From: Anaerolineales bacterium UBA3499
Lineage (GTDB): Bacteria > Chloroflexota > Anaerolineae > Anaerolineales > UBA11657
Length of the DNA: 64,000 nucleotides
NCBI GenBank assembly: GCA_002377585.1
Contig: DFQC01000007.1
Coordinates: forward strand, 2,706-66,705
Reading direction: 5' to 3'
A program made the translations under genes and the position numbers. Positions within the stretch are counted from its first letter, which is position 1; the number at the start of each line of letters is the position of its first letter. The notes under the pieces are model-generated. The model was not told the origin of the DNA. It worked only from the letters and a program-made list of their open reading frames with translations, and did no database searches. Shown here piece by piece: positions 1-64,000 of the stretch.

Positions 1-41
1 ATGATAAATATTTAGGTGGTATTAATTCAGAGGTAAAAAAC

Positions 42-458
42 ATGAGCTTACCAATTGTCTTGGCTTTAGGAGGTTTAGTGGGTTTTGGGTTGTCAAACTT
101 TTTTTGGAAGGTCGCTGGTATTAATAAAGTCTATCCAGCCAGTTTCATGGTAGTAGAGACTTTAGTTGTGCTTATGGTAGCCATAGCTATACATTTTTTC
201 CAAAATCAGTCGTTTGTGTTGGCACCGAGGATGGCTGGAGTAGCATCTATGGCAGGCTTGAGCGCAGGTTTTGCAATATTTGCTACGATGAGCGCATTTA
301 ATCTTGGTGGAGATGCGAGCATTGTATCTCCAATCACAAGTTTAGGTTTCGTTGTAGCTGTTCTGTTAGCATATATTTTGTTAAAGGAGCCCGTTACTTC
401 CACGAAGCTTATGGGGTCTGGTCTGGCAATAGTTGCTATAGTATTGTTATCACGCTGA
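42..458 (+). CDS. Half-size DMT/EamA-like membrane transporter (138 aa)
   Basis: The ORF is almost entirely hydrophobic with about 4-5 helices. It has an EamA-like C-terminal segment ...ILLKEPVTSTKLMG.... It aligns over its full length with the paralog at 18753..19169, sharing FNLGGDASI/FELGGEGSI, KEPVT and the ends ...LLSR/...LILSR. Confidence 0.6.
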   Translation: MSLPIVLALGGLVGFGLSNFFWKVAGINKVYPASFMVVETLVVLMVAIAIHFFQNQSFVLAPRMAGVASMAGLSAGFAIFATMSAFNLGGDASIVSPITSLGFVVAVLLAYILLKEPVTSTKLMGSGLAIVAIVLLSR

Positions 459-548
459 TATTTCTGGTGTTTTATGAAGTATGGTTGAAGCTTACAAGTT
501 ATGCCGTGTTAAAATACAAATACTAAACAGATCATTGGAGAAAAGACA

Positions 549-1259
549 ATGAATGTCGACACGTTAATAAATAATAGTAGACCTTTTTTGGAATATGTTT
601 TGGCATGGGAAGCGAATCTACCAGAATTGTTGTTGAAAGATGTAATTAATGACCCCTCGTCTACCGCTATAGTTTCAGTTGACGTAATAAATGGATTTTG
701 TTACGAAGGTGCACTGGCAAGCCCTCGTGTTCAGGCTATTATTAAACCCATTGTGGATATTTTCAAACAGGGTCAGGCTATGGGAGTAGAAAATATAATA
801 TTGGCCCAAGATAACCATGAAGTTGATGATATAGAATTTGGTTCCTATCCTCCTCATTGTGTGCGTGGTACTGCAGAGGCGGAGTCAGTCCCAGAATTTC
901 AGGAATTGGAATTTTATAGTGATATGGTTGTTATAGAGAAAAACTCTATTAGCGCTACTATTGATACCGAGTTTGGCTCATGGCTTGATGGTCATCCAGA
1001 AGTTACAACATTTATAGTGGTTGGCGATTGTACAGATCTTTGCACGTATCAATTAGCCATGGGTATACATTTGCGTGGTAATGCTAGAAATATCCAGCAG
1101 CGAGTAGTGTTACCAGCTAACTGTGTGGCTACCTATGACATGTCTGTATCTGATGCACAAGAGTATGGTGCTGTCCCACATGATGGTGATTTGCTACACC
1201 ATGTTTTTCTGTATTCGATGATGCTGAATGGCGTTGAAGTTGTTAAAGCTTTGAATTAG
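549..1259 (+). CDS. Isochorismatase-family cysteine hydrolase, nicotinamidase/pyrazinamidase-like
   Basis: A D-K-C triad context is present (VSVDVINGF, IEKNS, VVGDCTDLC). The metal-site segment QDNHEVDD...SYPPHCVRGTAEAE resembles the nicotinamidase signature (D-x-H ... P-x-HC-V-x-GT). Confidence 0.65.
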   Translation: MNVDTLINNSRPFLEYVLAWEANLPELLLKDVINDPSSTAIVSVDVINGFCYEGALASPRVQAIIKPIVDIFKQGQAMGVENIILAQDNHEVDDIEFGSYPPHCVRGTAEAESVPEFQELEFYSDMVVIEKNSISATIDTEFGSWLDGHPEVTTFIVVGDCTDLCTYQLAMGIHLRGNARNIQQRVVLPANCVATYDMSVSDAQEYGAVPHDGDLLHHVFLYSMMLNGVEVVKALN

Positions 1260-1278
1260 GCTAACAGAGCTAGTGGTT

Positions 1279-1300
1279 TTCCTAAACTCTCGGTTAGGAA
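1279..1300 (+). terminator. Putative rho-independent terminator after the nicotinamidase-like gene
   Basis: A 7-bp stem ttcctaa/ttaggaa with an 8-nt loop is followed by tttcatt on the + strand. It lies in the 46-bp convergent gap. Confidence 0.35.
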
Positions 1301-1305
1301 TTTCA

Positions 1306-1800
1306 TTATTCTTGACGCATATAAATTGCAGCCTGTTTAACTGCGGCTATGATGGATTGGTATCCGGTGCATCTACATATGTTCCCTGACAATTCTTCAC
1401 GAATTTCTGTATCGGTTGGGTTAGGATTGCGTGACAATAGGTCCTGTACTGTTAGTAGAAAACCTGGTGTACAAAAACCACACTGCAAACCAAAGTTCTC
1501 CCAAAAGGCTTGTTGGATTGGGTGTAGCTGGTCGCCAGACGACATGCTTTCTACAGTTTGAACCGAATGTGAGTCGGCTTGTACGGCTAACATAATACAA
1601 GATCGTACTGGTTGACCATCAAACATGACAGTACAAGCTCCACATACTCCATGCTCACAACCTACATGGGTTCCAGTAATACCCAGTTCATTACGTATAA
1701 AGTCGACCAGAGTGACTCGGGTTTCAACCTTTCTTTCATACTCAATTCCATTGACTGTGAGTTTGATTAACCTACTATTATCTGTAGCTTCTTGTACCAT
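1306..1800 (-). CDS. Molybdenum hydroxylase (xanthine dehydrogenase/CoxS family) [2Fe-2S] small subunit
   Basis: Both Fe-S motifs are present: CEHGVCGACTV and QCGFCTPG...CRCTGY. Its start overlaps the stop of the FAD subunit by 1 nt at position 1800. Confidence 0.9.
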   Translation of the reverse strand: MVQEATDNSRLIKLTVNGIEYERKVETRVTLVDFIRNELGITGTHVGCEHGVCGACTVMFDGQPVRSCIMLAVQADSHSVQTVESMSSGDQLHPIQQAFWENFGLQCGFCTPGFLLTVQDLLSRNPNPTDTEIREELSGNICRCTGYQSIIAAVKQAAIYMRQE

Positions 1801-2678
1801 TATTTGCCTCCTGATTTGTTAGCTCTCTCCGTTGCTTTTTGTAGAGCGGACAAGACCAATACTGATGCGAGATGGCGGCGATAATCCGCAGAGGCATGCA
1901 TATCACTATCTGGATCAAGTTCTTTACTGGCTTGTTCTGCTACGTCCTTAAGGAGTGCGTCACTTATTGTTTCTCCTATAAGCATTGATTCTGCTTTGCT
2001 TGTTCTAATTGGAATTGGTCCTCCTCCAATAATTGCTATACGAGATTTAGTGCACCGTCTATTTTCTAGAGTCAAATATGCAGCTACTCCAAGTATTGCG
2101 AAATCACCATGCCGGCGGCTAAATTCAATAAATGACCAACCGGATGTTTTGACCCAGTTGGGCAATTGGATTTCTACTAGTATTTCATCAGGTTCTAAGT
2201 CGGTGGTTAGAGCTGAAACGTAGAAATCACTGGCATCCACTGTTCTTGTACCTTTCGTATTGCGTATTAGTATAGTTCCATCTAATGCAAGCATTATAGC
2301 TGGCCATTCTGCTGCGGGGTCGGCATGGGCAACACTACCACCAACTGTACCGCGGTTACGAATAGATCGATGTCCAATGTAGGGGATTGACGCAGCTAAA
2401 ATGGGTTGAGTGGTTCTAAGGTTAGTATCATCTTCTAGTGTGCTTTGTCGGGTCATGGCACCCACTCTTAGGCCTGTATTATCTGATTTGTAGTACTCCA
2501 AATCTGCGACACGATTTAAATCAACTATGATTTGAGGTGTTGATAAGCGCATGTTTAATAATGGTCCCAGGCTTTGACCACCAGCTAGAATTTTGGCGTC
2601 ATCTCCATATTGCTGTAGTAGGTCCAGTACTTCTTCCACACTGTCAGGATCATAATAATCAAAAGGTGCTGGTTTCAT
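1800..2678 (-). CDS. Molybdenum hydroxylase FAD-binding medium subunit (CoxM/XdhB-like)
   Basis: It has the ILAGGQSLGPLLNMR FAD-binding motif, is 292 aa long, and sits between the large and small subunits. Confidence 0.85.
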   Translation of the reverse strand: MKPAPFDYYDPDSVEEVLDLLQQYGDDAKILAGGQSLGPLLNMRLSTPQIIVDLNRVADLEYYKSDNTGLRVGAMTRQSTLEDDTNLRTTQPILAASIPYIGHRSIRNRGTVGGSVAHADPAAEWPAIMLALDGTILIRNTKGTRTVDASDFYVSALTTDLEPDEILVEIQLPNWVKTSGWSFIEFSRRHGDFAILGVAAYLTLENRRCTKSRIAIIGGGPIPIRTSKAESMLIGETISDALLKDVAEQASKELDPDSDMHASADYRRHLASVLVLSALQKATERANKSGGK

Positions 2679-2703
2679 AATTATTCCTATTTTATAGCAC
2701 TGT

Positions 2704-5055
2704 CTAATTTGTTTTGTCTTGCATCGGCATCAACCATTGCCATACTTTCTCAGGAGTGATTGGTAGTACATTGACATTGTTACCTGAATCGCCAAGGGCA
2801 TCAGCCACTGCGTTGGCCAAAGCTCCTCCTATACCGGCTATGCCACATTCTCCTGCTCCTTTTACTTGTATCGGGTTTAGGGTGGATGGTGATCTATCTA
2901 ATCTTTTTGATTCCAGAAGAGGTGTCTCAGTAGTTGTAGGGAGGAGATAGTCTACGAAAGACCCGCTTGTTAGTTGGCCACTCGGGTCATAGTTGAATTC
3001 TTCTAGCAAGGCTCCACCCAATCCTTGTACTGCTCCTCCTTCGATTTGTCCCTTTACCATTTGTGGGTTTATTGCTTTACCAATGTCATAGACTATCCAT
3101 ACGTGCTTGGGAACAATTGCACATGTTGTAATATCTATTTCTACCTTCACTATAGTAGCTCCATGTGCGAATGTCATTTGATTACATCTGAAATAGTGGG
3201 TGAAATCGAGTCCTGGCTCTATATCCGGCGGGCAATTTCGCGGACTAGATTGTTGAGCTACCTGTGTTAAGGTTAACCGCTTGTCCTGATGGTCGATCAT
3301 GCAAATATCCCCATCGCTAATTATAAGTTGTTCAACCTGACAATTCATAGTGTGAGCTGCTATCTTCAGTAATTTTTTGCGGATTTTTTGAGCTGCATAG
3401 TAAACCGCACTTCCCGCCATCACGGTAGCTCGGCTAGCAAAGCTACCTACTCCATAAGGTATAAGGTCAGTGTCGCCATGTAATACTTGAATTGAGTCAG
3501 GTGATACTGTAAGTACAGATGATGCTATTTGTGCCAATGTTGTCTCAAGGCCTTGGCCAACATTGGCAGCTCCGGTGCTTACTGTTATGGCTCCAGTTTG
3601 ATCAATCTCTATTCGTGCTCCTTCGAAAGGGCCAAGGCCCGTTTTTTCTACAAAGCACGCAATTCCATACCCAACCTTCTTGTTGGACAAGTTATCATGG
3701 TCAACATGACGATTTTCTTCATATTTGGATAAGCGGACTACTTCCTGTAATGCAAAGGGATAATCACCGCTATCATAAACAATATTCTCACCCAACGATT
3801 CGGTGCCAACCTCATAAGGCATATCCTCAGGTTGTATGAGATTCATTGATCGTATTTTGACAGGATCTATCATGAGTTCCGACGCTGCAAGATCTAATAA
3901 TCGCTCTCGACTACTGTTACATTCATAGCGTCCCGGAGCTCTATATGTTCCAGCAGGTGTCTTGTTGGTCAGTACTGAACGAACCTCACACCGATAATTA
4001 GGGATGCGATAGGGACCGGGAAATATTGCTGCACTTAGTTCGGGTACAATTATCCCGTGTGTACGAATATAACCTCCTTGATCGTTCGACAAAAGAACTT
4101 TTATTCCCAAGATGGTGCCATCTTTTTTGAGTGCCATTTCCATCTCGTAAATTTGTTCTCGGGAATGATTACAGGCCATCAGATTTTCTAGACGATCCTC
4201 TATCCATTTGACCGGACGTTTAAGCATAAGAGCTGCGTATGGAATCAGATAGTCCTCAGGATAGAATTCACCGCGTACCCCGAACCCTCCTCCCACATCA
4301 GGTTCTATCATTTCAATTGTGTGCTCTTCCATTTCCAACATGTGTGCAAGTACACCACGATTAAAATGAGTTACTTTGGTAGGACCCCACACTTTTAATT
4401 TTTCCTGGGTTGCATCATAGTTGGCTATCAAACCACGCGTTTCGAGTGGTACGCCGCTATGTCGCCCAGAGGTAAATCGGAGTTTAGTGATATGCTCGGC
4501 CTTATTAAACGCTTCAACCACATCTCCTTTTTGTTGTACGAAGTTGGATGCTACATTGTCTTTTGCGTCATGGTGTAAGGGACAACTCACCTTGTCTTCG
4601 GCATCTATATTGACTGGTAATGGGTCATACTGGACAACAATATTGTCTAAGACATCTTCAGCTTGGTAGCGGCTGTGAGCTATTATCAAAGCGACAGGGT
4701 CGCCTACATATCGTACTCGTTTGTTTGCTAACGGGTACTGTAGAAATGGCTCAAGTGATCCGTAAGGATTTAGTCGTATTGGTATTGGTTTTACGGAATG
4801 CAAATCTGCAAATGTCAATATGGTAACTACACCAGGTTGTTCAAGCGCGAAATCAACATCTATATTTGTGATTGTGGCATGAGCATAAGGACTGCGAAGC
4901 ACAGCGGCATGTAGCATGTCAGGCAATTGCAAGTCATCTATATAATGACCTTGACCTTGCAGAAAACGCTTGTCTTCTAATCGCTTTATAGACTCTCCAA
5001 TGCCTTTGGAATGTTCAATTTTCATATAGTTGTGTTGACCTAAACAACTTACCAT
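2704..5055 (-). CDS. Molybdopterin-binding large subunit 1 (xanthine dehydrogenase/aldehyde oxidase family)
   Basis: N-terminus GESIKRLEDKRFLQGQGHYIDD, active-site loop TYRAPGR, and C-terminal KGAGECG (Mo-site Glu). An alternative start, MKIEHSK at 5025, is equally plausible. No Shine-Dalgarno sequence is seen for either start. Confidence 0.85.
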   Translation of the reverse strand: MVSCLGQHNYMKIEHSKGIGESIKRLEDKRFLQGQGHYIDDLQLPDMLHAAVLRSPYAHATITNIDVDFALEQPGVVTILTFADLHSVKPIPIRLNPYGSLEPFLQYPLANKRVRYVGDPVALIIAHSRYQAEDVLDNIVVQYDPLPVNIDAEDKVSCPLHHDAKDNVASNFVQQKGDVVEAFNKAEHITKLRFTSGRHSGVPLETRGLIANYDATQEKLKVWGPTKVTHFNRGVLAHMLEMEEHTIEMIEPDVGGGFGVRGEFYPEDYLIPYAALMLKRPVKWIEDRLENLMACNHSREQIYEMEMALKKDGTILGIKVLLSNDQGGYIRTHGIIVPELSAAIFPGPYRIPNYRCEVRSVLTNKTPAGTYRAPGRYECNSSRERLLDLAASELMIDPVKIRSMNLIQPEDMPYEVGTESLGENIVYDSGDYPFALQEVVRLSKYEENRHVDHDNLSNKKVGYGIACFVEKTGLGPFEGARIEIDQTGAITVSTGAANVGQGLETTLAQIASSVLTVSPDSIQVLHGDTDLIPYGVGSFASRATVMAGSAVYYAAQKIRKKLLKIAAHTMNCQVEQLIISDGDICMIDHQDKRLTLTQVAQQSSPRNCPPDIEPGLDFTHYFRCNQMTFAHGATIVKVEIDITTCAIVPKHVWIVYDIGKAINPQMVKGQIEGGAVQGLGGALLEEFNYDPSGQLTSGSFVDYLLPTTTETPLLESKRLDRSPSTLNPIQVKGAGECGIAGIGGALANAVADALGDSGNNVNVLPITPEKVWQWLMPMQDKTN

Positions 5056-5067
5056 GCTTGTACAAAA

Positions 5068-7398
5068 TCATGATTTTTTCTCATTTTTCAATCTAAATAT
5101 GCGCTCCGGTGTTAGCGGCAACTGTATATCTTGAGCTGATATTTCTAGTGCATCTAGTATAGCGTTGGTGATTGTAGCTGGTGCTCCTATAGTTCCACTT
5201 TCTCCTACTCCTTTGAAGCCTCCTACACTCCACGGAGAAGGAGTTTCCATGCTGACTATTTTTATGACAGGTGTTTCATATATTCCTGGCACAAGATAAT
5301 CCATTAGTGATCCACTTAGCAATTGTCCTTCACTATCGTACGATAACTCCTCCAATAATGCTATTCCTATACCTTGTGTTACTCCTCCTCGTACCTGTCC
5401 CTCTACAATAGCTTGATTGACCTTGGTGCCACAATCTTCAGCTACAACATAGTCTTTGATCTTCACCTCATACGTGTTCTTGTCTATTTCTACTAATGCC
5501 ATATGTACTGCGGATGAACTGACAGCGGGAGGCGGGTTGTATGATACATGCACCGAGAGTCCTGGTTCAACACTAGGTGGTAGTTTCTGAAACGGAGTGT
5601 ATGCTAGATCAGCTAAGTCTTTTAGACTAAGATGTTCTGAGCTTTGATTTGGGTTGGATATTCTTCCATCAACATACTCCAGATCCTTGTTATCGATTTG
5701 CCAGTAAGCCGCTGCTATTCTAACGAGTTTGTCTTGTAACATTTCAGTGGCTTTTAACAGAGCTCCACCGCCACTTACTAGACTTCGACTGGCAAATGTT
5801 CCAGATCCGTAAGGGGTAGTAGCTGTATCGCCTAGGTGAACTTTAATGTCATGAAGTGGGGCACCCAATGAGCTAGAGATCAGTTGGGCAAAGGTTGTTT
5901 TTTGACCTTGTCCCTGAGATGGCGTACTAATAAATGCTTCTAGGTGGCCATGGCGATCTACTTGCAGTCTAGCTGCATCGAAAGCAGGTACATTGATCAT
6001 TCCTCGTTTGCGATAGGTGTCGCGCCCCATGCCAGTCATTTCGATGAAGCATGACATACCTATACCTAGCAACCGACCTTCATTACGGGCTTCAGATTGA
6101 AGATTTCGCCAAGCTGAATAGTTTGATTCTTCCAGCGCTAGATCTAGTAATGCTGGGTAGTCGCCGCTATCATAGATTGGTCCTGCAGGGCTTTTGAATG
6201 GAAAGTCTGTGGGTTGGGCTAAGTTTTTCTTACGTAAGAGAGCAGGGTCCATTCCTATCTTTTGAGACAACTTATCTAGCAGTCCTTCCATTACCATAGG
6301 TCCTAACACAAATCCGACTCCTCGGTATGCTCCCATTGGACACTTGTTCGTAGAAACAGCATAACCTTCGTAGGAGTAGTGCTCAAAGTCATAAGGACCT
6401 GCGAGTGCGCTACCTATAGTAAATGGCTCGAGGCCTGCTGTGAGAGGAAATGAATTGTAGGCTCCTACATCACATATTGCCTTGGCTCTCATTCCAACTA
6501 TGGTTCCGTCAATATTGGCAGATAATTCTGCTTCAACTAACACATCTCGTGCATGAAAGCTGGCCTTGATGTTTTCCATGCGGTCCTGCGTCCATTTAAT
6601 CGGACGATGTAATAATCGTGCTAAATAAGATACGACTATTTCTTCTGGTAAAGCTTGCATTTTAGTCCCAAAGCCACCACCAACATCTGGCGCAATAACT
6701 CTGATTTGGTGTGCTGATATTCCAAGCGAATCACATAATGCATCACGTAGCACATGAGGAATCTGGGTTGATGACCAAACGACTAGCTCATCTGTATTAG
6801 TTCTATAGTCTGCAATTACCCCACAGTTTTCAATTGGTATTCCTGTCACGCGTGGATGCCGGAAGTTAGCGCTGACTTTTATATCACCCTTTTTAAAAGC
6901 AGGGTCGTCCTTGTCGATCCCAGACTGTGTTTCTAGCAAGATATTACTGTTGAGGTTGTCATGTACACGAGCAGAATCTGCTAGCATACCGGTTGCTGCT
7001 GAGTCTATCACTGGTAGTGGTTCGTACTCAACAATAACATGCTCAGCAGCATCTTCTGCAATGTACCGATCTGAAGCCACAACAACTGCAACTGCTTCAC
7101 CTACGTAGCGTACTTTGTCCCAGGCCATAGCATGCCAGTTGGTGGCTTGAAAACCAGGATTTTTCAGCTGTGGTCTTATCGGCTGGATGTTCGCATGTAT
7201 ATTCAGGCCACTTAACACAGCAATAACCCCAGTCTGTCTTTTGGCTACTTCGGTATCTACATTGTTGATGCGTGCATGCGCATAAGGACTACGTACGAAT
7301 GTGACATGGAGCATATTGGAGAATTGAATGTCATCTATATAACGGCCTTCTCCTCGTAGTAGAGGTAGTTGTTCATTACATAGGATTGAAGTTGACAT
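5068..7398 (-). CDS. Molybdopterin-binding large subunit 2 (full-length paralog)
   Basis: 776 aa. N-terminus LPLLRGEGRYIDD, loop GAYRGVGF, and C-terminal KGVGESG. It lies directly upstream of large subunit 1, giving the order L-L-M-S. Confidence 0.85.
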   Translation of the reverse strand: MSTSILCNEQLPLLRGEGRYIDDIQFSNMLHVTFVRSPYAHARINNVDTEVAKRQTGVIAVLSGLNIHANIQPIRPQLKNPGFQATNWHAMAWDKVRYVGEAVAVVVASDRYIAEDAAEHVIVEYEPLPVIDSAATGMLADSARVHDNLNSNILLETQSGIDKDDPAFKKGDIKVSANFRHPRVTGIPIENCGVIADYRTNTDELVVWSSTQIPHVLRDALCDSLGISAHQIRVIAPDVGGGFGTKMQALPEEIVVSYLARLLHRPIKWTQDRMENIKASFHARDVLVEAELSANIDGTIVGMRAKAICDVGAYNSFPLTAGLEPFTIGSALAGPYDFEHYSYEGYAVSTNKCPMGAYRGVGFVLGPMVMEGLLDKLSQKIGMDPALLRKKNLAQPTDFPFKSPAGPIYDSGDYPALLDLALEESNYSAWRNLQSEARNEGRLLGIGMSCFIEMTGMGRDTYRKRGMINVPAFDAARLQVDRHGHLEAFISTPSQGQGQKTTFAQLISSSLGAPLHDIKVHLGDTATTPYGSGTFASRSLVSGGGALLKATEMLQDKLVRIAAAYWQIDNKDLEYVDGRISNPNQSSEHLSLKDLADLAYTPFQKLPPSVEPGLSVHVSYNPPPAVSSSAVHMALVEIDKNTYEVKIKDYVVAEDCGTKVNQAIVEGQVRGGVTQGIGIALLEELSYDSEGQLLSGSLMDYLVPGIYETPVIKIVSMETPSPWSVGGFKGVGESGTIGAPATITNAILDALEISAQDIQLPLTPERIFRLKNEKKS

Positions 7399-7476
7399 TA
7401 TTGAAGTTGGTTTAGTTATTTACATTAAGTGATTATATGCTGATATGATTTAAGTTTCGAGCTGTGAGATGTCTGA

Positions 7477-8250
7477 TTATAAGGTAGTCTTTACCATCCA
7501 GAATTGATTATCTTCCCTGTAATTAACCAGTAATTGTTTTTCTATAGAAAATTCCTGAACTGCCTGAACTACTCCTAAACCACTAGGGTGTCCATAATCA
7601 TCTCCACACATAACTCCGAACTGTTTTAGTTTAGGATAGTACGCATAGAGGTCCTTGATTACTGCTTCGTATTCGTGATCACCATCAATGTATATGAAGT
7701 CAAAGTATTGATCGTCAAACATCTCTGCAGCTTCTATAGAAAATTTCTTGATTATCTTGACCTTAGTATTGTTAGAGAATTTTGCTAAAGTAGTTTCATA
7801 TCTATTTTTATGAAACAAGTATTTCTCTCTGTCTTCATTATTATTTATTGCTCTTTCCCATGGGTCAATTAATATCAGTTCTTGCATGTTCAGGAACTTC
7901 AATATTGTTGAAGCGTTTACGCCGCTAGCAACTCCAATTTCAGCTCCAACTAAAGGTGGTGAAGAATTGCCAGAGGTCATATGTAGGTTTTTTATAAAAT
8001 AGAAAGGGCTACGTACAATCTTCCTGTCGACTGCTTTGATAAATACTATTAACAAGGTAAATATTATCAAATAGAATGTTATTGTCCATAAAACAAGAAA
8101 GAATATGCTCTGTGTTGTTACTTCAACTAACAACACAAACAATGCAAGCACAGGAATAGGAACTAACATTAAGGTGACAATGGTTCGAACCCATCTATAA
8201 GATGTTTTTCCAATGAGTTGATATAGCTTGTTTTTGATTACAGATAACAT
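7477..8250 (-). CDS. Membrane-anchored class I SAM-dependent methyltransferase (TylF/Methyltransf_24-like)
   Basis: Two N-terminal hydrophobic helices are followed by EIGVASGVNAS (motif I-like) and FDFIYIDGDHEYEAV. Confidence 0.55.
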   Translation of the reverse strand: MLSVIKNKLYQLIGKTSYRWVRTIVTLMLVPIPVLALFVLLVEVTTQSIFFLVLWTITFYLIIFTLLIVFIKAVDRKIVRSPFYFIKNLHMTSGNSSPPLVGAEIGVASGVNASTILKFLNMQELILIDPWERAINNNEDREKYLFHKNRYETTLAKFSNNTKVKIIKKFSIEAAEMFDDQYFDFIYIDGDHEYEAVIKDLYAYYPKLKQFGVMCGDDYGHPSGLGVVQAVQEFSIEKQLLVNYREDNQFWMVKTTL

Positions 8251-8305
8251 TTACGTTTGTACACCATATATTGTGTGGTCTTATGTTATTTAACATCGAA
8301 CATTA

Positions 8306-9103
8306 TTATGTGTCCATTATAGCTTTTCGTTGACCACCATCGATTTCTATCATCGTACCATTAATGAAGTGGGCTCGGTCAGATGCCATGAATGTGGCTA
8401 AATCAGCTACCTCTTCAGTTGTACAAATGCGGCCCAATGGGATACTTGCTTTAGACAGGCGATCGGCCTCTTCTTTAGATATATTGCGATCACGAGCCAT
8501 TGCCTCTAGTAACCCATCCCATCTTTCTGTTTCTACTGGACCAGGATTTATTGCTACAAAAGTTATGTTGTCTTTTCCGTATTGTCCAGCTAATGATAAG
8601 GTGAAGTTCTGCCCTGCCGCGTTGGCAGCACCGGGTGTAATTTCCCAATAAGAAAATTTGACCCCATCATTTCCTATAATGTTGACTACTCTGCCACCAC
8701 CTTGCTTTCGCATGTGGGGTATGATTTCTTTGCAGCAACGTACATATCCCATAAATTTGAGCTGGAGCGATTGCGCCCAATCCTCTTCCGTTAAGGTCTC
8801 TAGAATACCTCCTGGGGAACTACCAGCATTGTTGACCAGAACATCAATGCGTCCAAAATGAGAGATCACATTTTCTGTCATAAGTTTTACGTCTGTAGGT
8901 TTAGTTAGATCAGCAGTTACTGGCAAAACCTCATTTCCCGTCTCGTTTTGAATAAGAGAAGCTGTCTTCTTAAGAAGGTCTTCTCCTCGTGCACAAATTG
9001 CTACTTTGCACCCTTCTTTAGATAGACTTAGACTTATAGCTTTGCCAATTCCTTTGCTTCCGCCAGTGACTAGTACGACTTTATCTTGTAATTTTAGATC
9101 CAT
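8306..9103 (-). CDS. Short-chain dehydrogenase/reductase (SDR) family protein, atypical active-site region
   Basis: The cofactor motifs TGGSKGIGKA and NNAG are present. At the position expected for YxxxK the sequence reads ...ITPGAANAAGQNF..., so the canonical Ser/Tyr/Lys is not evident in my by-eye alignment. Confidence 0.7.
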   Translation of the reverse strand: MDLKLQDKVVLVTGGSKGIGKAISLSLSKEGCKVAICARGEDLLKKTASLIQNETGNEVLPVTADLTKPTDVKLMTENVISHFGRIDVLVNNAGSSPGGILETLTEEDWAQSLQLKFMGYVRCCKEIIPHMRKQGGGRVVNIIGNDGVKFSYWEITPGAANAAGQNFTLSLAGQYGKDNITFVAINPGPVETERWDGLLEAMARDRNISKEEADRLSKASIPLGRICTTEEVADLATFMASDRAHFINGTMIEIDGGQRKAIMDT

Positions 9104-9113
9104 AACAGGCTCC

Positions 9114-9530
9114 TTATTGTTGATCGGTTGATTGGGGGGATTCTAATAGCTCCACTATTGTGCCTCCTAGTGAAATGCCGTCCAGAAATACAATCCGTTT
9201 ACCACGAGCACCTTCTGTGGGACCGAGAAGCACTCGGACCCCATTCCTGACAGCATTAGCTACTGCTGCGTCTAAATCTTCAACTTCAAATGCTATATGA
9301 TGGACTCCTTCACCATTCTCTTTTAAAAAATCCGCATTTAATCCTTCCGAGGTAGTAGGCTCAAGAAACTCAATGTCCATTGAGCCAACTGGAACAAAAC
9401 CAATATTTAGTATTTCCTTGTAGTTTTCCACTTCCTCTAATGGAAGTCCAATAGCGTTTTCAAATGCGGCTGCCGTCTTGTGTAGATTTTTGACAATAAT
9501 TCCTATATGGTCAAGCCTTAGTTTGCTCAT
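9114..9530 (-). CDS. VOC-superfamily protein (glyoxalase/methylmalonyl-CoA epimerase-like)
   Basis: LDHIGIIVKNL...HHIAFEVEDLD pattern, 138 aa. Its start overlaps the upstream gene's stop by 1 nt at 9530. Confidence 0.7.
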   Translation of the reverse strand: MSKLRLDHIGIIVKNLHKTAAAFENAIGLPLEEVENYKEILNIGFVPVGSMDIEFLEPTTSEGLNADFLKENGEGVHHIAFEVEDLDAAVANAVRNGVRVLLGPTEGARGKRIVFLDGISLGGTIVELLESPQSTDQQ

Positions 9531-10156
9531 TAGTCAGTAATAGCCAGTACTCGAGCGGGTGCCCCATCACCTTTTTCTATTTTCATTGGTAAAGCAATCA
9601 TAGTGAATTCTGCGCTACCAATTTGATCGATATTAATTAGGTTTTCAATTAGTGGTATGCCTGCGGCTAATAATATCTGGTGACAAGGATAAGGATAGTG
9701 TCCGTCTACAGAAAAGTCCATTGCTAGCGCTACAATCCCTGTACTCACCAACCAATGAGCAGTTTCTTCAGATAGATACATGTTACCTTTATATAGGTCA
9801 GGCCCTGTCCATCTGCTTGCTGCCCAGTCGGCGTACATCAGCATGCGGTTGTTACGTAATTTATCTTCGTTAGGCAGGCCTCCGGCTTTTAGGTCGTCTA
9901 TTGTAAGTGGATGTCCTGGTTTAGCAATCTGACGTAGATCGCACACATAAGTTTTTCCGTAAAATATACCTAGATCCATCTGATCAATAGTGGTTCCATC
10001 TGAGTAAAAATGCTGTGGCGAATCTATGTGAGTACTAGTATGGATACTGAAAACAATCTTGGTATTGGATCTCCCATCAGCTTTATGGGTTGTAATGGGT
10101 TCCATAGAAATGTTCGGATGCCCTTCAAGAGCTGTCACTGATGGACTAAATGGCAT
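9530..10156 (-). CDS. Cyclase-family protein (kynurenine formamidase-like metal hydrolase)
   Basis: HTSTHIDSPQHF matches the HxGTHxDxPxH cyclase/formamidase motif. 208 aa. Confidence 0.7.
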   Translation of the reverse strand: MPFSPSVTALEGHPNISMEPITTHKADGRSNTKIVFSIHTSTHIDSPQHFYSDGTTIDQMDLGIFYGKTYVCDLRQIAKPGHPLTIDDLKAGGLPNEDKLRNNRMLMYADWAASRWTGPDLYKGNMYLSEETAHWLVSTGIVALAMDFSVDGHYPYPCHQILLAAGIPLIENLINIDQIGSAEFTMIALPMKIEKGDGAPARVLAITD

Positions 10157-10194
10157 AGTTAAATCGATTATATTAATGAGTCACCTCCATTTTA

Positions 10195-11160
10195 TTATTC
10201 TAATTGCAGTTTGCCGTTGCTGATAATACATTTCCCATCTAGTTCAACGGTAGGATTGAGCACCATGCCGTCAAGATGGATATTGCTAGTTACATTACCG
10301 CCCAGAACATGATTATCACCAATTGCGATATGAACCGAACCTTCTAGTTTTTTGTCTTCAGCGAGATTGCCAATAAGACGTGCTTTAGGATTAGTGCCAA
10401 TTGCAAATTCTGCTATATTGTTTGCATCTTTGTCAGACCGATCAATCATCTGTTTCAACATTTGTGCTGACTGGCCACCTTCTATTGATGCTACTCGTCC
10501 TTTGACGACTGTTAAATGAATAGGTTCGTCAAGCAGACCTAGTCCATCCATAGAATGTTCGATTACCAGATTTCCTTCCGTTGTTTCCTCTGCTGGACTA
10601 ATGGCTGTTTCTCCATCTGGCATAGCAGCAAATGTGCCAGGACCTTTTACAATGCCATCCAATATGTGCGGAGTCCGATTGTCGATACTCATTACCAGAT
10701 CTGTGCCAGCATCGGTGCTGACATGAGCTTGTTTGGCTTGTCCCATAAACTCTGCTACTTTCTGGCAAGTGATAGCAATATCTTTGTAGTTTGCGTTGAT
10801 AGCTCCATAAAGCATTAGGTCTTTTGTGATTCCTCTCAGCACTAATATTCTGCTGCCAGCTTGCATAGCATCTCTGGTAGCATCAGTGTGTGTCATGGCA
10901 TGCGTCACTACTTGAAAAACCACATCAGATTTCATCATGGCGGCACTGATAATATTTGATACCTCGCTACCATGTTGTTGGCGAGGAGCCATTACCACCA
11001 GTATAGGGTCACTGTTATATTCATTTGCTACATCTCTAAAAACATTTGCCAATGGCAGTCGTTCAGTATCGGTAACGACACAAACACTTTCACCATTTTG
11101 AAGATGCATACTTTCCGACATTAGTCTGTTTACTACTTCATAAAGTTTTGGATCATTCAT
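10195..11160 (-). CDS. M29 (aminopeptidase T/S)-like metalloprotein, short form
   Basis: The C-terminal segments EGSVHIAIGDN and SNIHLDGMV resemble M29 metal-binding segments. NicX-type ring-cleavage dioxygenases share this fold, and I cannot tell the two apart by eye. Confidence 0.45.
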   Translation of the reverse strand: MNDPKLYEVVNRLMSESMHLQNGESVCVVTDTERLPLANVFRDVANEYNSDPILVVMAPRQQHGSEVSNIISAAMMKSDVVFQVVTHAMTHTDATRDAMQAGSRILVLRGITKDLMLYGAINANYKDIAITCQKVAEFMGQAKQAHVSTDAGTDLVMSIDNRTPHILDGIVKGPGTFAAMPDGETAISPAEETTEGNLVIEHSMDGLGLLDEPIHLTVVKGRVASIEGGQSAQMLKQMIDRSDKDANNIAEFAIGTNPKARLIGNLAEDKKLEGSVHIAIGDNHVLGGNVTSNIHLDGMVLNPTVELDGKCIISNGKLQLE

Positions 11161-11230
11161 TGTGGTTATTTTACATCCTTATTGTTGAGTTGCTCATAAC
11201 AGATTGTGGAATTGACAATTTGCTTGTGCG

Positions 11231-12565
11231 CTAATCACGAGCATATTGCCTTAGTTGTTTTTTGCCTCTGTCAACTATTTTGTGTGCCCGTTTCTCAGCT
11301 TCATACAAGATTTGTTCTTCGTCAAGAGTCTTTAGTTCTCGATTCCGCATCAACCAATTTCCATTCACCATAACATCGCAAACATCGCTACCTTTTACAC
11401 AATGAACAATGTTGGCAACAATATTGTGGACTGGTCTGAGGTGCGGAGCATTCATATCTAGTAATATTAAATCAGCTGGAGCACCAACTTTTAGCATACC
11501 ATGGTCTGACATTCCTACTGCTTTTGCGCCAGCTTGAGTAGCCATACGTAACGCAGTATCTCCTGACACCATAGCTGGGTCAACCGTCTGATATTTGTGA
11601 ATAAGGGCAGTTTGTCTAATAACAGCGAACATATCCATATCCGCATTAGACCCAGGTCCATCTGTCCCTAAAGAGATTTGCACACCAGCATCAACACACT
11701 TTTGTATAGAAGGAAAAGGCATAGCTAGTTTCATGTAGGTAATGGGACAGTGAGGAACTATGACATTCTTGTTCACAAGTATTTCAATGTCTTTATCATC
11801 CACATGTAGTGTGTGCGCTGCGATAGTGACGTCTGGTAAATCGAAAATACCGAGTTTATCCAGATACTGGACTGGACTCAATTTGTATCGTGCAATAGAC
11901 TGATCTACTTGTTCCTTTGTTTCTGCAACATGTAGATGAATACCCTTTCCTAGCTCATGGGCAATTTCCACGGTTTTACGAAGAAAATCATCCGGGCATA
12001 AATATGGTGAATGTGGCCCAATATATGTTTTGATTTTACCCTTTGAAGTTTTATCAAGTTCTTTTATCCAATCTATAGTTTCATCAAGTCCTGATCCCAC
12101 TTCAGTATCTTCCCCCATGCCAAATACAGTCCATGTTAGAGCTGCCTTAAGACCGCTTTCTTGCACCGCGTCAGCTACACGATGCATATAAAAATATTTG
12201 TCATTATAGGCAACTGTACCTGAGCGAATCATTTCAGCTGCAGCTAGAGCGGCAGCCCAATAAACATCATCGGGTGTAATCCCACTTTCAGCAACCCAGA
12301 TGGCTTCGAGCCACTCAACAAATGGAAGATCCTCGGCCCATCCTCTCACCATATTCATTGGGCTGTGGCAATGGGAATTTACTAGTCCGGGCATAGCTAC
12401 TTTATTTGTGCAATCGACTGCAGTGCTAGCGAATTGATCGTTTTCGGAATTGCCTATTTCCGTTATGATGCCATTTTCGACTACTAATGTAACGTTTTTG
12501 TGAATAGTCCCTTTTTCATCAAGTGTTATTACATCAATATTGCTAAGAGATGTTCTATTAGTCAT
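11231..12565 (-). CDS. Amidohydrolase-superfamily deaminase (MtaD/SsnA/TRZ-ATZ, guanine-deaminase-like group)
   Basis: PGLVNSHCHSPMNMVRG (HxH), HLHVAETKEQV, and GTDGPGSN. 444 aa. Confidence 0.75.
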   Translation of the reverse strand: MTNRTSLSNIDVITLDEKGTIHKNVTLVVENGIITEIGNSENDQFASTAVDCTNKVAMPGLVNSHCHSPMNMVRGWAEDLPFVEWLEAIWVAESGITPDDVYWAAALAAAEMIRSGTVAYNDKYFYMHRVADAVQESGLKAALTWTVFGMGEDTEVGSGLDETIDWIKELDKTSKGKIKTYIGPHSPYLCPDDFLRKTVEIAHELGKGIHLHVAETKEQVDQSIARYKLSPVQYLDKLGIFDLPDVTIAAHTLHVDDKDIEILVNKNVIVPHCPITYMKLAMPFPSIQKCVDAGVQISLGTDGPGSNADMDMFAVIRQTALIHKYQTVDPAMVSGDTALRMATQAGAKAVGMSDHGMLKVGAPADLILLDMNAPHLRPVHNIVANIVHCVKGSDVCDVMVNGNWLMRNRELKTLDEEQILYEAEKRAHKIVDRGKKQLRQYARD

Positions 12566-12587
12566 AAGTATAAACCTAACATCTGTA

Positions 12588-13829
12588 TTATTGTTTAGCT
12601 GCTTCTAGCTTTTTGCAGTCAATGAGATAACTCTCTGCAATAGCAGCATACATTGCAACTGTGTTGGTGAGACTGTCGATTTGAACCCATTCATTAGCTG
12701 CATGTGCATTACCACCTGTTGGTCCAAAACCACACAAAGTGGGAATGCCCGAGTTGATTAGCATATAACCTTCATTGGCAGGACCAGCTCCAACAGCCTC
12801 CCATTTTCTGTCAGTTGCTCTTTGTGCTACATCAATAGCTATAGATACTAAGGGATGATTATCTTCTAAAGCTACTGCTGGTAAACTGTTTTTTACTCTC
12901 AGTTCCACCTTGAGTCCGGGCCGTATTTTCATTTCATGATTCACCAACAAGTTTATTTGCTCAAGAACAATGTTGGGATCCTGACCTGGCAACAATCTGA
13001 TATCTACAATTGCTGCAGCATTGGCTGGTACCACACTCTCAAACTCACCACCTTTGAATATAGTTCCTGGAGTTACCACATTGCGCAGATTGCCAAATGC
13101 TGGATGAGGTGGTGCATCGATAGTTGTAGCTTCAAGCTTGAGCAAAATAGCTGCCAATCCAGTGACTGCATTCGTACCTTCTATGCCGTCATTCCATTCT
13201 TGGCCACCGGTATGTACTGATTTACCAGTTGTTGCTATCTCCAATCTCAGTAGACCGCGGTGTCCAATACAGACTACATCGCTAGCATACGTATATATTG
13301 CTCCTTTAGCTTGAATCAGGTTATTGTCCAAAAGATGCCTTACACCAATATTGCTTGTGGCACCAGATTCTTCATCAGAAACCGCAGCCAAAGTTATCTT
13401 AATATTCTTATTGTCAATAAGACGCAAATCTTTCATCATGGAAATAGCGTATAGGGCACAGGCTGCTCCAGCTTTGTTGTCAGCTGTACCACGACCGTAA
13501 ATTCGACCGTCGCGCTTGGTAGGTTTGAATGGAGGAGATGACCAGGCTTCCTCTGTTCCGGCAGCTACAGTGTCCATGTGAGCAACGAACAGGAATTCAA
13601 ATGGCCCTTCACCATGACTTATCAAAACGTTGGGCCTGTTCTTATCTAAAGCTTCTACTTGTGATTGGAGATTAAGTTTATGTGCTTCTTCTGCTATACG
13701 ATTCGCAGTATCTTTCTCGCTGTTTGATCCATTGACGGATTTTAAAGAAACCAGTTCGTCCAGAAAACTTACTATATTATCTTCTAGGGATTGGGCAGAT
13801 GATTGCAGCTTTTTAAGCGGTGTTAGCAT
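12588..13829 (-). CDS. M20-family metallohydrolase (ArgE/DapE/acylase-like)
   Basis: FVAHMDTV, GTADNKAG and VSDEESG motifs. It is separated by 3 nt from the upstream nucleoside hydrolase gene. Confidence 0.75.
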   Translation of the reverse strand: MLTPLKKLQSSAQSLEDNIVSFLDELVSLKSVNGSNSEKDTANRIAEEAHKLNLQSQVEALDKNRPNVLISHGEGPFEFLFVAHMDTVAAGTEEAWSSPPFKPTKRDGRIYGRGTADNKAGAACALYAISMMKDLRLIDNKNIKITLAAVSDEESGATSNIGVRHLLDNNLIQAKGAIYTYASDVVCIGHRGLLRLEIATTGKSVHTGGQEWNDGIEGTNAVTGLAAILLKLEATTIDAPPHPAFGNLRNVVTPGTIFKGGEFESVVPANAAAIVDIRLLPGQDPNIVLEQINLLVNHEMKIRPGLKVELRVKNSLPAVALEDNHPLVSIAIDVAQRATDRKWEAVGAGPANEGYMLINSGIPTLCGFGPTGGNAHAANEWVQIDSLTNTVAMYAAIAESYLIDCKKLEAAKQ

Positions 13830-13832
13830 TTT

Positions 13833-14813
13833 TCAAGAAAGCGCTCTTTCTACTATCTGCAAGAATTTCTCTGTAGATATCTCAGTCACCAAATTTGCGT
13901 TTGGTGTTTTGCCACTAAAACCCATCCAATCCACCATTGATTGGCCGCGAGACAGTCCAGATGCAGTTTCAACTGTGACGTATCGCTGTTCAGATCTTGT
14001 GATGACATCTGATTCAAGAACTACTGCTATTGCTATTGGATCTGGAGCATAAAATATCCTTTCTCCAGCAGAACCTTCTACGCTGTAGCCTTCCTCTTTG
14101 CTTACTAAAAAGCTTTCTATGCTGGCCAGCGTTTTTCTTGAAATCTTTTCAAAAAATTTAGCTCGCTTTGAATCTATAGCAAACAATCTGCTGAGATTAT
14201 TTGCATCAATTGGGTGAGCTAGACTTATCTCCCAGTCAACAATTGTAACCATCGGCCATCTAGATAGCACCATTCTAGCTGCTTCGGGATCACGATAGAA
14301 GTTGTATTCCGCAGTGTAATTGCTAGTGTTGCCTTGGGCTCTTATGGCACCACCCATTATGGTTAAGCTACGATATTTTTCTGGTAAGCTAGGGTCAAGC
14401 ATTAGTGCCACAGCTATGTTTGTTAATGGACCTAATGCTACAAGGTCTAGTGCCCCTGCATATTTGTTCCCATATGAACATATGGCTTCAGCTGCGTGAC
14501 CATTTACAGGCTCAATCGATGCTGGTGGAATATCAGCGTCACCAATGCAGTCACCAAGACCATCGTTGCCATGAAACCCTGCTGCGTCTTCAACTGGATT
14601 ATCTAGCAGTGAATCACCACAACCCACGTATATTGGTGCATCTATATCTAATATCTCAACCAATTTGCATGCATTTTCAGTAGTGTGTTCTAGATCTACG
14701 TTGCCAGCAACAGTAGTAATAGCTTTTATTTCTGTGTCGGGATGTGCGCTGGCCATCATAATGGCTAGAGCATCGTCGACACCAGGATCTGTATCTATTA
14801 GTAAGGTTTTCAT
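13833..14813 (-). CDS. Nucleoside hydrolase NH1 (IUNH family)
   Basis: N-terminal [12 protein letters not shown] (DxDxxxDD) and GPLTNIA. The position of the leaving-group His reads YAPDPIAIA, so His is replaced by Pro. Confidence 0.85.
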   Translation of the reverse strand: MKTLLIDTDPGVDDALAIMMASAHPDTEIKAITTVAGNVDLEHTTENACKLVEILDIDAPIYVGCGDSLLDNPVEDAAGFHGNDGLGDCIGDADIPPASIEPVNGHAAEAICSYGNKYAGALDLVALGPLTNIAVALMLDPSLPEKYRSLTIMGGAIRAQGNTSNYTAEYNFYRDPEAARMVLSRWPMVTIVDWEISLAHPIDANNLSRLFAIDSKRAKFFEKISRKTLASIESFLVSKEEGYSVEGSAGERIFYAPDPIAIAVVLESDVITRSEQRYVTVETASGLSRGQSMVDWMGFSGKTPNANLVTEISTEKFLQIVERALS

Positions 14814-14873
14814 TAGGTTTCTCCTGTATTAGGTGTCATCTCGATCATAGTTCTTTCTTGTGCACTAGAGATG

Positions 14874-15875
14874 TTAACCGAACAATTCGAGTATCTGGTC
14901 TGTTTCGCGCTTGTTCTTATCTTGACTGTTTATGGAAGCAAGGTATGCAATTAGTTCCTCTGTGCCTGGCAGCTTGGTGCCAGCTCCCCATACTGTGGTG
15001 GCAAGTGCGCCAAGTACATTAGCAAGCATACCGGTTGCTCTAATATCTATTTTGGATAGCCACCCCAAAATTATCCCAGCTGTGAATGTGTCGCCCGCCC
15101 CAGTTGTATCAATGGTCTTTACCTTATACGATGGTAGCGTTATACATTCGTCTGAATTAGCCAAGACACATCCTTTACCACCCAATTTTACCGCTACTAG
15201 TTCTGGTCCCTGGGATAGGATTTTCTGAGCTATAGTGTGAGGATCACTGTGGTCAACCAAATAACAGGCCTCTTCATATCCTAAAATACATATATTGAGC
15301 TTCGGTATTACTGCACGGATATCTGAGGTGCTGTCAAACACTGGTCTAATGCTAGTGTCCATACTTATAGGAATATCATTTGATTGCGCAATATCTATAG
15401 CATTCAGCAATGTAGGTCTATTCGAAGAGCGAGTTAAAGGGTGGCCGGTAACCTGTAGCATATCTGTGTTAGATATTATGTGAAGTGGGAATTTATGAGT
15501 GTTATCCCAAATGTTGGCGCCCCATGCATTGAAAAAAGTTCGTTCTCCTCCTTTGCTTACTACAGCAAAATTAAGTCCTGTTTTTACTCCTGGTAGTACG
15601 GATACTCCTGATATGTCTACTCCGGTTTGCCTAAAAGCTTTAGCTGCTAAATTCCCCCAGTTGTCGTCCCCAATACAACCTATGAGCTTAGCGGTTACGC
15701 CGAGCTTAGATAGTGCGATTGCAGTATTGCCTACAACTCCACCAGTTTCAACACTATATGAGGGGGCCCCGGCATCATCTCCCTCTTGAGGATATTTATC
15801 TATAGGCATCGTGACATCTACATTTATAGGCCCTAGTAGACACACACTTGCTGGTAAGCGAAGTTTGGGTGTCAT
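14874..15875 (-). CDS. PfkB/ribokinase-family kinase K1
   Basis: DTTGAGDTFTAG anion-hole/catalytic motif and an N-terminal GPINVD sugar-lid region. It overlaps the upstream TrpF-like gene by 4 nt. Confidence 0.8.
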   Translation of the reverse strand: MTPKLRLPASVCLLGPINVDVTMPIDKYPQEGDDAGAPSYSVETGGVVGNTAIALSKLGVTAKLIGCIGDDNWGNLAAKAFRQTGVDISGVSVLPGVKTGLNFAVVSKGGERTFFNAWGANIWDNTHKFPLHIISNTDMLQVTGHPLTRSSNRPTLLNAIDIAQSNDIPISMDTSIRPVFDSTSDIRAVIPKLNICILGYEEACYLVDHSDPHTIAQKILSQGPELVAVKLGGKGCVLANSDECITLPSYKVKTIDTTGAGDTFTAGIILGWLSKIDIRATGMLANVLGALATTVWGAGTKLPGTEELIAYLASINSQDKNKRETDQILELFG

Positions 15876-16546
15876 GTACTAGTATTACCTCTTGCAGCCT
15901 CACAGAAATTGGCAATGCGAACCATGTCTTTACGTACTTTATCCCCTTCAATATTGGTAGATGTGTTGCTATCTACTCCCCATGGCTGTACTGTCTGGAT
16001 TGCCTCGAGTACATTCTCACTAGAGAGTCCACCAGCCAATATCACAGGACATTTGACCTTTTCGACTATTTTCTTGCTGATATTCCAATCGTGTGTTTTC
16101 CCAGTGGCGCCTACTCCGGGCAATCCAGAAACTTTTGTGTCCAGTAAGAGATAGTCGCATGTAGTGGAGAATGCTTCAGCAAGGTCGATACTATTGTTAC
16201 CTTCGACTGGCAGTGCCTTCATTAATTGTGTCTGTGAGCCTAGCCTGATCCGTAAATCTCTCATAGCTTGTACATCCAAATCAAAAGGATCAGTTGATAT
16301 ATGTACTATGTCGGGTCTCACGAATTGTGCCATGGCCACAATTTCTTCAATGTCAGTAGACATAGTTAGTGCAACGGAAGTGCTAATTCCGCTTACGGCA
16401 TTTACAATGCTAGCAGATGTTTCCAGACTAAGTTCACCATACACTTTGCCGTAATCTCCAGCTACGAATCCAATTTGATCCACACCTAGATTTGCAGCGG
16501 TAATAGCATCCTTAGCGTTTGAGAAAGCATAAATTTGAATAATCAT
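15872..16546 (-). CDS. TrpF-like (phosphoribosylanthranilate isomerase fold) protein A
   Basis: GATGKTHDW, PVILAGGLSSENV and YLLLDT are TrpF-like. The N-terminus reads MIIQIYAFS where TrpF has K-I-C-G, so the general-base Cys is replaced by Tyr. No trp genes are nearby. Confidence 0.65.
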   Translation of the reverse strand: MIIQIYAFSNAKDAITAANLGVDQIGFVAGDYGKVYGELSLETSASIVNAVSGISTSVALTMSTDIEEIVAMAQFVRPDIVHISTDPFDLDVQAMRDLRIRLGSQTQLMKALPVEGNNSIDLAEAFSTTCDYLLLDTKVSGLPGVGATGKTHDWNISKKIVEKVKCPVILAGGLSSENVLEAIQTVQPWGVDSNTSTNIEGDKVRKDMVRIANFCEAARGNTST

Positions 16547-16698
16547 GAATAATTGTATTGTCAGTATTTACTTATGTATTATACTTGTGCTCCAGAATTT
16601 GCTTCTCGATTGTTATCTGAAATTGTTCTCTTACCAACATCAAATTTAAGTTTGTGTGTGAGTGAAAAGTTGGAGTAGAGATAATCATCATGTTATAA

Positions 16699-16776
16699 GT
16701 ACAACAATTGCGCGAACGTTCGTTGGCGGATATCTTACTAACCCAATCGGATAGTTATCACAGTCAATAGTTGTAC
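16699..16776 (+). promoter_or_regulatory. Inverted repeat plus palindrome in the divergent control region
   Basis: The arms gtacaacaattg (16699..16710) and caatagttgtac (16765..16776) match in 11/12 positions as an inverted repeat. The perfect palindrome cgaacgttcg (16713..16722) lies between them. The right arm abuts the AAGGAG Shine-Dalgarno sequence of the GTG start at 16791. Confidence 0.3.
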
Positions 16777-16790
16777 AAAGGAGTATTAAA

Positions 16791-17756
16791 GTGAGCACTA
16801 AGATTATCATGGATGTAGATACAGGTACAGATGATGCGGTAGCTATTATGACTGCAGCATTATCTCCTGACATTGATCTGTTAGGTATCACCACAGTTAA
16901 TGGCAACTGTCCAGTAGAGATATGTACAGAGAATACTCTCCGGGTTGTTGACCATATAGGTGCAAAAATCCCTGTCTATCATGGTTGTAGCTTACCTTTG
17001 TCTGCTACCTTAACTCCTGGTAGAAAACCAAACATACCTGCTGTAGAACCACACACCATTCATGGTCATTATCTTGATTTACCTGCTGCTAGTTCAAAAA
17101 AGCAAGGTGCTACTGCAGTTGAGTGGCTGGTTAATACGTACTTAGAGTCAGATGGCGATATAAGCTTGGTACCAGTTGGTCCACTAACAAATGTTGCGAT
17201 GGCGATACGACAGGCTCCTGAAATATTGGATAAGATTCCGGAGATAGTAATCATGGGTGGCGGGCACCATGTTGCAAATTGCACTTCATCTGCGGAATTT
17301 AATATCTGGGTAGATCCTGAAGCAGCCCGTGTTGTTATGAATTGTGGTCGTCCTATTAGATTAGTAACACTTGATGCAACACACGAAGCATTGTTTACAA
17401 TGGAAACATGTGACGCTTTGAAAAAAATAGGGACCCCAGCTGCTGTTTGTGCTGCGGCTTTTGCTGAGGTTCGTATTTCTGCTTATGATAAAGCGCAGCC
17501 CATGGCATCAGCTGGAAGCGCTCCTATCCATGACGCCTTAGCAGTATGTGCAATTATTAATCCCGAAGTGATATCGACTGTATATGCACATGTCGATGTT
17601 GAGACTATGGGTGAGTTAACGGATGGTCGTACGGTAGTTGACATCGATCGATCTGGTGACCGAGGTCGTCGACCTCCAAATGCTCATGTTGCATTGCATG
17701 CAGACGAAGAGCTTTTCGTTGAAATGATGTTGGATATTTTATCTAATGAGATCTGA
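16791..17756 (+). CDS. Nucleoside hydrolase NH2 (IUNH family)
   Basis: DVDTGTDDAVAI, GPLTNVA, and the catalytic-His context APIHDALAV. GTG start with an AAGGAG Shine-Dalgarno sequence. Confidence 0.85.
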   Translation: MSTKIIMDVDTGTDDAVAIMTAALSPDIDLLGITTVNGNCPVEICTENTLRVVDHIGAKIPVYHGCSLPLSATLTPGRKPNIPAVEPHTIHGHYLDLPAASSKKQGATAVEWLVNTYLESDGDISLVPVGPLTNVAMAIRQAPEILDKIPEIVIMGGGHHVANCTSSAEFNIWVDPEAARVVMNCGRPIRLVTLDATHEALFTMETCDALKKIGTPAAVCAAAFAEVRISAYDKAQPMASAGSAPIHDALAVCAIINPEVISTVYAHVDVETMGELTDGRTVVDIDRSGDRGRRPPNAHVALHADEELFVEMMLDILSNEI

Positions 17757-17827
17757 ATGTTCGCATTTATGTTTATTGCGGACCTACAAAAATATATAAG
17801 CATAAGTTTTGGAGGCGATGTTGCATT

Positions 17828-18676
17828 ATGAGCACTAAAGATAAGAATAGCAAAGTACGTGTCAGAGGTGAGAGTTCGATTAATCCTGGAATATTTACTG
17901 GCAAGAAATTGGTGTATGGGATGATACATTTGCTACCACTGCCAGGGACCCCATTTTATCAGTCTGGAAATGTAGAAAAGTCGCTCGAAAAAGCTATTGC
18001 TGATGTAAAGGCATTAATTGCTGGCGGTGCTGATGGTTGTGTTGTTCAGACTATTGACCAAATCTATCCAGTGGGTCAAGATGTGGACCCTGCTAGACTT
18101 GCTGCGTTTGCCATCATAGTGAAAGCAGTCAAAGAACATAGCCCTAAAGATTTCCATGTAGGTGTACAGATCCTATGGAATGCATTGGAAGCTTCCTTGG
18201 CTGTAGCAAAAATATGTGGTGGTGTGTTTGTTCGATCTAATGCACTTGTAGGCTCTACAATGACTGCTGCTGGTGTGGCTGAATCAGACCCTATTAGCCT
18301 TGTCGAATACAGAAATAAGATTGATGCACATGATGTGTCATTGTTGGCGGAAATTGAGAGTATGCATTTTAGTTGGTTGAACGGTAAGCCACTTGTTGAT
18401 GTGGCAGCAGAGGCTATTAGAGTTGGTACAAATGGTGTGGAGATAGCTCATCCTGAAGAGGACGTTTGTTTGTCTATGATTGCCCAACTAAAAGACAAGT
18501 ATCCAGAGTTACCAGTTATTGTAGGTGGTCATACCAATCACGAAAATGCTGCCAGAATTTTAGCCCAAGCTGATGGGGCGCTTGTTGGGTCATGTTTTGA
18601 ACCTCAAGGTTGGGGTTCAAATGTAGACGCAAGTAAGGTGGCTGAATATGTTGATATAGTGAGTAATATTAGCTAA
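17828..18676 (+). CDS. BtpA/SgcQ-family TIM-barrel protein
   Basis: YGMIHLLPLPGTPFY is the hallmark N-terminal segment of the BtpA family. 282 aa. Confidence 0.7.
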   Translation: MSTKDKNSKVRVRGESSINPGIFTGKKLVYGMIHLLPLPGTPFYQSGNVEKSLEKAIADVKALIAGGADGCVVQTIDQIYPVGQDVDPARLAAFAIIVKAVKEHSPKDFHVGVQILWNALEASLAVAKICGGVFVRSNALVGSTMTAAGVAESDPISLVEYRNKIDAHDVSLLAEIESMHFSWLNGKPLVDVAAEAIRVGTNGVEIAHPEEDVCLSMIAQLKDKYPELPVIVGGHTNHENAARILAQADGALVGSCFEPQGWGSNVDASKVAEYVDIVSNIS

Positions 18677-18752
18677 TATAGATGATGGATAGATTTTATG
18701 CTTACTAAGCATAGTTTGTGGTCGTGGAAAACACCAGTAAAAGAGGGCTGAT

Positions 18753-19169
18753 ATGGATGTAACTGTAGCTCTAGCTGTAGTAGCAATGATTGGAATGGGG
18801 ATTAATTCTTTCGGTAACAAACTAGGAGCTGCGCAAGGGGTTTATGCGCCTCCTTTTCTACTTATTATAAATATAATGTACTGTGTTGCGGCTCTAGTGC
18901 TTCATGTTGTTCAGAAACAACCATTTATAATATCATCGAAGATGATTGGTCTAGCTTTGTTAATTGGTTTATGTGGATCTATAAGTTACGTGAGTATGTT
19001 TACAGCATTTGAGTTAGGTGGAGAGGGCAGCATACTGTTTCCGATCAGAGGATTATCGGTTGTAGTTGCTGTTGTACTATCGATACTCTTTTTTAAGGAG
19101 CCAGTGACTCTTAATCGTCTGTTGGGATTAACTTTAGGTGTCAGTTCGATATTGATATTGTCACGCTGA
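18753..19169 (+). CDS. Half-size DMT/EamA-like membrane transporter (138 aa), paralog of 42..458
   Basis: Same length and same motif positions as 42..458 (FELGGEGSI, FFKEPVT, ...LILSR). Confidence 0.6.
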   Translation: MDVTVALAVVAMIGMGINSFGNKLGAAQGVYAPPFLLIINIMYCVAALVLHVVQKQPFIISSKMIGLALLIGLCGSISYVSMFTAFELGGEGSILFPIRGLSVVVAVVLSILFFKEPVTLNRLLGLTLGVSSILILSR

Positions 19170-19223
19170 ACAATGTTTTGTTGAATACATATACTAGGTG
19201 GTCAGTGTCACAGAGATAATCAA

Positions 19224-19898
19224 GTGAAGATACAGATATATAGTCATAAAACCCCCGAGGATGTATCTGCCAGTGTCGAATTAGGAGTTGATTTCATTGG
19301 CGTTGCTACCGGTGAACTTGGTAGGCTTCCTGACGAAGTGTCTTATTCTATGTGTGGAACTATCTTTTCATCTGTACCGACAGAATCTAATGTTAGCAAG
19401 GTGGCTCTTACAGTGGCTAGCGAGCTTGATGAGATTGTTGAAACAGTGGTTAAGACCAATCCAGATGTAATACATCTTTCAGGTGATATTAGCGCTATGT
19501 CAGTACAAGATGTAGCAGAATTACGGCGTGCAGTACCGGACACAAAAATCATGCAAGCCATTCCAGTAAAGGATGATGCTTCGATTAGTCTATCTTTAGA
19601 ATATCAACTTGTATCTGATTATATTATTTTGGATACTGATATCGAATCATATACTGGTATTGGCGCTACCGGTAGCACACATGATTGGAGTGTAAGTCGT
19701 AAGATTGTAGCTGCCGTAAATATACCTGTAATATTGGCAGGAGGACTAAGTCCAGAAAATGTAGCGGATGCTATTAAGCTTGTTAGACCTTGGTGTGTAG
19801 ATTCGTTTACACACACTAACATGGCTAATTCTAAACTCAAGGACCCTAACAAAATTCATCAGTTCATCAAATCGGCACGAAATTGGTCGCAAACCTAG
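19224..19898 (+). CDS. TrpF-like (PRAI fold) protein B
   Basis: 224 aa, alignable end to end with 15872..16546 (GATGSTHDW, PVILAGGLSPENV, YIILDT). The N-terminus MKIQIYSHK again has Tyr in place of the TrpF Cys. GTG start. Confidence 0.65.
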   Translation: MKIQIYSHKTPEDVSASVELGVDFIGVATGELGRLPDEVSYSMCGTIFSSVPTESNVSKVALTVASELDEIVETVVKTNPDVIHLSGDISAMSVQDVAELRRAVPDTKIMQAIPVKDDASISLSLEYQLVSDYIILDTDIESYTGIGATGSTHDWSVSRKIVAAVNIPVILAGGLSPENVADAIKLVRPWCVDSFTHTNMANSKLKDPNKIHQFIKSARNWSQT

Positions 19899-20866
19899 AG
19901 TCAGGTACGGTAGTTATACTGGGTGATGCCTGTGTAGACATGGTTGTAAAGTCTGACAGGGATTCTACAGGGAAGGAATTAAAAACTAGGCCAGAGCTTA
20001 CTTGTGGAGGATCAGCTGCTAATACAGCAATGATCTTGTCACAATTGGGTGTTTCTGTGGCGTTTGTCGGAGCTGTAGGAAGAGATGCTTTTGGCAATAT
20101 AGTTACTGGAAGTTTGTCGGCATCTGGAGTTGATATCTCTAAGTTGATACAGATTGATAATGCATATACAACTGTTGTCATAGCTGTTGTATATTTTGAT
20201 GGCACACACACTATGAAAGGCTGGCCAGTAGATGGTGGTGCTGACCTAATGCTTGAATCAAGCCACGGTGATATTAGTGTTTTCAATAACCCTATATGGT
20301 TGCATAGTACTGGTTTATCTATTGTAAAGGATCCTGCCAGAGAAACAGTGTTGCGTGCTATGTACTGTGCGCGGAGCGAAGGTGTGCCCGTATCATTTGA
20401 CCTAAACATGCACGGAAGTTTAGGTCACATAGATGGAGTGCTAAAAAGCCAGTATGAGCATGATCTTAGAGAGGCCATCGAATTGTCAGATTGTGTTTTC
20501 GGATCAGCAAGTGACGAGATTGCCTTATTGTATCCAAATGAAAATATGAATCAGGCAGCCAGAGAGCTTGCAGGTATGAACCGTACGGCTATATCTCGGA
20601 GAGGTGAACTTGCAGCAATTTGTGTATCCGGCCGAGAATTAATTGAGTCCAAACCGTTTCAAGTTGACACAGTTGATGCCATTGGTGCAGGAGATGCTTT
20701 CAACGCTGGATTTATAGCAGCGCAGTTGGAAGGTTTGTCTATTGATAGATCTTTGCAGTGGGGACATGCCACCGCGGGTCTAAGTATTAAGACAGTTGGT
20801 TCAGGCGGTAAATTTAATAGGACTGATGTATTAAGGTTTATAGAACAACAATCGAAGTTGGTGTAA
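19883..20866 (+). CDS. PfkB/ribokinase-family kinase K2
   Basis: VVILGDACVDMVV N-terminus and DAIGAGDAFNAG motif. The TTG start overlaps the TrpF-like gene by 16 nt. Confidence 0.8.
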   Translation: MVANLESGTVVILGDACVDMVVKSDRDSTGKELKTRPELTCGGSAANTAMILSQLGVSVAFVGAVGRDAFGNIVTGSLSASGVDISKLIQIDNAYTTVVIAVVYFDGTHTMKGWPVDGGADLMLESSHGDISVFNNPIWLHSTGLSIVKDPARETVLRAMYCARSEGVPVSFDLNMHGSLGHIDGVLKSQYEHDLREAIELSDCVFGSASDEIALLYPNENMNQAARELAGMNRTAISRRGELAAICVSGRELIESKPFQVDTVDAIGAGDAFNAGFIAAQLEGLSIDRSLQWGHATAGLSIKTVGSGGKFNRTDVLRFIEQQSKLV

Positions 20867-20877
20867 GGACATTAATC

Positions 20878-21858
20878 ATGAATTTATCTAATAAACAATC
20901 TATACCAGTCATTGATTTAACTCCGCTTTATTGGGGCGATTCACAGGCTATGGATACTCTAGTACAGCAAGTATATGATGCATACTCCGAAATTGGGTTT
21001 GCCTATATAACTAATCATGGAATTGCCAATGATCTCATTGACAACGTGTTCAATGCTTCTCGTCAGTTCCATGCCTTGAATACTGAAGAAAAGTTGCGAA
21101 TTGAAATTAACCAATTTCATCGTGGATACATACCTATTAATACTTCTACTGATAGAACGAGCGAGATAGAAAAAGCTGTGAGGCCAAATCAGAGCGAATC
21201 CTTTATGATGCTGCATGAATTAGCGCATGATGACCCTGATCTGCTACAGAGGGCTCCACTTGCTGGTCCCAATCAATGGCCATCTGATATTGAAGGATTT
21301 AAGGAAATAATTACAGGTTATCATGATAGACTAGCAGGGTTATCACATAAGCTAGTAAAGGTGTTTGAGTTGGCTCTCAATACTGATAGTCTGTCTCAGC
21401 ATTTTGTCAAACCTACCACTTGGTTACGTTTGTTGCATTATCCATCGTTAAGTATGGAAGACCCCGAAGATCTTTTTGGTTCTAATCCACATGTTGACTA
21501 TGGATTTATAACAATATTGGCGCAGGATGAGGTCGGTGGGCTACAGGTTAGGAGTGTTACTGGTGACTGGATCGATGTACCTTACAGAAAGGATTGTTTT
21601 GTCATGAATACGGGTGAGGTTCTACGCCATTGGAGTAATGGTAAGCTTTTGGCTACACCTCATAGAGTGGTAAACAGAACAGGTAAGGAAAGGTATTCGT
21701 GCCCATTTTTCTTTGACCCCAATATTCATTCCCGTATTAGTACGTTGACTAGCTGTATGGATACAGGGGAACAGAGCAAATATGCAGACTCCGTTTTTGG
21801 TGATATGGTGATGAATCATTTACAATCAAATCATGATCAACATGATAAAAATAAGTGA
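20878..21858 (+). CDS. 2-oxoglutarate/Fe(II)-dependent oxygenase (IPNS-like family)
   Basis: The H-x-D...H facial triad is present in context (NPHVDYGFITILAQD ... TPHRVVN). The N-terminus shows the non-haem dioxygenase region. Confidence 0.75.
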   Translation: MNLSNKQSIPVIDLTPLYWGDSQAMDTLVQQVYDAYSEIGFAYITNHGIANDLIDNVFNASRQFHALNTEEKLRIEINQFHRGYIPINTSTDRTSEIEKAVRPNQSESFMMLHELAHDDPDLLQRAPLAGPNQWPSDIEGFKEIITGYHDRLAGLSHKLVKVFELALNTDSLSQHFVKPTTWLRLLHYPSLSMEDPEDLFGSNPHVDYGFITILAQDEVGGLQVRSVTGDWIDVPYRKDCFVMNTGEVLRHWSNGKLLATPHRVVNRTGKERYSCPFFFDPNIHSRISTLTSCMDTGEQSKYADSVFGDMVMNHLQSNHDQHDKNK

Positions 21859-21903
21859 AACAATTATCTGTTCACAAGCATCTTGTGGAATCAACGTTGT
21901 TGC

Positions 21904-23022
21904 ATGAAAACTGACCGTATTACTAGTACGTTGGTCGAGCTTTGTGAGATTCCAAGCCCATCTGGATGTGAACGTCATGTTGCTGATTATATACTCTCAC
22001 GCATTAGCGCTCTTGGTTTAGATGCAGTAGAGGATAATGCAGGCGATAATCTTAATGGTGATACAGGTAATATTATCGTTAGAGTGGATGGCAACAGTTC
22101 GTCTTCATTGTTGTTGACTGCTCATATGGACACAGTGATGCCGGTAGGTGGTTTGCCAGATCGAATTAACGTAAATATTACTGATGGCATAGTACATACT
22201 GATCAGAATTCTATTCTGGGTGCAGACGATAAAGCCGGGATTGCCATTGCATTAGAATTGCTACATCATATAGTGGAAACTTCAGACTATATTCATTCAC
22301 TCGAAATAGTTTTTACAGTACAAGAAGAGATAGGTGCAAGAGGTGCGGCATATCTGAATAAAGAGTCTATAAGATCTAAACAGGGTTTTGTGCTTGATGG
22401 AGATACGCCAGTTGGCACAGTGATTGTGAGCGCTCCTCACAAACTCCGATATGATTTAGTGGTTAGGGGTACAGCGGCCCATGCTGCTTTGGAACCAGAA
22501 AAAGGCATTAATGCCATTAAGGCTATGAGTGCAATCGTAGCAGAATTACCTTGTGGCAAAATTGATAGCAAGACAGTAACTAATTATGGAATCGTGAAAG
22601 GTGGGAACGCGACAAATGTAATTCCTGATAGAGTAGAGTTAATTGGAGAACTTAGGGGACATGATTTAGAGAAAGTTCAGTATGTACAAAAACAAATTGA
22701 TGAGACGCCCTCCCGAGTTCTTGCGTGTAGCGGGGCATCTGCTGAGATTGTTTGGACAGATCTTTATCCAGGTTACAGTGTTTCATTGGATGAATTGTGT
22801 ATTAGGTATTTTGCTTCAGCATGTAAAAAATTTGATGTGCAAGTGGATTACATTACGACTGACGGAGGAGGAGATGCCAATCCACTAAATGGCTCAGGTA
22901 TTATTTGTGTTCCTTTTGGTTTAGGTATGAAGGCAATACATACCAATCAAGAAAACATAAAGCTTGCAGATTTGTACGATGCTTTTAATCTACTGCTAGA
23001 ATGTGTCAGTATAAAATCATAA
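21904..23022 (+). CDS. M20-family metallohydrolase (PepT/acylase-like)
   Basis: LLLTAHMDTV, GADDKAGIA and FTVQEEIG motifs. I prefer the ATG at 21904 over the track's TTG at 21883. Confidence 0.7.
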   Translation: MKTDRITSTLVELCEIPSPSGCERHVADYILSRISALGLDAVEDNAGDNLNGDTGNIIVRVDGNSSSSLLLTAHMDTVMPVGGLPDRINVNITDGIVHTDQNSILGADDKAGIAIALELLHHIVETSDYIHSLEIVFTVQEEIGARGAAYLNKESIRSKQGFVLDGDTPVGTVIVSAPHKLRYDLVVRGTAAHAALEPEKGINAIKAMSAIVAELPCGKIDSKTVTNYGIVKGGNATNVIPDRVELIGELRGHDLEKVQYVQKQIDETPSRVLACSGASAEIVWTDLYPGYSVSLDELCIRYFASACKKFDVQVDYITTDGGGDANPLNGSGIICVPFGLGMKAIHTNQENIKLADLYDAFNLLLECVSIKS

Positions 23023-23386
23023 ACTTGCTCACCCATTAATATTTTAGTGTGTAAATAACCCGTCAGTATAAACGTTATTAATTGGCTTTAGTCAAATCAC
23101 CGTTAATTTTGAGTGGAAGGGTTCTGGTCTTTGTGATAAAATGTGAATGCTATCGCGCTGTTCAAATTTAGTTTTCATAGATTAAATTCGGCATGCGCGT
23201 CTAATTCTTCGAGGAGGTGCTAGGACTATAAGCCAATAGGAAAAAAAAGGGTTTACTAAAGATGGAGATAACTAACTTGTTAGTTATTAATGATTTTTTA
23301 GAGTTTAAATGGGGGAACGTGGTAAGAAGTAACTGTGAAGCAAATATGTAAAACACTGTCAAAAGTATTACATGAGGAGAATAGTT

Positions 23387-24796
23387 ATGAAACTTCGTTA
23401 TATAGTATCAGGCTTGATTATGGCCTCCCTTCTCTTGGGCGCTTGTCAACCTGAGGTAGTAGAAGTGATCAAAGAGGTTCCAGTTGAGAAGATCGTCGAA
23501 GTTGAGAAGATCGTTGAAGTTGATTCTTCAGCAGTGTCTCTCGATGCCGATCCCGACAAGAACCCTGTCACTTTGAAGTTCCTCGCTCTTTCTGATGATG
23601 ATCAGTTGAATGCATGGAGAGAGCAGTTAGGTGAGTTCCAGAAGATAGATGGTGGAAAATGGTCCTATGTTGATCTCGAATTTGAGACCATTCCATTCCG
23701 TGAGCTTTTCCCCAAGATTGAGGCTTCTGTTGCAGCTGGCTTGCCTTGGGACTTGTATCAGGCTGATGGTCCTGACATGAAGCATTATGGCTTCAATCGC
23801 GTTATCTATGATATGAACGACCTATTTACGGCTGATGAGAAAGCACAATGGTTCCCACAGTCTATAGAAGAAGGTAGCTTCCGTGGCCGACTTTTGGGAC
23901 CACCGATCCTACAATCTTGTTCTTTGCTTATGTACAACAAGGATATGACCGATGCCGCTGGTATTAATCCACCTGCAGCTTTGGCCGATTCTTGGACGAT
24001 GGATGAAGCAATGGACGCATGGGTAAAAACAACTTTAGATAATGATGGTGACGGCGTACCTGATCAGTGGGGTGTACGTTGGGGTCAAGGTACCTGGACT
24101 GGTGATTATGAGCATGGTATCTTCAGACGTTCTAATGGCGTCAAAGGTAGTGATGCTTGGAAAGGTATGGGCGACGATGGTGTAACATTCAGGGGTTATG
24201 TAGATGCTCCAGAATCTATCGAAGCACATCAGTTCTATCAGGACATGCATCAGAAACAGAAAGTTACTCCAGTAGAGTCAATTCCTGAGATCTTTGAGAG
24301 TCGTATTTCGGCCTTCATGGTAACACCTGATAACCGAATTGGTGCTCTTAACAGAATTCACGGTGAAGGTAACTTCAACTGGGGTGTAACTGGTATTCCA
24401 TACTTCAAGACCCAGGTTTGTCACACTGGTAGTTGGCACTATGGAATTTCCCCGAACACACAAAATCTTGCAGAGGCTGTAGCCTTCGTCAAATATGCTT
24501 CATCTGATGACGGAGCTCGAATCTTCTACAAGTACGTGAGACAGTTGCCTGCTAACATAGGCCTGTTCAACGAGCTTCCAGAGTATGCTGAAGGTGGAAG
24601 CCAGAGACTGTGGCTAGACGCCATGAATGACTTTGGTATACCTCGTATCGGTACTCCGGGATACACAGAGTATCACCAGATGTATGCAGAAGCCCTGGGT
24701 AACATTCAACAGGGTGGCGATCCAGCAGAATTGTTGGGCGCAGCTGCCGGTAGGATAGAAGGATTGACAGCCAAATACACTGGTTGGAACAACTAA
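23387..24796 (+). CDS. ABC transporter substrate-binding lipoprotein (CUT1 / solute-binding family 1)
   Basis: Lipobox ...LLLGAC, then a low-complexity linker with the duplicated EKIVEV. It has the size and W/Y-rich pattern of sugar-type binding proteins. The ATG at 23387 has a GAGGAG Shine-Dalgarno sequence, which the track start at 23372 lacks. Confidence 0.75.
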   Translation: MKLRYIVSGLIMASLLLGACQPEVVEVIKEVPVEKIVEVEKIVEVDSSAVSLDADPDKNPVTLKFLALSDDDQLNAWREQLGEFQKIDGGKWSYVDLEFETIPFRELFPKIEASVAAGLPWDLYQADGPDMKHYGFNRVIYDMNDLFTADEKAQWFPQSIEEGSFRGRLLGPPILQSCSLLMYNKDMTDAAGINPPAALADSWTMDEAMDAWVKTTLDNDGDGVPDQWGVRWGQGTWTGDYEHGIFRRSNGVKGSDAWKGMGDDGVTFRGYVDAPESIEAHQFYQDMHQKQKVTPVESIPEIFESRISAFMVTPDNRIGALNRIHGEGNFNWGVTGIPYFKTQVCHTGSWHYGISPNTQNLAEAVAFVKYASSDDGARIFYKYVRQLPANIGLFNELPEYAEGGSQRLWLDAMNDFGIPRIGTPGYTEYHQMYAEALGNIQQGGDPAELLGAAAGRIEGLTAKYTGWNN

Positions 24797-24835
24797 TAGA
24801 GGGGTAGCAGCTAACTAATAATTGCTACTTGTTGT

Positions 24836-24872
24836 GAAAGAAGGCACGGATTATTTGTCCGTGCCTTCTTTC
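24836..24872 (+). terminator. Strong intra-operon hairpin (attenuator/terminator) after the binding-protein gene
   Basis: A perfect 15-bp stem gaaagaaggcacgga/tccgtgccttctttc with the 7-nt loop ttatttg. It lies in the 231-bp gap before the permease genes. Confidence 0.6.
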
Positions 24873-25027
24873 AAACTCTCAATCTGTGTTGAGGTATTTT
24901 TTATCAACAGTTTCAAGCACATATGGTATTTTAGTCGGCCAATTTTTCAAAAGAGGTGGAGCAGTTCTCAAAACTGTTTCAGTATGTTTACTGGATTTCA
25001 AGAACTTATATAGAAAAGAATTAGACA

Positions 25028-25960
25028 ATGACTACAGTTCCTATATCATCTACAGATCAATCCTCGTCATTCCTAGCTAAATTGTGGAGTCCGAGAAACC
25101 GTTATTATTTCATAGCATTCTTATTTATTCTGCCAGCTCTTATAAACTTTTCCATTTTCAGGTATTTGCCAATCTTTGCTGCTGCTAGAGCTAGTTTGTG
25201 GCAGTATAGTTTGTTGGGCGGCTACAGGGATTTTATTGGTTTGCAGCACTACCAATTCATGATGGAGGATATTTATTTTTGGAAATCCATGAAGGTGACA
25301 GCTTTGTTTGTTCTCATGAAGGTGCCAATTCAGGTGTTGCTTTCACTTATGTTCGCAGTATTGCTTCAAAAGGAGACGCGGTCTAGTGCAGTAGTGAGAT
25401 CAGCAATATTTACTCCAGTGGTCACATCAGTTGTGGTAGTGTCGATTATCTGGGCTATGATGTATCATTCGCAACTCGGCTTGATCAATAGTGTGTTGTC
25501 TGCTTTTGGAATACCAAGACAGGTGTTTTTGTCAGATGCTGATAGAGCATTACCAGCTATGACTGCTATGATGATATGGAAAGATCTTGGGTTTAGCATG
25601 ATCATTATTATGGCTGGTTTGAAAGGTATACCAGTGGTGTATCGGGAAGCAGCTATTGTAGATGGCGCTAAACCTTGGCAAATTATGCGTTATATTACTT
25701 TGCCCTTGTTGCAGCGGGTCTTGATGTTCGTAGTAGTTACACAAACCATCTTTTCGTTTCAGAATTTTGTCCCTGTCTATGTCATGACGAAAGGTGGTCC
25801 CATGGATTCAACCAAGGTGATAGTGTATTACATCTATCAATACGGTTTTCTTTTCCAGGATATGGGCTACGCTAGCGCCATGTCGGTAGTGACTTTGCTG
25901 GTGTTATTGGTTGTCAGCATGATACAGATGAGGTTGTTTAGGACAGATGTTGAGTATTAA
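25028..25960 (+). CDS. ABC sugar-type permease (MalF/UgpA-like)
   Basis: Six hydrophobic helices and an EAA-like loop (REAAIVDGAKPWQIMRYITLP). Confidence 0.8.
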   Translation: MTTVPISSTDQSSSFLAKLWSPRNRYYFIAFLFILPALINFSIFRYLPIFAAARASLWQYSLLGGYRDFIGLQHYQFMMEDIYFWKSMKVTALFVLMKVPIQVLLSLMFAVLLQKETRSSAVVRSAIFTPVVTSVVVVSIIWAMMYHSQLGLINSVLSAFGIPRQVFLSDADRALPAMTAMMIWKDLGFSMIIIMAGLKGIPVVYREAAIVDGAKPWQIMRYITLPLLQRVLMFVVVTQTIFSFQNFVPVYVMTKGGPMDSTKVIVYYIYQYGFLFQDMGYASAMSVVTLLVLLVVSMIQMRLFRTDVEY

Positions 25961-25995
25961 TCCGATGAAAATTTTATTAATGGTCAAGTGATAAT

Positions 25996-26913
25996 ATGGA
26001 AACTGTGAATACAAGTACTGGTGTTTTAGGTGAAAGGTCTCCAAGTCAAACCCTAAAAAAATTAGGGTTGTGGTTAGGTGAGAACTTTCTATACTTAATA
26101 ATTATCGTTATATTTGTTGCTCCTTTAGTTTGGATGGTGTTGGGCAGCTTAAGGGAAGAAAAAGAAATATTCGCTAATCTGTATCCATTCACTATTCATA
26201 CTTTTCTACCAATCCAATGGACCCTGGATACATACCTAGATATGTTTGGAATCAGTGAAATAGGGATTATGTATGGACTGCATTTTCACCGATTTATGGC
26301 CAATAGTTTGTTTGTTTCAGTTGCGGTGGTTTCTTGTTCACTTGTGTTCAATACAATGGGTGCCTATTTCTTTGCGCGGTTGGATTTTCCTTTCAAGAAC
26401 TTTCTGCTGATATTTGTTGTGGCGACTATGTTGATTCCGTTTCAGGCCACAATAGTACCTTTGTACATAGTTGTGTCAAAATTAGGCATGCGTGATTCTT
26501 TCTGGGGATTGATAATACCTTGGTTTGCCAGTCCATTTGTTATATTCGCTTTGGCTCAATTCATCAAGGAAATACCCAAAGAGCTCGATGAGGCAGCGAC
26601 AATAGATGGAGCTTCACTTTGGGGTATTCTCTGGAATGTAATTCTTCCCAATGCTATACCTGGAATTATTACTATGGCTTTGCTTGAATTTCAGTTTATA
26701 TGGAATCTTTTCTACTGGCCTCTGATCGTGATAAACAGTCCCGATTTACAGATGATACAGGTTGCTATAGCAAATCAAACTACACAAACTCAGATTTTCT
26801 GGGGACGTACGTTTGCGGGCAGTACTTTAGCCTCGTTGCCTGTGATTATAGTCTTTTTAGCACTCCAAAAGTGGTACATACAAGGCGTGGCGACGACAGG
26901 ATTAAAGGGATAA
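25996..26913 (+). CDS. ABC sugar-type permease (MalG/UgpE-like)
   Basis: EAA loop LDEAATIDGASLWGILWNVILP and a multi-helix profile. No cognate ATPase gene follows. Confidence 0.8.
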   Translation: METVNTSTGVLGERSPSQTLKKLGLWLGENFLYLIIIVIFVAPLVWMVLGSLREEKEIFANLYPFTIHTFLPIQWTLDTYLDMFGISEIGIMYGLHFHRFMANSLFVSVAVVSCSLVFNTMGAYFFARLDFPFKNFLLIFVVATMLIPFQATIVPLYIVVSKLGMRDSFWGLIIPWFASPFVIFALAQFIKEIPKELDEAATIDGASLWGILWNVILPNAIPGIITMALLEFQFIWNLFYWPLIVINSPDLQMIQVAIANQTTQTQIFWGRTFAGSTLASLPVIIVFLALQKWYIQGVATTGLKG

Positions 26914-27019
26914 GCACAGGCGCGGACTAACTGTTTGTTTTGGTATTGCAATAAGCAAAACACTGGGTGCAGATACCTGAAAGGCTCAAAATATATTGGA
27001 TCCGAAAATACTATAGGTT

Positions 27020-27964
27020 ATGGAATCTCATAAACTTATCCTCGACACTGATCCAGGTGTTGATGATTCAATGGCTATTGCTTTAATAGCAAATTCTCCT
27101 GAAATTACTTTGCATTCAGTCACTACTATTTTTGGTAATGGACCTGTATCTTTGTCTACTGAAAATGCGTTAAGAGTCTTAGATATAGTTGGTCTTAGTC
27201 ATATCGAGGTGTTTGAAGGTGCTAACAAACCTCTACTTCGAGAGTTTGGTGGCGAAGGTGCCAGAGTGCATGGTAGTGATGGTTTGGGCGAGACTTTTAT
27301 GCCTCCTTCCCCCCGAAGTGCTGGCTCTGAATTTGCAGCAATTCACATCGTAAATTCAATTATGTCTCATCCCGGTCAGATTACGCTTGCAGCGATTGGT
27401 CCTTTAACCAATTTGGGATTAGCACTATCGATCGAACCACGAATAGCCGAGAATGTAAAAGAAGTGGTTATTATGGGTGGGGCAGTAGATGTGCCTGGTA
27501 ATGCATCACCATTGGCAGAAGCTAATATTCATAATGATCCCGAGGCAGCTAGTCTGGTGTTTGGTGCAGATTGGCATCTTACAGTTGTTGGTCTTGACGT
27601 TACTACACAAGTGCTGATGGATGCTAAGTATCTAGCGTCTCTTGCTAAAAGCCAAACACCCACTACTGATATGATTGCGGCGATTACTCCGCATTATTTG
27701 GATTTCCACAAGAAGTATAGGAATGAGACTACTATGCCAGTACATGATTCATCAGCTATAGCATATTTGGTCAAACCGGATTTGTTTTTAACGAAGAAAT
27801 TGTATGTTGATGTTATTAAAGGGGAACATCCTTGCAGTGGTCAGACAGTTGCTGATTGGAAAAATCATTGGGGCAGAGAACCCAAAACAAATGTTTGTCT
27901 AGGTGTGAATGCAGACGAAATGTTAGCCATGTATATAAAACGAGTGGGAGGAAGCAAGAGATGA
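27020..27964 (+). CDS. Nucleoside hydrolase NH3 (IUNH family)
   Basis: [19 protein letters not shown], and [10 protein letters not shown] with the catalytic His present. Confidence 0.85.
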
Positions 27965-29046
27965 CTCAATCTATTGATGCGAAGCGCTTATACAACCATG
28001 TTCTTGGTGGACTTGCTGGAGCGGGCATGGGAGATGCGCTTGGAGCTGCTACGGAACAGTGGCATCATACTGAAATATTTGCAAAGTTTGGAGGACCACT
28101 CAGATCGTTTCAGCAACCTCCTCCAGATACTTGGTCCGGAGCAGAGAGTAACAAGCTTGGTCAGGTAACTGATGACGCTAGTCAGATGTTCTATTTGGCA
28201 CATAAACTTATAGAGTGTGATGGGTCACTTACCCATGATGATTGGGTTGCGTGTCTATTGCAGTGGGCAGACGAGTCTCCTCATGTGGGTAACATGGGGC
28301 CTACTACTCGATTGGTAGTACAAGCTCTCAAGGAAGGCACAGATCCTAACCTTGTAGGTGTTATTGGTACATCAGACAGACAGCCAGCATCGCATGGAGC
28401 CACAAATGGTGCAGCCATGAGAGTGGCACCGGCAGGATTGATTCATCCTGGGAATCTTGATGCAGCTTGTGATACAGCTCTTATTACGTGTATACCATCG
28501 CACTCGACTCAGATCGCTATTTCTTCTGCATGTGCAATAGCTGCTGGTGTGGCCCATGCGCTTGAAGAGGGCGCAGATGTCTTTTCCGTAGTAAAGGCTT
28601 GTTTATATGGTGCACGTCGGGGTGAAGAGCTTGCCAAGGAACATGGACGCATCGTGCCAGGCCCGAGTATTTTAGTCAGGAGTGAGCTCGCTGTTAATTT
28701 AGCACTTAAGGCTGAATCTTTACCTGAAGCAATCAAATTGATAGAAGACAGTATAGGTAATTCTGTAGATGCTTGTCAGTCAGTACCAGCTGCTATTGGT
28801 CTTTTTGTGTTTGCAGAGGGAGACCCGTTGGAGTCGATAGTAGGAGGTACTAATATCGGCAATGACACTGATACGATAGCAGCAATTGCTGGGTCTCTTG
28901 CCGGCGCGCTTCGTGGTGTTGATGCTATGCCAAAAGATATGTTTGAAACTTTCTGGCAAGCCAATGCTGATGATGAATTTGATATCAATGAACTGGCTGA
29001 GGGACTTACAAAAATCGCTCTTAACAATCAAGGAGGATCTTCATGA
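27961..29046 (+). CDS. ADP-ribosylglycohydrolase (ARH/DraG) family protein
   Basis: [20 protein letters not shown] and [17 protein letters not shown] motifs. The ATG at 27961 forms an ATGA overlap with the NH3 stop. The track's longer N-terminus (27856) only overlaps NH3. Confidence 0.8.
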
Positions 29047-29963
29047 CATCTGTAATTATTGATTGTGATCCTGGTCATGATGATGCGTTAGCCATTCTTT
29101 TGGCTGCTAAACATTTGGACGTACTGGGGATTACTACGGTATCGGGCAATGAATCTATTGATAACGTTACTACTAACGCTCTAAAGTTGGTGGAGGTTGG
29201 TAATTTGACTCATATACCTGTGGTGCGTGGTGCTGAAGGACCGTTACTTCGTGAAGCTGTTTATGCACCTCAGGTGCATGGCAAATCGGGTATGGATGGT
29301 GCTGAAATTCCAGAGCCTACTACCAAGCTCAAAGAAGGTCATGCGGTCGATTTTATTATCGATACTGTTATGAGCACATCTGACGTAGTGCTTTTGCCTA
29401 TGGGCCCATTAACGAATATAGCATTGGCTTTAAGAAAGGAACCAAGACTTCGTGATCGAGTCAAGCTTATGAGTATTATGGGAGGAAGCAGCACTAACGG
29501 GAATATTACACCTACCGCTGAATTCAACATATATGTTGATGCTGAAGCAGCTGATATAGTGTATCAGTCGCAAATTCCTATGTTGATGTCTGGTCTTAAT
29601 TTGACTCGTCAGGTTTTGGCTAAACAAGAACATATTGATGAGATTCGAGCAATTAATAACCCTACAACCAGTGTGGTAGCTGACCTACTTACCTTCTATT
29701 TAGCAACTAGCACACGGCATAGTCATGATGGTGCTGCGATGCATGATCCTTGTGCTGTTGCTGCTATTATAGATCCCACCCTCATAGAATTTGAACCAAT
29801 GCATGTTGCTGTAGAGACAGCAGGTGCTCATACCTATGGCATGACTGTTTGCGACGATAGACCTGGGTCGGTCAAGTCAAAAGAAGCTAACGTGGAAGTT
29901 GCTGTCAAAATTGATAGCGACCGTTTCTTTAAGCTGCTAATTGATACACTAAGGATGTACTAG
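29043..29963 (+). CDS. Nucleoside hydrolase NH4 (IUNH family)
   Basis: DCDPGHDDALAI, GPLTNIA, and AAMHDPCAVA with His present. It overlaps the ARH gene by 4 nt. Confidence 0.85.
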   Translation: MTSVIIDCDPGHDDALAILLAAKHLDVLGITTVSGNESIDNVTTNALKLVEVGNLTHIPVVRGAEGPLLREAVYAPQVHGKSGMDGAEIPEPTTKLKEGHAVDFIIDTVMSTSDVVLLPMGPLTNIALALRKEPRLRDRVKLMSIMGGSSTNGNITPTAEFNIYVDAEAADIVYQSQIPMLMSGLNLTRQVLAKQEHIDEIRAINNPTTSVVADLLTFYLATSTRHSHDGAAMHDPCAVAAIIDPTLIEFEPMHVAVETAGAHTYGMTVCDDRPGSVKSKEANVEVAVKIDSDRFFKLLIDTLRMY

Positions 29964-29991
29964 GGCTCATTTGAGTCTTGCGTAATATATA

Positions 29992-30939
29992 GTGTCTGGC
30001 CGTAATATCTTCCTTGATGTTGATACAGGAGTAGATGATGCGTTAGCGTTACTCTTAGCTGCTAGGTCACCTCAGCTTAATGTAAAAGGTGTGACCTGCG
30101 TAGCTGGTAATGTACCCATAGATAGAGTTGTGAGAAACACTTTGGATATATTAAATGTTGCCGATGCGTCTCATATTCCAGTTGCTAGGGGTATGGAGTT
30201 TCCGCTAGTGGAAAAAATGTTTAATGCTACTGAAATACATGGAGAAAATGGGTTGGGAGGTATAGATTTGCCTGCTAGCCGCTCTACAGTTATTGATAAG
30301 CATGCAGTGGAATTTCTGGCCAGGGAAATCGATAACACTTCGGAGAAGGTGACTATTGTGGCGCTTGGACCGCTGACTAACATAGCTACTTTGTTTCGTA
30401 TTTACCCGAATGTTGTCTCGAGTATTGAGCAGCTCGTTATCATGGGTGGTGCAATAGGATCTGGTAATACAACTCCTACTGCTGAATTTAATATTCGTCA
30501 GGATCCTGAAGCAGCTGATGTGGTGTTCAATATGGACGTACCTACTTTGCTGTACGTATGGGATGTTTTTACTAGAGTGCGTTTTGACAAGCAAGAAGTG
30601 GATGAAATGATTGCCAGTGACAACAATTGCAAGTCAATTGCGGGTAAATTGCTGTTGTCTTATTTGACTACTAAGAAAGAAGATACTGCGGGCATCGGAG
30701 ATGCTGGTGCGGTAGCATGTTTGTTGATTCCAGAAGAGATAACTACAGCTGTTATGCCAATATCTGTGGAACTTATCGGGGAACACACACGAGGACAGAC
30801 TGTATTTGACCAACGAAAACGGAAACTAAGTAGACTGCAACCTAAAATACAAAAATCCATAAGTGGAATGACAGAAGTAGTTATGGATTTAGATGTGGAA
30901 AGTTTCCGGAATGCTTTTGTAGATAATATTGTGAAATAG
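29992..30939 (+). CDS. Nucleoside hydrolase NH5 (IUNH family, His-less variant)
   Basis: DVDTGVDDALAL and GPLTNIA. The His position reads AGIGDAGAVA, so His is replaced by Gly. GTG start. Confidence 0.8.
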   Translation: MSGRNIFLDVDTGVDDALALLLAARSPQLNVKGVTCVAGNVPIDRVVRNTLDILNVADASHIPVARGMEFPLVEKMFNATEIHGENGLGGIDLPASRSTVIDKHAVEFLAREIDNTSEKVTIVALGPLTNIATLFRIYPNVVSSIEQLVIMGGAIGSGNTTPTAEFNIRQDPEAADVVFNMDVPTLLYVWDVFTRVRFDKQEVDEMIASDNNCKSIAGKLLLSYLTTKKEDTAGIGDAGAVACLLIPEEITTAVMPISVELIGEHTRGQTVFDQRKRKLSRLQPKIQKSISGMTEVVMDLDVESFRNAFVDNIVK

Positions 30940-30950
30940 GTTAGACAATC

Positions 30951-31901
30951 ATGGTTCCCAAAAAGATTTATCTAGATGTTGACACTGGAGTAGATGATGC
31001 CCTGGCATTGCTTTTGGCTTCAAGGTCTCCAGACTTGGACATTAGAGGTGTTACATGTGTGTCTGGAAATGTTCCGGTTGATCTTGTGGTCAGAAACACT
31101 CTGGACGTATTAGAAGTTGCTGGTGCATCTCATGTACCAGTTGCCAGAGGTATGGATGTGCCTTTGCTGGAGACTATGGTAAATGCTGCAGAAATTCATG
31201 GCAAGAATGGATTGGGCGGGATTGAGATTGCACAGAGTGTATCGGAGCCATTAAGTGTGCATGCTGTAGAGTTCTTAAGAAGAGAACTAACAGATGTTTC
31301 AGAGCCGATTACAATTGTTGCCCTTGGCCCACTTACCAATATCGCTACATTAATACGCGCATATCCTGAAGTGGTGTCGAAGATAGATGAAATTGTTGTT
31401 ATGGGTGGTGCAATAGGACCCGGTAATGTTACTCCTACGGCAGAGTTTAATATCCGTCAGGATCCTGAAGCAGCTGATATAGTATTTGGTTCTGGTATAC
31501 CTATATTGCTGTATATTTGGGATGTGTTTATAAAGGTAGCATTTGTTCGTTCTGAGATAGAATCGTTCTCTAATAGCAGCAACAACAGTGTTGCTCTGGC
31601 AGGAAATTTACTCATGTCAATGTTAGATAGATTTGGCAGACCTAAAACTAGTATTGGTGATGCAGGAGCAGTTGCGTGTATATTAAACGCTAACGCAATA
31701 ACAGCGAAGCAATTACCTGTTGCGGTGGAATTGTCTGGCAAATATACTCGTGGTCAAACTGTTGTTGACCAACGTCCCCCGGATTTGGCTGATCTTGAAG
31801 AAGGCGATTTGCAAGTTGTGATGCCAAATACTATACGGGTCGTAGTTGATGTGGACGTGAATGGTCTTCGAGATACATTTGTCGAACATCTTGGAAAATA
31901 A
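30951..31901 (+). CDS. Nucleoside hydrolase NH6 (IUNH family, His-less variant; tandem paralog of NH5)
   Basis: It shares long identical runs with NH5 (LDVDTGVDDALALLLA, VARGM, TIVALGPLTNIATL, TPTAEFNIRQDPEAAD). The His position reads TSIGDAGAVA. Confidence 0.8.
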   Translation: MVPKKIYLDVDTGVDDALALLLASRSPDLDIRGVTCVSGNVPVDLVVRNTLDVLEVAGASHVPVARGMDVPLLETMVNAAEIHGKNGLGGIEIAQSVSEPLSVHAVEFLRRELTDVSEPITIVALGPLTNIATLIRAYPEVVSKIDEIVVMGGAIGPGNVTPTAEFNIRQDPEAADIVFGSGIPILLYIWDVFIKVAFVRSEIESFSNSSNNSVALAGNLLMSMLDRFGRPKTSIGDAGAVACILNANAITAKQLPVAVELSGKYTRGQTVVDQRPPDLADLEEGDLQVVMPNTIRVVVDVDVNGLRDTFVEHLGK

Positions 31902-31922
31902 ACTAAGTATAAAAGGAGTATT

Positions 31923-33050
31923 ATGTCTGAAATACTTGACATGCCTAAACTCATAAGAGAAGCTTCTGAGAAAGAGGGTGACGTGTGGATGCCTATTGCG
32001 GACTCGTGGCGCGAGATTTGTACAACGTCCTCGGTTATGAGTAGAGAGTTTGAAAAACAGCAAAATGTACTTGAAAATATTGCGTTAGATTTGCAGAAAA
32101 GAGGCGTTAAACATATCCTAATACTGGGATCGGGCGATTCATGGTTTGCCGGCATGGCCGTCTGTTATGCATTTGAACATTATGCTGGAATTACTGCCAT
32201 ACCTATACAGGCGTATGAATATGCCATGTATGGTAGTTTGATAGCAGATGAGAATAGCGCAGTAGTTGTCATAAGTTCAAGCGGTAGACCTACTACTACC
32301 TGGGATGCGCTGGATCGCGCATTGCAGACCGAGTCATATGTTGTGGGGATTAGCGACACGGATTATGAAGGAAATCCGTTTCTGGAAAAACCACATGCAA
32401 GTATCAATCCGAGTGCTAAAAAATTGGGAATGCCAGCACAGACTACGACAGTCACAATTGGTTTACTAATCAATTTAGCTCTTATTATGGGTAGGGAGTC
32501 CTCTTTCTTAGCTAAGGACACATATGATGATCTAATTGCACAGTTGAGAAATATTCCCAATCAAATACTTGGGTTGTTGTCGTCTTTAGATGAGGTTTTG
32601 GCAGATGCAGCTAAGCATGGTGCACTGCATAGGATACATACAATTATAGGTAGTGGACCCAACTATGGTGTTGCTCATGTTGTTTCTGCTCTTTTAGCAG
32701 AAGGTCCTCAATTCACTGGACATCCAATGCCGGCAGAGGAATATCATCATGCTTTACGTGGTCGTACCATACAAAAAGGTGATCCGGTTTTGCTTGTTGC
32801 CCCATCAGGACAAGGATACCCACGCGTGGTAGAAGCTAGTAGTGACTTAAAGGAACTGGGCGCCTACATCATGGCTGTTGTTGATGAAGGAGAACAAACA
32901 ATAACCACGATAGCAGATAACAGTGTCCATGTACCGTCTGTTGATGAACCAATGTCACCATTGCTTACTCTTCCTCCCGTGCAAATGTACAGTTTATATC
33001 TGGCATCTGAAAGAATAGCTGTTGGTTATCAACGTCCATTAGTCAATTGA
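31923..33050 (+). CDS. Double-SIS-domain sugar-phosphate isomerase/deglycase-like protein (FrlB/AgaS/GlmS-isomerase-like) S1
   Basis: LGSGDSWFAGMA and ISSSGRPTTT form the first SIS domain. IGSGPNYGVAHV and EEYHHALRG form the second. AAGGAG Shine-Dalgarno sequence. Confidence 0.7.
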   Translation: MSEILDMPKLIREASEKEGDVWMPIADSWREICTTSSVMSREFEKQQNVLENIALDLQKRGVKHILILGSGDSWFAGMAVCYAFEHYAGITAIPIQAYEYAMYGSLIADENSAVVVISSSGRPTTTWDALDRALQTESYVVGISDTDYEGNPFLEKPHASINPSAKKLGMPAQTTTVTIGLLINLALIMGRESSFLAKDTYDDLIAQLRNIPNQILGLLSSLDEVLADAAKHGALHRIHTIIGSGPNYGVAHVVSALLAEGPQFTGHPMPAEEYHHALRGRTIQKGDPVLLVAPSGQGYPRVVEASSDLKELGAYIMAVVDEGEQTITTIADNSVHVPSVDEPMSPLLTLPPVQMYSLYLASERIAVGYQRPLVN

Positions 33051-33958
33051 GTGAAAAATACCTTGCTCTGGGAGGTATTATTATCGATGACCTTGTGCAT
33101 GAGGATGGAACTACATCGATGGGCGTGCTTGGCGGAGGTGGGTTATACGCAGCACTAGGGTCTCGAATTTGGTCAGAAGACGTTTGTATGGTGGCTAGAG
33201 TTGGACGGGATTTTAATATTACATCTATATCTGAAAAAGGATTACGTACAGAATATATTGAGTTGACTTCTTTACCTACACCACGTGCATGGCAGTTGCT
33301 TGATAGCAATGATGAGCGGACGCAAATCCCTCGGGTGTCAGCTGAGGACTGGTACTCACAGTTAGTAGTTGAGCAACATGATATACCAGATATCAGTAAC
33401 CTCACCGGATTGCATATCTTGGGGAGAGGTTCAGAAGCTGAGTATGACATAATGAGCCTATACTCTAAGAAAGGGACTACAATAAGTTATGAGCCTGTTG
33501 TCGATCACAATACAGACACTAAGCGAATTGCCGCTATCATACGGTGTTTGCGAATGGTGAATATATTCTCACCAGACCTACTGGCATGCGAAGTATTAGC
33601 GGATGTGCAAGATCCTACTGATGCTGGAAGATGGTTTGCTGAACGAGGACCTCAAGTTGTGGTACTACGCATGGGCAAGCAAGGTGCTATGTTATATGAG
33701 TCGGACCATAATGAAGTGTGGAAGATACCCTCTTACGCAAACCGTATAATTAATACCGTTGGTGCTGGTAACGCATTTTGTGGTGGTTTCTTAGCAGGCT
33801 GGTGTCCAAACCATGACATATCTGATGCAGGTGCTAGCGCTGCTATTAGTGCTTCAATTACAATGGAGAACTTAGGTCCTCCAACAGTTTCGGTAGATTT
33901 ATCTGAGCGAGCTTTGGAATTACACAGACAGTTTGTACCAAGGATTTCTAAGCAATGA
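33047..33958 (+). CDS. PfkB-family protein K3 with GAGN motif (catalytic Asp replaced by Asn)
   Basis: PfkB fold signature NTVGAGNAFCGGF and N-terminus LALGGIIIDDLVHEDG...GGGGLYAALG. Paralog of 39075..40016. The TTG start overlaps S1 by 4 nt. Confidence 0.7.
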   Translation: MSEKYLALGGIIIDDLVHEDGTTSMGVLGGGGLYAALGSRIWSEDVCMVARVGRDFNITSISEKGLRTEYIELTSLPTPRAWQLLDSNDERTQIPRVSAEDWYSQLVVEQHDIPDISNLTGLHILGRGSEAEYDIMSLYSKKGTTISYEPVVDHNTDTKRIAAIIRCLRMVNIFSPDLLACEVLADVQDPTDAGRWFAERGPQVVVLRMGKQGAMLYESDHNEVWKIPSYANRIINTVGAGNAFCGGFLAGWCPNHDISDAGASAAISASITMENLGPPTVSVDLSERALELHRQFVPRISKQ

Positions 33959-34902
33959 TTAAATTGGCAAGTGGCTCTGTATCATCAGTAGATGTTGTTT
34001 CAGTAGGCGGATTATGTATTGACATAGTGCTTAAGGTAGACCGATTTCCAGGCCATGACGAAAAAGTTGCGAGTGAATTGATTGGAAATCTTCCAGGGGG
34101 ACCGCAGCCTAATTTTGCCTGTGCTGCTAGTACACTAGGGCTTTCTGTCAGAACGTTATCACATATTGGCACGGATGAATATGGAGAGATTGTTAAGGCT
34201 GATATGGAAAAATATGACGTTGATACGCAGTGTGTTGAGACTGTACCAGGAGCAACTATTGCTACTATTATTTTGTTAGACCCAACTGGAGAAAAGGCTA
34301 TTATAGTGATGCCTAATGAAAAAACAGGTTATCAACCTGAGCTGGTAGAGGTTGCACTTAGTAATGTGAACTATATGTATATTTGGCCAGAACCTAGAGA
34401 ATCCTTCATAAAATTGGCAACAATAGCACAATCAAAAAGCATTCAGGTCATGATCGATGTTGAAGATACTGCATGCGAGGGGTCTAATTTTCTAGAACAA
34501 GTACTTCCACATACTAATATAGCAAGCTTTAATTTTGATGGGTATAGAGCAGCAACAGGATTCGACAGTGTTGATTTTGGACAAATGAAGAACTTATTAG
34601 AATATGGTCCTCATACTATAGTTGTTACTCATGGGCGTGACGGTGCCTATGCAGTCACTGCCGATGACGTTGTTCGTCACAATGGGTATAATGTTCCAGT
34701 GGTAGACAGTACTGGTGCAGGAGATACTTTTAACGCAGCTTTCTTGACAAGCACTATTGCCGACTATTCTCTAGAAAAAAGAATCGAGTTTGCATGTGCA
34801 GCTGGTGCGATATCAGTGACAGGACTTGGTCCTAAAGGACACTTGCCATCGTTTGATGAAACACTTGAATTTATGTCTATGAACGAAGAAAATACAAAAT
34901 AA
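33955..34902 (+). CDS. PfkB/ribokinase-family kinase K4
   Basis: DSTGAGDTFNAAF and SVGGLCIDIVL. It overlaps K3 by 4 nt. Confidence 0.8.
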   Translation: MIKLASGSVSSVDVVSVGGLCIDIVLKVDRFPGHDEKVASELIGNLPGGPQPNFACAASTLGLSVRTLSHIGTDEYGEIVKADMEKYDVDTQCVETVPGATIATIILLDPTGEKAIIVMPNEKTGYQPELVEVALSNVNYMYIWPEPRESFIKLATIAQSKSIQVMIDVEDTACEGSNFLEQVLPHTNIASFNFDGYRAATGFDSVDFGQMKNLLEYGPHTIVVTHGRDGAYAVTADDVVRHNGYNVPVVDSTGAGDTFNAAFLTSTIADYSLEKRIEFACAAGAISVTGLGPKGHLPSFDETLEFMSMNEENTK

Positions 34903-34928
34903 CAATTAATATGAAAAGGAGTTAAATT

Positions 34929-36077
34929 ATGTCAGATAACACTATGATTGCACAAGTGGAACGTTTGCCAGAAATAATTAGGGAGCAGACACCTATCATT
35001 GATCAGCGTATCAGAAGATTGCTGGACCATGAGCTATGTTTGTCGGTCAAGCACATAGTCACCACGGGATGTGGCGATTCTCATATGGCTGCTGTCGCAA
35101 CCGAACTGGCTTTTGAGCAGTTAGCTGGTATATCAACTGAGCCTTTGAACGCTATGACAGCTGCTCGGTACAATTTGGCTGTCAACAAAAGTGCTTTTCC
35201 GGGAAACCCCTTACTGGTGTGTATTTCTGCTTCTGGTGGTGTAGCTAGGACTCGCGAAGCTCTTGGGGTGGGAAAAGAGGCTGGAGCTACTACACTAGCT
35301 TTGACTGCTAATACAGAATCACCTCTTGCATCTATTGCAGACCTTGTTCTAGACTGCTCAGTACCTGAATATGATCATGCACCGGGAGTGATATCTTATC
35401 GTGTATCGATGATAGCGTTATTCTTGATAGCCATTCGGCTTGCGGAGGTTCGGGAAAAGATGACTCAAGACCAGGCTGGTGCTTTACGTCAACAGCTTGC
35501 TTCGATAGGAGATGCGGTTGAAGCTACCATCGAGGGTTGTCGGGACAAAGTTTTGGAAGTAGTAAAAGCTACTAAAGACCAGAAGAATTTTGTCTTTGTA
35601 GGTGATGGTCCTAACTACTCAACTGCTTTGTTTGGAGCTGCAAAATTGTTAGAGGCGGCTGGAAGTCATGCTATGGGACAAGATACAGAAGAATGGGCTC
35701 ATCTTCAGTATTTTGCTAATGCTGATACAGATACTCCGACTTTTGTTATTTCTCCTGCTGGTAGAGGCCATAATAGGGTAGCTGAAATTCTGGAGCCTAT
35801 GAATAGGGTAGGACGTTATTCTGTTGGTATAGTACCTGAAGGGGATGATGTGGTTGGACCCAATGTTGATATGGTGCTGCCTGTAGTAGGAAATGTGCCT
35901 GAGATTTTCTCACCACTGATTTATCCAGTAGCGACAGAGTTGTTTGCTGCATATTTTGCGGATGAAATTGGCGAAAAGTTTTTCCGAGGTTTTGAAGGTG
36001 TATACGATGATGATGATGCAAACACAATTAAAACAAGTACTATCCTGTCCCGAAATGATATGTCGGGGTCAGCATAA
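34929..36077 (+). CDS. Double-SIS-domain isomerase/deglycase-like protein S2
   Basis: TGCGDSHMAAVA and ISASGGVARTRE form the first SIS domain. VGDGPNYSTALFGAAKLLE forms the second. AAGGAG Shine-Dalgarno sequence. Confidence 0.7.
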   Translation: MSDNTMIAQVERLPEIIREQTPIIDQRIRRLLDHELCLSVKHIVTTGCGDSHMAAVATELAFEQLAGISTEPLNAMTAARYNLAVNKSAFPGNPLLVCISASGGVARTREALGVGKEAGATTLALTANTESPLASIADLVLDCSVPEYDHAPGVISYRVSMIALFLIAIRLAEVREKMTQDQAGALRQQLASIGDAVEATIEGCRDKVLEVVKATKDQKNFVFVGDGPNYSTALFGAAKLLEAAGSHAMGQDTEEWAHLQYFANADTDTPTFVISPAGRGHNRVAEILEPMNRVGRYSVGIVPEGDDVVGPNVDMVLPVVGNVPEIFSPLIYPVATELFAAYFADEIGEKFFRGFEGVYDDDDANTIKTSTILSRNDMSGSA

Positions 36078-36187
36078 TCTAAGGTTTGATCAGTAGATTG
36101 TCAAAGATATATTCTGGTTATCTGTATATGGTAGGTGTGACAATAGTGTTGCACTGGAATTATGAAACACAATTAGGGAGTAACTAA

Positions 36188-37357
36188 ATGATTGGTGAAG
36201 CTCTTAAATCGTATACACAATTGTATACGCACATGGAGTCCTTAATAACACCGGAAGCTTCTTTCACAGCATTTAAGAGATTAGCAGATACATATGCTCC
36301 TACTCTAAGTGCTAGATATACTCGAGGTGAGGTAGTTAGAAATATATTGGAAGAAAGTAAGTCTGAAGGTGCTCTAGGCGATAACGTTGACCTAGATTTG
36401 AATTACAGGAAGACTGGCAATGTTTGTATTACATTGGGTGAACAGAGCAGAAAACCGATCTGGGCATTTGCGCATTTGGACAACATCAGTTATTTAACTG
36501 GTCCTATCGAAAATGGTGTTTATCCTCTGACTGCATTTCATGAACCAAGAATTACTCCTGGTGAACGCGATGGTCTTGCGCTACTTTATGATGAGCAATC
36601 GCAGAATCTAGTTTCTGCTGCAAAAGGTATGATTGTTACTGGAGAAGATAGTAACAATAGTGTGTTTAAGACTGATATAACTGATTTGCCGCCTGCGACT
36701 AGAGTAGTGTTTCAAACTGCAGCGGAGTGGGATAAGGGCACAGGTATGTTGTATGGTTCAGTAGATGATGCGTTTGGTTGTACAGCTCTTGTGATGTCAG
36801 CAATTGTACTTTCAGCATTCGATGTTGATGCTTTGATAGTTTTGACAGATGAAGAAGAAGGAGTGGTTGGTGTGGGTAATACTGCCTTTGCGCGTGGAAG
36901 TCAGCGTTTGATATCTCGTACTGATCCTAAACAATTACCCGCAATTATGTCAGTGACTGATCTGCATGAGAGAAAACCAACAATTGATGATAATGGTGAT
37001 GTTGTAGCAGTTCCTGGATGTGGTGACGGAGCGTTGTTTGCAGGATTTGCGAGCGGTGCTCGAGGTGGTGTCACTCCTCCACATGTCTTGTCGGCGATGC
37101 GCGAAGTGTCTGGACTGCTAAATGAGAAGGGAATTTCGATGCGGGAAAACGAATCATATGTTAGCCGAAGTGACTGCGTGTCTGCAATGATGGCTACTCA
37201 GAACGTTGTTCTTATGGGATTTCCCGGAGCTTATTCGCATTTTTTAAGAACACCAAGGGCACATATTGACGATTTGGTAGCATTGTCAAAATCACTTACT
37301 GTGCTTATAGCAGCTGCTCAATCTTCAGATTGGAGAAAACATTATTTGATTGACTAG
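36188..37357 (+). CDS. M42/M20-like metallohydrolase-fold protein
   Basis: AFAHLDNISY, VDDAFGCTALV and LTDEEEG resemble the M42 segments (AHMDEIG, DDRxG, QEEVG). The match is weak, so the family call is tentative. Confidence 0.45.
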   Translation: MIGEALKSYTQLYTHMESLITPEASFTAFKRLADTYAPTLSARYTRGEVVRNILEESKSEGALGDNVDLDLNYRKTGNVCITLGEQSRKPIWAFAHLDNISYLTGPIENGVYPLTAFHEPRITPGERDGLALLYDEQSQNLVSAAKGMIVTGEDSNNSVFKTDITDLPPATRVVFQTAAEWDKGTGMLYGSVDDAFGCTALVMSAIVLSAFDVDALIVLTDEEEGVVGVGNTAFARGSQRLISRTDPKQLPAIMSVTDLHERKPTIDDNGDVVAVPGCGDGALFAGFASGARGGVTPPHVLSAMREVSGLLNEKGISMRENESYVSRSDCVSAMMATQNVVLMGFPGAYSHFLRTPRAHIDDLVALSKSLTVLIAAAQSSDWRKHYLID

Positions 37358-37394
37358 TATTAAATATCAGTTTGTTAGACTCTTAGCTTGTTTT

Positions 37395-37430
37395 AATCAT
37401 GCAAGATTTATGTTGCATGATTATTTATGT
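37395..37430 (+). terminator. Putative terminator hairpin
   Basis: A 10-bp perfect stem aatcatgcaa/ttgcatgatt with an 8-nt loop, followed by atttatgtt. The T-run is weak. Confidence 0.4.
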
Positions 37431-37456
37431 TACGTGATTAATAATAGGGAGGTTAG

Positions 37457-37861
37457 ATGATAACGATTAATATAGATACGCAACAACGTCAAGATTTAGT
37501 CAATATAACAGAAGATGTCCAAGCGTCTGTTTCCTCTTACGGTATTGATGAGGGTGTATGTGTTGTTTATTGTCCACATACAACTGGTGGTATTACTTTA
37601 AATTCGCAAATGGATCCACCAACTCTGACTGATCTTATAGAAGAAATCGATCGAATCGTACCTACACGGGTGGATTTCAAACATATCTTTGATACTCCAT
37701 CTGATGCTGCTGGCCATATTAAGGCTAGTATTATAGGTAATAGTGTCAGTGTTCCTATAAGTTTAGGTAAGCTTGCGTTAGGCTCTTCGCAAGGTATATT
37801 GTTCTGGGAGTTTGATGGTCCTCGCAACAGGAAGGTTCATTTGCAAATAATTGGAAGTTAA
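37457..37861 (+). CDS. YjbQ/UPF0047-family protein
   Basis: VVYCPHTTGGITLNS and DAAGHIKASIIG are typical of the family. 134 aa. AGGGAGG Shine-Dalgarno sequence. Confidence 0.7.
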   Translation: MITINIDTQQRQDLVNITEDVQASVSSYGIDEGVCVVYCPHTTGGITLNSQMDPPTLTDLIEEIDRIVPTRVDFKHIFDTPSDAAGHIKASIIGNSVSVPISLGKLALGSSQGILFWEFDGPRNRKVHLQIIGS

Positions 37862-37911
37862 CTGATTGATAGTTGTCATATACACGAAAAGTTTACTAAT
37901 TCAATAAAATT

Positions 37912-39072
37912 ATGATTCGATTTTGGTTTAAGCTATTTTATGCTGTGGAGTTTGTGGGTGTTGGTGTATTTATGCCCTATATAGCTATGTATTTCATTAG
38001 GAAGGATCTTACTAGTTCTGAGGTAGGATACCTTCTAGCACTTACTCCGTTTGCAGGCTTTATTGTACAGCCTGTGTGGGGTGTTATCAGCGATAAATTA
38101 AATGTAACCCGGTTGTTAGTTACTATTGGTTGCTGGGCCACGTCTGTCCTTGTACTCGCTTTTACAGTGACTGATAGATTTGAATACTTGGTTTTGGTTG
38201 TTGTGTTAATGTCTATACTCCGTGCTCCGATCCACCCAAATGTTGCTGCGTTGGCGTTAGCTCATTTGGAAGAGCGGGGCAAGCAAGACGAATATGGCAA
38301 GTTTCGTTTGTGGGGATCTATAGGATTTGTGGTTGCTACCATTTTTGCGGGTGGATTATTATTTGAAGACAATCTTACTTTGACAATTTATATCTATGCT
38401 GGAACTATGCTGGTATTAGGTGCAATTTCTTTTCAATTACCTGATCGTCACATATCTACTGAAGTTCAGTGGAAAGACGGCTTGCGCTTACTAGTAGATC
38501 ATCGCGAATTACGGGTGTTTTTGTTGGGGATAATTTGCGTTGGGCTCACATTGGGTATTACGAATCAATATTTAGTGGTTTATATGAATGAGTTAGACGC
38601 TTCAGCATGGATGATTGGTGCCACCGTAGCTGTTTCAGCTTTACCTGAAATACCGATAATGAGCTATGCTGAAACATTTATACGCAAATGGGGATTGCGT
38701 CTGACCTATGTTGTTGGAATTATTGCGTTACCCATACGTTGGTTATGCAATATGTTAGTGACCGACCCTAACATAGCGTTGCCTGTACAGGCATTGCATG
38801 GAGTAGCAATAGGTTCGCTCCTTTGTGTTGGAGTAATATATATAGATAATCTTCTACCCAGGTCTTGGCGAGCTTCAGGCCAGGCGCTTTACGTATCTAG
38901 TTTGCATGGTCTAGGTCCTTCTATAGGACTTTTCTTAGCTGGTTTATTAATGAGTTCTGGAAGCACCCGGTCTTTATGGGCCTTATGTCTTGGCGTAGGC
39001 ATCATTGGGTGTTATATTGTAAATAATGCTATGAGTGTAGGCAGCGAATCGATACCTGAGGTGGTCAATTAG
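37912..39072 (+). CDS. MFS transporter (MFS_1_like / nucleoside-H+ symporter-related type)
   Basis: About 12 hydrophobic helices. The N-terminus FKLFYAVEFVGVGVFMPYIAMYF is typical of the MFS_1_like group. Confidence 0.65.
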   Translation: MIRFWFKLFYAVEFVGVGVFMPYIAMYFIRKDLTSSEVGYLLALTPFAGFIVQPVWGVISDKLNVTRLLVTIGCWATSVLVLAFTVTDRFEYLVLVVVLMSILRAPIHPNVAALALAHLEERGKQDEYGKFRLWGSIGFVVATIFAGGLLFEDNLTLTIYIYAGTMLVLGAISFQLPDRHISTEVQWKDGLRLLVDHRELRVFLLGIICVGLTLGITNQYLVVYMNELDASAWMIGATVAVSALPEIPIMSYAETFIRKWGLRLTYVVGIIALPIRWLCNMLVTDPNIALPVQALHGVAIGSLLCVGVIYIDNLLPRSWRASGQALYVSSLHGLGPSIGLFLAGLLMSSGSTRSLWALCLGVGIIGCYIVNNAMSVGSESIPEVVN

Positions 39073-39074
39073 CT

Positions 39075-40016
39075 ATGGGACCAGAATATGTAACATTCTC
39101 TAACATTATTATTGATGATATAGTCCTTTGGGATGGGTCAACACATATGAGTGTACTTGGGGGTTCTGGTACGCATGCATTGATTGGTATGCGCGTATGG
39201 TCTCAGTCTTTGGGGTTTGTGGCTTCAGTAGGTAAAGATATTTCACAATCCGTGTACAAAGATAGTCTTGATGCACTAGGTGGTGTAGATCTAAGAGCTA
39301 TTGTGGTTAGGGAAAACTATCAAACCGCTAGAGCTTGGCAGTTGTTTGAGCAGGACGGGAAGCGAACTGAAATTATGCGCACGGATATCAATGAATTTAT
39401 TGAGAATGAACCTACTTATGAGGAAATGCCGGTTGATTATCGTAACGCAAAGGGTTTTCATCTCATATGGGGGCGTGATCTAAAAGAATTGAGTGGTCTG
39501 ATTTCTAATTTGCGTAAGACTAATCCTTCAACCTGTTTGCTATGGGAACCATCACCGGACCATATGAGATGTGATTTAACTGAATATAAAGAGATACTTC
39601 ATCGGATAAATATTTTTTCTCCAGACATAGATCAAGCAAAAGAGCTAACAGGTTTAGAGGACGTATCTGAAATGACATCAGTATTTATAGGCTGGGGAGC
39701 AAAAATTGTTGCGATTCGTATGGGTGCGCAGGGATCGTATTTGGCCACTAATGATGGTGGTGCTTGGCATATTCCAGCTGTTGCAAAAAAGATAGTTGAT
39801 GTCACTGGAGCAGGTAATGCCTATTGTGGAGGAATGTTAGTTGGTGTTGCTAATGGTATTGATTTGCCAGAGGCAGCACTACGTGCGTCAGTTAGCGCAA
39901 GCTTTGCTCTTGAGCAGTTTGGTGTGCCTAAATTTATCGACAAATTAGAGGATGAAACTATGTCAAGATTGATGTGGGCTAGGAATAATATGAATGACAT
40001 AAATATTGCTTCCTGA
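39075..40016 (+). CDS. PfkB-family protein K5 with GAGN motif (paralog of K3)
   Basis: DVTGAGNAYCGGM and N-terminus FSNIIIDDIVLWDG...GGSGTHALIG, parallel to K3. Confidence 0.7.
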   Translation: MGPEYVTFSNIIIDDIVLWDGSTHMSVLGGSGTHALIGMRVWSQSLGFVASVGKDISQSVYKDSLDALGGVDLRAIVVRENYQTARAWQLFEQDGKRTEIMRTDINEFIENEPTYEEMPVDYRNAKGFHLIWGRDLKELSGLISNLRKTNPSTCLLWEPSPDHMRCDLTEYKEILHRINIFSPDIDQAKELTGLEDVSEMTSVFIGWGAKIVAIRMGAQGSYLATNDGGAWHIPAVAKKIVDVTGAGNAYCGGMLVGVANGIDLPEAALRASVSASFALEQFGVPKFIDKLEDETMSRLMWARNNMNDINIAS

Positions 40017-40041
40017 TCAACACCTAGTATAATTTATACTT

Positions 40042-40986
40042 ATGATTAGTACTCGTAATCTTACCAAAACATATCCTGAAGTTGAAGCAGTGAAGTCGGT
40101 CACTTTGAATGTCCGGTCTGGCGAGGTGTATGGATTCTTAGGACCGAATGGTGCTGGCAAAAGCACTACTATGGCTATGCTATTAGGATTAATAAAGCCT
40201 ACCTCAGGCGAACTATCACTTTTTGGCACCTCGCTCCAAGATGATTATTTTGCTATAAAAAATGCAATTGGTGTGGTTGGTGAGAACCCATACTTTTTTG
40301 ATGAGATGACTGCCTGGGAATTCCTCTCATTTCATGCAGATATTTTTATGGTGGAAGGTAAAGAAAATAGAATCAATGAACTCATGGAGACTGTTGGACT
40401 TAGACAATACGCAAATATAAGACCAAGTGAATATTCGCGCGGTATGCGTCAAAAGCTTAGTTTTGTTAGAGCTCTTTTACACAAACCTGATTTACTAATG
40501 TTGGATGAGCCTGTGTCTGGTCTGGATCCACATGGTATAAGACAGATACGGGGGTTAATTGAGGAGCAGAAGAAGTCAGGCACTACTATTTTTATTTCCT
40601 CACATATTTTGTCAGAAATTGAACGGACTGCTGATCGTATTGCCATTATGCATAAAGGTAAGTTGTTAGTGGAGGATAATTTAGATGGACTTCGCTATTC
40701 TGTCGATCAATCTGTTCGAGTGAATGTTGAAGTAGCTAATGTGCCAGAGGCGCTTTCTAGAATACTTTCAAAAATTCCACATATTGTTGATCATAATATA
40801 GATGGTCAACACATTGAAATTCGTCTAGATGCAAGCTCAGATTATCGTGCAGAGTTGTCGTCGGCAATCACTGCGTCTGGGGCTACAATAATTGGTATGG
40901 AGACTAGAAAGGCAAGTCTAGAGGAAACCTTCATGACTTTCACAGATGACAATGTGATAGGGCTGTCAAAGGGTGAAGTGCAATGA
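40042..40986 (+). CDS. ABC transporter ATP-binding protein (ABC-2/DrrA-type)
   Basis: Walker A GPNGAGKSTT, signature-like YSRGMRQKL, and Walker B LLMLDEP. Confidence 0.85.
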   Translation: MISTRNLTKTYPEVEAVKSVTLNVRSGEVYGFLGPNGAGKSTTMAMLLGLIKPTSGELSLFGTSLQDDYFAIKNAIGVVGENPYFFDEMTAWEFLSFHADIFMVEGKENRINELMETVGLRQYANIRPSEYSRGMRQKLSFVRALLHKPDLLMLDEPVSGLDPHGIRQIRGLIEEQKKSGTTIFISSHILSEIERTADRIAIMHKGKLLVEDNLDGLRYSVDQSVRVNVEVANVPEALSRILSKIPHIVDHNIDGQHIEIRLDASSDYRAELSSAITASGATIIGMETRKASLEETFMTFTDDNVIGLSKGEVQ

Positions 40987-41825
40987 GCGATACTAGTAAG
41001 ATCTATAAACAAATACAGACAGCCATGACAATACATAGGCGCGATTTTCGCATCGCTGTTTTCGGACCTATTATTTATATAATGTCTACCATATCAATCA
41101 CAATCGGTATAGTAATTATAAGAAATTATCTCAGCTATATTGAGTCTAATGGTTTGTACCCGATGCCTGATTTGTTTTCTTTTCCTTATCGATGGGTCAT
41201 CATATTGACAGGTGTGTATCTTGCGTTTTCGGCAGTGGTTGCTATTGCTCGCGAAAGAGAGAGTGGAGCAATGGAGTTGTTATTCTACGGACCTGTTGAC
41301 AACGTGTCCTATGTTATTGGTAAATACTCGGCACAGCTTATTGTATATTGTTTGCTTATTATCCTATACTTAGTATGTTTTTTTATAATATCTAATATAG
41401 CTGGAGTACAAATACCAGCAAGCTTTTTTATGATGATGCTTCTATCCTTGTTCACAGGTGCATATCTGATATCGGTGGGAGTATTTGTATCAACAATATC
41501 AAAGAGTGTACGGTCTGCTACGCTTGTATTTTTAACTTTGATTGCAAGCACTTTGCTCATTCAGGCATCCCAGGCTTGGTTGTCAAATGTGGCTCCGGAG
41601 TCAGATTACTATAATCCAGTACTCTTGTTACAGCAGTTGCTTGGTTGGGTTCAGGTTGTGTTAACTTGGCTGTCTCCATTTTCATACCTCAATTATGGTG
41701 TGAATGAAATGTTGCGTGGTAATATGATTGCATTTCTGAGAGTGTTAGGATTATCATTTGTGTTTTGTATGACATTTATTGTTAGCAGTATTATCGGTCT
41801 AAAGATTCGTGGAGTACGTCAATGA
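40983..41825 (+). CDS. ABC-2-type permease
   Basis: Six hydrophobic helices, 280 aa. It is translationally coupled by 4-nt overlaps on both sides. Confidence 0.7.
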   Translation: MSDTSKIYKQIQTAMTIHRRDFRIAVFGPIIYIMSTISITIGIVIIRNYLSYIESNGLYPMPDLFSFPYRWVIILTGVYLAFSAVVAIARERESGAMELLFYGPVDNVSYVIGKYSAQLIVYCLLIILYLVCFFIISNIAGVQIPASFFMMMLLSLFTGAYLISVGVFVSTISKSVRSATLVFLTLIASTLLIQASQAWLSNVAPESDYYNPVLLLQQLLGWVQVVLTWLSPFSYLNYGVNEMLRGNMIAFLRVLGLSFVFCMTFIVSSIIGLKIRGVRQ

Positions 41826-43318
41826 GAAAGTTCATTGCACCTATATTATTATCATTGTTTGGATTGATGACTATGGATACAAATGTGCGTATAGTAGCTG
41901 CTGAAACTAATGATGATGATAAAAGGGATTTGCCCGGTTTGGTTGACAAGACAGAAAAGCGGGAAGAGTTTGTTTACGGTGTTAATGCTTATAATGGTAC
42001 TTTATATCAAGGGGTTTTTCATCCACCTAGTGTTGATACAATATATTTACTCGCGGATACAATCAACATAATTTCTCCTCGTAAAACCCTGATTTATTAT
42101 TGGGCTGTTACAAACGAATACAAGGCTGATTTTGATAGTATGAATGAAGACCTACCAGGTGCTTTGGAGATAAGATTGAATGGCAATCTTGTACTCACAG
42201 TTGAGCCTACAGATTATGTCATTCAGTATCCTGAGGGAATTACACAAGGAGCAGCAGAAGTATATTTGGGTGGGGCTGCACAACGAAAATATGGTGAGTG
42301 GGAAGAAGCTCTGAAAGCATACCGATTGGAGGTTTCGGAATACTATGAGGCTTCACGTAATTGGCGTACTGAGCTAACTGACCGTGTTCAATCAGGAGAA
42401 GTCACTTCGGAAGATGATGTGCTTGTATCCCAACCTATGAGACCCGCTGATTTTCTGTACTCTAGTACTAAAGTCTTTCGAGGAGTACCGCTGAATTTGC
42501 CTTCTGGCAAATATGACATACAAATGCGCAATGATGAGGGAAAAATAGTAGCCGACAGCGTAAAGAAGCTCGTTGTATTTCAATCAGATAGAGTTGGTGT
42601 AGGATACACTGTTATTCCTGAAGATAAATGGACTACTCCAGAGCAAACATATAATCCCGGTGAGATGTTATATGTTCGATCTAATAACACACTTTACCTA
42701 GAACCTTTTTTCGAAAGTGAATACAACGAACAATATTTCACTCACTTGGAAGCACCACAAGCTCCGAATTTTGTGAACTCTGATTGGAAATGGGTTAAGG
42801 AGGATAACTTTAAAATCTCGGGTTCATCTAGGTGGGGAAGATCAGGAGATGCTGCTGATGTCACTTTTATTGGAGAACGTCGCCCTGGAAGACATATAAA
42901 TGACGAAGGCATAGGATATGATATGCAAGTCATCGAAAGAGGTATGATACAGGATCCAATTGAGTTTGAAGATTATATGGTTCGTCAGAATCCAGGTCAG
43001 GCACTAGGTTACGAAATTCTCGAGGCAATGGAAGGATTGTCTCAAGGGATGCGTGAACGCGCACCTGATTTTTCAGCATTTGAAATAGTTGTTCGGAGAT
43101 CGCTTCAAGATCTTCAAGTGAATTTACAGGGAGATGACGGTGCTATTCTAGGTGGTAGTACTAGAACAGTAGATGTGGTCAGGGGAACTGGATCCACCAA
43201 TCTTTTTCTTGCTTTGATTCTGCCAATTGCACTAGGAATACTAATGGTTGGATATAGACGATACAGCTTAAAGATACATCGAGAGAAACTTGCGTCCGCA
43301 ACAATAGAAAATAGTTGA
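41822..43318 (+). CDS. Hypothetical exported protein with C-terminal membrane anchor (498 aa)
   Basis: N-terminal signal-like helix (ILLSLFGLMTM) and a C-terminal helix NLFLALILPIALGILMVGY followed by RRY. I recognised no motif. It is coupled to the ABC-2 permease. Confidence 0.5.
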   Translation: MRKFIAPILLSLFGLMTMDTNVRIVAAETNDDDKRDLPGLVDKTEKREEFVYGVNAYNGTLYQGVFHPPSVDTIYLLADTINIISPRKTLIYYWAVTNEYKADFDSMNEDLPGALEIRLNGNLVLTVEPTDYVIQYPEGITQGAAEVYLGGAAQRKYGEWEEALKAYRLEVSEYYEASRNWRTELTDRVQSGEVTSEDDVLVSQPMRPADFLYSSTKVFRGVPLNLPSGKYDIQMRNDEGKIVADSVKKLVVFQSDRVGVGYTVIPEDKWTTPEQTYNPGEMLYVRSNNTLYLEPFFESEYNEQYFTHLEAPQAPNFVNSDWKWVKEDNFKISGSSRWGRSGDAADVTFIGERRPGRHINDEGIGYDMQVIERGMIQDPIEFEDYMVRQNPGQALGYEILEAMEGLSQGMRERAPDFSAFEIVVRRSLQDLQVNLQGDDGAILGGSTRTVDVVRGTGSTNLFLALILPIALGILMVGYRRYSLKIHREKLASATIENS

Positions 43319-43400
43319 CAACTATAATTCTAAAATTTTAACCATCATCAAATCAATATAATTTGGTTTGGCACCTATGTGTCCGTAATGAAATGTTGAT

Positions 43401-43435
43401 TTGACTTTTTTGGCCACAATGACAAATATTTGTCA
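43401..43435 (+). promoter_or_regulatory. Candidate promoter with overlapping perfect 16-bp palindromic operator
   Basis: TTGACT (43401..43406) is followed, with a 17-18 nt spacer, by aaatat/aatatt. The perfect palindrome tgacaaatatttgtca (43420..43435) ends immediately before the ATG at 43436. No Shine-Dalgarno sequence is present, so the mRNA may be leaderless. Confidence 0.35.
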
Positions 43436-44383
43436 ATGAAACTATTAACTATCAGTGATTTGTGTGCAGATTTAGTGGTTCCCATTGACGAGTTACCATT
43501 ACGTCCAGGTAAACATCAGCTATCTAATCAGCGTTTGTTTGTAGCTGGAGGAACTAGTAATACTTTAATAGTTGCTGCTCGTTTGGGTTTGGATACACAT
43601 GCAGTAGGTGCAGTGGGTGATGATTGGTTGGGAAAAATGGTACTACAACAACTACGTGATGAAAATGTGTCGACCAATCATGTACAGGTTGTTCCTGATG
43701 CCACCACTACTTTATCTGTAGAGTTAGTAGACAATAGGGCACGACATGTTTTTGTTGGCGCTTTAGGTGAAGGTACAACTGTAGAACTATCGACCGATAT
43801 AGATACCATATTGTCTGATATAGAAGCTGTGTTTTGTACTAGTTATGCATTGGCTAGTCATTCGCTTTTTAGTTGTTTGGATAGTTTGGATATTCTCAAA
43901 TATGCTCATAGATGTGCAGTACCGACTTTTTTTGATTTGGGTCCTGCTGCGTTTTCAATGGATCGGGAAATTGTTGAGCAAGCAATAAATGTTAGTACTG
44001 TTGTATTCACTACTATGGAGGAACTAATTGGTTGGACAGGAAGTAGTGACAAGATACAGGCTACCAACGAGATTTTTGGTGTAGGAGCTGAGATAGTGGT
44101 CATAAAATGTGGTAAGGAAGGTTGTCTTATAATGTCTTCCGACGAAGACATTATGTTAGACGGTTTTGAAGTTACAGTCTGTGATACTGCTGGTGCTGGT
44201 GATGCATTTGCTGGCGCGTTTATCTTTGGGTATTTAAACAAATACAGTCTTACTGAATCTGGTACTATAGCTAATGCTGCTGGAGCTATTACAGTAACTC
44301 GTGTCGGTACTGGCCCTTATGTTGCACAGTGTGTTGAGATATTTGATATGCTAGAGTCGTATGGTGTAACATTCAGCGAATAA
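43436..44383 (+). CDS. PfkB/ribokinase-family kinase K6
   Basis: LLTISDLCADLVV N-terminus and DTAGAGDAFAGAF motif. I prefer the ATG at 43436 over the TTG at 43430. Confidence 0.8.
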   Translation: MKLLTISDLCADLVVPIDELPLRPGKHQLSNQRLFVAGGTSNTLIVAARLGLDTHAVGAVGDDWLGKMVLQQLRDENVSTNHVQVVPDATTTLSVELVDNRARHVFVGALGEGTTVELSTDIDTILSDIEAVFCTSYALASHSLFSCLDSLDILKYAHRCAVPTFFDLGPAAFSMDREIVEQAINVSTVVFTTMEELIGWTGSSDKIQATNEIFGVGAEIVVIKCGKEGCLIMSSDEDIMLDGFEVTVCDTAGAGDAFAGAFIFGYLNKYSLTESGTIANAAGAITVTRVGTGPYVAQCVEIFDMLESYGVTFSE

Positions 44384-44424
44384 ACTGTTGCGATTCTTAC
44401 AACAAAATTGTGAGGTTCAATAAT

Positions 44425-45477
44425 ATGGAAATTGCATATAGTATTCCGAAAAGTGAACTACATTTACATCTTGACGGGTCGTTGGACACAGGATTTATCG
44501 CGGCGTGCGCCGCAAATAGAGGTATAGAATTACCGGTTGAACCCGCAGATGTTAGAGAATATTTACATGATTTGAAGAGCAAACGATCGCATATTGCTAG
44601 TAAAGTGTCAGGTTCTTCAAATTGGTCAAACTTTGATTTTTGTAATCAATTTTTACAGACGACAGATGAACTTAGAGAGGCTACGTTTTCTCTATGTGAG
44701 ACTTTAATCGCTGATAATGTGGTGCTAGCTGAGATTCGTTTTTGTCCGGAACTTCACACTAATGAGGATTTGACAGTAAATGATGCTGTTGATGCTGTGG
44801 TGTCTGGCTTTCGCGAAGCGGAGCAAACTTTAAATATGAGAGGTGGTGTGATTGTTTGTGCATTGCGCTCCTACCCTGTAGAACACACACTTGAAATGGT
44901 GGAATTAGCATCAGCTTGGCTTGGTCAAGGAGTCATAGGATTTGACATAGCTGGTGATGAGGGTGCTTTTGCATTAGATATACATGCATCTGGTATAAAA
45001 GAGGCTCTGCGTAGGAATGTACCAATGACTTTACATGCAGGAGAATGGCCGGAAGATACTGTCAAAAACATAAAATTGGCTGTAGATTTAGGTGCGGATC
45101 GCATAGGTCATGGGGTTACTCTATGTCAGGATCCTAAACTCATGAAGCTAGTGGCAGAAAAGGGTATTACTGTCGAATGCTGTTTGACAAGTAATGTGGG
45201 ATGGAAGGTGCCATCTTATGGAGTTCATCCTATCAGAAATATGTTCGAAGCAGGAGTAAAAGTTTGTATAAATTCGGACAATTTGTTGTTATCGGGAACT
45301 TTCGATCGTGCTGCATACTCAAGTGGAGAAGTACAACGATTAGTAGACGATGTCGGTTTTAGTTGGGAGCAAGCGAGACAGGTTTTGCTTAATGGTGTTA
45401 AGGGTTCTTTTAGTGCCGGAGTAGATGAAGATTGGATTTCTCAATATGAACAAAGATTGGATGAAATTTTGCCGTAG
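44425..45477 (+). CDS. add: Adenosine/adenine-deaminase-family protein (variant TDD motif)
   Basis: SELHLHLDGSL, GFDIAGDE, LHAGE and RIGHG are present. The usual (S/T)DDP reads INSDNLL, so the second Asp is replaced by Asn. The ATG at 44425 has a GAGG Shine-Dalgarno sequence. Confidence 0.75.
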   Translation: MEIAYSIPKSELHLHLDGSLDTGFIAACAANRGIELPVEPADVREYLHDLKSKRSHIASKVSGSSNWSNFDFCNQFLQTTDELREATFSLCETLIADNVVLAEIRFCPELHTNEDLTVNDAVDAVVSGFREAEQTLNMRGGVIVCALRSYPVEHTLEMVELASAWLGQGVIGFDIAGDEGAFALDIHASGIKEALRRNVPMTLHAGEWPEDTVKNIKLAVDLGADRIGHGVTLCQDPKLMKLVAEKGITVECCLTSNVGWKVPSYGVHPIRNMFEAGVKVCINSDNLLLSGTFDRAAYSSGEVQRLVDDVGFSWEQARQVLLNGVKGSFSAGVDEDWISQYEQRLDEILP

Positions 45478-45507
45478 ATACTCAATCAAGTAGGTTTAGC
45501 TAAAATC

Positions 45508-46200
45508 ATGGATCATTTCAAGAATATTTATAGCAATATGGCATGTGAATATCATCGTATGATTGAATATGAAGATGTTGATGGCAATCTATATGATTGC
45601 ATTGACAAACTTCTGACTGCAGATGTTAGTAGGGTTCTGGACATAGGAAGTGGAACTGGAAGAATCCCATTGTTGTTGTCGGACCCAAGATTTACTGTTG
45701 TTGGACTAGATTTGTACTGGGAAATGCTAAAAGAAAATGTGCGTCAGCGCAGTTTGTCTGCTGGTTCGTGGTTGCTGTCGCAGGGCAGCGCAGAAGCGCT
45801 TCCAATGTCACCAGATTGTTTTGATGTTTTAACTGCAGGCTGGGTGTTGGGGCACACATGCAGCTGGCACTCGGATTGGCAAACAGAGCTGGATATAGTA
45901 TTAAAAGAAATGCATCGTGTGGTTCGCGATCAAGGGGTTATAATAATCATGGAGACTCTGACTACTGGTAGTGTCATACCTTCTCCACCAACAGCAGAAT
46001 TGTCAGACTATTATGATTGGCTTGAAAACTCATGGGCCTTTTCTCGGCAGGAAATTAGAACAGACTATAGGTTTCCTGATGTGAAGGAAGCAATTAGCAA
46101 TACTGAGTTTTTTTTCGGAGAACAACTTAGTAGTATGATTGTTGACAATAATTGGAGCCGTGTTCCAGAATGTACAGGCATTTGGAGTAAAATTGTATAA
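45508..46200 (+). CDS. Class I SAM-dependent methyltransferase
   Basis: VLDIGSGTGRIPLLL (motif I). 230 aa. Confidence 0.7.
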   Translation: MDHFKNIYSNMACEYHRMIEYEDVDGNLYDCIDKLLTADVSRVLDIGSGTGRIPLLLSDPRFTVVGLDLYWEMLKENVRQRSLSAGSWLLSQGSAEALPMSPDCFDVLTAGWVLGHTCSWHSDWQTELDIVLKEMHRVVRDQGVIIIMETLTTGSVIPSPPTAELSDYYDWLENSWAFSRQEIRTDYRFPDVKEAISNTEFFFGEQLSSMIVDNNWSRVPECTGIWSKIV

Positions 46201-46248
46201 GAATATTCATTGTAGTTTGGCAAACTCACCTAAGGCTTGGGTAATTAT

Positions 46249-47166
46249 ATGAGTGTTGTTGTATACGGTAGCATCAATACTGACTTGATTGCTTACACTC
46301 CAAAGCTTCCACAGTGCGGAGAGACTTTGCTTGGGAAGTCCTATCTTATGGCTCTAGGAGGCAAAGGTGCAAATCAGGCCGTAGCTGCTGCAAAACTAGA
46401 TGCAAATGTAAGTATGGTGGGACATGTAGGTGATGATACATTTGGTCTCCAAGTACTAGAACAACTGACTGATTATGGTGTAGATGTGTCCAGTGTTGAA
46501 ATGGTTTCTGACCAAGGTAGTGGCTTGGCTGTGATTAGTGTGGACGACAATGGAGAAAACACAATTATTGTTTTGTCAGGAGCTAATATGCAGTTTGATC
46601 GGCAAGATGTTAACCGCACTGAGAGCCTATTTGACGATACTAAAGTTTTACTTTTACAACTGGAAGTTCCGGTTGAAGCAGATTTAGCAGTTGCACGTGC
46701 AGCGCATGCTAAGGGTATTACGGTGGTTTTGGATCCAGCCCCAGCAGCAGAATTGCCAGAGGAGTTGTATGGTGCGGTTGATATTTTGACCCCAAATGAG
46801 GTGGAGACTGAAATGATGGTTGGTATACGACCTTCTTCACAGGAAGAAGCTGCCGAAGCTGCCAGGATACTACAAAGTCGTGGGGTCCATACAGTTATTG
46901 TCACACTTGGTTCTGAAGGAGTATTTTGTGCATCAGGTACTAGAAGTATCTATGTACCAGCGTTTGATGTAGATGCTATTGATACTGTCGGTTCAGGTGA
47001 TGCATTTAATGGTGGACTGGCAGTAGCAATTTCAGAAGGCCTGGAGATTGATGAGGCTCTTCATTGGGGCGCAGCTGCAGGTGCGCTTAGTACGACTCGT
47101 TCGGGTGCAGCCGGAGCTATGCCTGATCGAGCTGAATTGATTAGTCTTATATCTAGTAGTAGGTAG
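46249..47166 (+). CDS. rbsK: Ribokinase
   Basis: VVVYGSINTDL, GGKGANQAVAAAKL and DTVGSGDAFNGG match canonical RbsK. I prefer the ATG at 46249. Confidence 0.8.
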   Translation: MSVVVYGSINTDLIAYTPKLPQCGETLLGKSYLMALGGKGANQAVAAAKLDANVSMVGHVGDDTFGLQVLEQLTDYGVDVSSVEMVSDQGSGLAVISVDDNGENTIIVLSGANMQFDRQDVNRTESLFDDTKVLLLQLEVPVEADLAVARAAHAKGITVVLDPAPAAELPEELYGAVDILTPNEVETEMMVGIRPSSQEEAAEAARILQSRGVHTVIVTLGSEGVFCASGTRSIYVPAFDVDAIDTVGSGDAFNGGLAVAISEGLEIDEALHWGAAAGALSTTRSGAAGAMPDRAELISLISSSR

Positions 47167-48958
47167 TTCGTATCACTGGCTGAAACAACTGAGTTTGTTT
47201 TGCGCATACTGGATCTAGTGCGCAGCATTTGCAATCAGGCTCACTCATTTCAGGACATCCTTTCCGCATTCTGAACAAGAGTTGGTCCACAGCAACCATG
47301 TTAAGATTTGGCGATGTATCTACTAACATGTTGATTGCCTTATATACGTTTTGGCGGACATCATATTCTTGTTCTTCACTTACCAATTCGCGTCTTGTAA
47401 TTTTTTGCTGAAGGTAGGTGTCAGAAACACTCACCATACCAGTGCGTAATGCGGTACGCATGAGGTGATAATCAATACATGGAAGTTCTTCTTCAGAATC
47501 CCCAAGTTGTAAAAAGTTCTCAGGTCGATTTAATAGTATATATATTAGCAAAGCAGATTTTTTTTGTAACGGGTCATTTTTGTATCCGCCAATATTCCAT
47601 AAAATTCTTAGTAAATCGGCCATTGGTGTCTTGGAAATTTGGGTTTTTTGGATCATTTTGGCAGGTGTCATGCCTAAATCTGACATATCTTGACCATAAG
47701 ATTGAGCCTCGGACAAATGCAGCTCGATTGCTGGCATAGGACAGTGTCCGTCATCGTCAGCTAAAATCATTTCTAATTCCTCTTTAGAAAGATTTGCTTG
47801 CCTATTGACGCTGAAGAAGTCGGGATCACTATCTAGCATCCGCAAATAAGCAGCCCCTATGTAATCAGACCCTTTGCGTTCATGCCCGTCTATTTTTGCT
47901 ATCATAGGCGCAACATATTTATCATTGTTTTTGGTCCAGAATCCAAATTGCTGCAAAGTTAACGCAAAGAAAAAGTCCAATGCGTTGGGATGTCCTACAG
48001 CAGGTTGTCCTATTCCGGTAAATGTATAAGGCAATTCATCAGCCTCTTCTGTTTCCATGACCTTAGCAATTTGTCTGATTCTGTTAGTATTTATCGACGC
48101 TTGTGAAGCGGAGTCAGTTGGTGTTGTGCTTACCTGTTGCATTAGACCCTCAGTGCCTAAATGACTTACAGTTACTTCGGCGATCTTTGCAGCTTGTTTG
48201 GCAGCCTGTATTGGATGTTCTAATTTACACAAATAGGATAATACCGCTCCGCAAAATGAATCGCCGGCTCCAGTTGGGTCTCGAGGGTTGATTGGTTGGA
48301 TTGGTATTCGCTGCCGATCATTGCCTTGAATTATACTTACTCCATTTTCTCCATGTGTAACAAAAAGTATGGTACCGGTTGGCGAACAGATATTTTTTGT
48401 AGGACCTAAATTGTTTGCTGCTTCATGTTCATTCATGAAGCATAAATCTGCTTGTTCAATTAGTATGGATAACTTTTCTTTGTGATTGTCTTGTAGATTG
48501 TGTCCTCCACTGACTGAAATGTTCTGTGCTTTGTTATCCCGGCATTTTTTTAGCATTTTTAGTTGTACGTCAATATTGCCCAGTTGTACGATATGTACAT
48601 ATGTGTAACTTGAGAGATCTGAAGGTATGTCATTTTCAGACATGAGTGATTCGGATCTGGGTTCCACAGTAGTGTATTTAGCCGTCCCGCTATCATCATA
48701 TTCAATTGCGAAATGTGGTAGTTCATCCTGACTAACTGTTGGACCCAACCAGTTTATTAATTTGTTGATAGGTTGCATTAGTAGAGGCATGGGGCTTGGC
48801 AGAGGAGCCAACATGTCCACTTGACCGCCAGCTGCTCGAGCTCCTAATGCGGTGTAAAGACCTGCACCCCCCGTAGTGTGGATATATTTTTCATTGATAT
48901 GTAGGATGTCTTGTGAAGCTCCACCAATTACGAGTATTTTGTTCATATTGTTGTGCAT
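47153..48958 (-). CDS. Fusion protein: N-terminal PfkB kinase (K8) plus a C-terminal QNG1/DUF2419-like N-glycosylase domain with a terminal 4-Cys motif
   Basis: The first ~290 residues are PfkB (ILVIGGASQDILH, DPTGAGDSFCGA). The C-terminal ~300 residues carry, in order, ...LTLQQFGFW..., GSDYIGAAYLRML, DPLQKKSALL, CIDYHLMRTALRTGMV, EYDVRQN, VDQLLF and the end ...VIRTTYY, which I recall as QNG1-family landmarks. An inserted motif CPEMSEPDCKCCALDPVC has C-x7-C-x2-C-x5-C spacing. Confidence 0.6.
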   Translation of the reverse strand: MHNNMNKILVIGGASQDILHINEKYIHTTGGAGLYTALGARAAGGQVDMLAPLPSPMPLLMQPINKLINWLGPTVSQDELPHFAIEYDDSGTAKYTTVEPRSESLMSENDIPSDLSSYTYVHIVQLGNIDVQLKMLKKCRDNKAQNISVSGGHNLQDNHKEKLSILIEQADLCFMNEHEAANNLGPTKNICSPTGTILFVTHGENGVSIIQGNDRQRIPIQPINPRDPTGAGDSFCGAVLSYLCKLEHPIQAAKQAAKIAEVTVSHLGTEGLMQQVSTTPTDSASQASINTNRIRQIAKVMETEEADELPYTFTGIGQPAVGHPNALDFFFALTLQQFGFWTKNNDKYVAPMIAKIDGHERKGSDYIGAAYLRMLDSDPDFFSVNRQANLSKEELEMILADDDGHCPMPAIELHLSEAQSYGQDMSDLGMTPAKMIQKTQISKTPMADLLRILWNIGGYKNDPLQKKSALLIYILLNRPENFLQLGDSEEELPCIDYHLMRTALRTGMVSVSDTYLQQKITRRELVSEEQEYDVRQNVYKAINMLVDTSPNLNMVAVDQLLFRMRKGCPEMSEPDCKCCALDPVCAKQTQLFQPVIRTTYY

Positions 48959-48983
48959 TTATATAGAATGAATAATATTGAGG

Positions 48984-49056
48984 TGCCCTCGGCAGGACTC
49001 GAACCTGCGACCCCCTAGTCCGCAACCAGGTGCTCTATCCGCTGAGCTACGAGGGC
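48984..49056 (-). tRNA. tRNA-Arg, anticodon GCG as read by eye
   Basis: A 73-nt cloverleaf: GCCCTCG/CGAGGGC acceptor, GCTC/GAGC D stem, CCTGG/CTAGG anticodon stem with loop TTGCGGA, and GCAGG-TTCGAGT-CCTGC T arm. CCA is not encoded. Confidence 0.8.
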
Positions 49057-49097
49057 ATATTTTGTCACTTATGTGACAGTATTCTATTGAGTTGTAA

Positions 49098-49189
49098 TGG
49101 CGGGGAGGGAGGGATTCGAACCCTCGGTCGAGTTTAACCCCGACAACCACTTAGCAGGCGGCCCCGATCGTCCACTCCGGCACCTCCCC
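49098..49189 (-). tRNA. tRNA-Ser (GCU), class II with long variable arm, CCA encoded
   Basis: GGGGAGG/CCTCCCC acceptor, anticodon loop CTGCTAA, long variable arm, and T loop GGTTCGAATCC. Confidence 0.85.
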
Positions 49190-49201
49190 GTTTTGGTACT
49201 A

Positions 49202-49291
<90 letters not shown>

Positions 49292-49329
49292 AGGATTGAT
49301 GGTGGTGGAGATAATCATTTGGGCTCGGC

Positions 49330-49359
49330 ATTCTACCATGTAGCATATACCTCAGTCAA
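49330..49359 (-). promoter_or_regulatory. Sigma70-like promoter of the tRNA cluster
   Basis: On the minus strand, TTGACT is followed by an 18-nt spacer and TAGAAT with a TG extended -10. It lies ~40 nt upstream of tRNA-Ser(UGA), between the acpS stop and the tRNA. Confidence 0.45.
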
Positions 49360-49382
49360 CATTTTGAATACTTTACTATGTA

Positions 49383-49742
49383 TCAAGTTGCTACTACAAT
49401 TGCTGCCGCATGGTCATGAGAATGGGTCAAACTTACTGACCATTCCTCTAGACCGAGTTCTTTTGCCAATATTAGTGCATTACCACTTAAGTTTAATAGC
49501 GGCCGGTTTTGATGGTCCCTTATGATTTCAATATCTTTCCATGACACCAATCCAATTCCACACCCTAATACTTTTGAGACAGCTTCTTTGGCTGCCATTC
49601 TAACAGCCAGAGAAGGTGTTCTGCCGTTGGAATCATGCAATTCTTGCTCTGTGTATACACGCTCTAGGAAACGCTTACCATGACTAATAATCAGATGATC
49701 AATACGCTCAACTTCTATTAGGTCAATACCAGTCCGTAGCAT
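49383..49742 (-). CDS. acpS: Holo-[acyl-carrier-protein] synthase
   Basis: MLRTGIDLIEVERI... is a typical AcpS N-terminus, with ...AAKEAVSKVLG. The start at 49742 avoids overlap with the upstream gene. Confidence 0.8.
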   Translation of the reverse strand: MLRTGIDLIEVERIDHLIISHGKRFLERVYTEQELHDSNGRTPSLAVRMAAKEAVSKVLGCGIGLVSWKDIEIIRDHQNRPLLNLSGNALILAKELGLEEWSVSLTHSHDHAAAIVVAT

Positions 49743-49743
49743 A

Positions 49744-51009
49744 CTATTGTGGTCCTGCTGATGCGACAACATATGTGTCAGGGTCTAACAATCTATCGGC
49801 AGCATTTTGAATATCTTGCCTGGAAATGTCTTTGATTTGTTTTGGCAAATGTTGCAAGTAGTTCATACCTAAACTATACAATTCCATTGATGATAAAATT
49901 GCTGCTATCCCTGAGTTTGTTTCTAGTTGAATGGGGACGCTACCTAAAGCATTTGATTTGCTATCATCGAGTTCCTCATGACTTACAGACTCAATGATTA
50001 AACGATTTATTTCCTCCAGCATAATTTTTATGGTGGTGTCTACATTGCTGGGATCAACCCCAGCTATTAATCGCCATGTTCCAGGGCCAAAGCTAGCATC
50101 AGCTCTACTAAAGGAATAGTACGCCAAACCATGTTTCTTGCGTATTGTTTTACCTAGTCGGCCATACATTCCAAAAACTCCAAGTATGCTGTTAGCAATG
50201 CGTATAGATTGGTAATCCGGGTCGCTGCGTTTAGGGCCTAAATATCCCAAAACAATATCAGTTTGGGTTTTTCCCGGAATACTGACATGTTGCTTCTTAA
50301 TATAATCGATTGGTTTTGTCGTAGGTGCCTTAGCAATATCTGGCTGTTTGTTGTTTGTCCAGTCTCCAAAGTGAGAGTCTACTAATGATATCGCTTTACT
50401 TGCAGTGACATTTCCTACAATTGTAACGATCATTCCAGCTGGCCCATAGTGTTGTTTGTGGAAATCTTTGAGATCAGCTCTAGTGATATTTGTTATGCTT
50501 TCGTGATACCCATTGTTTGAGTAACCATAAGGGTGATTAGGACCAAACAGGTGCTCATAAAAAGTTAATGATGCCATGGCCCTTGTATTGTGGCTGCGCA
50601 TAGCCAGTCCAGTTAATGTTTCTGCGCGCATTCGTTCCAAGTGGTCATTTGGAAAGGTAGGATTTCTAACAGCATCGGCTGCAGTTTCTAGTATCAGATC
50701 AAGATCCTCAGGTAGTGATTTGCCACCAAATCCGACTGTGTGTACTGCGGAACTAAACCCAAGGCTTGTGCCTACAGATTCAATCTTTTCGTGTATTTCT
50801 TCGAAACTGGCGTTTTTTGTGCCACGCATCAACATGCTGGCCGTGTAACTTGCTAAGCCTGCTTTAGGCCGTTTTTCATATATAGATCCAGCATGTACGA
50901 ACGCATCTACAACCACTGAAGGGCTGTGTGGATTCTCCCATACTATAACTATAATTCCATTAGGCAAAGTTTGACGGATTATGTCTTCAGACCCAGGTAG
51001 TGTTCGCAT
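49744..51009 (-). CDS. M16-family peptidase, non-catalytic-type subunit
   Basis: M16 architecture, but the HxxEH position reads GLASYTASML with no His. It is paired with the active subunit upstream. Confidence 0.7.
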   Translation of the reverse strand: MRTLPGSEDIIRQTLPNGIIVIVWENPHSPSVVVDAFVHAGSIYEKRPKAGLASYTASMLMRGTKNASFEEIHEKIESVGTSLGFSSAVHTVGFGGKSLPEDLDLILETAADAVRNPTFPNDHLERMRAETLTGLAMRSHNTRAMASLTFYEHLFGPNHPYGYSNNGYHESITNITRADLKDFHKQHYGPAGMIVTIVGNVTASKAISLVDSHFGDWTNNKQPDIAKAPTTKPIDYIKKQHVSIPGKTQTDIVLGYLGPKRSDPDYQSIRIANSILGVFGMYGRLGKTIRKKHGLAYYSFSRADASFGPGTWRLIAGVDPSNVDTTIKIMLEEINRLIIESVSHEELDDSKSNALGSVPIQLETNSGIAAILSSMELYSLGMNYLQHLPKQIKDISRQDIQNAADRLLDPDTYVVASAGPQ

Positions 51010-51020
51010 GTTTAGTAGGT

Positions 51021-52301
51021 TCAGTTAATTTTGCCGTCATTTGGTATGTAATAACCAGTGGTGCGATTGCTGGGTATTAGGATCTTTTGTGCGACTCGAT
51101 GTACATCTGATGATGTGACTGCTTCCAACTTGTCTATATAATTAGTAAACCATGTGTAGTCATCCAGTATTTCAGCAAAGCCATACCAAAACCCGAGATT
51201 AGTCACACTCTCAGAGCTATAGGCAAACATTGCTCTTGCTTGTTTTTTTGCTTTTGACAGCTCTTCTTCAGTCGGAGCATGATTTATGGCGTGCTCAATT
51301 TCTTCATTAAGTGCTGTCTCGACCTGTTCTATAGATCGGTCAGTACGCACAGCACATGTGATGCTATACAGAAATGGATCTACTGTTGCTGATAGACTGC
51401 CGCTAAAACCGGCAGCCAAACCTTTTAATATGAGAGCCTGATATAAGCGACTGGTTTTGTTGCTAATTCCAGATCCAAACATATTAAAGGAACTAGCTCC
51501 AGATAGAATACTGTCTAGGACAATCATAGGAAAGAAGTCTGGATTAGTGGCTGCCGGGGCATGGTAAACACACTGTAAGTATGCAGTTTCGCCCTCTCCT
51601 TCTACCACAACACGTCTTTCACCTCTTTGTTGTGGTTCATCTCGTATGAATACTTTGGGCTCATCTCCTTCTGGTATTTTACCGAAATGAGTTTCTATTT
51701 GTCTATGCATCTGCGATTCCTTAAAATCTCCAACTGCAACCACAATGGCGTTTCCAGGAGTGTAAAAGGTACGGTAGTGTTTATAGAGATCTGACCGATG
51801 CATCGATTCTATGTCAATTTTGTCTCCAATGACCTCATGATGATATGGGTGTACACGAAATGCGGCAGCTTGTGTTTCTTCAGATAGTAGAAAAATAGGT
51901 TGATTCTCAGATCCTTGGCGTTCAGAAATTATTACTGTCCTCTCTGATTCAACATCCTCTTTCTTGTAAAGACTATTAGCCATGCGATCAGCTTCCAGTT
52001 TTATTGCCAAATCTATCTTGTTAGCTGGCATGGTCTCGTAATACGCAGTCCAATCTATCCATGTCATCGCATTCCATACTCCCCCCGTGCGAGAAATTTC
52101 GCTATCTGCACTGTCAGATGGATATTGCTTAGTGCCTTTGAATTGCATATGTTCTACCCAGTGTGAACTACCTGTAATTCCGGTATGTTCATGTCTTGAG
52201 CCAACACGGTACCAAACCCAGAAGGTAGTTACTGGTGCAGTGTGTACCTCGTGCAGAATCAATGTTAATCCGTTGTCAAGCCGGGATTTAGATACAGGCA
52301 T
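51021..52301 (-). CDS. M16-family zinc peptidase (pitrilysin-like), catalytic-type subunit
   Basis: The inverted zinc motif HWVEH (HxxEH) sits in GSSHWVEHMQFKGT. Confidence 0.8.
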   Translation of the reverse strand: MPVSKSRLDNGLTLILHEVHTAPVTTFWVWYRVGSRHEHTGITGSSHWVEHMQFKGTKQYPSDSADSEISRTGGVWNAMTWIDWTAYYETMPANKIDLAIKLEADRMANSLYKKEDVESERTVIISERQGSENQPIFLLSEETQAAAFRVHPYHHEVIGDKIDIESMHRSDLYKHYRTFYTPGNAIVVAVGDFKESQMHRQIETHFGKIPEGDEPKVFIRDEPQQRGERRVVVEGEGETAYLQCVYHAPAATNPDFFPMIVLDSILSGASSFNMFGSGISNKTSRLYQALILKGLAAGFSGSLSATVDPFLYSITCAVRTDRSIEQVETALNEEIEHAINHAPTEEELSKAKKQARAMFAYSSESVTNLGFWYGFAEILDDYTWFTNYIDKLEAVTSSDVHRVAQKILIPSNRTTGYYIPNDGKIN

Positions 52302-52310
52302 AATATAGAA

Positions 52311-53630
52311 TTATGGTTTTGTGCTACTGTCGTAACTACGACCTATTCCACGATGAACAAAGCCTCGTTCATGTAGCTCTTCAGGGGAATATATATTACG
52401 TCCATCAATAATCACGTTTCCTCTCATCGATAGAAGTATTTGTTCCAGATCAAGTTGCTTGAATTCATTCCATTCCGTGACTACTACAAGTGCGTCACAG
52501 TCGGCTGCTAGTTCGTATGGGTTTTCTGCATAAAATATGTCTGGCATTATGCGACGTGCAGAAGGAATAGCAACAGGATCATATGCTCTAACAGTTGCAC
52601 CAGATTCAATTAAACTCAATACTATTTCTATTGAGGGTGCTTCACGCATATCATCGGTGTTAGGCTTAAAGGCAAGTCCGAGTAATCCAATGGTTTTACC
52701 ACTTAGGTTTTGTCCTAGGTTTTCCTTCAACATGTGCACAACTTTTATCCGTGCATCAGCGTTAATGTCCATAACGCTATGCAATAGTTGCGGATGTCGG
52801 CCTTTCTCTGATGCCATATGAGCTAATGCTTTTACGTCCTTAGGAAAACAGCTGCCACCATAACCAATTCCGGCATCAAGGAATGCTTCACCTATGCGTG
52901 GGTCGCTTCCCATACCCACAGCTACTTCTTTTATGTCGGCTCCAAGCGCTTCACATATATTGGCAATTTCATTGATGAAGGATATTTTTGTGGCTAAAAA
53001 TGCATTGGAGGCATACTTTATCATTTCAGCTGTACGTAAATCTGTCACTATGATTGGGGATCTCAATGGCAAATGTAGCTGAGCAACCTGATCGGCAGCT
53101 ATTTTGTCAAGGGAACCCAGTACAGTTCTGTGTGGATTCATAAAATCTTGTAGTGCACTACCTTCTCGTAGGAATTCTGGGCAGGATACGACTGCAAAAG
53201 GGACTGTTTTAGTTTGACTGTCTCTTATAATATCTGCTACCCAGTCTCCAGTTCCTACAGGTACTGTTGATTTGTTGACAATTATCAGCGGGGTTTTCAT
53301 AGTATTGCCTATTGTAGTTGCAGCTTGGCGTACATACTGTAAATCGGCTTCGCCATCTACTCCTTCAGGGGTTCCGACTGCTATGAAGGCAAACTCAGCA
53401 TCCTCTAAAGCGACACTGTAATCGGTAGTGAATTCTAATCGCTTGGAATCTATATTGCGTTGTATCATTTCTGCAAGGCCAGGCTCGTAAATTGGTAATA
53501 TTCCCCGCCTAAGATTGTTTATGCGTGTCTCGTCTATATCTAGGCACTTAACCTTATTTCCTAAATCCGCAAAGCAGGCACCAGTGACTAAACCTACGTA
53601 TCCTGCTCCAACAACCGCAATGCTTTTCAT
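52311..53630 (-). CDS. ugd: UDP-glucose 6-dehydrogenase
   Basis: [16 protein letters not shown] Rossmann motif and the GGSCFPKD catalytic-Cys motif. Confidence 0.85.
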
Positions 53631-53802
53631 AGTAAATTTATCCGCTATATATATGGGCAGTATATCATTCTCGCCACAAGACTAGTGTGCAATCATACCA
53701 TAGGCATGGGTCAACATCTGTTCTTTCATGCGTTATAATCGTTGTACAAATCTAGCTGTATAAACTAAGGCATATTATATTTATCTGTAGGAGTTACGAA
53801 AA

Positions 53803-54723
53803 GTGTTTGATTTTGTTTTTCTTGGCACATCTGCATCGGCACCGTCTGTAAGTAGAGGACTGTCTGCGCATATGGTGTTACATCAAGAGTATCGTTTTCT
53901 AATAGATTGTGGTGAAGGTACACAAAGACAGATATTACGTAGTGGGTTTGGCTTTAAGAGGCTTACAAGAATATTGATTACTCATGGGCATCTAGATCAT
54001 ATTCTTGGTCTAGCCGGCTTACTTTCAACATTAACGCGTTGGGAGGCGATCGAACATGTTGAAATATGGGCAGGACGGTCTGCATTGGATCGTATACGCA
54101 GTTTGATATTTGGGGTTGTGTTTCGTGGCGAAAGGGCCCAATTTCAAATTGAATTAAGAGAACTGGAACCAGGCCCCATTCTTGTGGAAGAATCTTTTGA
54201 AATGGAGGCTTTCCCAGTTAATCATCGGGGCGGACAGTGTTTTGGTTTTATTTTCAAGGAACCTGCACGACGTCCATTTCTAAATGACAAGGCGGACGAA
54301 CTAGGTGTTCCACATGGTCCTGAGAGACGTGAACTTGTAAAGGGTCATTCTATACAGTTACCTAATGGTCAAACCATTGATCCAGATGATGTTTTGGGTT
54401 CAACGATACCAGGCACTAAATTGGTTCATGTTGGTGATGCGGGGACGACAGATGATTTGATGGAATACTGCAATAATGCTGATGCCTTAGTAATAGAAGC
54501 TACGTATCTCGAGAGTGACAAGCTTCTTGCAGAGAGATTTGGTCATTTAACTGCATGTCAGGCTGCCGAATTAGCTAGAGACGCTAATGTCAACAGTTTG
54601 TATCTCACACATATCTCGCGTAGATACAGAACACGAGATGTGCTTTCGGAGGCTGCTGAAGTATTTCCCACAGTAGTTGTAGCTCGAGATTTAGACAGGT
54701 TTCAAGTTAAGCGACACAATTGA
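53803..54723 (+). CDS. rnz: Ribonuclease Z (short form)
   Basis: N-terminus FLGTSASAPSVSRGLSA, the HGHLDH (HxHxDH) motif, 306 aa. GTG start. Confidence 0.8.
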   Translation: MFDFVFLGTSASAPSVSRGLSAHMVLHQEYRFLIDCGEGTQRQILRSGFGFKRLTRILITHGHLDHILGLAGLLSTLTRWEAIEHVEIWAGRSALDRIRSLIFGVVFRGERAQFQIELRELEPGPILVEESFEMEAFPVNHRGGQCFGFIFKEPARRPFLNDKADELGVPHGPERRELVKGHSIQLPNGQTIDPDDVLGSTIPGTKLVHVGDAGTTDDLMEYCNNADALVIEATYLESDKLLAERFGHLTACQAAELARDANVNSLYLTHISRRYRTRDVLSEAAEVFPTVVVARDLDRFQVKRHN

Positions 54724-54867
54724 GTTGGACTTTTGCAATCACAAATACAAACAAGGTTTCATATACTTATGCTAAACTGCTACGTTTGTTAGACATCTTA
54801 CGTTAGAGGCATGTCCGCCAATAAGAGCACAATCTAGATTTCGCTGCAGCATGAAGCATATCTAAAG

Positions 54868-56370
54868 TTAGCTGTTGACATACTGTGGATCTGATAAGTA
54901 ACTTGGTCTACAACATAACACTAGCTGTCTTGCAGCTTGTACTTCGTCCATCCTTGCCGACGGAGTAACATGAGGTGCTGTAAGGAGCAATTCAGGATTG
55001 TTGCGGGCTTCATCAGCTATTTGTATTAAGGCATTTGCAAATTTGTCCAGTGTCTCCCTACTCTCTGTTTCGGTGGGCTCAATCATTAAAGCCTCGTGCA
55101 CAATTAATGGAAAATAGTTTGTAGGTGGGTGAAAACCAAAATCCATGAGACGTTTGCTTATGTCGAGAGCGTGGATTTCTGGAGCATCACTCCAGCGACC
55201 TTCTACAACAAATTCATGCAAACAGGCTCGGTCATATGGCAAGTGATATACATCTTGTACTTTTGATCGTAAATAATTTGCGTTAAGCACAGCATGTTCT
55301 GAGTTGGAGCGGAGTCCTGTGGCTCCATGAATGCGTATATATGTATATGCACGTACCAATACACCGAATTGACCATTGAAAGCTTTCATACGCCCAATTG
55401 TGTGTTTAGGACTGGCAAATCCATATAGGGGTGGGTCCTGATCGTTCCCTTGTTCAACAATCTCTATTATTGGTGTTGGAAGAAAATCGACCAGTCTTTC
55501 TGAGACACCTACTGGTCCTGATCCAGGCCCGCCGCCTCCATGTGGGGTTGAAAATGTTTTGTGTAGGTTGTAGTGCATTACATCAAAACCAATGTCGCCT
55601 GGTCTTACAATTCCTGTAAGAGCATTCATGTTTGCCCCATCTCCGTAAATTAACCCACCACATTCTCGTACTGTTTTTACCACTTCTTCAATTTGTTCCT
55701 CAAACAATCCCAATGTGTTTGGATTGGTTATCATCAGTCCTACAATGTCTTCGCCACATTCGGATTTTAAAGCATCTAGGTCGACATTTCCTCTAGCATC
55801 CGAAGGTAGTTCGATAACCTCTAAACCACTCATTGTTGTACTGGCAGGATTGGTGCCGTGTGCGGAGTCCGGGATTAATATCTTGCGACGCGCGTTGTCT
55901 CCACGAGATAGATGATAATCGCGCATCATCATTATTCCTGTAAGCTCTCCGTGTGCACCAGCAGCTGGCTGCAATGTCACTGCTGCGAAACCTCCGATTT
56001 CCTTGAGCCATTCCTGTAATTCGTACATAAGAGCTAAATTACCTTGCACAGTATTTACATCTTGCAGGGGATGACTATGCATAAATCCTGCTAAGCGGGC
56101 TGCATCTTCGTTGACACGCGGATTGTATTTCATAGTGCAGGAACCAAGAGGATAAAATCCAGAGTCTATTGAATGATTTAATTGAGACAGGCTTTGAAAA
56201 TGACGTATCACATCAAGCTGTGTTAATTCAGGTAGATCTAAATCATCTCGTACAATATCAGTTGGTAATTCTTCAACAGGAACATCTGGCTCTGGAAGAG
56301 TTACTCCACTGCGACCTGGACTACTTAATTCATAAACTGTTGGTTCTGCAATATTGTCAGATATGTTCAT
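54868..56370 (-). CDS. gcvPB: Glycine dehydrogenase (decarboxylating) subunit 2
   Basis: GcvPB-typical sequence with the PLP-Lys context YNLHKTFSTPHGGGGPG. It overlaps gcvPA by 4 nt. Confidence 0.9.
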   Translation of the reverse strand: MNISDNIAEPTVYELSSPGRSGVTLPEPDVPVEELPTDIVRDDLDLPELTQLDVIRHFQSLSQLNHSIDSGFYPLGSCTMKYNPRVNEDAARLAGFMHSHPLQDVNTVQGNLALMYELQEWLKEIGGFAAVTLQPAAGAHGELTGIMMMRDYHLSRGDNARRKILIPDSAHGTNPASTTMSGLEVIELPSDARGNVDLDALKSECGEDIVGLMITNPNTLGLFEEQIEEVVKTVRECGGLIYGDGANMNALTGIVRPGDIGFDVMHYNLHKTFSTPHGGGGPGSGPVGVSERLVDFLPTPIIEIVEQGNDQDPPLYGFASPKHTIGRMKAFNGQFGVLVRAYTYIRIHGATGLRSNSEHAVLNANYLRSKVQDVYHLPYDRACLHEFVVEGRWSDAPEIHALDISKRLMDFGFHPPTNYFPLIVHEALMIEPTETESRETLDKFANALIQIADEARNNPELLLTAPHVTPSARMDEVQAARQLVLCCRPSYLSDPQYVNS

Positions 56371-57707
56371 GATATCTCTCCTAGAGCATCACATAGACAC
56401 TGTATGTCGTCGGTTGAAATCATCTCAGTAAATGCTAATAGCATATGGTCTTTTAGATGTGGATAATCTTGTCCCAAGTCATATCCGCCAATAAGACCAT
56501 ATTCATCAAACAAACTTTTGTTAATCTCTATTATTGGTTTTGTACAATGTACCGCAAACTCATGAAAAAATGGTTGGTCTTTCCGTACTGCAAAACCAGG
56601 AATCTTATCTATTTGTTTGGCAGCATAGTGTGCTTTGTGGTAACAAAGCTCCGAAACTTTACGCAGTCCTTGTTTGCCTAGGACAGACAGATAAATTGCA
56701 GCGGCAGTGACCATTAGACCCTGATTAGTGCAAATATTGGAAGAAGCTTTATCACGACGTATATGTTGCTCGCGAGGAGTTAAAGTAAGCACATAACCTC
56801 GTTTTCCTTTTGCGTCAACCGTTTCACCCACAAGTCTTCCTGACATTTTTCGCACGTATTTTTCGCGTGTCGCGAAAAATCCCAAATAAGGTCCTCCATA
56901 TGATAATGGGATACCTAGTGGTTGTCCTTCACCTACAACAATGTCAGCCCCATATTCTCCAGGTGGTTTCATAGTACCCAACGTGATTGGATTGGATATG
57001 ACGCAAAATAAGGCACCTACATCTTTGACTGCATTTTCAATTCCTTGCAAGTCTTCTAGTTCTCCCAAGAAATTAGGATTTTGGATGATGAAAAGTGCAG
57101 TTTGATCGTCTAATTCAGTTAACAAATCGTCCAAATCTGCTTCTAGGTTTTCTTGGCCAACGATGGTCAAACCCATTCCTTGTGTATATGTGTTTATTAC
57201 TTGTCGGTAATGCGGATGAATCGTAGGGGAGATTATTATCTTTGTTCTTTTGCCGCGGAAGTGATTGAGAGCCATGATAATAGCTTCTGCTGTAGATGTT
57301 GCACCATCATAGTGGCTTGAGTTTGCTACTTCCATTCCAGTAAGAGCGCATATCATGCTTTGAAACTCAAACATAGTTTGTAGTGTCCCTTGTGACACTT
57401 CTGGTTGATATGGGGTGTATGCGGTCAGATTCTCTCCGCGTAACAGCATATGATTGACTAGTGATGGCACATAATGATGATATGCGCCTGCACCTAGGAA
57501 ACACGGGTAGTGAGTTGCTTCTGCGTTGGATTCGGACAGCTCTTGCAATTCCTTAAGTACTTCCAATTCTGAAAGTGGTCCTGGCATATTAAGCTGGGGA
57601 AATCGGTGTTCATTGGGAATTGTTTCGAAAAAAGCTTCTAGATTTTCGACTCCACAAGCTGCAAGCATTTTCTCTCTATCTAATTCTGTGTGTGGTAGAT
57701 AACTCAT
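56367..57707 (-). CDS. gcvPA: Glycine dehydrogenase (decarboxylating) subunit 1
   Basis: GcvPA-typical sequence (YTPYQPEVSQGTLQ). It follows gcvH. Confidence 0.9.
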   Translation of the reverse strand: MSYLPHTELDREKMLAACGVENLEAFFETIPNEHRFPQLNMPGPLSELEVLKELQELSESNAEATHYPCFLGAGAYHHYVPSLVNHMLLRGENLTAYTPYQPEVSQGTLQTMFEFQSMICALTGMEVANSSHYDGATSTAEAIIMALNHFRGKRTKIIISPTIHPHYRQVINTYTQGMGLTIVGQENLEADLDDLLTELDDQTALFIIQNPNFLGELEDLQGIENAVKDVGALFCVISNPITLGTMKPPGEYGADIVVGEGQPLGIPLSYGGPYLGFFATREKYVRKMSGRLVGETVDAKGKRGYVLTLTPREQHIRRDKASSNICTNQGLMVTAAAIYLSVLGKQGLRKVSELCYHKAHYAAKQIDKIPGFAVRKDQPFFHEFAVHCTKPIIEINKSLFDEYGLIGGYDLGQDYPHLKDHMLLAFTEMISTDDIQCLCDALGEIS

Positions 57708-57760
57708 TGTTTGATCACCTTACATGTGTTAGGAAAATGTATTCAGAAATTACATGTTAG

Positions 57761-58156
57761 CTATGAGCTGCGAGAATCACAGTAATCTGCATATGTTGAT
57801 GCGTCCATTAATTCTTCAACTTGACTTACATCTTGTACATCAATCTTGACGAACCAAGCACCTTCGTACGGCTCTAGATTTATTAGCTCCGGCTGGTCTT
57901 CTAGGTCGTTATTGACTTCAGTGATTTTAGCCATAACAGGCATATTTACATCTGCAGCAGCTTTCACGGATTCTACAGTTGCAAAAATATCATCCTTGCT
58001 GAAAGATTCGTCAATTGTAGGCAGCTCTAAATATACTATGTCTGATAGTTGGTCTTGAGCATAGTCAGTTATTCCTATCAAAGCAGACTGTCCATCTAGC
58101 ATTACCCATTCATCGGTTTTTGTGTACAGCCTGTCTTCTGGGGTTTTCCATGGCAT
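57761..58156 (-). CDS. gcvH: Glycine cleavage system H protein
   Basis: Lipoyl-Lys motif TVESVKAA. The ATG at 58156 has a GAGGAGG Shine-Dalgarno sequence. The track's longer ORF (to 58237) runs through the riboswitch terminator. Confidence 0.9.
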   Translation of the reverse strand: MPWKTPEDRLYTKTDEWVMLDGQSALIGITDYAQDQLSDIVYLELPTIDESFSKDDIFATVESVKAAADVNMPVMAKITEVNNDLEDQPELINLEPYEGAWFVKIDVQDVSQVEELMDASTYADYCDSRSS

Positions 58157-58192
58157 TTTGTAATCCTCCTCGTGATACTTGTTTGCTGAAAC

Positions 58193-58229
58193 AAAAAAAG
58201 GAGACGCAATTGTCCAGATTAGCGTCTCC
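58193..58229 (-). terminator. Riboswitch expression-platform terminator
   Basis: On the minus strand, GGAGACGC-14 nt-GCGTCTCC is followed by TTTTTTT. Its 5' arm overlaps the 3' side of aptamer-2 P1 (CAGAGG). Confidence 0.75.
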
Positions 58230-58415
58230 TCTGTCATATACCTGAGAGATTCACCCTATTTACATCAGGGCTTGCCCCGTCGGTGTCATTAGACTTTCCA
58301 GAGGTTATACAGTTGTCGAGTCCTTTTACCTGAGAGTTTCATCCATTTTGTTGGATTTGCCCCTTCGGTGCCTCACTAGCTTAGGAATATTGTGAAGGTC
58401 TCTCCTCGGCAACTG
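58228..58415 (-). promoter_or_regulatory. Tandem glycine riboswitch (two aptamers)
   Basis: On the minus strand, aptamer 1 reads GGAGAG...CACCGAAGGGGCAA...CTCTCAGG. Aptamer 2 reads CCTCTGGAAAG...CACCGACGGGGCAA...CTCTCAGG...CAGAGG. Both lie upstream of gcvH-PA-PB. Confidence 0.85.
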
Positions 58416-58432
58416 GTGAATTGTTACTTCTA

Positions 58433-58461
58433 ATTTTATTGTTAGGTAAGATAGTTGTCAA
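58433..58461 (-). promoter_or_regulatory. Near-consensus sigma70 promoter of the riboswitch-gcv operon
   Basis: On the minus strand, TTGACA is followed by a 17-nt spacer and TAAAAT, just upstream of aptamer 1. Confidence 0.6.
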
Positions 58462-58471
58462 GGCTCAACAA

Positions 58472-59668
58472 TTATTGTTTGAGGTTTGTTATTTGTACAA
58501 GCAATTTTTCAAACGAGATGGTTATGATTGACCAGTTACAATGTTTTTCTACAAACCTGCGTGCTTTAGCACCTTCCTTTAATCTGTTGTTCTGTTCCAT
58601 CATGTCTTTGAGAGTCTGTACTAAATAGTCAGACTCCGTATATATTATTCCGTTTCCAGATGGAACTTCTTGTATAAGACCGGGCAGCTTACTAGCAAGC
58701 ACCGGACGACTACAGGCTAGGTATTCATAGACTTTTATCGGTAATATATCCCGTGTTGTAGGATTGAGGGTAGAGTATAAAAGGCAAATGTCCGCCGCTG
58801 AAATTAGTGTTGGGATGTTTTTATATGGTTGATGCCCTGTAAATATAACACGATTTTGCAGTCTCAGTTTCTCACTCAGTGCTACTAAATTGTCTTCCAT
58901 TTCACCTGTGCCTACCACCATTATTTTCAATGATTGCGGCATACTTGGCAAAATGCGCATAATTGTATCGATTCCTGAGAATTCATATAACCATCCAACA
59001 AATATCAATAATACATCGCTTGAAGCTATTCCCCATTTAGCGCGTATGTCATTGATATCTTTGTTATTTCTTGATTCAAATAAATCTAGGTCAACTCCGG
59101 TGCCTACCATATGTGCATAATCGGGATTAGCACCATGTTGTAATCCATACTCTTTAAGTTTTTGATTAATATAGATTGTCGCATTAGAGTTGCGGAGAAG
59201 AATAGTTTCCATCCAGTAAGCAAATGGTCGTAACCATCTGTAGGGAACAAGTGTATGCAGTGCATCAATTACATGGAGTACGAAAGGGATATTCTTGATC
59301 TTTGCTATTGCTAGTGCACATAGACCTGTAGATATAGCATAATTGACAATTACATCTGGACGAATTGTCTTAGTGATTCGCATTATTTCTATGAAGAAGG
59401 TCACCATAGATACAATTCTTGCTAGTCCAGGTAATCTTATGGTTGCTGGCCGTATTACACACACATTTGCTTCATCATCTGTGCGAGTTATGCGCTCATA
59501 TATTAAACGAGGGGCAACTAGTGGTGAATATGGCCAGGGTGTGTAATTAATTTCAAAATCCAATACCGTTACTCTGTGGCCGATTTTGGACAATCTTTCG
59601 AATAAGTGGTGCTGTTGGTGTGGTCCTCTTCGGATCCAGTCAGTTTCTTGTATAACTAGAAAATTCAT
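58472..59668 (-). CDS. GT4-family (GT-B) glycosyltransferase
   Basis: 398 aa. The C-terminal half has an E-x7-E-like segment (KVYEYLACSRPVLAS), typical of group-1 glycosyltransferases. Confidence 0.7.
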   Translation of the reverse strand: MNFLVIQETDWIRRGPHQQHHLFERLSKIGHRVTVLDFEINYTPWPYSPLVAPRLIYERITRTDDEANVCVIRPATIRLPGLARIVSMVTFFIEIMRITKTIRPDVIVNYAISTGLCALAIAKIKNIPFVLHVIDALHTLVPYRWLRPFAYWMETILLRNSNATIYINQKLKEYGLQHGANPDYAHMVGTGVDLDLFESRNNKDINDIRAKWGIASSDVLLIFVGWLYEFSGIDTIMRILPSMPQSLKIMVVGTGEMEDNLVALSEKLRLQNRVIFTGHQPYKNIPTLISAADICLLYSTLNPTTRDILPIKVYEYLACSRPVLASKLPGLIQEVPSGNGIIYTESDYLVQTLKDMMEQNNRLKEGAKARRFVEKHCNWSIITISFEKLLVQITNLKQ

Positions 59669-59721
59669 ATTTGTGTGTTTACCATTGGATAAAGCACAGA
59701 AAAAAGGTACAATTTCTGGCT

Positions 59722-60708
59722 ATGCGTGATAAAACCATATTAGTTACAGGCGGTGCTGGATACATTGGTTCAGTTTGCACAGAATTATTGTTAGCAACTG
59801 GATATCATGTGATTGTTCTCGATAATCTTCAAACAGGTCATCGTAAGGCAGTGCATCCAAAGGCAGAATTTATTAATGGCAACATTGGCAACAAGAGTCT
59901 ACTAGGCAGACTGTTTAATGGCAACAGTATCATAGCAGTTATCCATTTTGCTGCCGAAACATTAGTTACTGCTGCAAATACGAAACCACAATCATATTTG
60001 GCTAACAATCTGGTGCAGGGAATACACTTGCTAGATAGTATGCTTAAATATGGATGTCGACAGATAGTTTTTTCTTCCACAGCTGCTGTATATGGTGAAC
60101 CAAATGATGTGCCTATCAAAGAGACACACAGCACAAATCCTTTGAATGCATATGGTGACTCTAAGCTTATGTTTGAGAAAGTCCTGAAGCATTATGGCAA
60201 TGCTTATGGGATCAAATCAGTGATTTTTAGATATTTCAATGCTGCAGGTTGTACTAAGTATTATGGTGAGTTACATAATCCTGAAACTCATTTGTTGCCA
60301 TTAATTTTGCGTGTGCCACTTCGTCAGAGTAAGCACATCAATATTTTTGGAGACGATTATGATACAAGGGACGGAACCTGTATTAGAGATTATGTGCATG
60401 TTTCTGATATTGCAAATGCTCATTTACTTGCCCTTGAAGGAATAGAGGATCTTAATAATCCTACATATAATCTTGGCAATGGCACAGGTTTTACAGTTAG
60501 GGAAGTAATTTCTACTGCAGAGCGAATTGCGCAACATACAATTCCTGTACGAATAAAACCACGACGTCCTGGAGACCCAGCTGTTCTTGTCGCTTCAGCA
60601 GATAAAGTTAGAGACCAGTTAGGATGGCATCCAAACTACACCGATCTAGAGAGCATAGTTGAATCATCGTGGTCATGGCACATAAGACATAAGGATGGAT
60701 ATGATTAG
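59722..60708 (+). CDS. galE: UDP-glucose 4-epimerase
   Basis: ILVTGGAGYIGS and YGDSKLMFE (YxxxK). I prefer the ATG at 59722 over the TTG at 59671. Confidence 0.85.
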   Translation: MRDKTILVTGGAGYIGSVCTELLLATGYHVIVLDNLQTGHRKAVHPKAEFINGNIGNKSLLGRLFNGNSIIAVIHFAAETLVTAANTKPQSYLANNLVQGIHLLDSMLKYGCRQIVFSSTAAVYGEPNDVPIKETHSTNPLNAYGDSKLMFEKVLKHYGNAYGIKSVIFRYFNAAGCTKYYGELHNPETHLLPLILRVPLRQSKHINIFGDDYDTRDGTCIRDYVHVSDIANAHLLALEGIEDLNNPTYNLGNGTGFTVREVISTAERIAQHTIPVRIKPRRPGDPAVLVASADKVRDQLGWHPNYTDLESIVESSWSWHIRHKDGYD

Positions 60709-61450
60709 AGTAAAAAATACTGATTCGGATAATGTAGATGTAGAAATAGATGTTTCTATTGTTATGCCTTGTCTCAATGAGGCTAAGACCATTGTGCAAT
60801 GCATTCAAGAAGCCAATGATTTTTTTGAACATGCAGATTTGTGTGGTGAAGTTGTAGTAGCTGACAATGGATCAACTGATGATTCTGTGTCCCTTGCGAA
60901 AGCTAATAATGCAATAGTTGTCCATGCATCTGAAAAGGGTTATGGTAATGCTTGTAGGGTTGGGATGAATGCGGCTCGTGGCAAATACGTGTTCAAAATG
61001 GATGCAGATGCAACTTATGTTTGTGCTGATATAACAGAGTTTTTGATAAAGTTTGAGGATGGCTATGACTATGTCATTGGTAGTCGTCTAAGAGGTGAAA
61101 TCCTTTCAGGAGCAATGCCATTTTCTCATCGATACATTGGTAATCCTGTAATGAGTATAATGGCTCGAATATTATGTAGGACCGGTATATCAGACATTTG
61201 TTGTGGACTAAAGGGTTTCAAAAAGACGGCTCTGGATGGATTGGAATTTCAGTCTCATGGAATGGTGTTTGGCCCAGAAACTACAATAAAGAGCCGGCAA
61301 CATGGTTTGAGTATAGCTGAGGTACCAATTACTTATAGGCCTGATAAGCGTGATAGCCATACTAATCTAAGAAGATACAGAGATGGGTTTAACAACGTTG
61401 TTTTTATTTTGCGGGAAAGTTTTATATTTAGGAAGTATCAAGCAAAATAA
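60695..61450 (+). CDS. GT2-family glycosyltransferase (polyprenol-phosphate sugar synthase-like)
   Basis: VSIVMPCLNEAKTI, VADNGSTDDS and KMDADAT (DxD). It overlaps galE by 14 nt. Confidence 0.75.
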   Translation: MDMIRVKNTDSDNVDVEIDVSIVMPCLNEAKTIVQCIQEANDFFEHADLCGEVVVADNGSTDDSVSLAKANNAIVVHASEKGYGNACRVGMNAARGKYVFKMDADATYVCADITEFLIKFEDGYDYVIGSRLRGEILSGAMPFSHRYIGNPVMSIMARILCRTGISDICCGLKGFKKTALDGLEFQSHGMVFGPETTIKSRQHGLSIAEVPITYRPDKRDSHTNLRRYRDGFNNVVFILRESFIFRKYQAK

Positions 61451-61454
61451 CAAT

Positions 61455-63215
61455 CTAGTTTGTTAGCACTTCGTAGATTGCCATCTTGTGGTGTGGTCCT
61501 GTATATAACAGCTTAAATTTTTTGGGATCATTGAGATATATATACGGATTGGAATCTTTTTGTGATGTAGTGTCGTACACCAACTGTGCTCTAGAGCCTA
61601 CTATAAATAAGTCATGGTCTTGGAGTTCCTGTGTACTAGGGTAACCAACTGAAATGTCGTAATTAACCAAATAGTACCTTAGGCGACCATCTGTGGAATA
61701 TATGAGCGTTTCAGAGTTGCTATTGTCAAGTAGATACTGCACAGTATGATATAAGTCGCCTTTAGCTCGATACACTCTTTCTGTGTAAGAAGCTTGAGGG
61801 TTTGTGACCCACTGTATGATGCCCCCCAGACGTGATTGATACACTCCAATAGCAGTGATTATAATAATTGAGCTGAGCAATATAAGCGAAGATAGTTTTG
61901 GGTACAATTTAAACCTAATTCTCGACAAAATTGCGTCCAATACTCCTCCCGCTAGTATTGCGTAGAATGGTAGTATCGATAATAGGAATCGTGGATCGAA
62001 TGAGAAGCGCCACCACCATAATAAGGTATATGGGACGCACCATAATAATATACGTTGTATAGCTTGGTTTTTGAAAGTGCAAAATGCCCATATTAATCCT
62101 GCAATGTAGATAGGAGAAGTAGCTAGACCAAATTCGGAAAATCTTCCGATAAAAGGGACTATTTGTTCAGGCGTGTTGTTAGCATTCATTATGTGAAATA
62201 GTCCTGCGCTAGGTACTGCTGAGGCCCAACCATCGTAATATGCATTACGTATGTACCACCAGCCACCTACCAATATAGTGGTGAAGAAAATAACTATCAC
62301 ATGGTTTGACAGGAAGCGGCTATATTGTTTGTTGCCAGAGTTGTGATTCTTCACTATCATTTGTATACATATAATTGCTAATGGACCGATAATTGCGAAT
62401 CCAGCCTGTTTGGTCCATATGCCAACCCCGGCCACCATTCCAGTCACTATTGCCCAATCTATCTGTTGATTCCTTCGCCATATTTCAACAGTAAACGCAC
62501 ATGTGGCGAAACATAACCCAGTGGCTATATCTACATATCCTACCGGAGACCAATGTATAAACAATGGTGTGGAGGCCAGCACAAATGCAGCAGTATATCC
62601 TGCTCTTTTACCAAACCAATATCGTGCAAGACCATATGTCACCAGAATAGTCATTGCGGAGATAATTACCGGATATAGTTTTGCGACTTGTTCCACTATT
62701 TGCCCAGCAGCAAAAAAATTACTAGCATATATTGCAGGTAACAGAGGTGGATATCCGCGAATTGCAGAAGTCAGCTCTTGTCTTTCATACATTAGTCTAG
62801 CGTAATACGCATATCGACTTATTTCATCATCTCCGGTAAATGGGTAGTATGTGGCTTGGGCTATGATAACTACAAAAACAAAAGCAATAGCAGACCCAAC
62901 CATTATCTTTATGGGATCGTCACGTGTCTTTTTCCACCATGTTGAATTGTATTTTAGATGTTGAGGCCATTTCCCGATTATTGTACTAATAGCCAATAAA
63001 CTTACTAAGATAATCCATACTAGTCCACTGGTGATGATATGGAATGCAACTAATATGAATATTATTGTAAATAGACCTAGACCTAGAATTACACATAGCG
63101 GCCAAAACAAAGTAGTGGGAGGATCCAAGCGAGACTTGTGTATCAATGGCACTATATATACTATAGATAATGGTACTGCAACCAACGCCAGCACGTAGTT
63201 TATGACTGTAATCAA
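61455..63215 (-). CDS. GT-C-fold membrane glycosyltransferase (ArnT/PMT_2-like)
   Basis: 586 aa with more than 10 helices. The first periplasmic loop carries an acidic motif (FTGDDEISRYAYYA), and there is a soluble C-terminal domain. Confidence 0.65.
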   Translation of the reverse strand: MITVINYVLALVAVPLSIVYIVPLIHKSRLDPPTTLFWPLCVILGLGLFTIIFILVAFHIITSGLVWIILVSLLAISTIIGKWPQHLKYNSTWWKKTRDDPIKIMVGSAIAFVFVVIIAQATYYPFTGDDEISRYAYYARLMYERQELTSAIRGYPPLLPAIYASNFFAAGQIVEQVAKLYPVIISAMTILVTYGLARYWFGKRAGYTAAFVLASTPLFIHWSPVGYVDIATGLCFATCAFTVEIWRRNQQIDWAIVTGMVAGVGIWTKQAGFAIIGPLAIICIQMIVKNHNSGNKQYSRFLSNHVIVIFFTTILVGGWWYIRNAYYDGWASAVPSAGLFHIMNANNTPEQIVPFIGRFSEFGLATSPIYIAGLIWAFCTFKNQAIQRILLWCVPYTLLWWWRFSFDPRFLLSILPFYAILAGGVLDAILSRIRFKLYPKLSSLILLSSIIIITAIGVYQSRLGGIIQWVTNPQASYTERVYRAKGDLYHTVQYLLDNSNSETLIYSTDGRLRYYLVNYDISVGYPSTQELQDHDLFIVGSRAQLVYDTTSQKDSNPYIYLNDPKKFKLLYTGPHHKMAIYEVLTN

Positions 63216-64000
63216 TGTTTTATTTCGCCAATTTTATAGATTGCAATGTTGTCAGTATATTGATAGAACAACGGTAGAATGTTTGTATCACCTAAGCTAC
63301 TAACGACCTCATTATTAGTAGTATCATAAAATTCATATACCAAATCTGCTGTTGGTGAAGTGACTAGATATTCATACCCAAGCAAATCGTTCAAGACGAA
63401 AGGGTACCCTTGCTTGAATTCATAATCGTGTAACCAATAAGCTAGCGCACCATCTACGGCATATATTTTTGATCCGGGTTGGATTGTTGATCGGATATGC
63501 TTTACTAAAGTCCATGATTCTGCACTCAAACGTTGTAGCTTTTCATCATCAGTTTGCATAGGGTGAATTATTAGGTTGTACACAGCTCCCAGACGACCTA
63601 CTGAGCCAGAAAGGACTAGTGCAATTGCTAGTACTATAGTTATCAAGGTTTGACGATTGAATGTGTAGGGTATTCGGTTTAATGCCCAGTCTATTCCATG
63701 ACCTGCTATAGCTGCGTACATGGGCATTGAACTTAGCAAGTAACGAGTATCATACGAAAAGTTTTGCCACCATATAATATGATAGGGTATCACAAAAGCT
63801 GCGAGTAGCCACGAGCGAGACATTCTTTCAATGGACTTATGTGACACATTATCGACCTCTGGTTTCCAGAAATATATACTACACAATATAAGTCCAAGTA
63901 CAATGGATGTCCCCAACCAAATGCCCCACTCTTCAGTTGAACTAATGAACGTAGCTAACTGATAGACGGAATTGTTAATGTATTGTGCATCATATGCGCC
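63212..64000 (-). CDS. GT-C-fold membrane glycosyltransferase paralog (C-terminal part; truncated by the window end)
   Basis: The reading frame stays open upstream of the track's TTG at 63916 to position 64000. The C-terminal domain aligns with that of 61455..63215 (...GYP...DLVY...AIYK(I)/AIYE(V)). Confidence 0.6.
   Translation of the reverse strand, partial: GAYDAQYINNSVYQLATFISSTEEWGIWLGTSIVLGLILCSIYFWKPEVDNVSHKSIERMSRSWLLAAFVIPYHIIWWQNFSYDTRYLLSSMPMYAAIAGHGIDWALNRIPYTFNRQTLITIVLAIALVLSGSVGRLGAVYNLIIHPMQTDDEKLQRLSAESWTLVKHIRSTIQPGSKIYAVDGALAYWLHDYEFKQGYPFVLNDLLGYEYLVTSPTADLVYEFYDTTNNEVVSSLGDTNILPLFYQYTDNIAIYKIGEIKH

Follow-up and report, generated by a model that had tools for sequence, protein, structure and literature searches.

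A conserved Chloroflexota operon of nucleoside hydrolases, PfkB-family proteins and GlmS-like double-SIS proteins with a putative role in N-riboside breakdown

A marine 'Anaerolineales' (Chloroflexota) MAG harbors a row of genes for an ABC importer, nucleoside hydrolases (NHs), PfkB-family proteins and the double-SIS proteins S1 and S2, which raises the question of which compound is taken up and degraded by their products. An earlier note on this DNA had proposed an frl-like route, in which a PfkB kinase phosphorylates an N-glycoside, TrpF-like proteins rearrange it to a ketosamine phosphate, and S1 and S2 act as FrlB-type deglycases in parallel to hydrolysis by the NHs. Here, the operon is interpreted as an elaborated frl-like cassette for the uptake and breakdown of N-ribosides, i.e. 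nucleosides and nucleoside-like compounds; judged from the sequence data, this reading has about an even chance of being right.

Architecture and conservation of the operon

Twelve co-directional genes were assigned by Pfam to the plus strand between 23387 and 36077 of the window (the whole 64-kb stretch of DNA analysed), and all genes listed in the earlier note were recovered in the order and orientation given there. The first encodes a CUT1-type solute-binding lipoprotein (23387..24796; SBP_bac_8/SBP_bac_1); the ORF list gives its start as 23372, and a ribosome-binding site (AGGAG) precedes the ATG at 23387. It shows a lipobox (LLLGAC), after which comes a linker of EKIVEV repeats. Two permeases (25028..25960 and 25996..26913; both BPD_transp_1) come next, the first with orthologues of 60-92% identity at the equivalent position and the second likewise with orthologues in related loci. 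They are followed by NH3 (27020..27964; IU_nuc_hydro, 301 bits), the ADP-ribosylglycohydrolase-family protein ARH (27961..29046; ADP_ribosyl_GH, 183 bits; true start the ATG at 27961), NH4 (29043..29963; IU_nuc_hydro, 338 bits), NH5 (29992..30939) and NH6 (30951..31901), the last two also matching IU_nuc_hydro and NH6 having orthologues in Caldilineaceae loci. The row ends with S1 (31923..33050; two Pfam SIS domains), the divergent PfkB-fold protein K3 (33047..33958; PfkB, 75 bits), the ribokinase-like PfkB kinase K4 (33955..34902; 143 bits, canonical GAGD), and S2 (34929..36077). Several of these genes are translationally coupled: the previously claimed 4-nt overlaps of S1/K3 (TTGA) and K3/K4 (ATGA) are present, NH3 and ARH overlap by ATGA, and ARH and NH4 share 4 nt by coordinates.

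Further Pfam-assigned partners flank the row on the same strand. Upstream lie an NH (16791-17756), BtpA/SgcQ (17828-18676), an EamA half (18753-19169), a TrpF-like gene (19224-19898) and a PfkB gene (19883-20866); downstream are UPF0047/YjbQ (37457-37861), a nucleoside:H+ symporter-like MFS protein (37912-39072) and the Asn-type PfkB K5 (39075-40016). The remaining window is devoted to nucleoside metabolism, with an adenosine deaminase that passes its NCBIfam cut-off, an amidohydrolase of the MTA/5'-dAdo-deaminase family, a PfkB-Qng1 fusion and, in the same island, a 42%-identical RbsK (46237-47166). As the note had stated, no MalK-type ATPase is encoded in the 64 kb according to a six-frame Walker-A scan, in which the sole ABC ATPase (40042-40986) was of the DrrA/ABC-2 type.

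The region is a genuine single operon that is kept across Chloroflexota, and its gene order recurs in dozens of species of this phylum. The comparison covered 57 genome loci that encode an S2 homologue of at least 40% identity, with K4 immediately upstream in 29. In 34 of the loci, the upstream sequence spans 8 kb or more; 30 of these contain NH genes and 25 a matching binding protein or permeases, an arrangement far beyond chance. The shared order, SBP-perm-perm-NH3-[ARH]-NH4-[NH6]-[S1-K3]-K4-S2, extends over Caldilineaceae, Ardenticatenaceae, Promineifilaceae, Roseiflexaceae, Herpetosiphonaceae, Thermomicrobiales, and Sphaerobacteraceae, with binding-protein orthologues (47-77% identity) at the operon head. 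NH3 and NH4 are core members of the operon; NH3 occurs in nearly all related loci and ARH in 24 of the 57. TrpF-like genes are present in only nine and stand outside the conserved core; TrpF-like/PfkB pairs are nevertheless conserved beside NHs, and in Caldilineaceae a BtpA-PfkB-PRAI-PfkB block directly follows S2. A same-species S2 paralogue (55%) is located within S2'-PfkB-PfkB-PNP_UDP_1-PNP_UDP_1.

Catalytic residues and family membership

S1 and S2 both retain the phosphate loop S-x-S-G and a Glu...His dyad with 16-residue spacing, which defines GlmS, FrlB, and FraB chemistry (PMC10285752). In S2, the dyad (E242 and H258) is invariant across 21 homologues and the GlmS K485 equivalent is kept, the tail lysine K603 not being conserved; S1 possesses the E488/H504 equivalents and lacks both the K485 equivalent and the C-terminal tail. 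In the S1, S2, and S3 clades, an invariant Asp stands in place of GlmS/AgaS T302, giving a 'GDS' motif common to S1 and S2. The best family match of both proteins is the GlmS isomerase domain (S1 89 bits, S2 110 bits, cut-off 381), and S2 reaches 48 bits with NagB-II. S2 obtains 12.4 bits with the FrlB equivalog (cut-off 430), and S1 gives no match to it; BLASTP with FrlB as query retrieved neither at E<1e-3, and the FrlB-conserved T96 and E98 are P/T in S1 and V/R in S2. In the tree, FrlB groups with a GfrF-like protein in a distinct clade (99% bootstrap). S1 and S2 thus fail the FrlB, AgaS, NagB-II, and GlmS models and form clades of their own, so that the earlier assignment to FrlB-type deglycases fell by HMM, BLAST, and tree. 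The alternative placement with AgaS/NagB-II did not hold either: clustering with amino-sugar deaminases, which the note had named as evidence against its own proposal, was not found. Its caveat that the assignment was not proven by homology was correct.

S1 belongs to a Chloroflexota-specific clade (100% bootstrap), with homologues only in Chloroflexota-labelled records. S2 is the founding member of a cross-phylum family comprising 296 clusters (50% identity) at E<=1e-30. Its AF2 model (pLDDT 78) resembles GFAT/GlmS isomerase domains most closely among PDB folds and is weak (pLDDT<50) precisely at the catalytic His loop, residues 246-265.

All operon NHs keep the DxDxxxDD, N39, H82, E166, N168, and D242 motifs; His241 is present in NH3 and missing from NH5 and NH6 ('IGD' instead). 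NH4 is closest to UriH/RihA, its 320 bits on NCBIfam UriH staying below the cut-off of 450. ARH finds its best PDB matches in MJ1187 and ARH3. Concerning the kinases, K4 reaches 130 bits on the ribokinase model TIGR02152 (cut-off 300), shares 28% identity with E. coli RbsK, whose N14 and K43 it does not keep, and attains 65 bits on FrlD vs a cut-off of 247. K3 carries Asn for the PfkB catalytic Asp (GAGN, as in 18 of 23 K3-like orthologues) and may, lacking this residue, not be a kinase.

Proposed working and rival explanations

In other phyla, S2-type SIS proteins (27-40% identity) are encoded in cassettes of a GntR/UTRA regulator, an ABC importer, a PfkB and the SIS protein with no glycosidase at all, which is the architecture of frl; the PfkB outside Chloroflexota is of the K5 type, and UPF0047/YjbQ or BtpA joins the set. 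UPF0047 and a K5-type PfkB accompany S2-type SIS genes in Chloroflexota, Rhizobium, Clostridiales, and metagenomic loci, and BtpA-SIS pairs occur in Mesorhizobium, Streptosporangium, Nonomuraea, and metagenomes. The frl-like logic seen in the earlier note is therefore real, and stronger than the window alone could reveal. Such cassettes repeatedly occur together with nucleoside importers of the Bmp type or with PNP or NH enzymes: Rhizobium shows SIS-UPF0047-PNP_UDP_1 facing SBP-perm-perm-PfkB-MalK...NH, a metagenomic locus PfkB-SIS-YjbQ-PNP, and in Mesorhizobium and at locus L079, Bmp-type nucleoside ABC importers flank SIS/PfkB. Because of these neighbors and the PNP_UDP_1 paralogue operon, the nucleoside link is independent of the NHs. 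We know of no substrate assignment, experimental or homology-based, for any S2-family member, K5-type PfkB, UPF0047 or BtpA.

According to the riboside reading, NHs, ARH, the ribokinase-like K4 and S1-K3 as an additional SIS/PfkB pair would have been inserted into a widespread cassette of ABC importer, PfkB kinase, S2-type protein and UPF0047/YjbQ or BtpA. The substrate would be imported by the binding protein and both permeases, probably energized by a shared MalK/MsiK-type ATPase encoded elsewhere. With intact Ca2+/ribose sites, the four IU-type NHs, together with ARH, are predicted from their motifs to cleave the N-ribosidic bond of conventional substrates. K4 may phosphorylate either the sugar-bearing product or a glycosylamine-type substrate that cannot be hydrolysed, in both cases at the primary hydroxyl. 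Family chemistry suggests that S2 and S1 would then open the phosphosugar via the Glu...His dyad and catalyze C1/C2 enol(amine) isomerization, probably releasing an amine (deglycase/deaminase) and feeding a pentose or hexose phosphate into central metabolism. Every characterized enzyme of the GlmS-like double-SIS type (GlmS, NagB-II/GlmD, AgaS, FrlB, FraB, and GfrE/F) forms or breaks a C-N bond adjoining a carbonyl (PMC10285752). The importer appears to argue against ribosides: the best PDB relatives of the CUT1 binding protein are oligosaccharide binders only (E 2.6e-13), and classical nucleoside ABC systems employ Bmp proteins. Moreover, should the NHs yield ribose itself, the RbsK-like kinase at 46237 would be enough, leaving the SIS enzymes without an obvious role. 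Since the SIS/kinase pair can work without NHs, as the glycosidase-free cassettes show, the NHs could also be co-regulated passengers.

These same cassettes favor the Amadori route, as kinase and SIS protein must suffice there for substrate cleavage, and so do the dyad, the TrpF-like/PfkB pairs adjoining NHs and a Clostridiales S2 relative beside a GFO/IDH/MocA oxidoreductase and AP_endonuc_2, which we take to be the Pfam family of FrlC. While its frl-like setting and dyad stand, the route is unlikely overall: T96/E98 are absent (PMC10285752), the FrlB clade is apart, K3 has Asn for the catalytic Asp, and most operon versions manage without a TrpF-like gene. The supposed TrpF-like Amadori isomerases have Gln for the catalytic Cys7 in a conserved xQIY motif (12 of 12 distinct homologues from related loci and both window copies). 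The TrpF step would, in addition, make the chemistry circular, because the FrlB mechanism returns to the aldimine (Schiff base) that direct glycosylamine ring opening gives, and primary-amine glycosylamines are unstable as environmental nutrients.

It is rather improbable that S1 and S2 are plain, amine-free aldose-ketose isomerases, with K4 forming ribose-5-P or a related aldose phosphate, S2 the ketose phosphate, K5 or K3 adding a 1-phosphate and BtpA or UPF0047 serving as downstream epimerase or aldolase, after the model of AgaS followed by tagatose-6-P kinase or as a bacterial counterpart to the pentose-bisphosphate pathway of archaea. About two PfkB genes per SIS gene would fit, BtpA and TrpF-like proteins are presumably both ribulose-phosphate-binding barrels (InterPro), S2'-PfkB-PfkB-PNP-PNP mirrors the archaeal nucleoside phosphorylases with a PfkB-family ribose-1-P kinase, and GlmS alone isomerizes Fru-6-P to Glc-6-P (PMC10285752). 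The haloarchaeal ribose-1-P kinase model gives 100-128 bits with K4 and with the PfkBs at 14874 and 19883; every match to models of this kind, however, stays far short of the cut-off, and the ribokinase model scores higher. The window contains no recognizable RuBisCO, R15P isomerase or aldolase, the SIS-superfamily enzymes known to be pure isomerases differ in architecture, and a 1-phosphate would block ring opening by a GlmS-type dyad.

Still less credible are ordinary NagB-II/AgaS-type deaminases acting on a CUT1-imported hexosamine, functionally unrelated to the NHs. CUT1 systems without their own ATPase commonly import chitobiose-like sugars, NagB-II is the second-best NCBIfam match behind GlmS, and the cassettes of kinase, SIS protein and transporter alone would make a complete amino-sugar pathway. 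Yet NagB-II scores are 40-48 bits vs a cut-off of 430 with no AgaS-family match, T302 is exchanged, neither NagA deacetylase nor hexosaminidase occurs in the operon or the 57 related loci, and in several phyla the SIS genes show close, recurrent linkage to nucleoside functions (NH, PNP, and Bmp).

Relation to known systems

E. coli yegTUV likewise clusters a nucleoside-symporter-like MFS protein, an ARH-family protein (YegU, 29% identical to ARH of the window) and a PfkB kinase, but has no SIS, NH or ABC importer, and YegV retains GAGD and is closest to ribokinase-like K7, not K5. With the archaeal pentose-bisphosphate pathway, the locus shares nucleoside-cleaving enzymes (two PNP_UDP_1 genes in the paralogous operon) clustered with several PfkB kinases and an isomerase-type enzyme; the e2b2-type R15P isomerase and RuBisCO are not seen here, the candidate for the isomerase role is instead a GlmS-like SIS protein, and the kinase models stay below cut-off. 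Salvage by rihA/B/C and rbsK resembles it in IU-NHs with full catalytic motifs and the island RbsK; uptake, however, is by CUT1 ABC rather than NupC/NupG or Bmp, four to six NH paralogues are present, and known ribonucleoside salvage has no counterpart to the kinase/SIS pairs. The GlmS isomerase domain, NagB-II, and AgaS are closest to S1 and S2 by sequence (GlmS, 89-110 bits) and fold (TM 0.65-0.7), with phosphate loop, E488, H504, and in S2 K485 retained, in contrast to the missing glutaminase domain, the low scores, the T302 exchange to Asp and the absence of amino-sugar genes from the neighborhood.

In B. subtilis, frl is not strictly ATPase-less, as had been assumed, but has its own FrlP as well as MsmX (PMC12632257). 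Unlike frl (B. subtilis frlBONMD-frlP/frlR, E. coli frlABCD), the operon embeds four NHs and ARH, has UPF0047 or BtpA as constant partners of the S2-type system, lacks FrlB T96/E98 in S1/S2, and encodes a K4 far below the FrlD cut-off. The E. coli version relies on the FrlA permease (labelled 'fructoselysine/psicoselysine transporter') instead of an ABC system. Shared with frl are the CUT1-type ABC importer, PfkB, the GlmS-like double-SIS protein with its 16-residue Glu...His spacing and, in S2 relatives of other phyla, a GntR/UTRA regulator typical of FrlR; the widespread, uncharacterized cassette resembles frl, yet is not a member of it.

Gene content and conservation of the operon

The segment at 23387-36077 is occupied by an uninterrupted run of + strand genes, as established by ORF listing and Pfam scans. 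Its first gene encodes a CUT1 binding protein (23387-24796, +), which shows an AGGAG motif before its real start, the lipobox LLLGAC and a linker of EKIVEV repeats, followed by two BPD_transp_1 permeases (25028-25960 and 25996-26913, both +). These are succeeded by the IU-type nucleoside hydrolase NH3 (27020-27964, +), the ADP-ribosylglycohydrolase-family protein ARH (27961-29046, +) and the nucleoside hydrolases NH4 (29043-29963, +), NH5 (29992-30939, +) and NH6 (30951-31901, +). The run is completed by the double-SIS protein S1 (31923-33050, +; 375 aa), the PfkB proteins K3 (33047-33958, +) and K4 (33955-34902, +), and a further double-SIS protein, S2 (34929-36077, +; 382 aa), all of them assigned by Pfam. 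Overlaps of 4 nt connect S1 with K3 (TTGA), K3 with K4 and NH3 with ARH (ATGA in both cases) and, by coordinates, ARH with NH4. The gene run and its order, as well as the overlaps S1/K3 and K3/K4, had been described in an earlier note from the sequence alone and are borne out in full. The same holds for the missing ATPase beside the importer: a six-frame Walker-A scan of the 64 kb detected no MalK-type ATPase. Since the sole ABC ATPase of the window, at 40042, is of the DrrA/ABC-2 type, the importer, composed of SBP_bac_1/8 and two BPD_transp_1 components, lacks a cognate ATPase in the window, and a shared ATPase from elsewhere in the genome is assumed. A comparison of the binding protein with PDB sequences returned distant oligosaccharide binders only. 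No riboswitch was found in the locus by an Rfam gathering scan, and a promoter/terminator scan was uninformative, with matches no more frequent than in shuffled sequence. Over 16001-48000, where the 30-kb run of + strand genes lies, GC skew is well above zero (0.07 to 0.26); to either side it drops to about zero or below, matching the gene strand bias.

Homologues of S2 with 98-99% identity come from contigs of marine MAGs (UBA3001, Tara-derived bins) that bear the label Anaerolineales bacterium, and those with about 60% identity are spread over the Chloroflexota. A Firmicute origin, hinted at by the CUT1 system without ATPase and a GC content of 41%, was rejected, since the homologues with 98-99% identity belong to Chloroflexota MAGs. 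When 61 genome loci were annotated through BLASTP comparison with the window proteins, a recurring order emerged, [UPF0047]-SBP-perm-perm-NH3-[ARH]-NH4-[NH6]-[S1-K3]-K4-S2-[MFS-K5], with SBP and perm denoting the binding protein and permeases and K5 a PfkB protein encoded at 39075-40016 in the window. This order is shared by Caldilineaceae (sponge and coral MAGs included), Ardenticatenaceae, Promineifilaceae, Roseiflexaceae, Herpetosiphonaceae, Thermomicrobiales and Sphaerobacteraceae; in Caldilineaceae, it extends into BtpA-PfkB-TrpF-like-PfkB. Nucleoside hydrolase genes occur in 30 and the same importer in 25 of the 34 loci whose sequence reaches 8 kb or more beyond S2 on the upstream side, and K4 adjoins S2 in 29 loci. 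The gene run is therefore a conserved operon and not a chance neighborhood.

Active sites of the SIS proteins, kinases and hydrolases

S1 and S2, which share 25% identity, are nearest to the isomerase domain of GlmS (E-values of 1e-13 to 1e-17 in a search of PDB sequences). They consist of SIS domains only, and the glutaminase domain of GlmS is absent. An AF2 model of S2 (pLDDT 78), in which the active-site loop is of low confidence, confirmed the fold, with GFAT/GlmS isomerase domains as the best match (TM about 0.65-0.7). Models of the characterized families did not accommodate the two proteins. On the GlmS NCBIfam model, they reached 89 (S1) and 110 bits (S2) at a cut-off of 381, and on the NagB-II model NF046059 (cut-off 430 bits) 40.4 and 47.7 bits, respectively. 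The equivalog NF008481 (cut-off 430 bits) of FrlB, the deglycase that splits 6-phosphofructosamine into Glc-6-P and an amine, gave 12.4 bits for S2 (E 0.065) and no match for S1, with E. coli FrlB as a control scoring 812 bits. Neither protein matched the AgaS model TIGR02815 (cut-off 529 bits) even at E<=10, where E. coli AgaS scored 635 bits, and BLASTP with FrlB (at E<1e-3) or AgaS against the window proteins retrieved nothing.

In both proteins, the phosphate loop S-x-S-G is preserved, as is a Glu...His pair exactly 16 residues apart that aligns with E488/H504 of GlmS; in S2, this pair (E242/H258) is invariant among 21 homologues. FrlB harbors its catalytic E224 and H240 at the same distance, the dyad being a hallmark common to GlmS, FrlB and FraB (PMC10285752). 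As AgaS and NagB-II also have this spacing, it does not discriminate between the families. The conserved residues of FrlB comprise S46, S91, S93, G94, T96 and E98 (PMC10285752). The positions of the three serines and the glycine are present in S1 and S2. At the T96 position, however, S1 has P and S2 has V, and at that of E98, S1 has T and S2 carries R107, which is invariant. The position aligned with K603 of GlmS is mostly R or T in the S2 family, and S1 is devoid of a K485 equivalent and of the C-terminal tail. An alignment further showed that T302 of GlmS, a residue that AgaS shares, is replaced by an invariant Asp ('GDS' instead of 'GTS') in the S1, S2 and third Chloroflexota SIS clades; this Asp is also found in relatives from Rhizobium, Mesorhizobium, Actinomycetota and Clostridiales and not in FrlB, GfrE/F-like proteins or AgaS. 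In a neighbor-joining tree (100 bootstraps) with a small reference set lacking FraB, B. subtilis FrlB and NagB-II, S1 and S2 form clades of their own (100% and 85-91%), the latter joined by its non-Chloroflexota relatives at 69%. FrlB and a GfrF-like protein constitute a separate clade (99%), a third Chloroflexota SIS clade is visible, and GlmS and AgaS lie outside, with the deep nodes lacking resolution. S1 and S2 do not belong to the FrlB family, nor do the two proteins group firmly with amino-sugar deaminases, an outcome that the earlier note had named as telling against its proposal. Since the family models failed and the phosphate loop and Glu...His pair are kept, S1 and S2 are plausible catalytic members of the GlmS-like superfamily outside every characterized family.

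The PfkB proteins are of two kinds. K4 is ribokinase-like, with the canonical GAGD motif (GAGDTF) that is present in 45 of 47 orthologues; it shows only 28% identity to E. coli RbsK and misses N14 and K43 of the latter. The two residues are kept in another PfkB protein of the window (46237-47166), whose identity to RbsK is 42%. K3 (GAGNAF) and K5 (GAGNAY), at most putative kinases, have Asn where the catalytic Asp would stand. They represent a distinct PfkB subfamily recognizable by GAGN, by a lid that is shortened and by a DD near the N-terminus that is invariant. The Asn type is found in 18/23 K3-like and 38/50 K5-like orthologues and also in relatives from Rhizobium and Clostridiales. Copies of the K5 type situated directly after S2 have Asp (5/5), those after an MFS transporter Asn (17/17). 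On the FrlD model NF007321 (cut-off 247 bits), K4 and K3 scored 64.6 and 42.6 bits. E. coli yegTUV was considered as an orthologue of MFS-ARH-K5 and rejected: YegV keeps GAGD, only an 89-residue segment of it aligns to K5, and its full-length match is the protein designated K7.

The nucleoside hydrolases reach Pfam scores of 272-338 bits, and DxDxxxDD, N39, H82, E166, N168 and D242 are invariant in the five + strand enzymes of the window aligned with E. coli RihC; judged by these residues, they look like competent ribonucleoside hydrolases. NH5 and NH6 (29992-31901, +) have 'IGD' instead of 'HD' and thereby miss the leaving-group His241, which is kept by the other hydrolases; this hints at different base specificities.

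Distant relatives of the cassette and other window genes

The S2-type family is of moderate size (296 clusters at 50% identity, E<=1e-30). Distant relatives with 27-45% identity were surveyed for their surroundings. On Mesorhizobium pMHb, the order is GntR/UTRA-PfkB-SIS-BtpA-Bmp-type ABC importer; on R. leguminosarum pRL1, SIS-UPF0047-PNP_UDP_1 faces SBP-perm-perm-PfkB-MalK...NH; and a gut Clostridiales MAG harbors 2xSBP-perm-perm-AP_endonuc_2-GFO/IDH/MocA-PfkB-SIS-UPF0047. Streptosporangium and Nonomuraea possess BtpA-SIS. Metagenomic loci show the arrangements GntR/UTRA-Bmp-ABC-SIS-YjbQ-SIS-PfkB, PfkB-SIS-YjbQ-PNP, GntR/UTRA-SBP-perm-perm-BtpA-SIS-PfkB-ABC_tran-ABC2-unknowns and GntR/UTRA-ABC-YjbQ-SIS-PfkB. 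The species of the window itself (UBA3001) has a paralogous operon (L018, 621-5591) consisting of S2', a paralogue with 55% identity to S2, followed by PfkB-PfkB-PNP_UDP_1-PNP_UDP_1. Because the distant relatives display such regulator-importer-PfkB-SIS-YjbQ/BtpA arrangements, the ancestral unit looks frl-like, i.e. like the fructoselysine systems, with a regulator, an importer, a PfkB protein and a GlmS-like SIS protein plus YjbQ or BtpA. It is repeatedly tied to nucleoside-type importers or nucleoside-cleaving enzymes, the Chloroflexota having inserted nucleoside hydrolases, ARH, K4 and S1-K3.

A near-syntenic copy of the paralogous operon is binned as Rhodospirillaceae and may be a mis-binned contig. 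On the Streptosporangium plasmid NZ_CP109431.1 (8082-10056), BtpA/SgcQ-SIS lies amid folE, queD-like, queE, phosphoribosyltransferase, NUDIX and kinase genes, an arrangement reminiscent of a biosynthetic cluster for 7-deazapurine nucleosides. Some S2-family proteins (P0292, P0368, P0373, P0331) are fused to a PP-binding (phosphopantetheine carrier) or FGE-sulfatase domain; as these are the only partners and silent on the substrate, they were rejected as a clue. A creatininase beside one SIS-YjbQ pair (L080) was likewise rejected as an ArfB-type FAPy deformylase, its best NCBIfam models being MftE and creatininase, both below cut-off. BtpA compared with PDB sequences yielded nothing below E=0.1. 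Literature searches on the cassette, its gene combination and families, including NH+SIS+PfkB, UPF0047/YjbQ and SgcQ/BtpA, found no description of the cassette, and those on deglycase/SIS/Amadori returned only FrlB/FraB and FrlP papers.

The rest of the window fits the nucleoside theme: both strands carry additional genes for nucleoside hydrolases, PfkB proteins and TrpF-like proteins, and an adenosine deaminase scores just over its NCBIfam cut-off. A second, divergently oriented nucleoside cluster (11231-16546, -) comprises a TrpF-like protein, a PfkB protein, a nucleoside hydrolase, an M20 deacylase and an amidohydrolase from the family of MTA/5'-deoxyadenosine/8-oxoguanine deaminases, with an M29-like peptidase and a cyclase further on. 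At 47153-48958 (-), a 601-aa fusion of PfkB and a Q_salvage (Qng1/DUF2419-like) domain is encoded (Pfam Q_salvage 24.9 bits, cut-off 25), which suggests a kinase-then-glycosylase route for queuosine. Two proteins are without a Pfam match (36188-37357, +, 389 aa; 41822-43318, +, 498 aa), the second of them encoded behind the genes for the DrrA-type ATPase and an ABC-2 permease. In two unrelated metagenomic loci (L084, L085), BtpA-SIS-PfkB is followed by a tail of the same make-up, PfkB-ABC_tran-ABC2-unknown. A glycine riboswitch aptamer (58308-58417, -; 62.7 bits) and three tRNA genes (48984-49291, -), detected in the Rfam scan, are unrelated to the operon.

Candidate pathways

We give about even chances to the general reading of the operon as a system for N-riboside catabolism. 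It is favored because the known characterized GlmS-like double-SIS enzymes all make or break a C-N bond next to a carbonyl, because in several phyla the cassette manages without glycosidases, and because nucleoside functions are linked to it in at least six independent contexts. Conventional nucleosides would be handled by the nucleoside hydrolases. For the kinase/SIS pairs, we infer that they would act on an intermediate in the form of a phosphorylated sugar or glycosylamine-type compound and probably set an amine free.

The rival readings are less probable. The earlier note had derived from the frl systems a route in which a kinase phosphorylates an N-glycoside, a TrpF-like protein rearranges it to a ketosamine phosphate and a SIS deglycase releases the amine, parallel to the nucleoside hydrolases. 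The analogy is apt for the architecture; the three steps are weakened and, taken together, unlikely, as S1 and S2 are not of the FrlB family and Asn takes the place of the catalytic residue in K3. Moreover, both TrpF-like proteins of the window (19224-19898, +, and 15872-16546, -, each adjoining a PfkB gene) keep Asp126 (LLDT) and carry Gln for the catalytic Cys7 in a conserved xQIY motif, also seen in 12 homologues from other Chloroflexota, which speaks against Amadori isomerases; in T. maritima TrpF, Cys7 is the general base and Asp126 the general acid. Their genes are present in only 9 of 57 loci. The route is also chemically circular, since the FrlB mechanism returns through the aldimine already provided by ring opening of a glycosylamine. 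A plain isomerase/bisphosphate route appears quite improbable. Still harder to credit is that S1 and S2 are ordinary amino-sugar deaminases: the AgaS and NagB-II models failed with both proteins. The caveats of the earlier note, which called its route a hypothesis and kept deaminases in view, were correct.

Within N-riboside catabolism, a more specific proposal has a rather small chance: the S2-type SIS protein, a K5-type (often Asn) PfkB protein and UPF0047/YjbQ or BtpA might form an unrecognized cross-phylum deglycation pathway for glycosylamine-type N-ribosides. Candidate substrates would be exocyclic or ring-opened N-ribosides beyond the classical nucleoside hydrolases, e.g. ribosylaminopyrimidines or the formamidopyrimidine ribosides that arise when purine nucleosides are damaged or N7-methylated. 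The kinase would generate the 5'-phosphate; ring opening of the ribosylamine and hydrolysis of the Schiff base, both by the GlmS-like dyad, would yield ribose-5-P and the amine.

The known characterized GlmS-like double-SIS enzymes all act on hexose-6-phosphate amines. The S2-type proteins form a distinct clade (roughly 300 clusters at 50% identity) that is tied to nucleoside-cleaving enzymes and nucleoside-type importers in Chloroflexota, Rhizobiales, Actinomycetota and Clostridia and accompanied by UPF0047/YjbQ, BtpA/SgcQ and a PfkB subfamily without the canonical Asp. Knowledge of its substrate would delineate a novel route of N-glycoside catabolism or repair, give orphan families functions and explain the use of the nucleoside pool (dissolved organic matter) by abundant marine, sponge-associated and soil Chloroflexota. 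If the deglycation proposal is true, the long-standing orphans UPF0047/YjbQ and BtpA/SgcQ would obtain their first functions; if the SIS enzymes are ordinary amino-sugar deaminases, the finding shrinks to an unusual operon fusion.

Among known systems, the frl cassettes are among the closest in kind. Contrary to the earlier note, the B. subtilis frl importer is not strictly ATPase-less, as it has its own ATPase, FrlP, alongside MsmX (PMC12632257). The likeness lies in the catabolic cassette of a kinase and a GlmS-like enzyme, whereas the partners assembled around it in the present operon are unprecedented.
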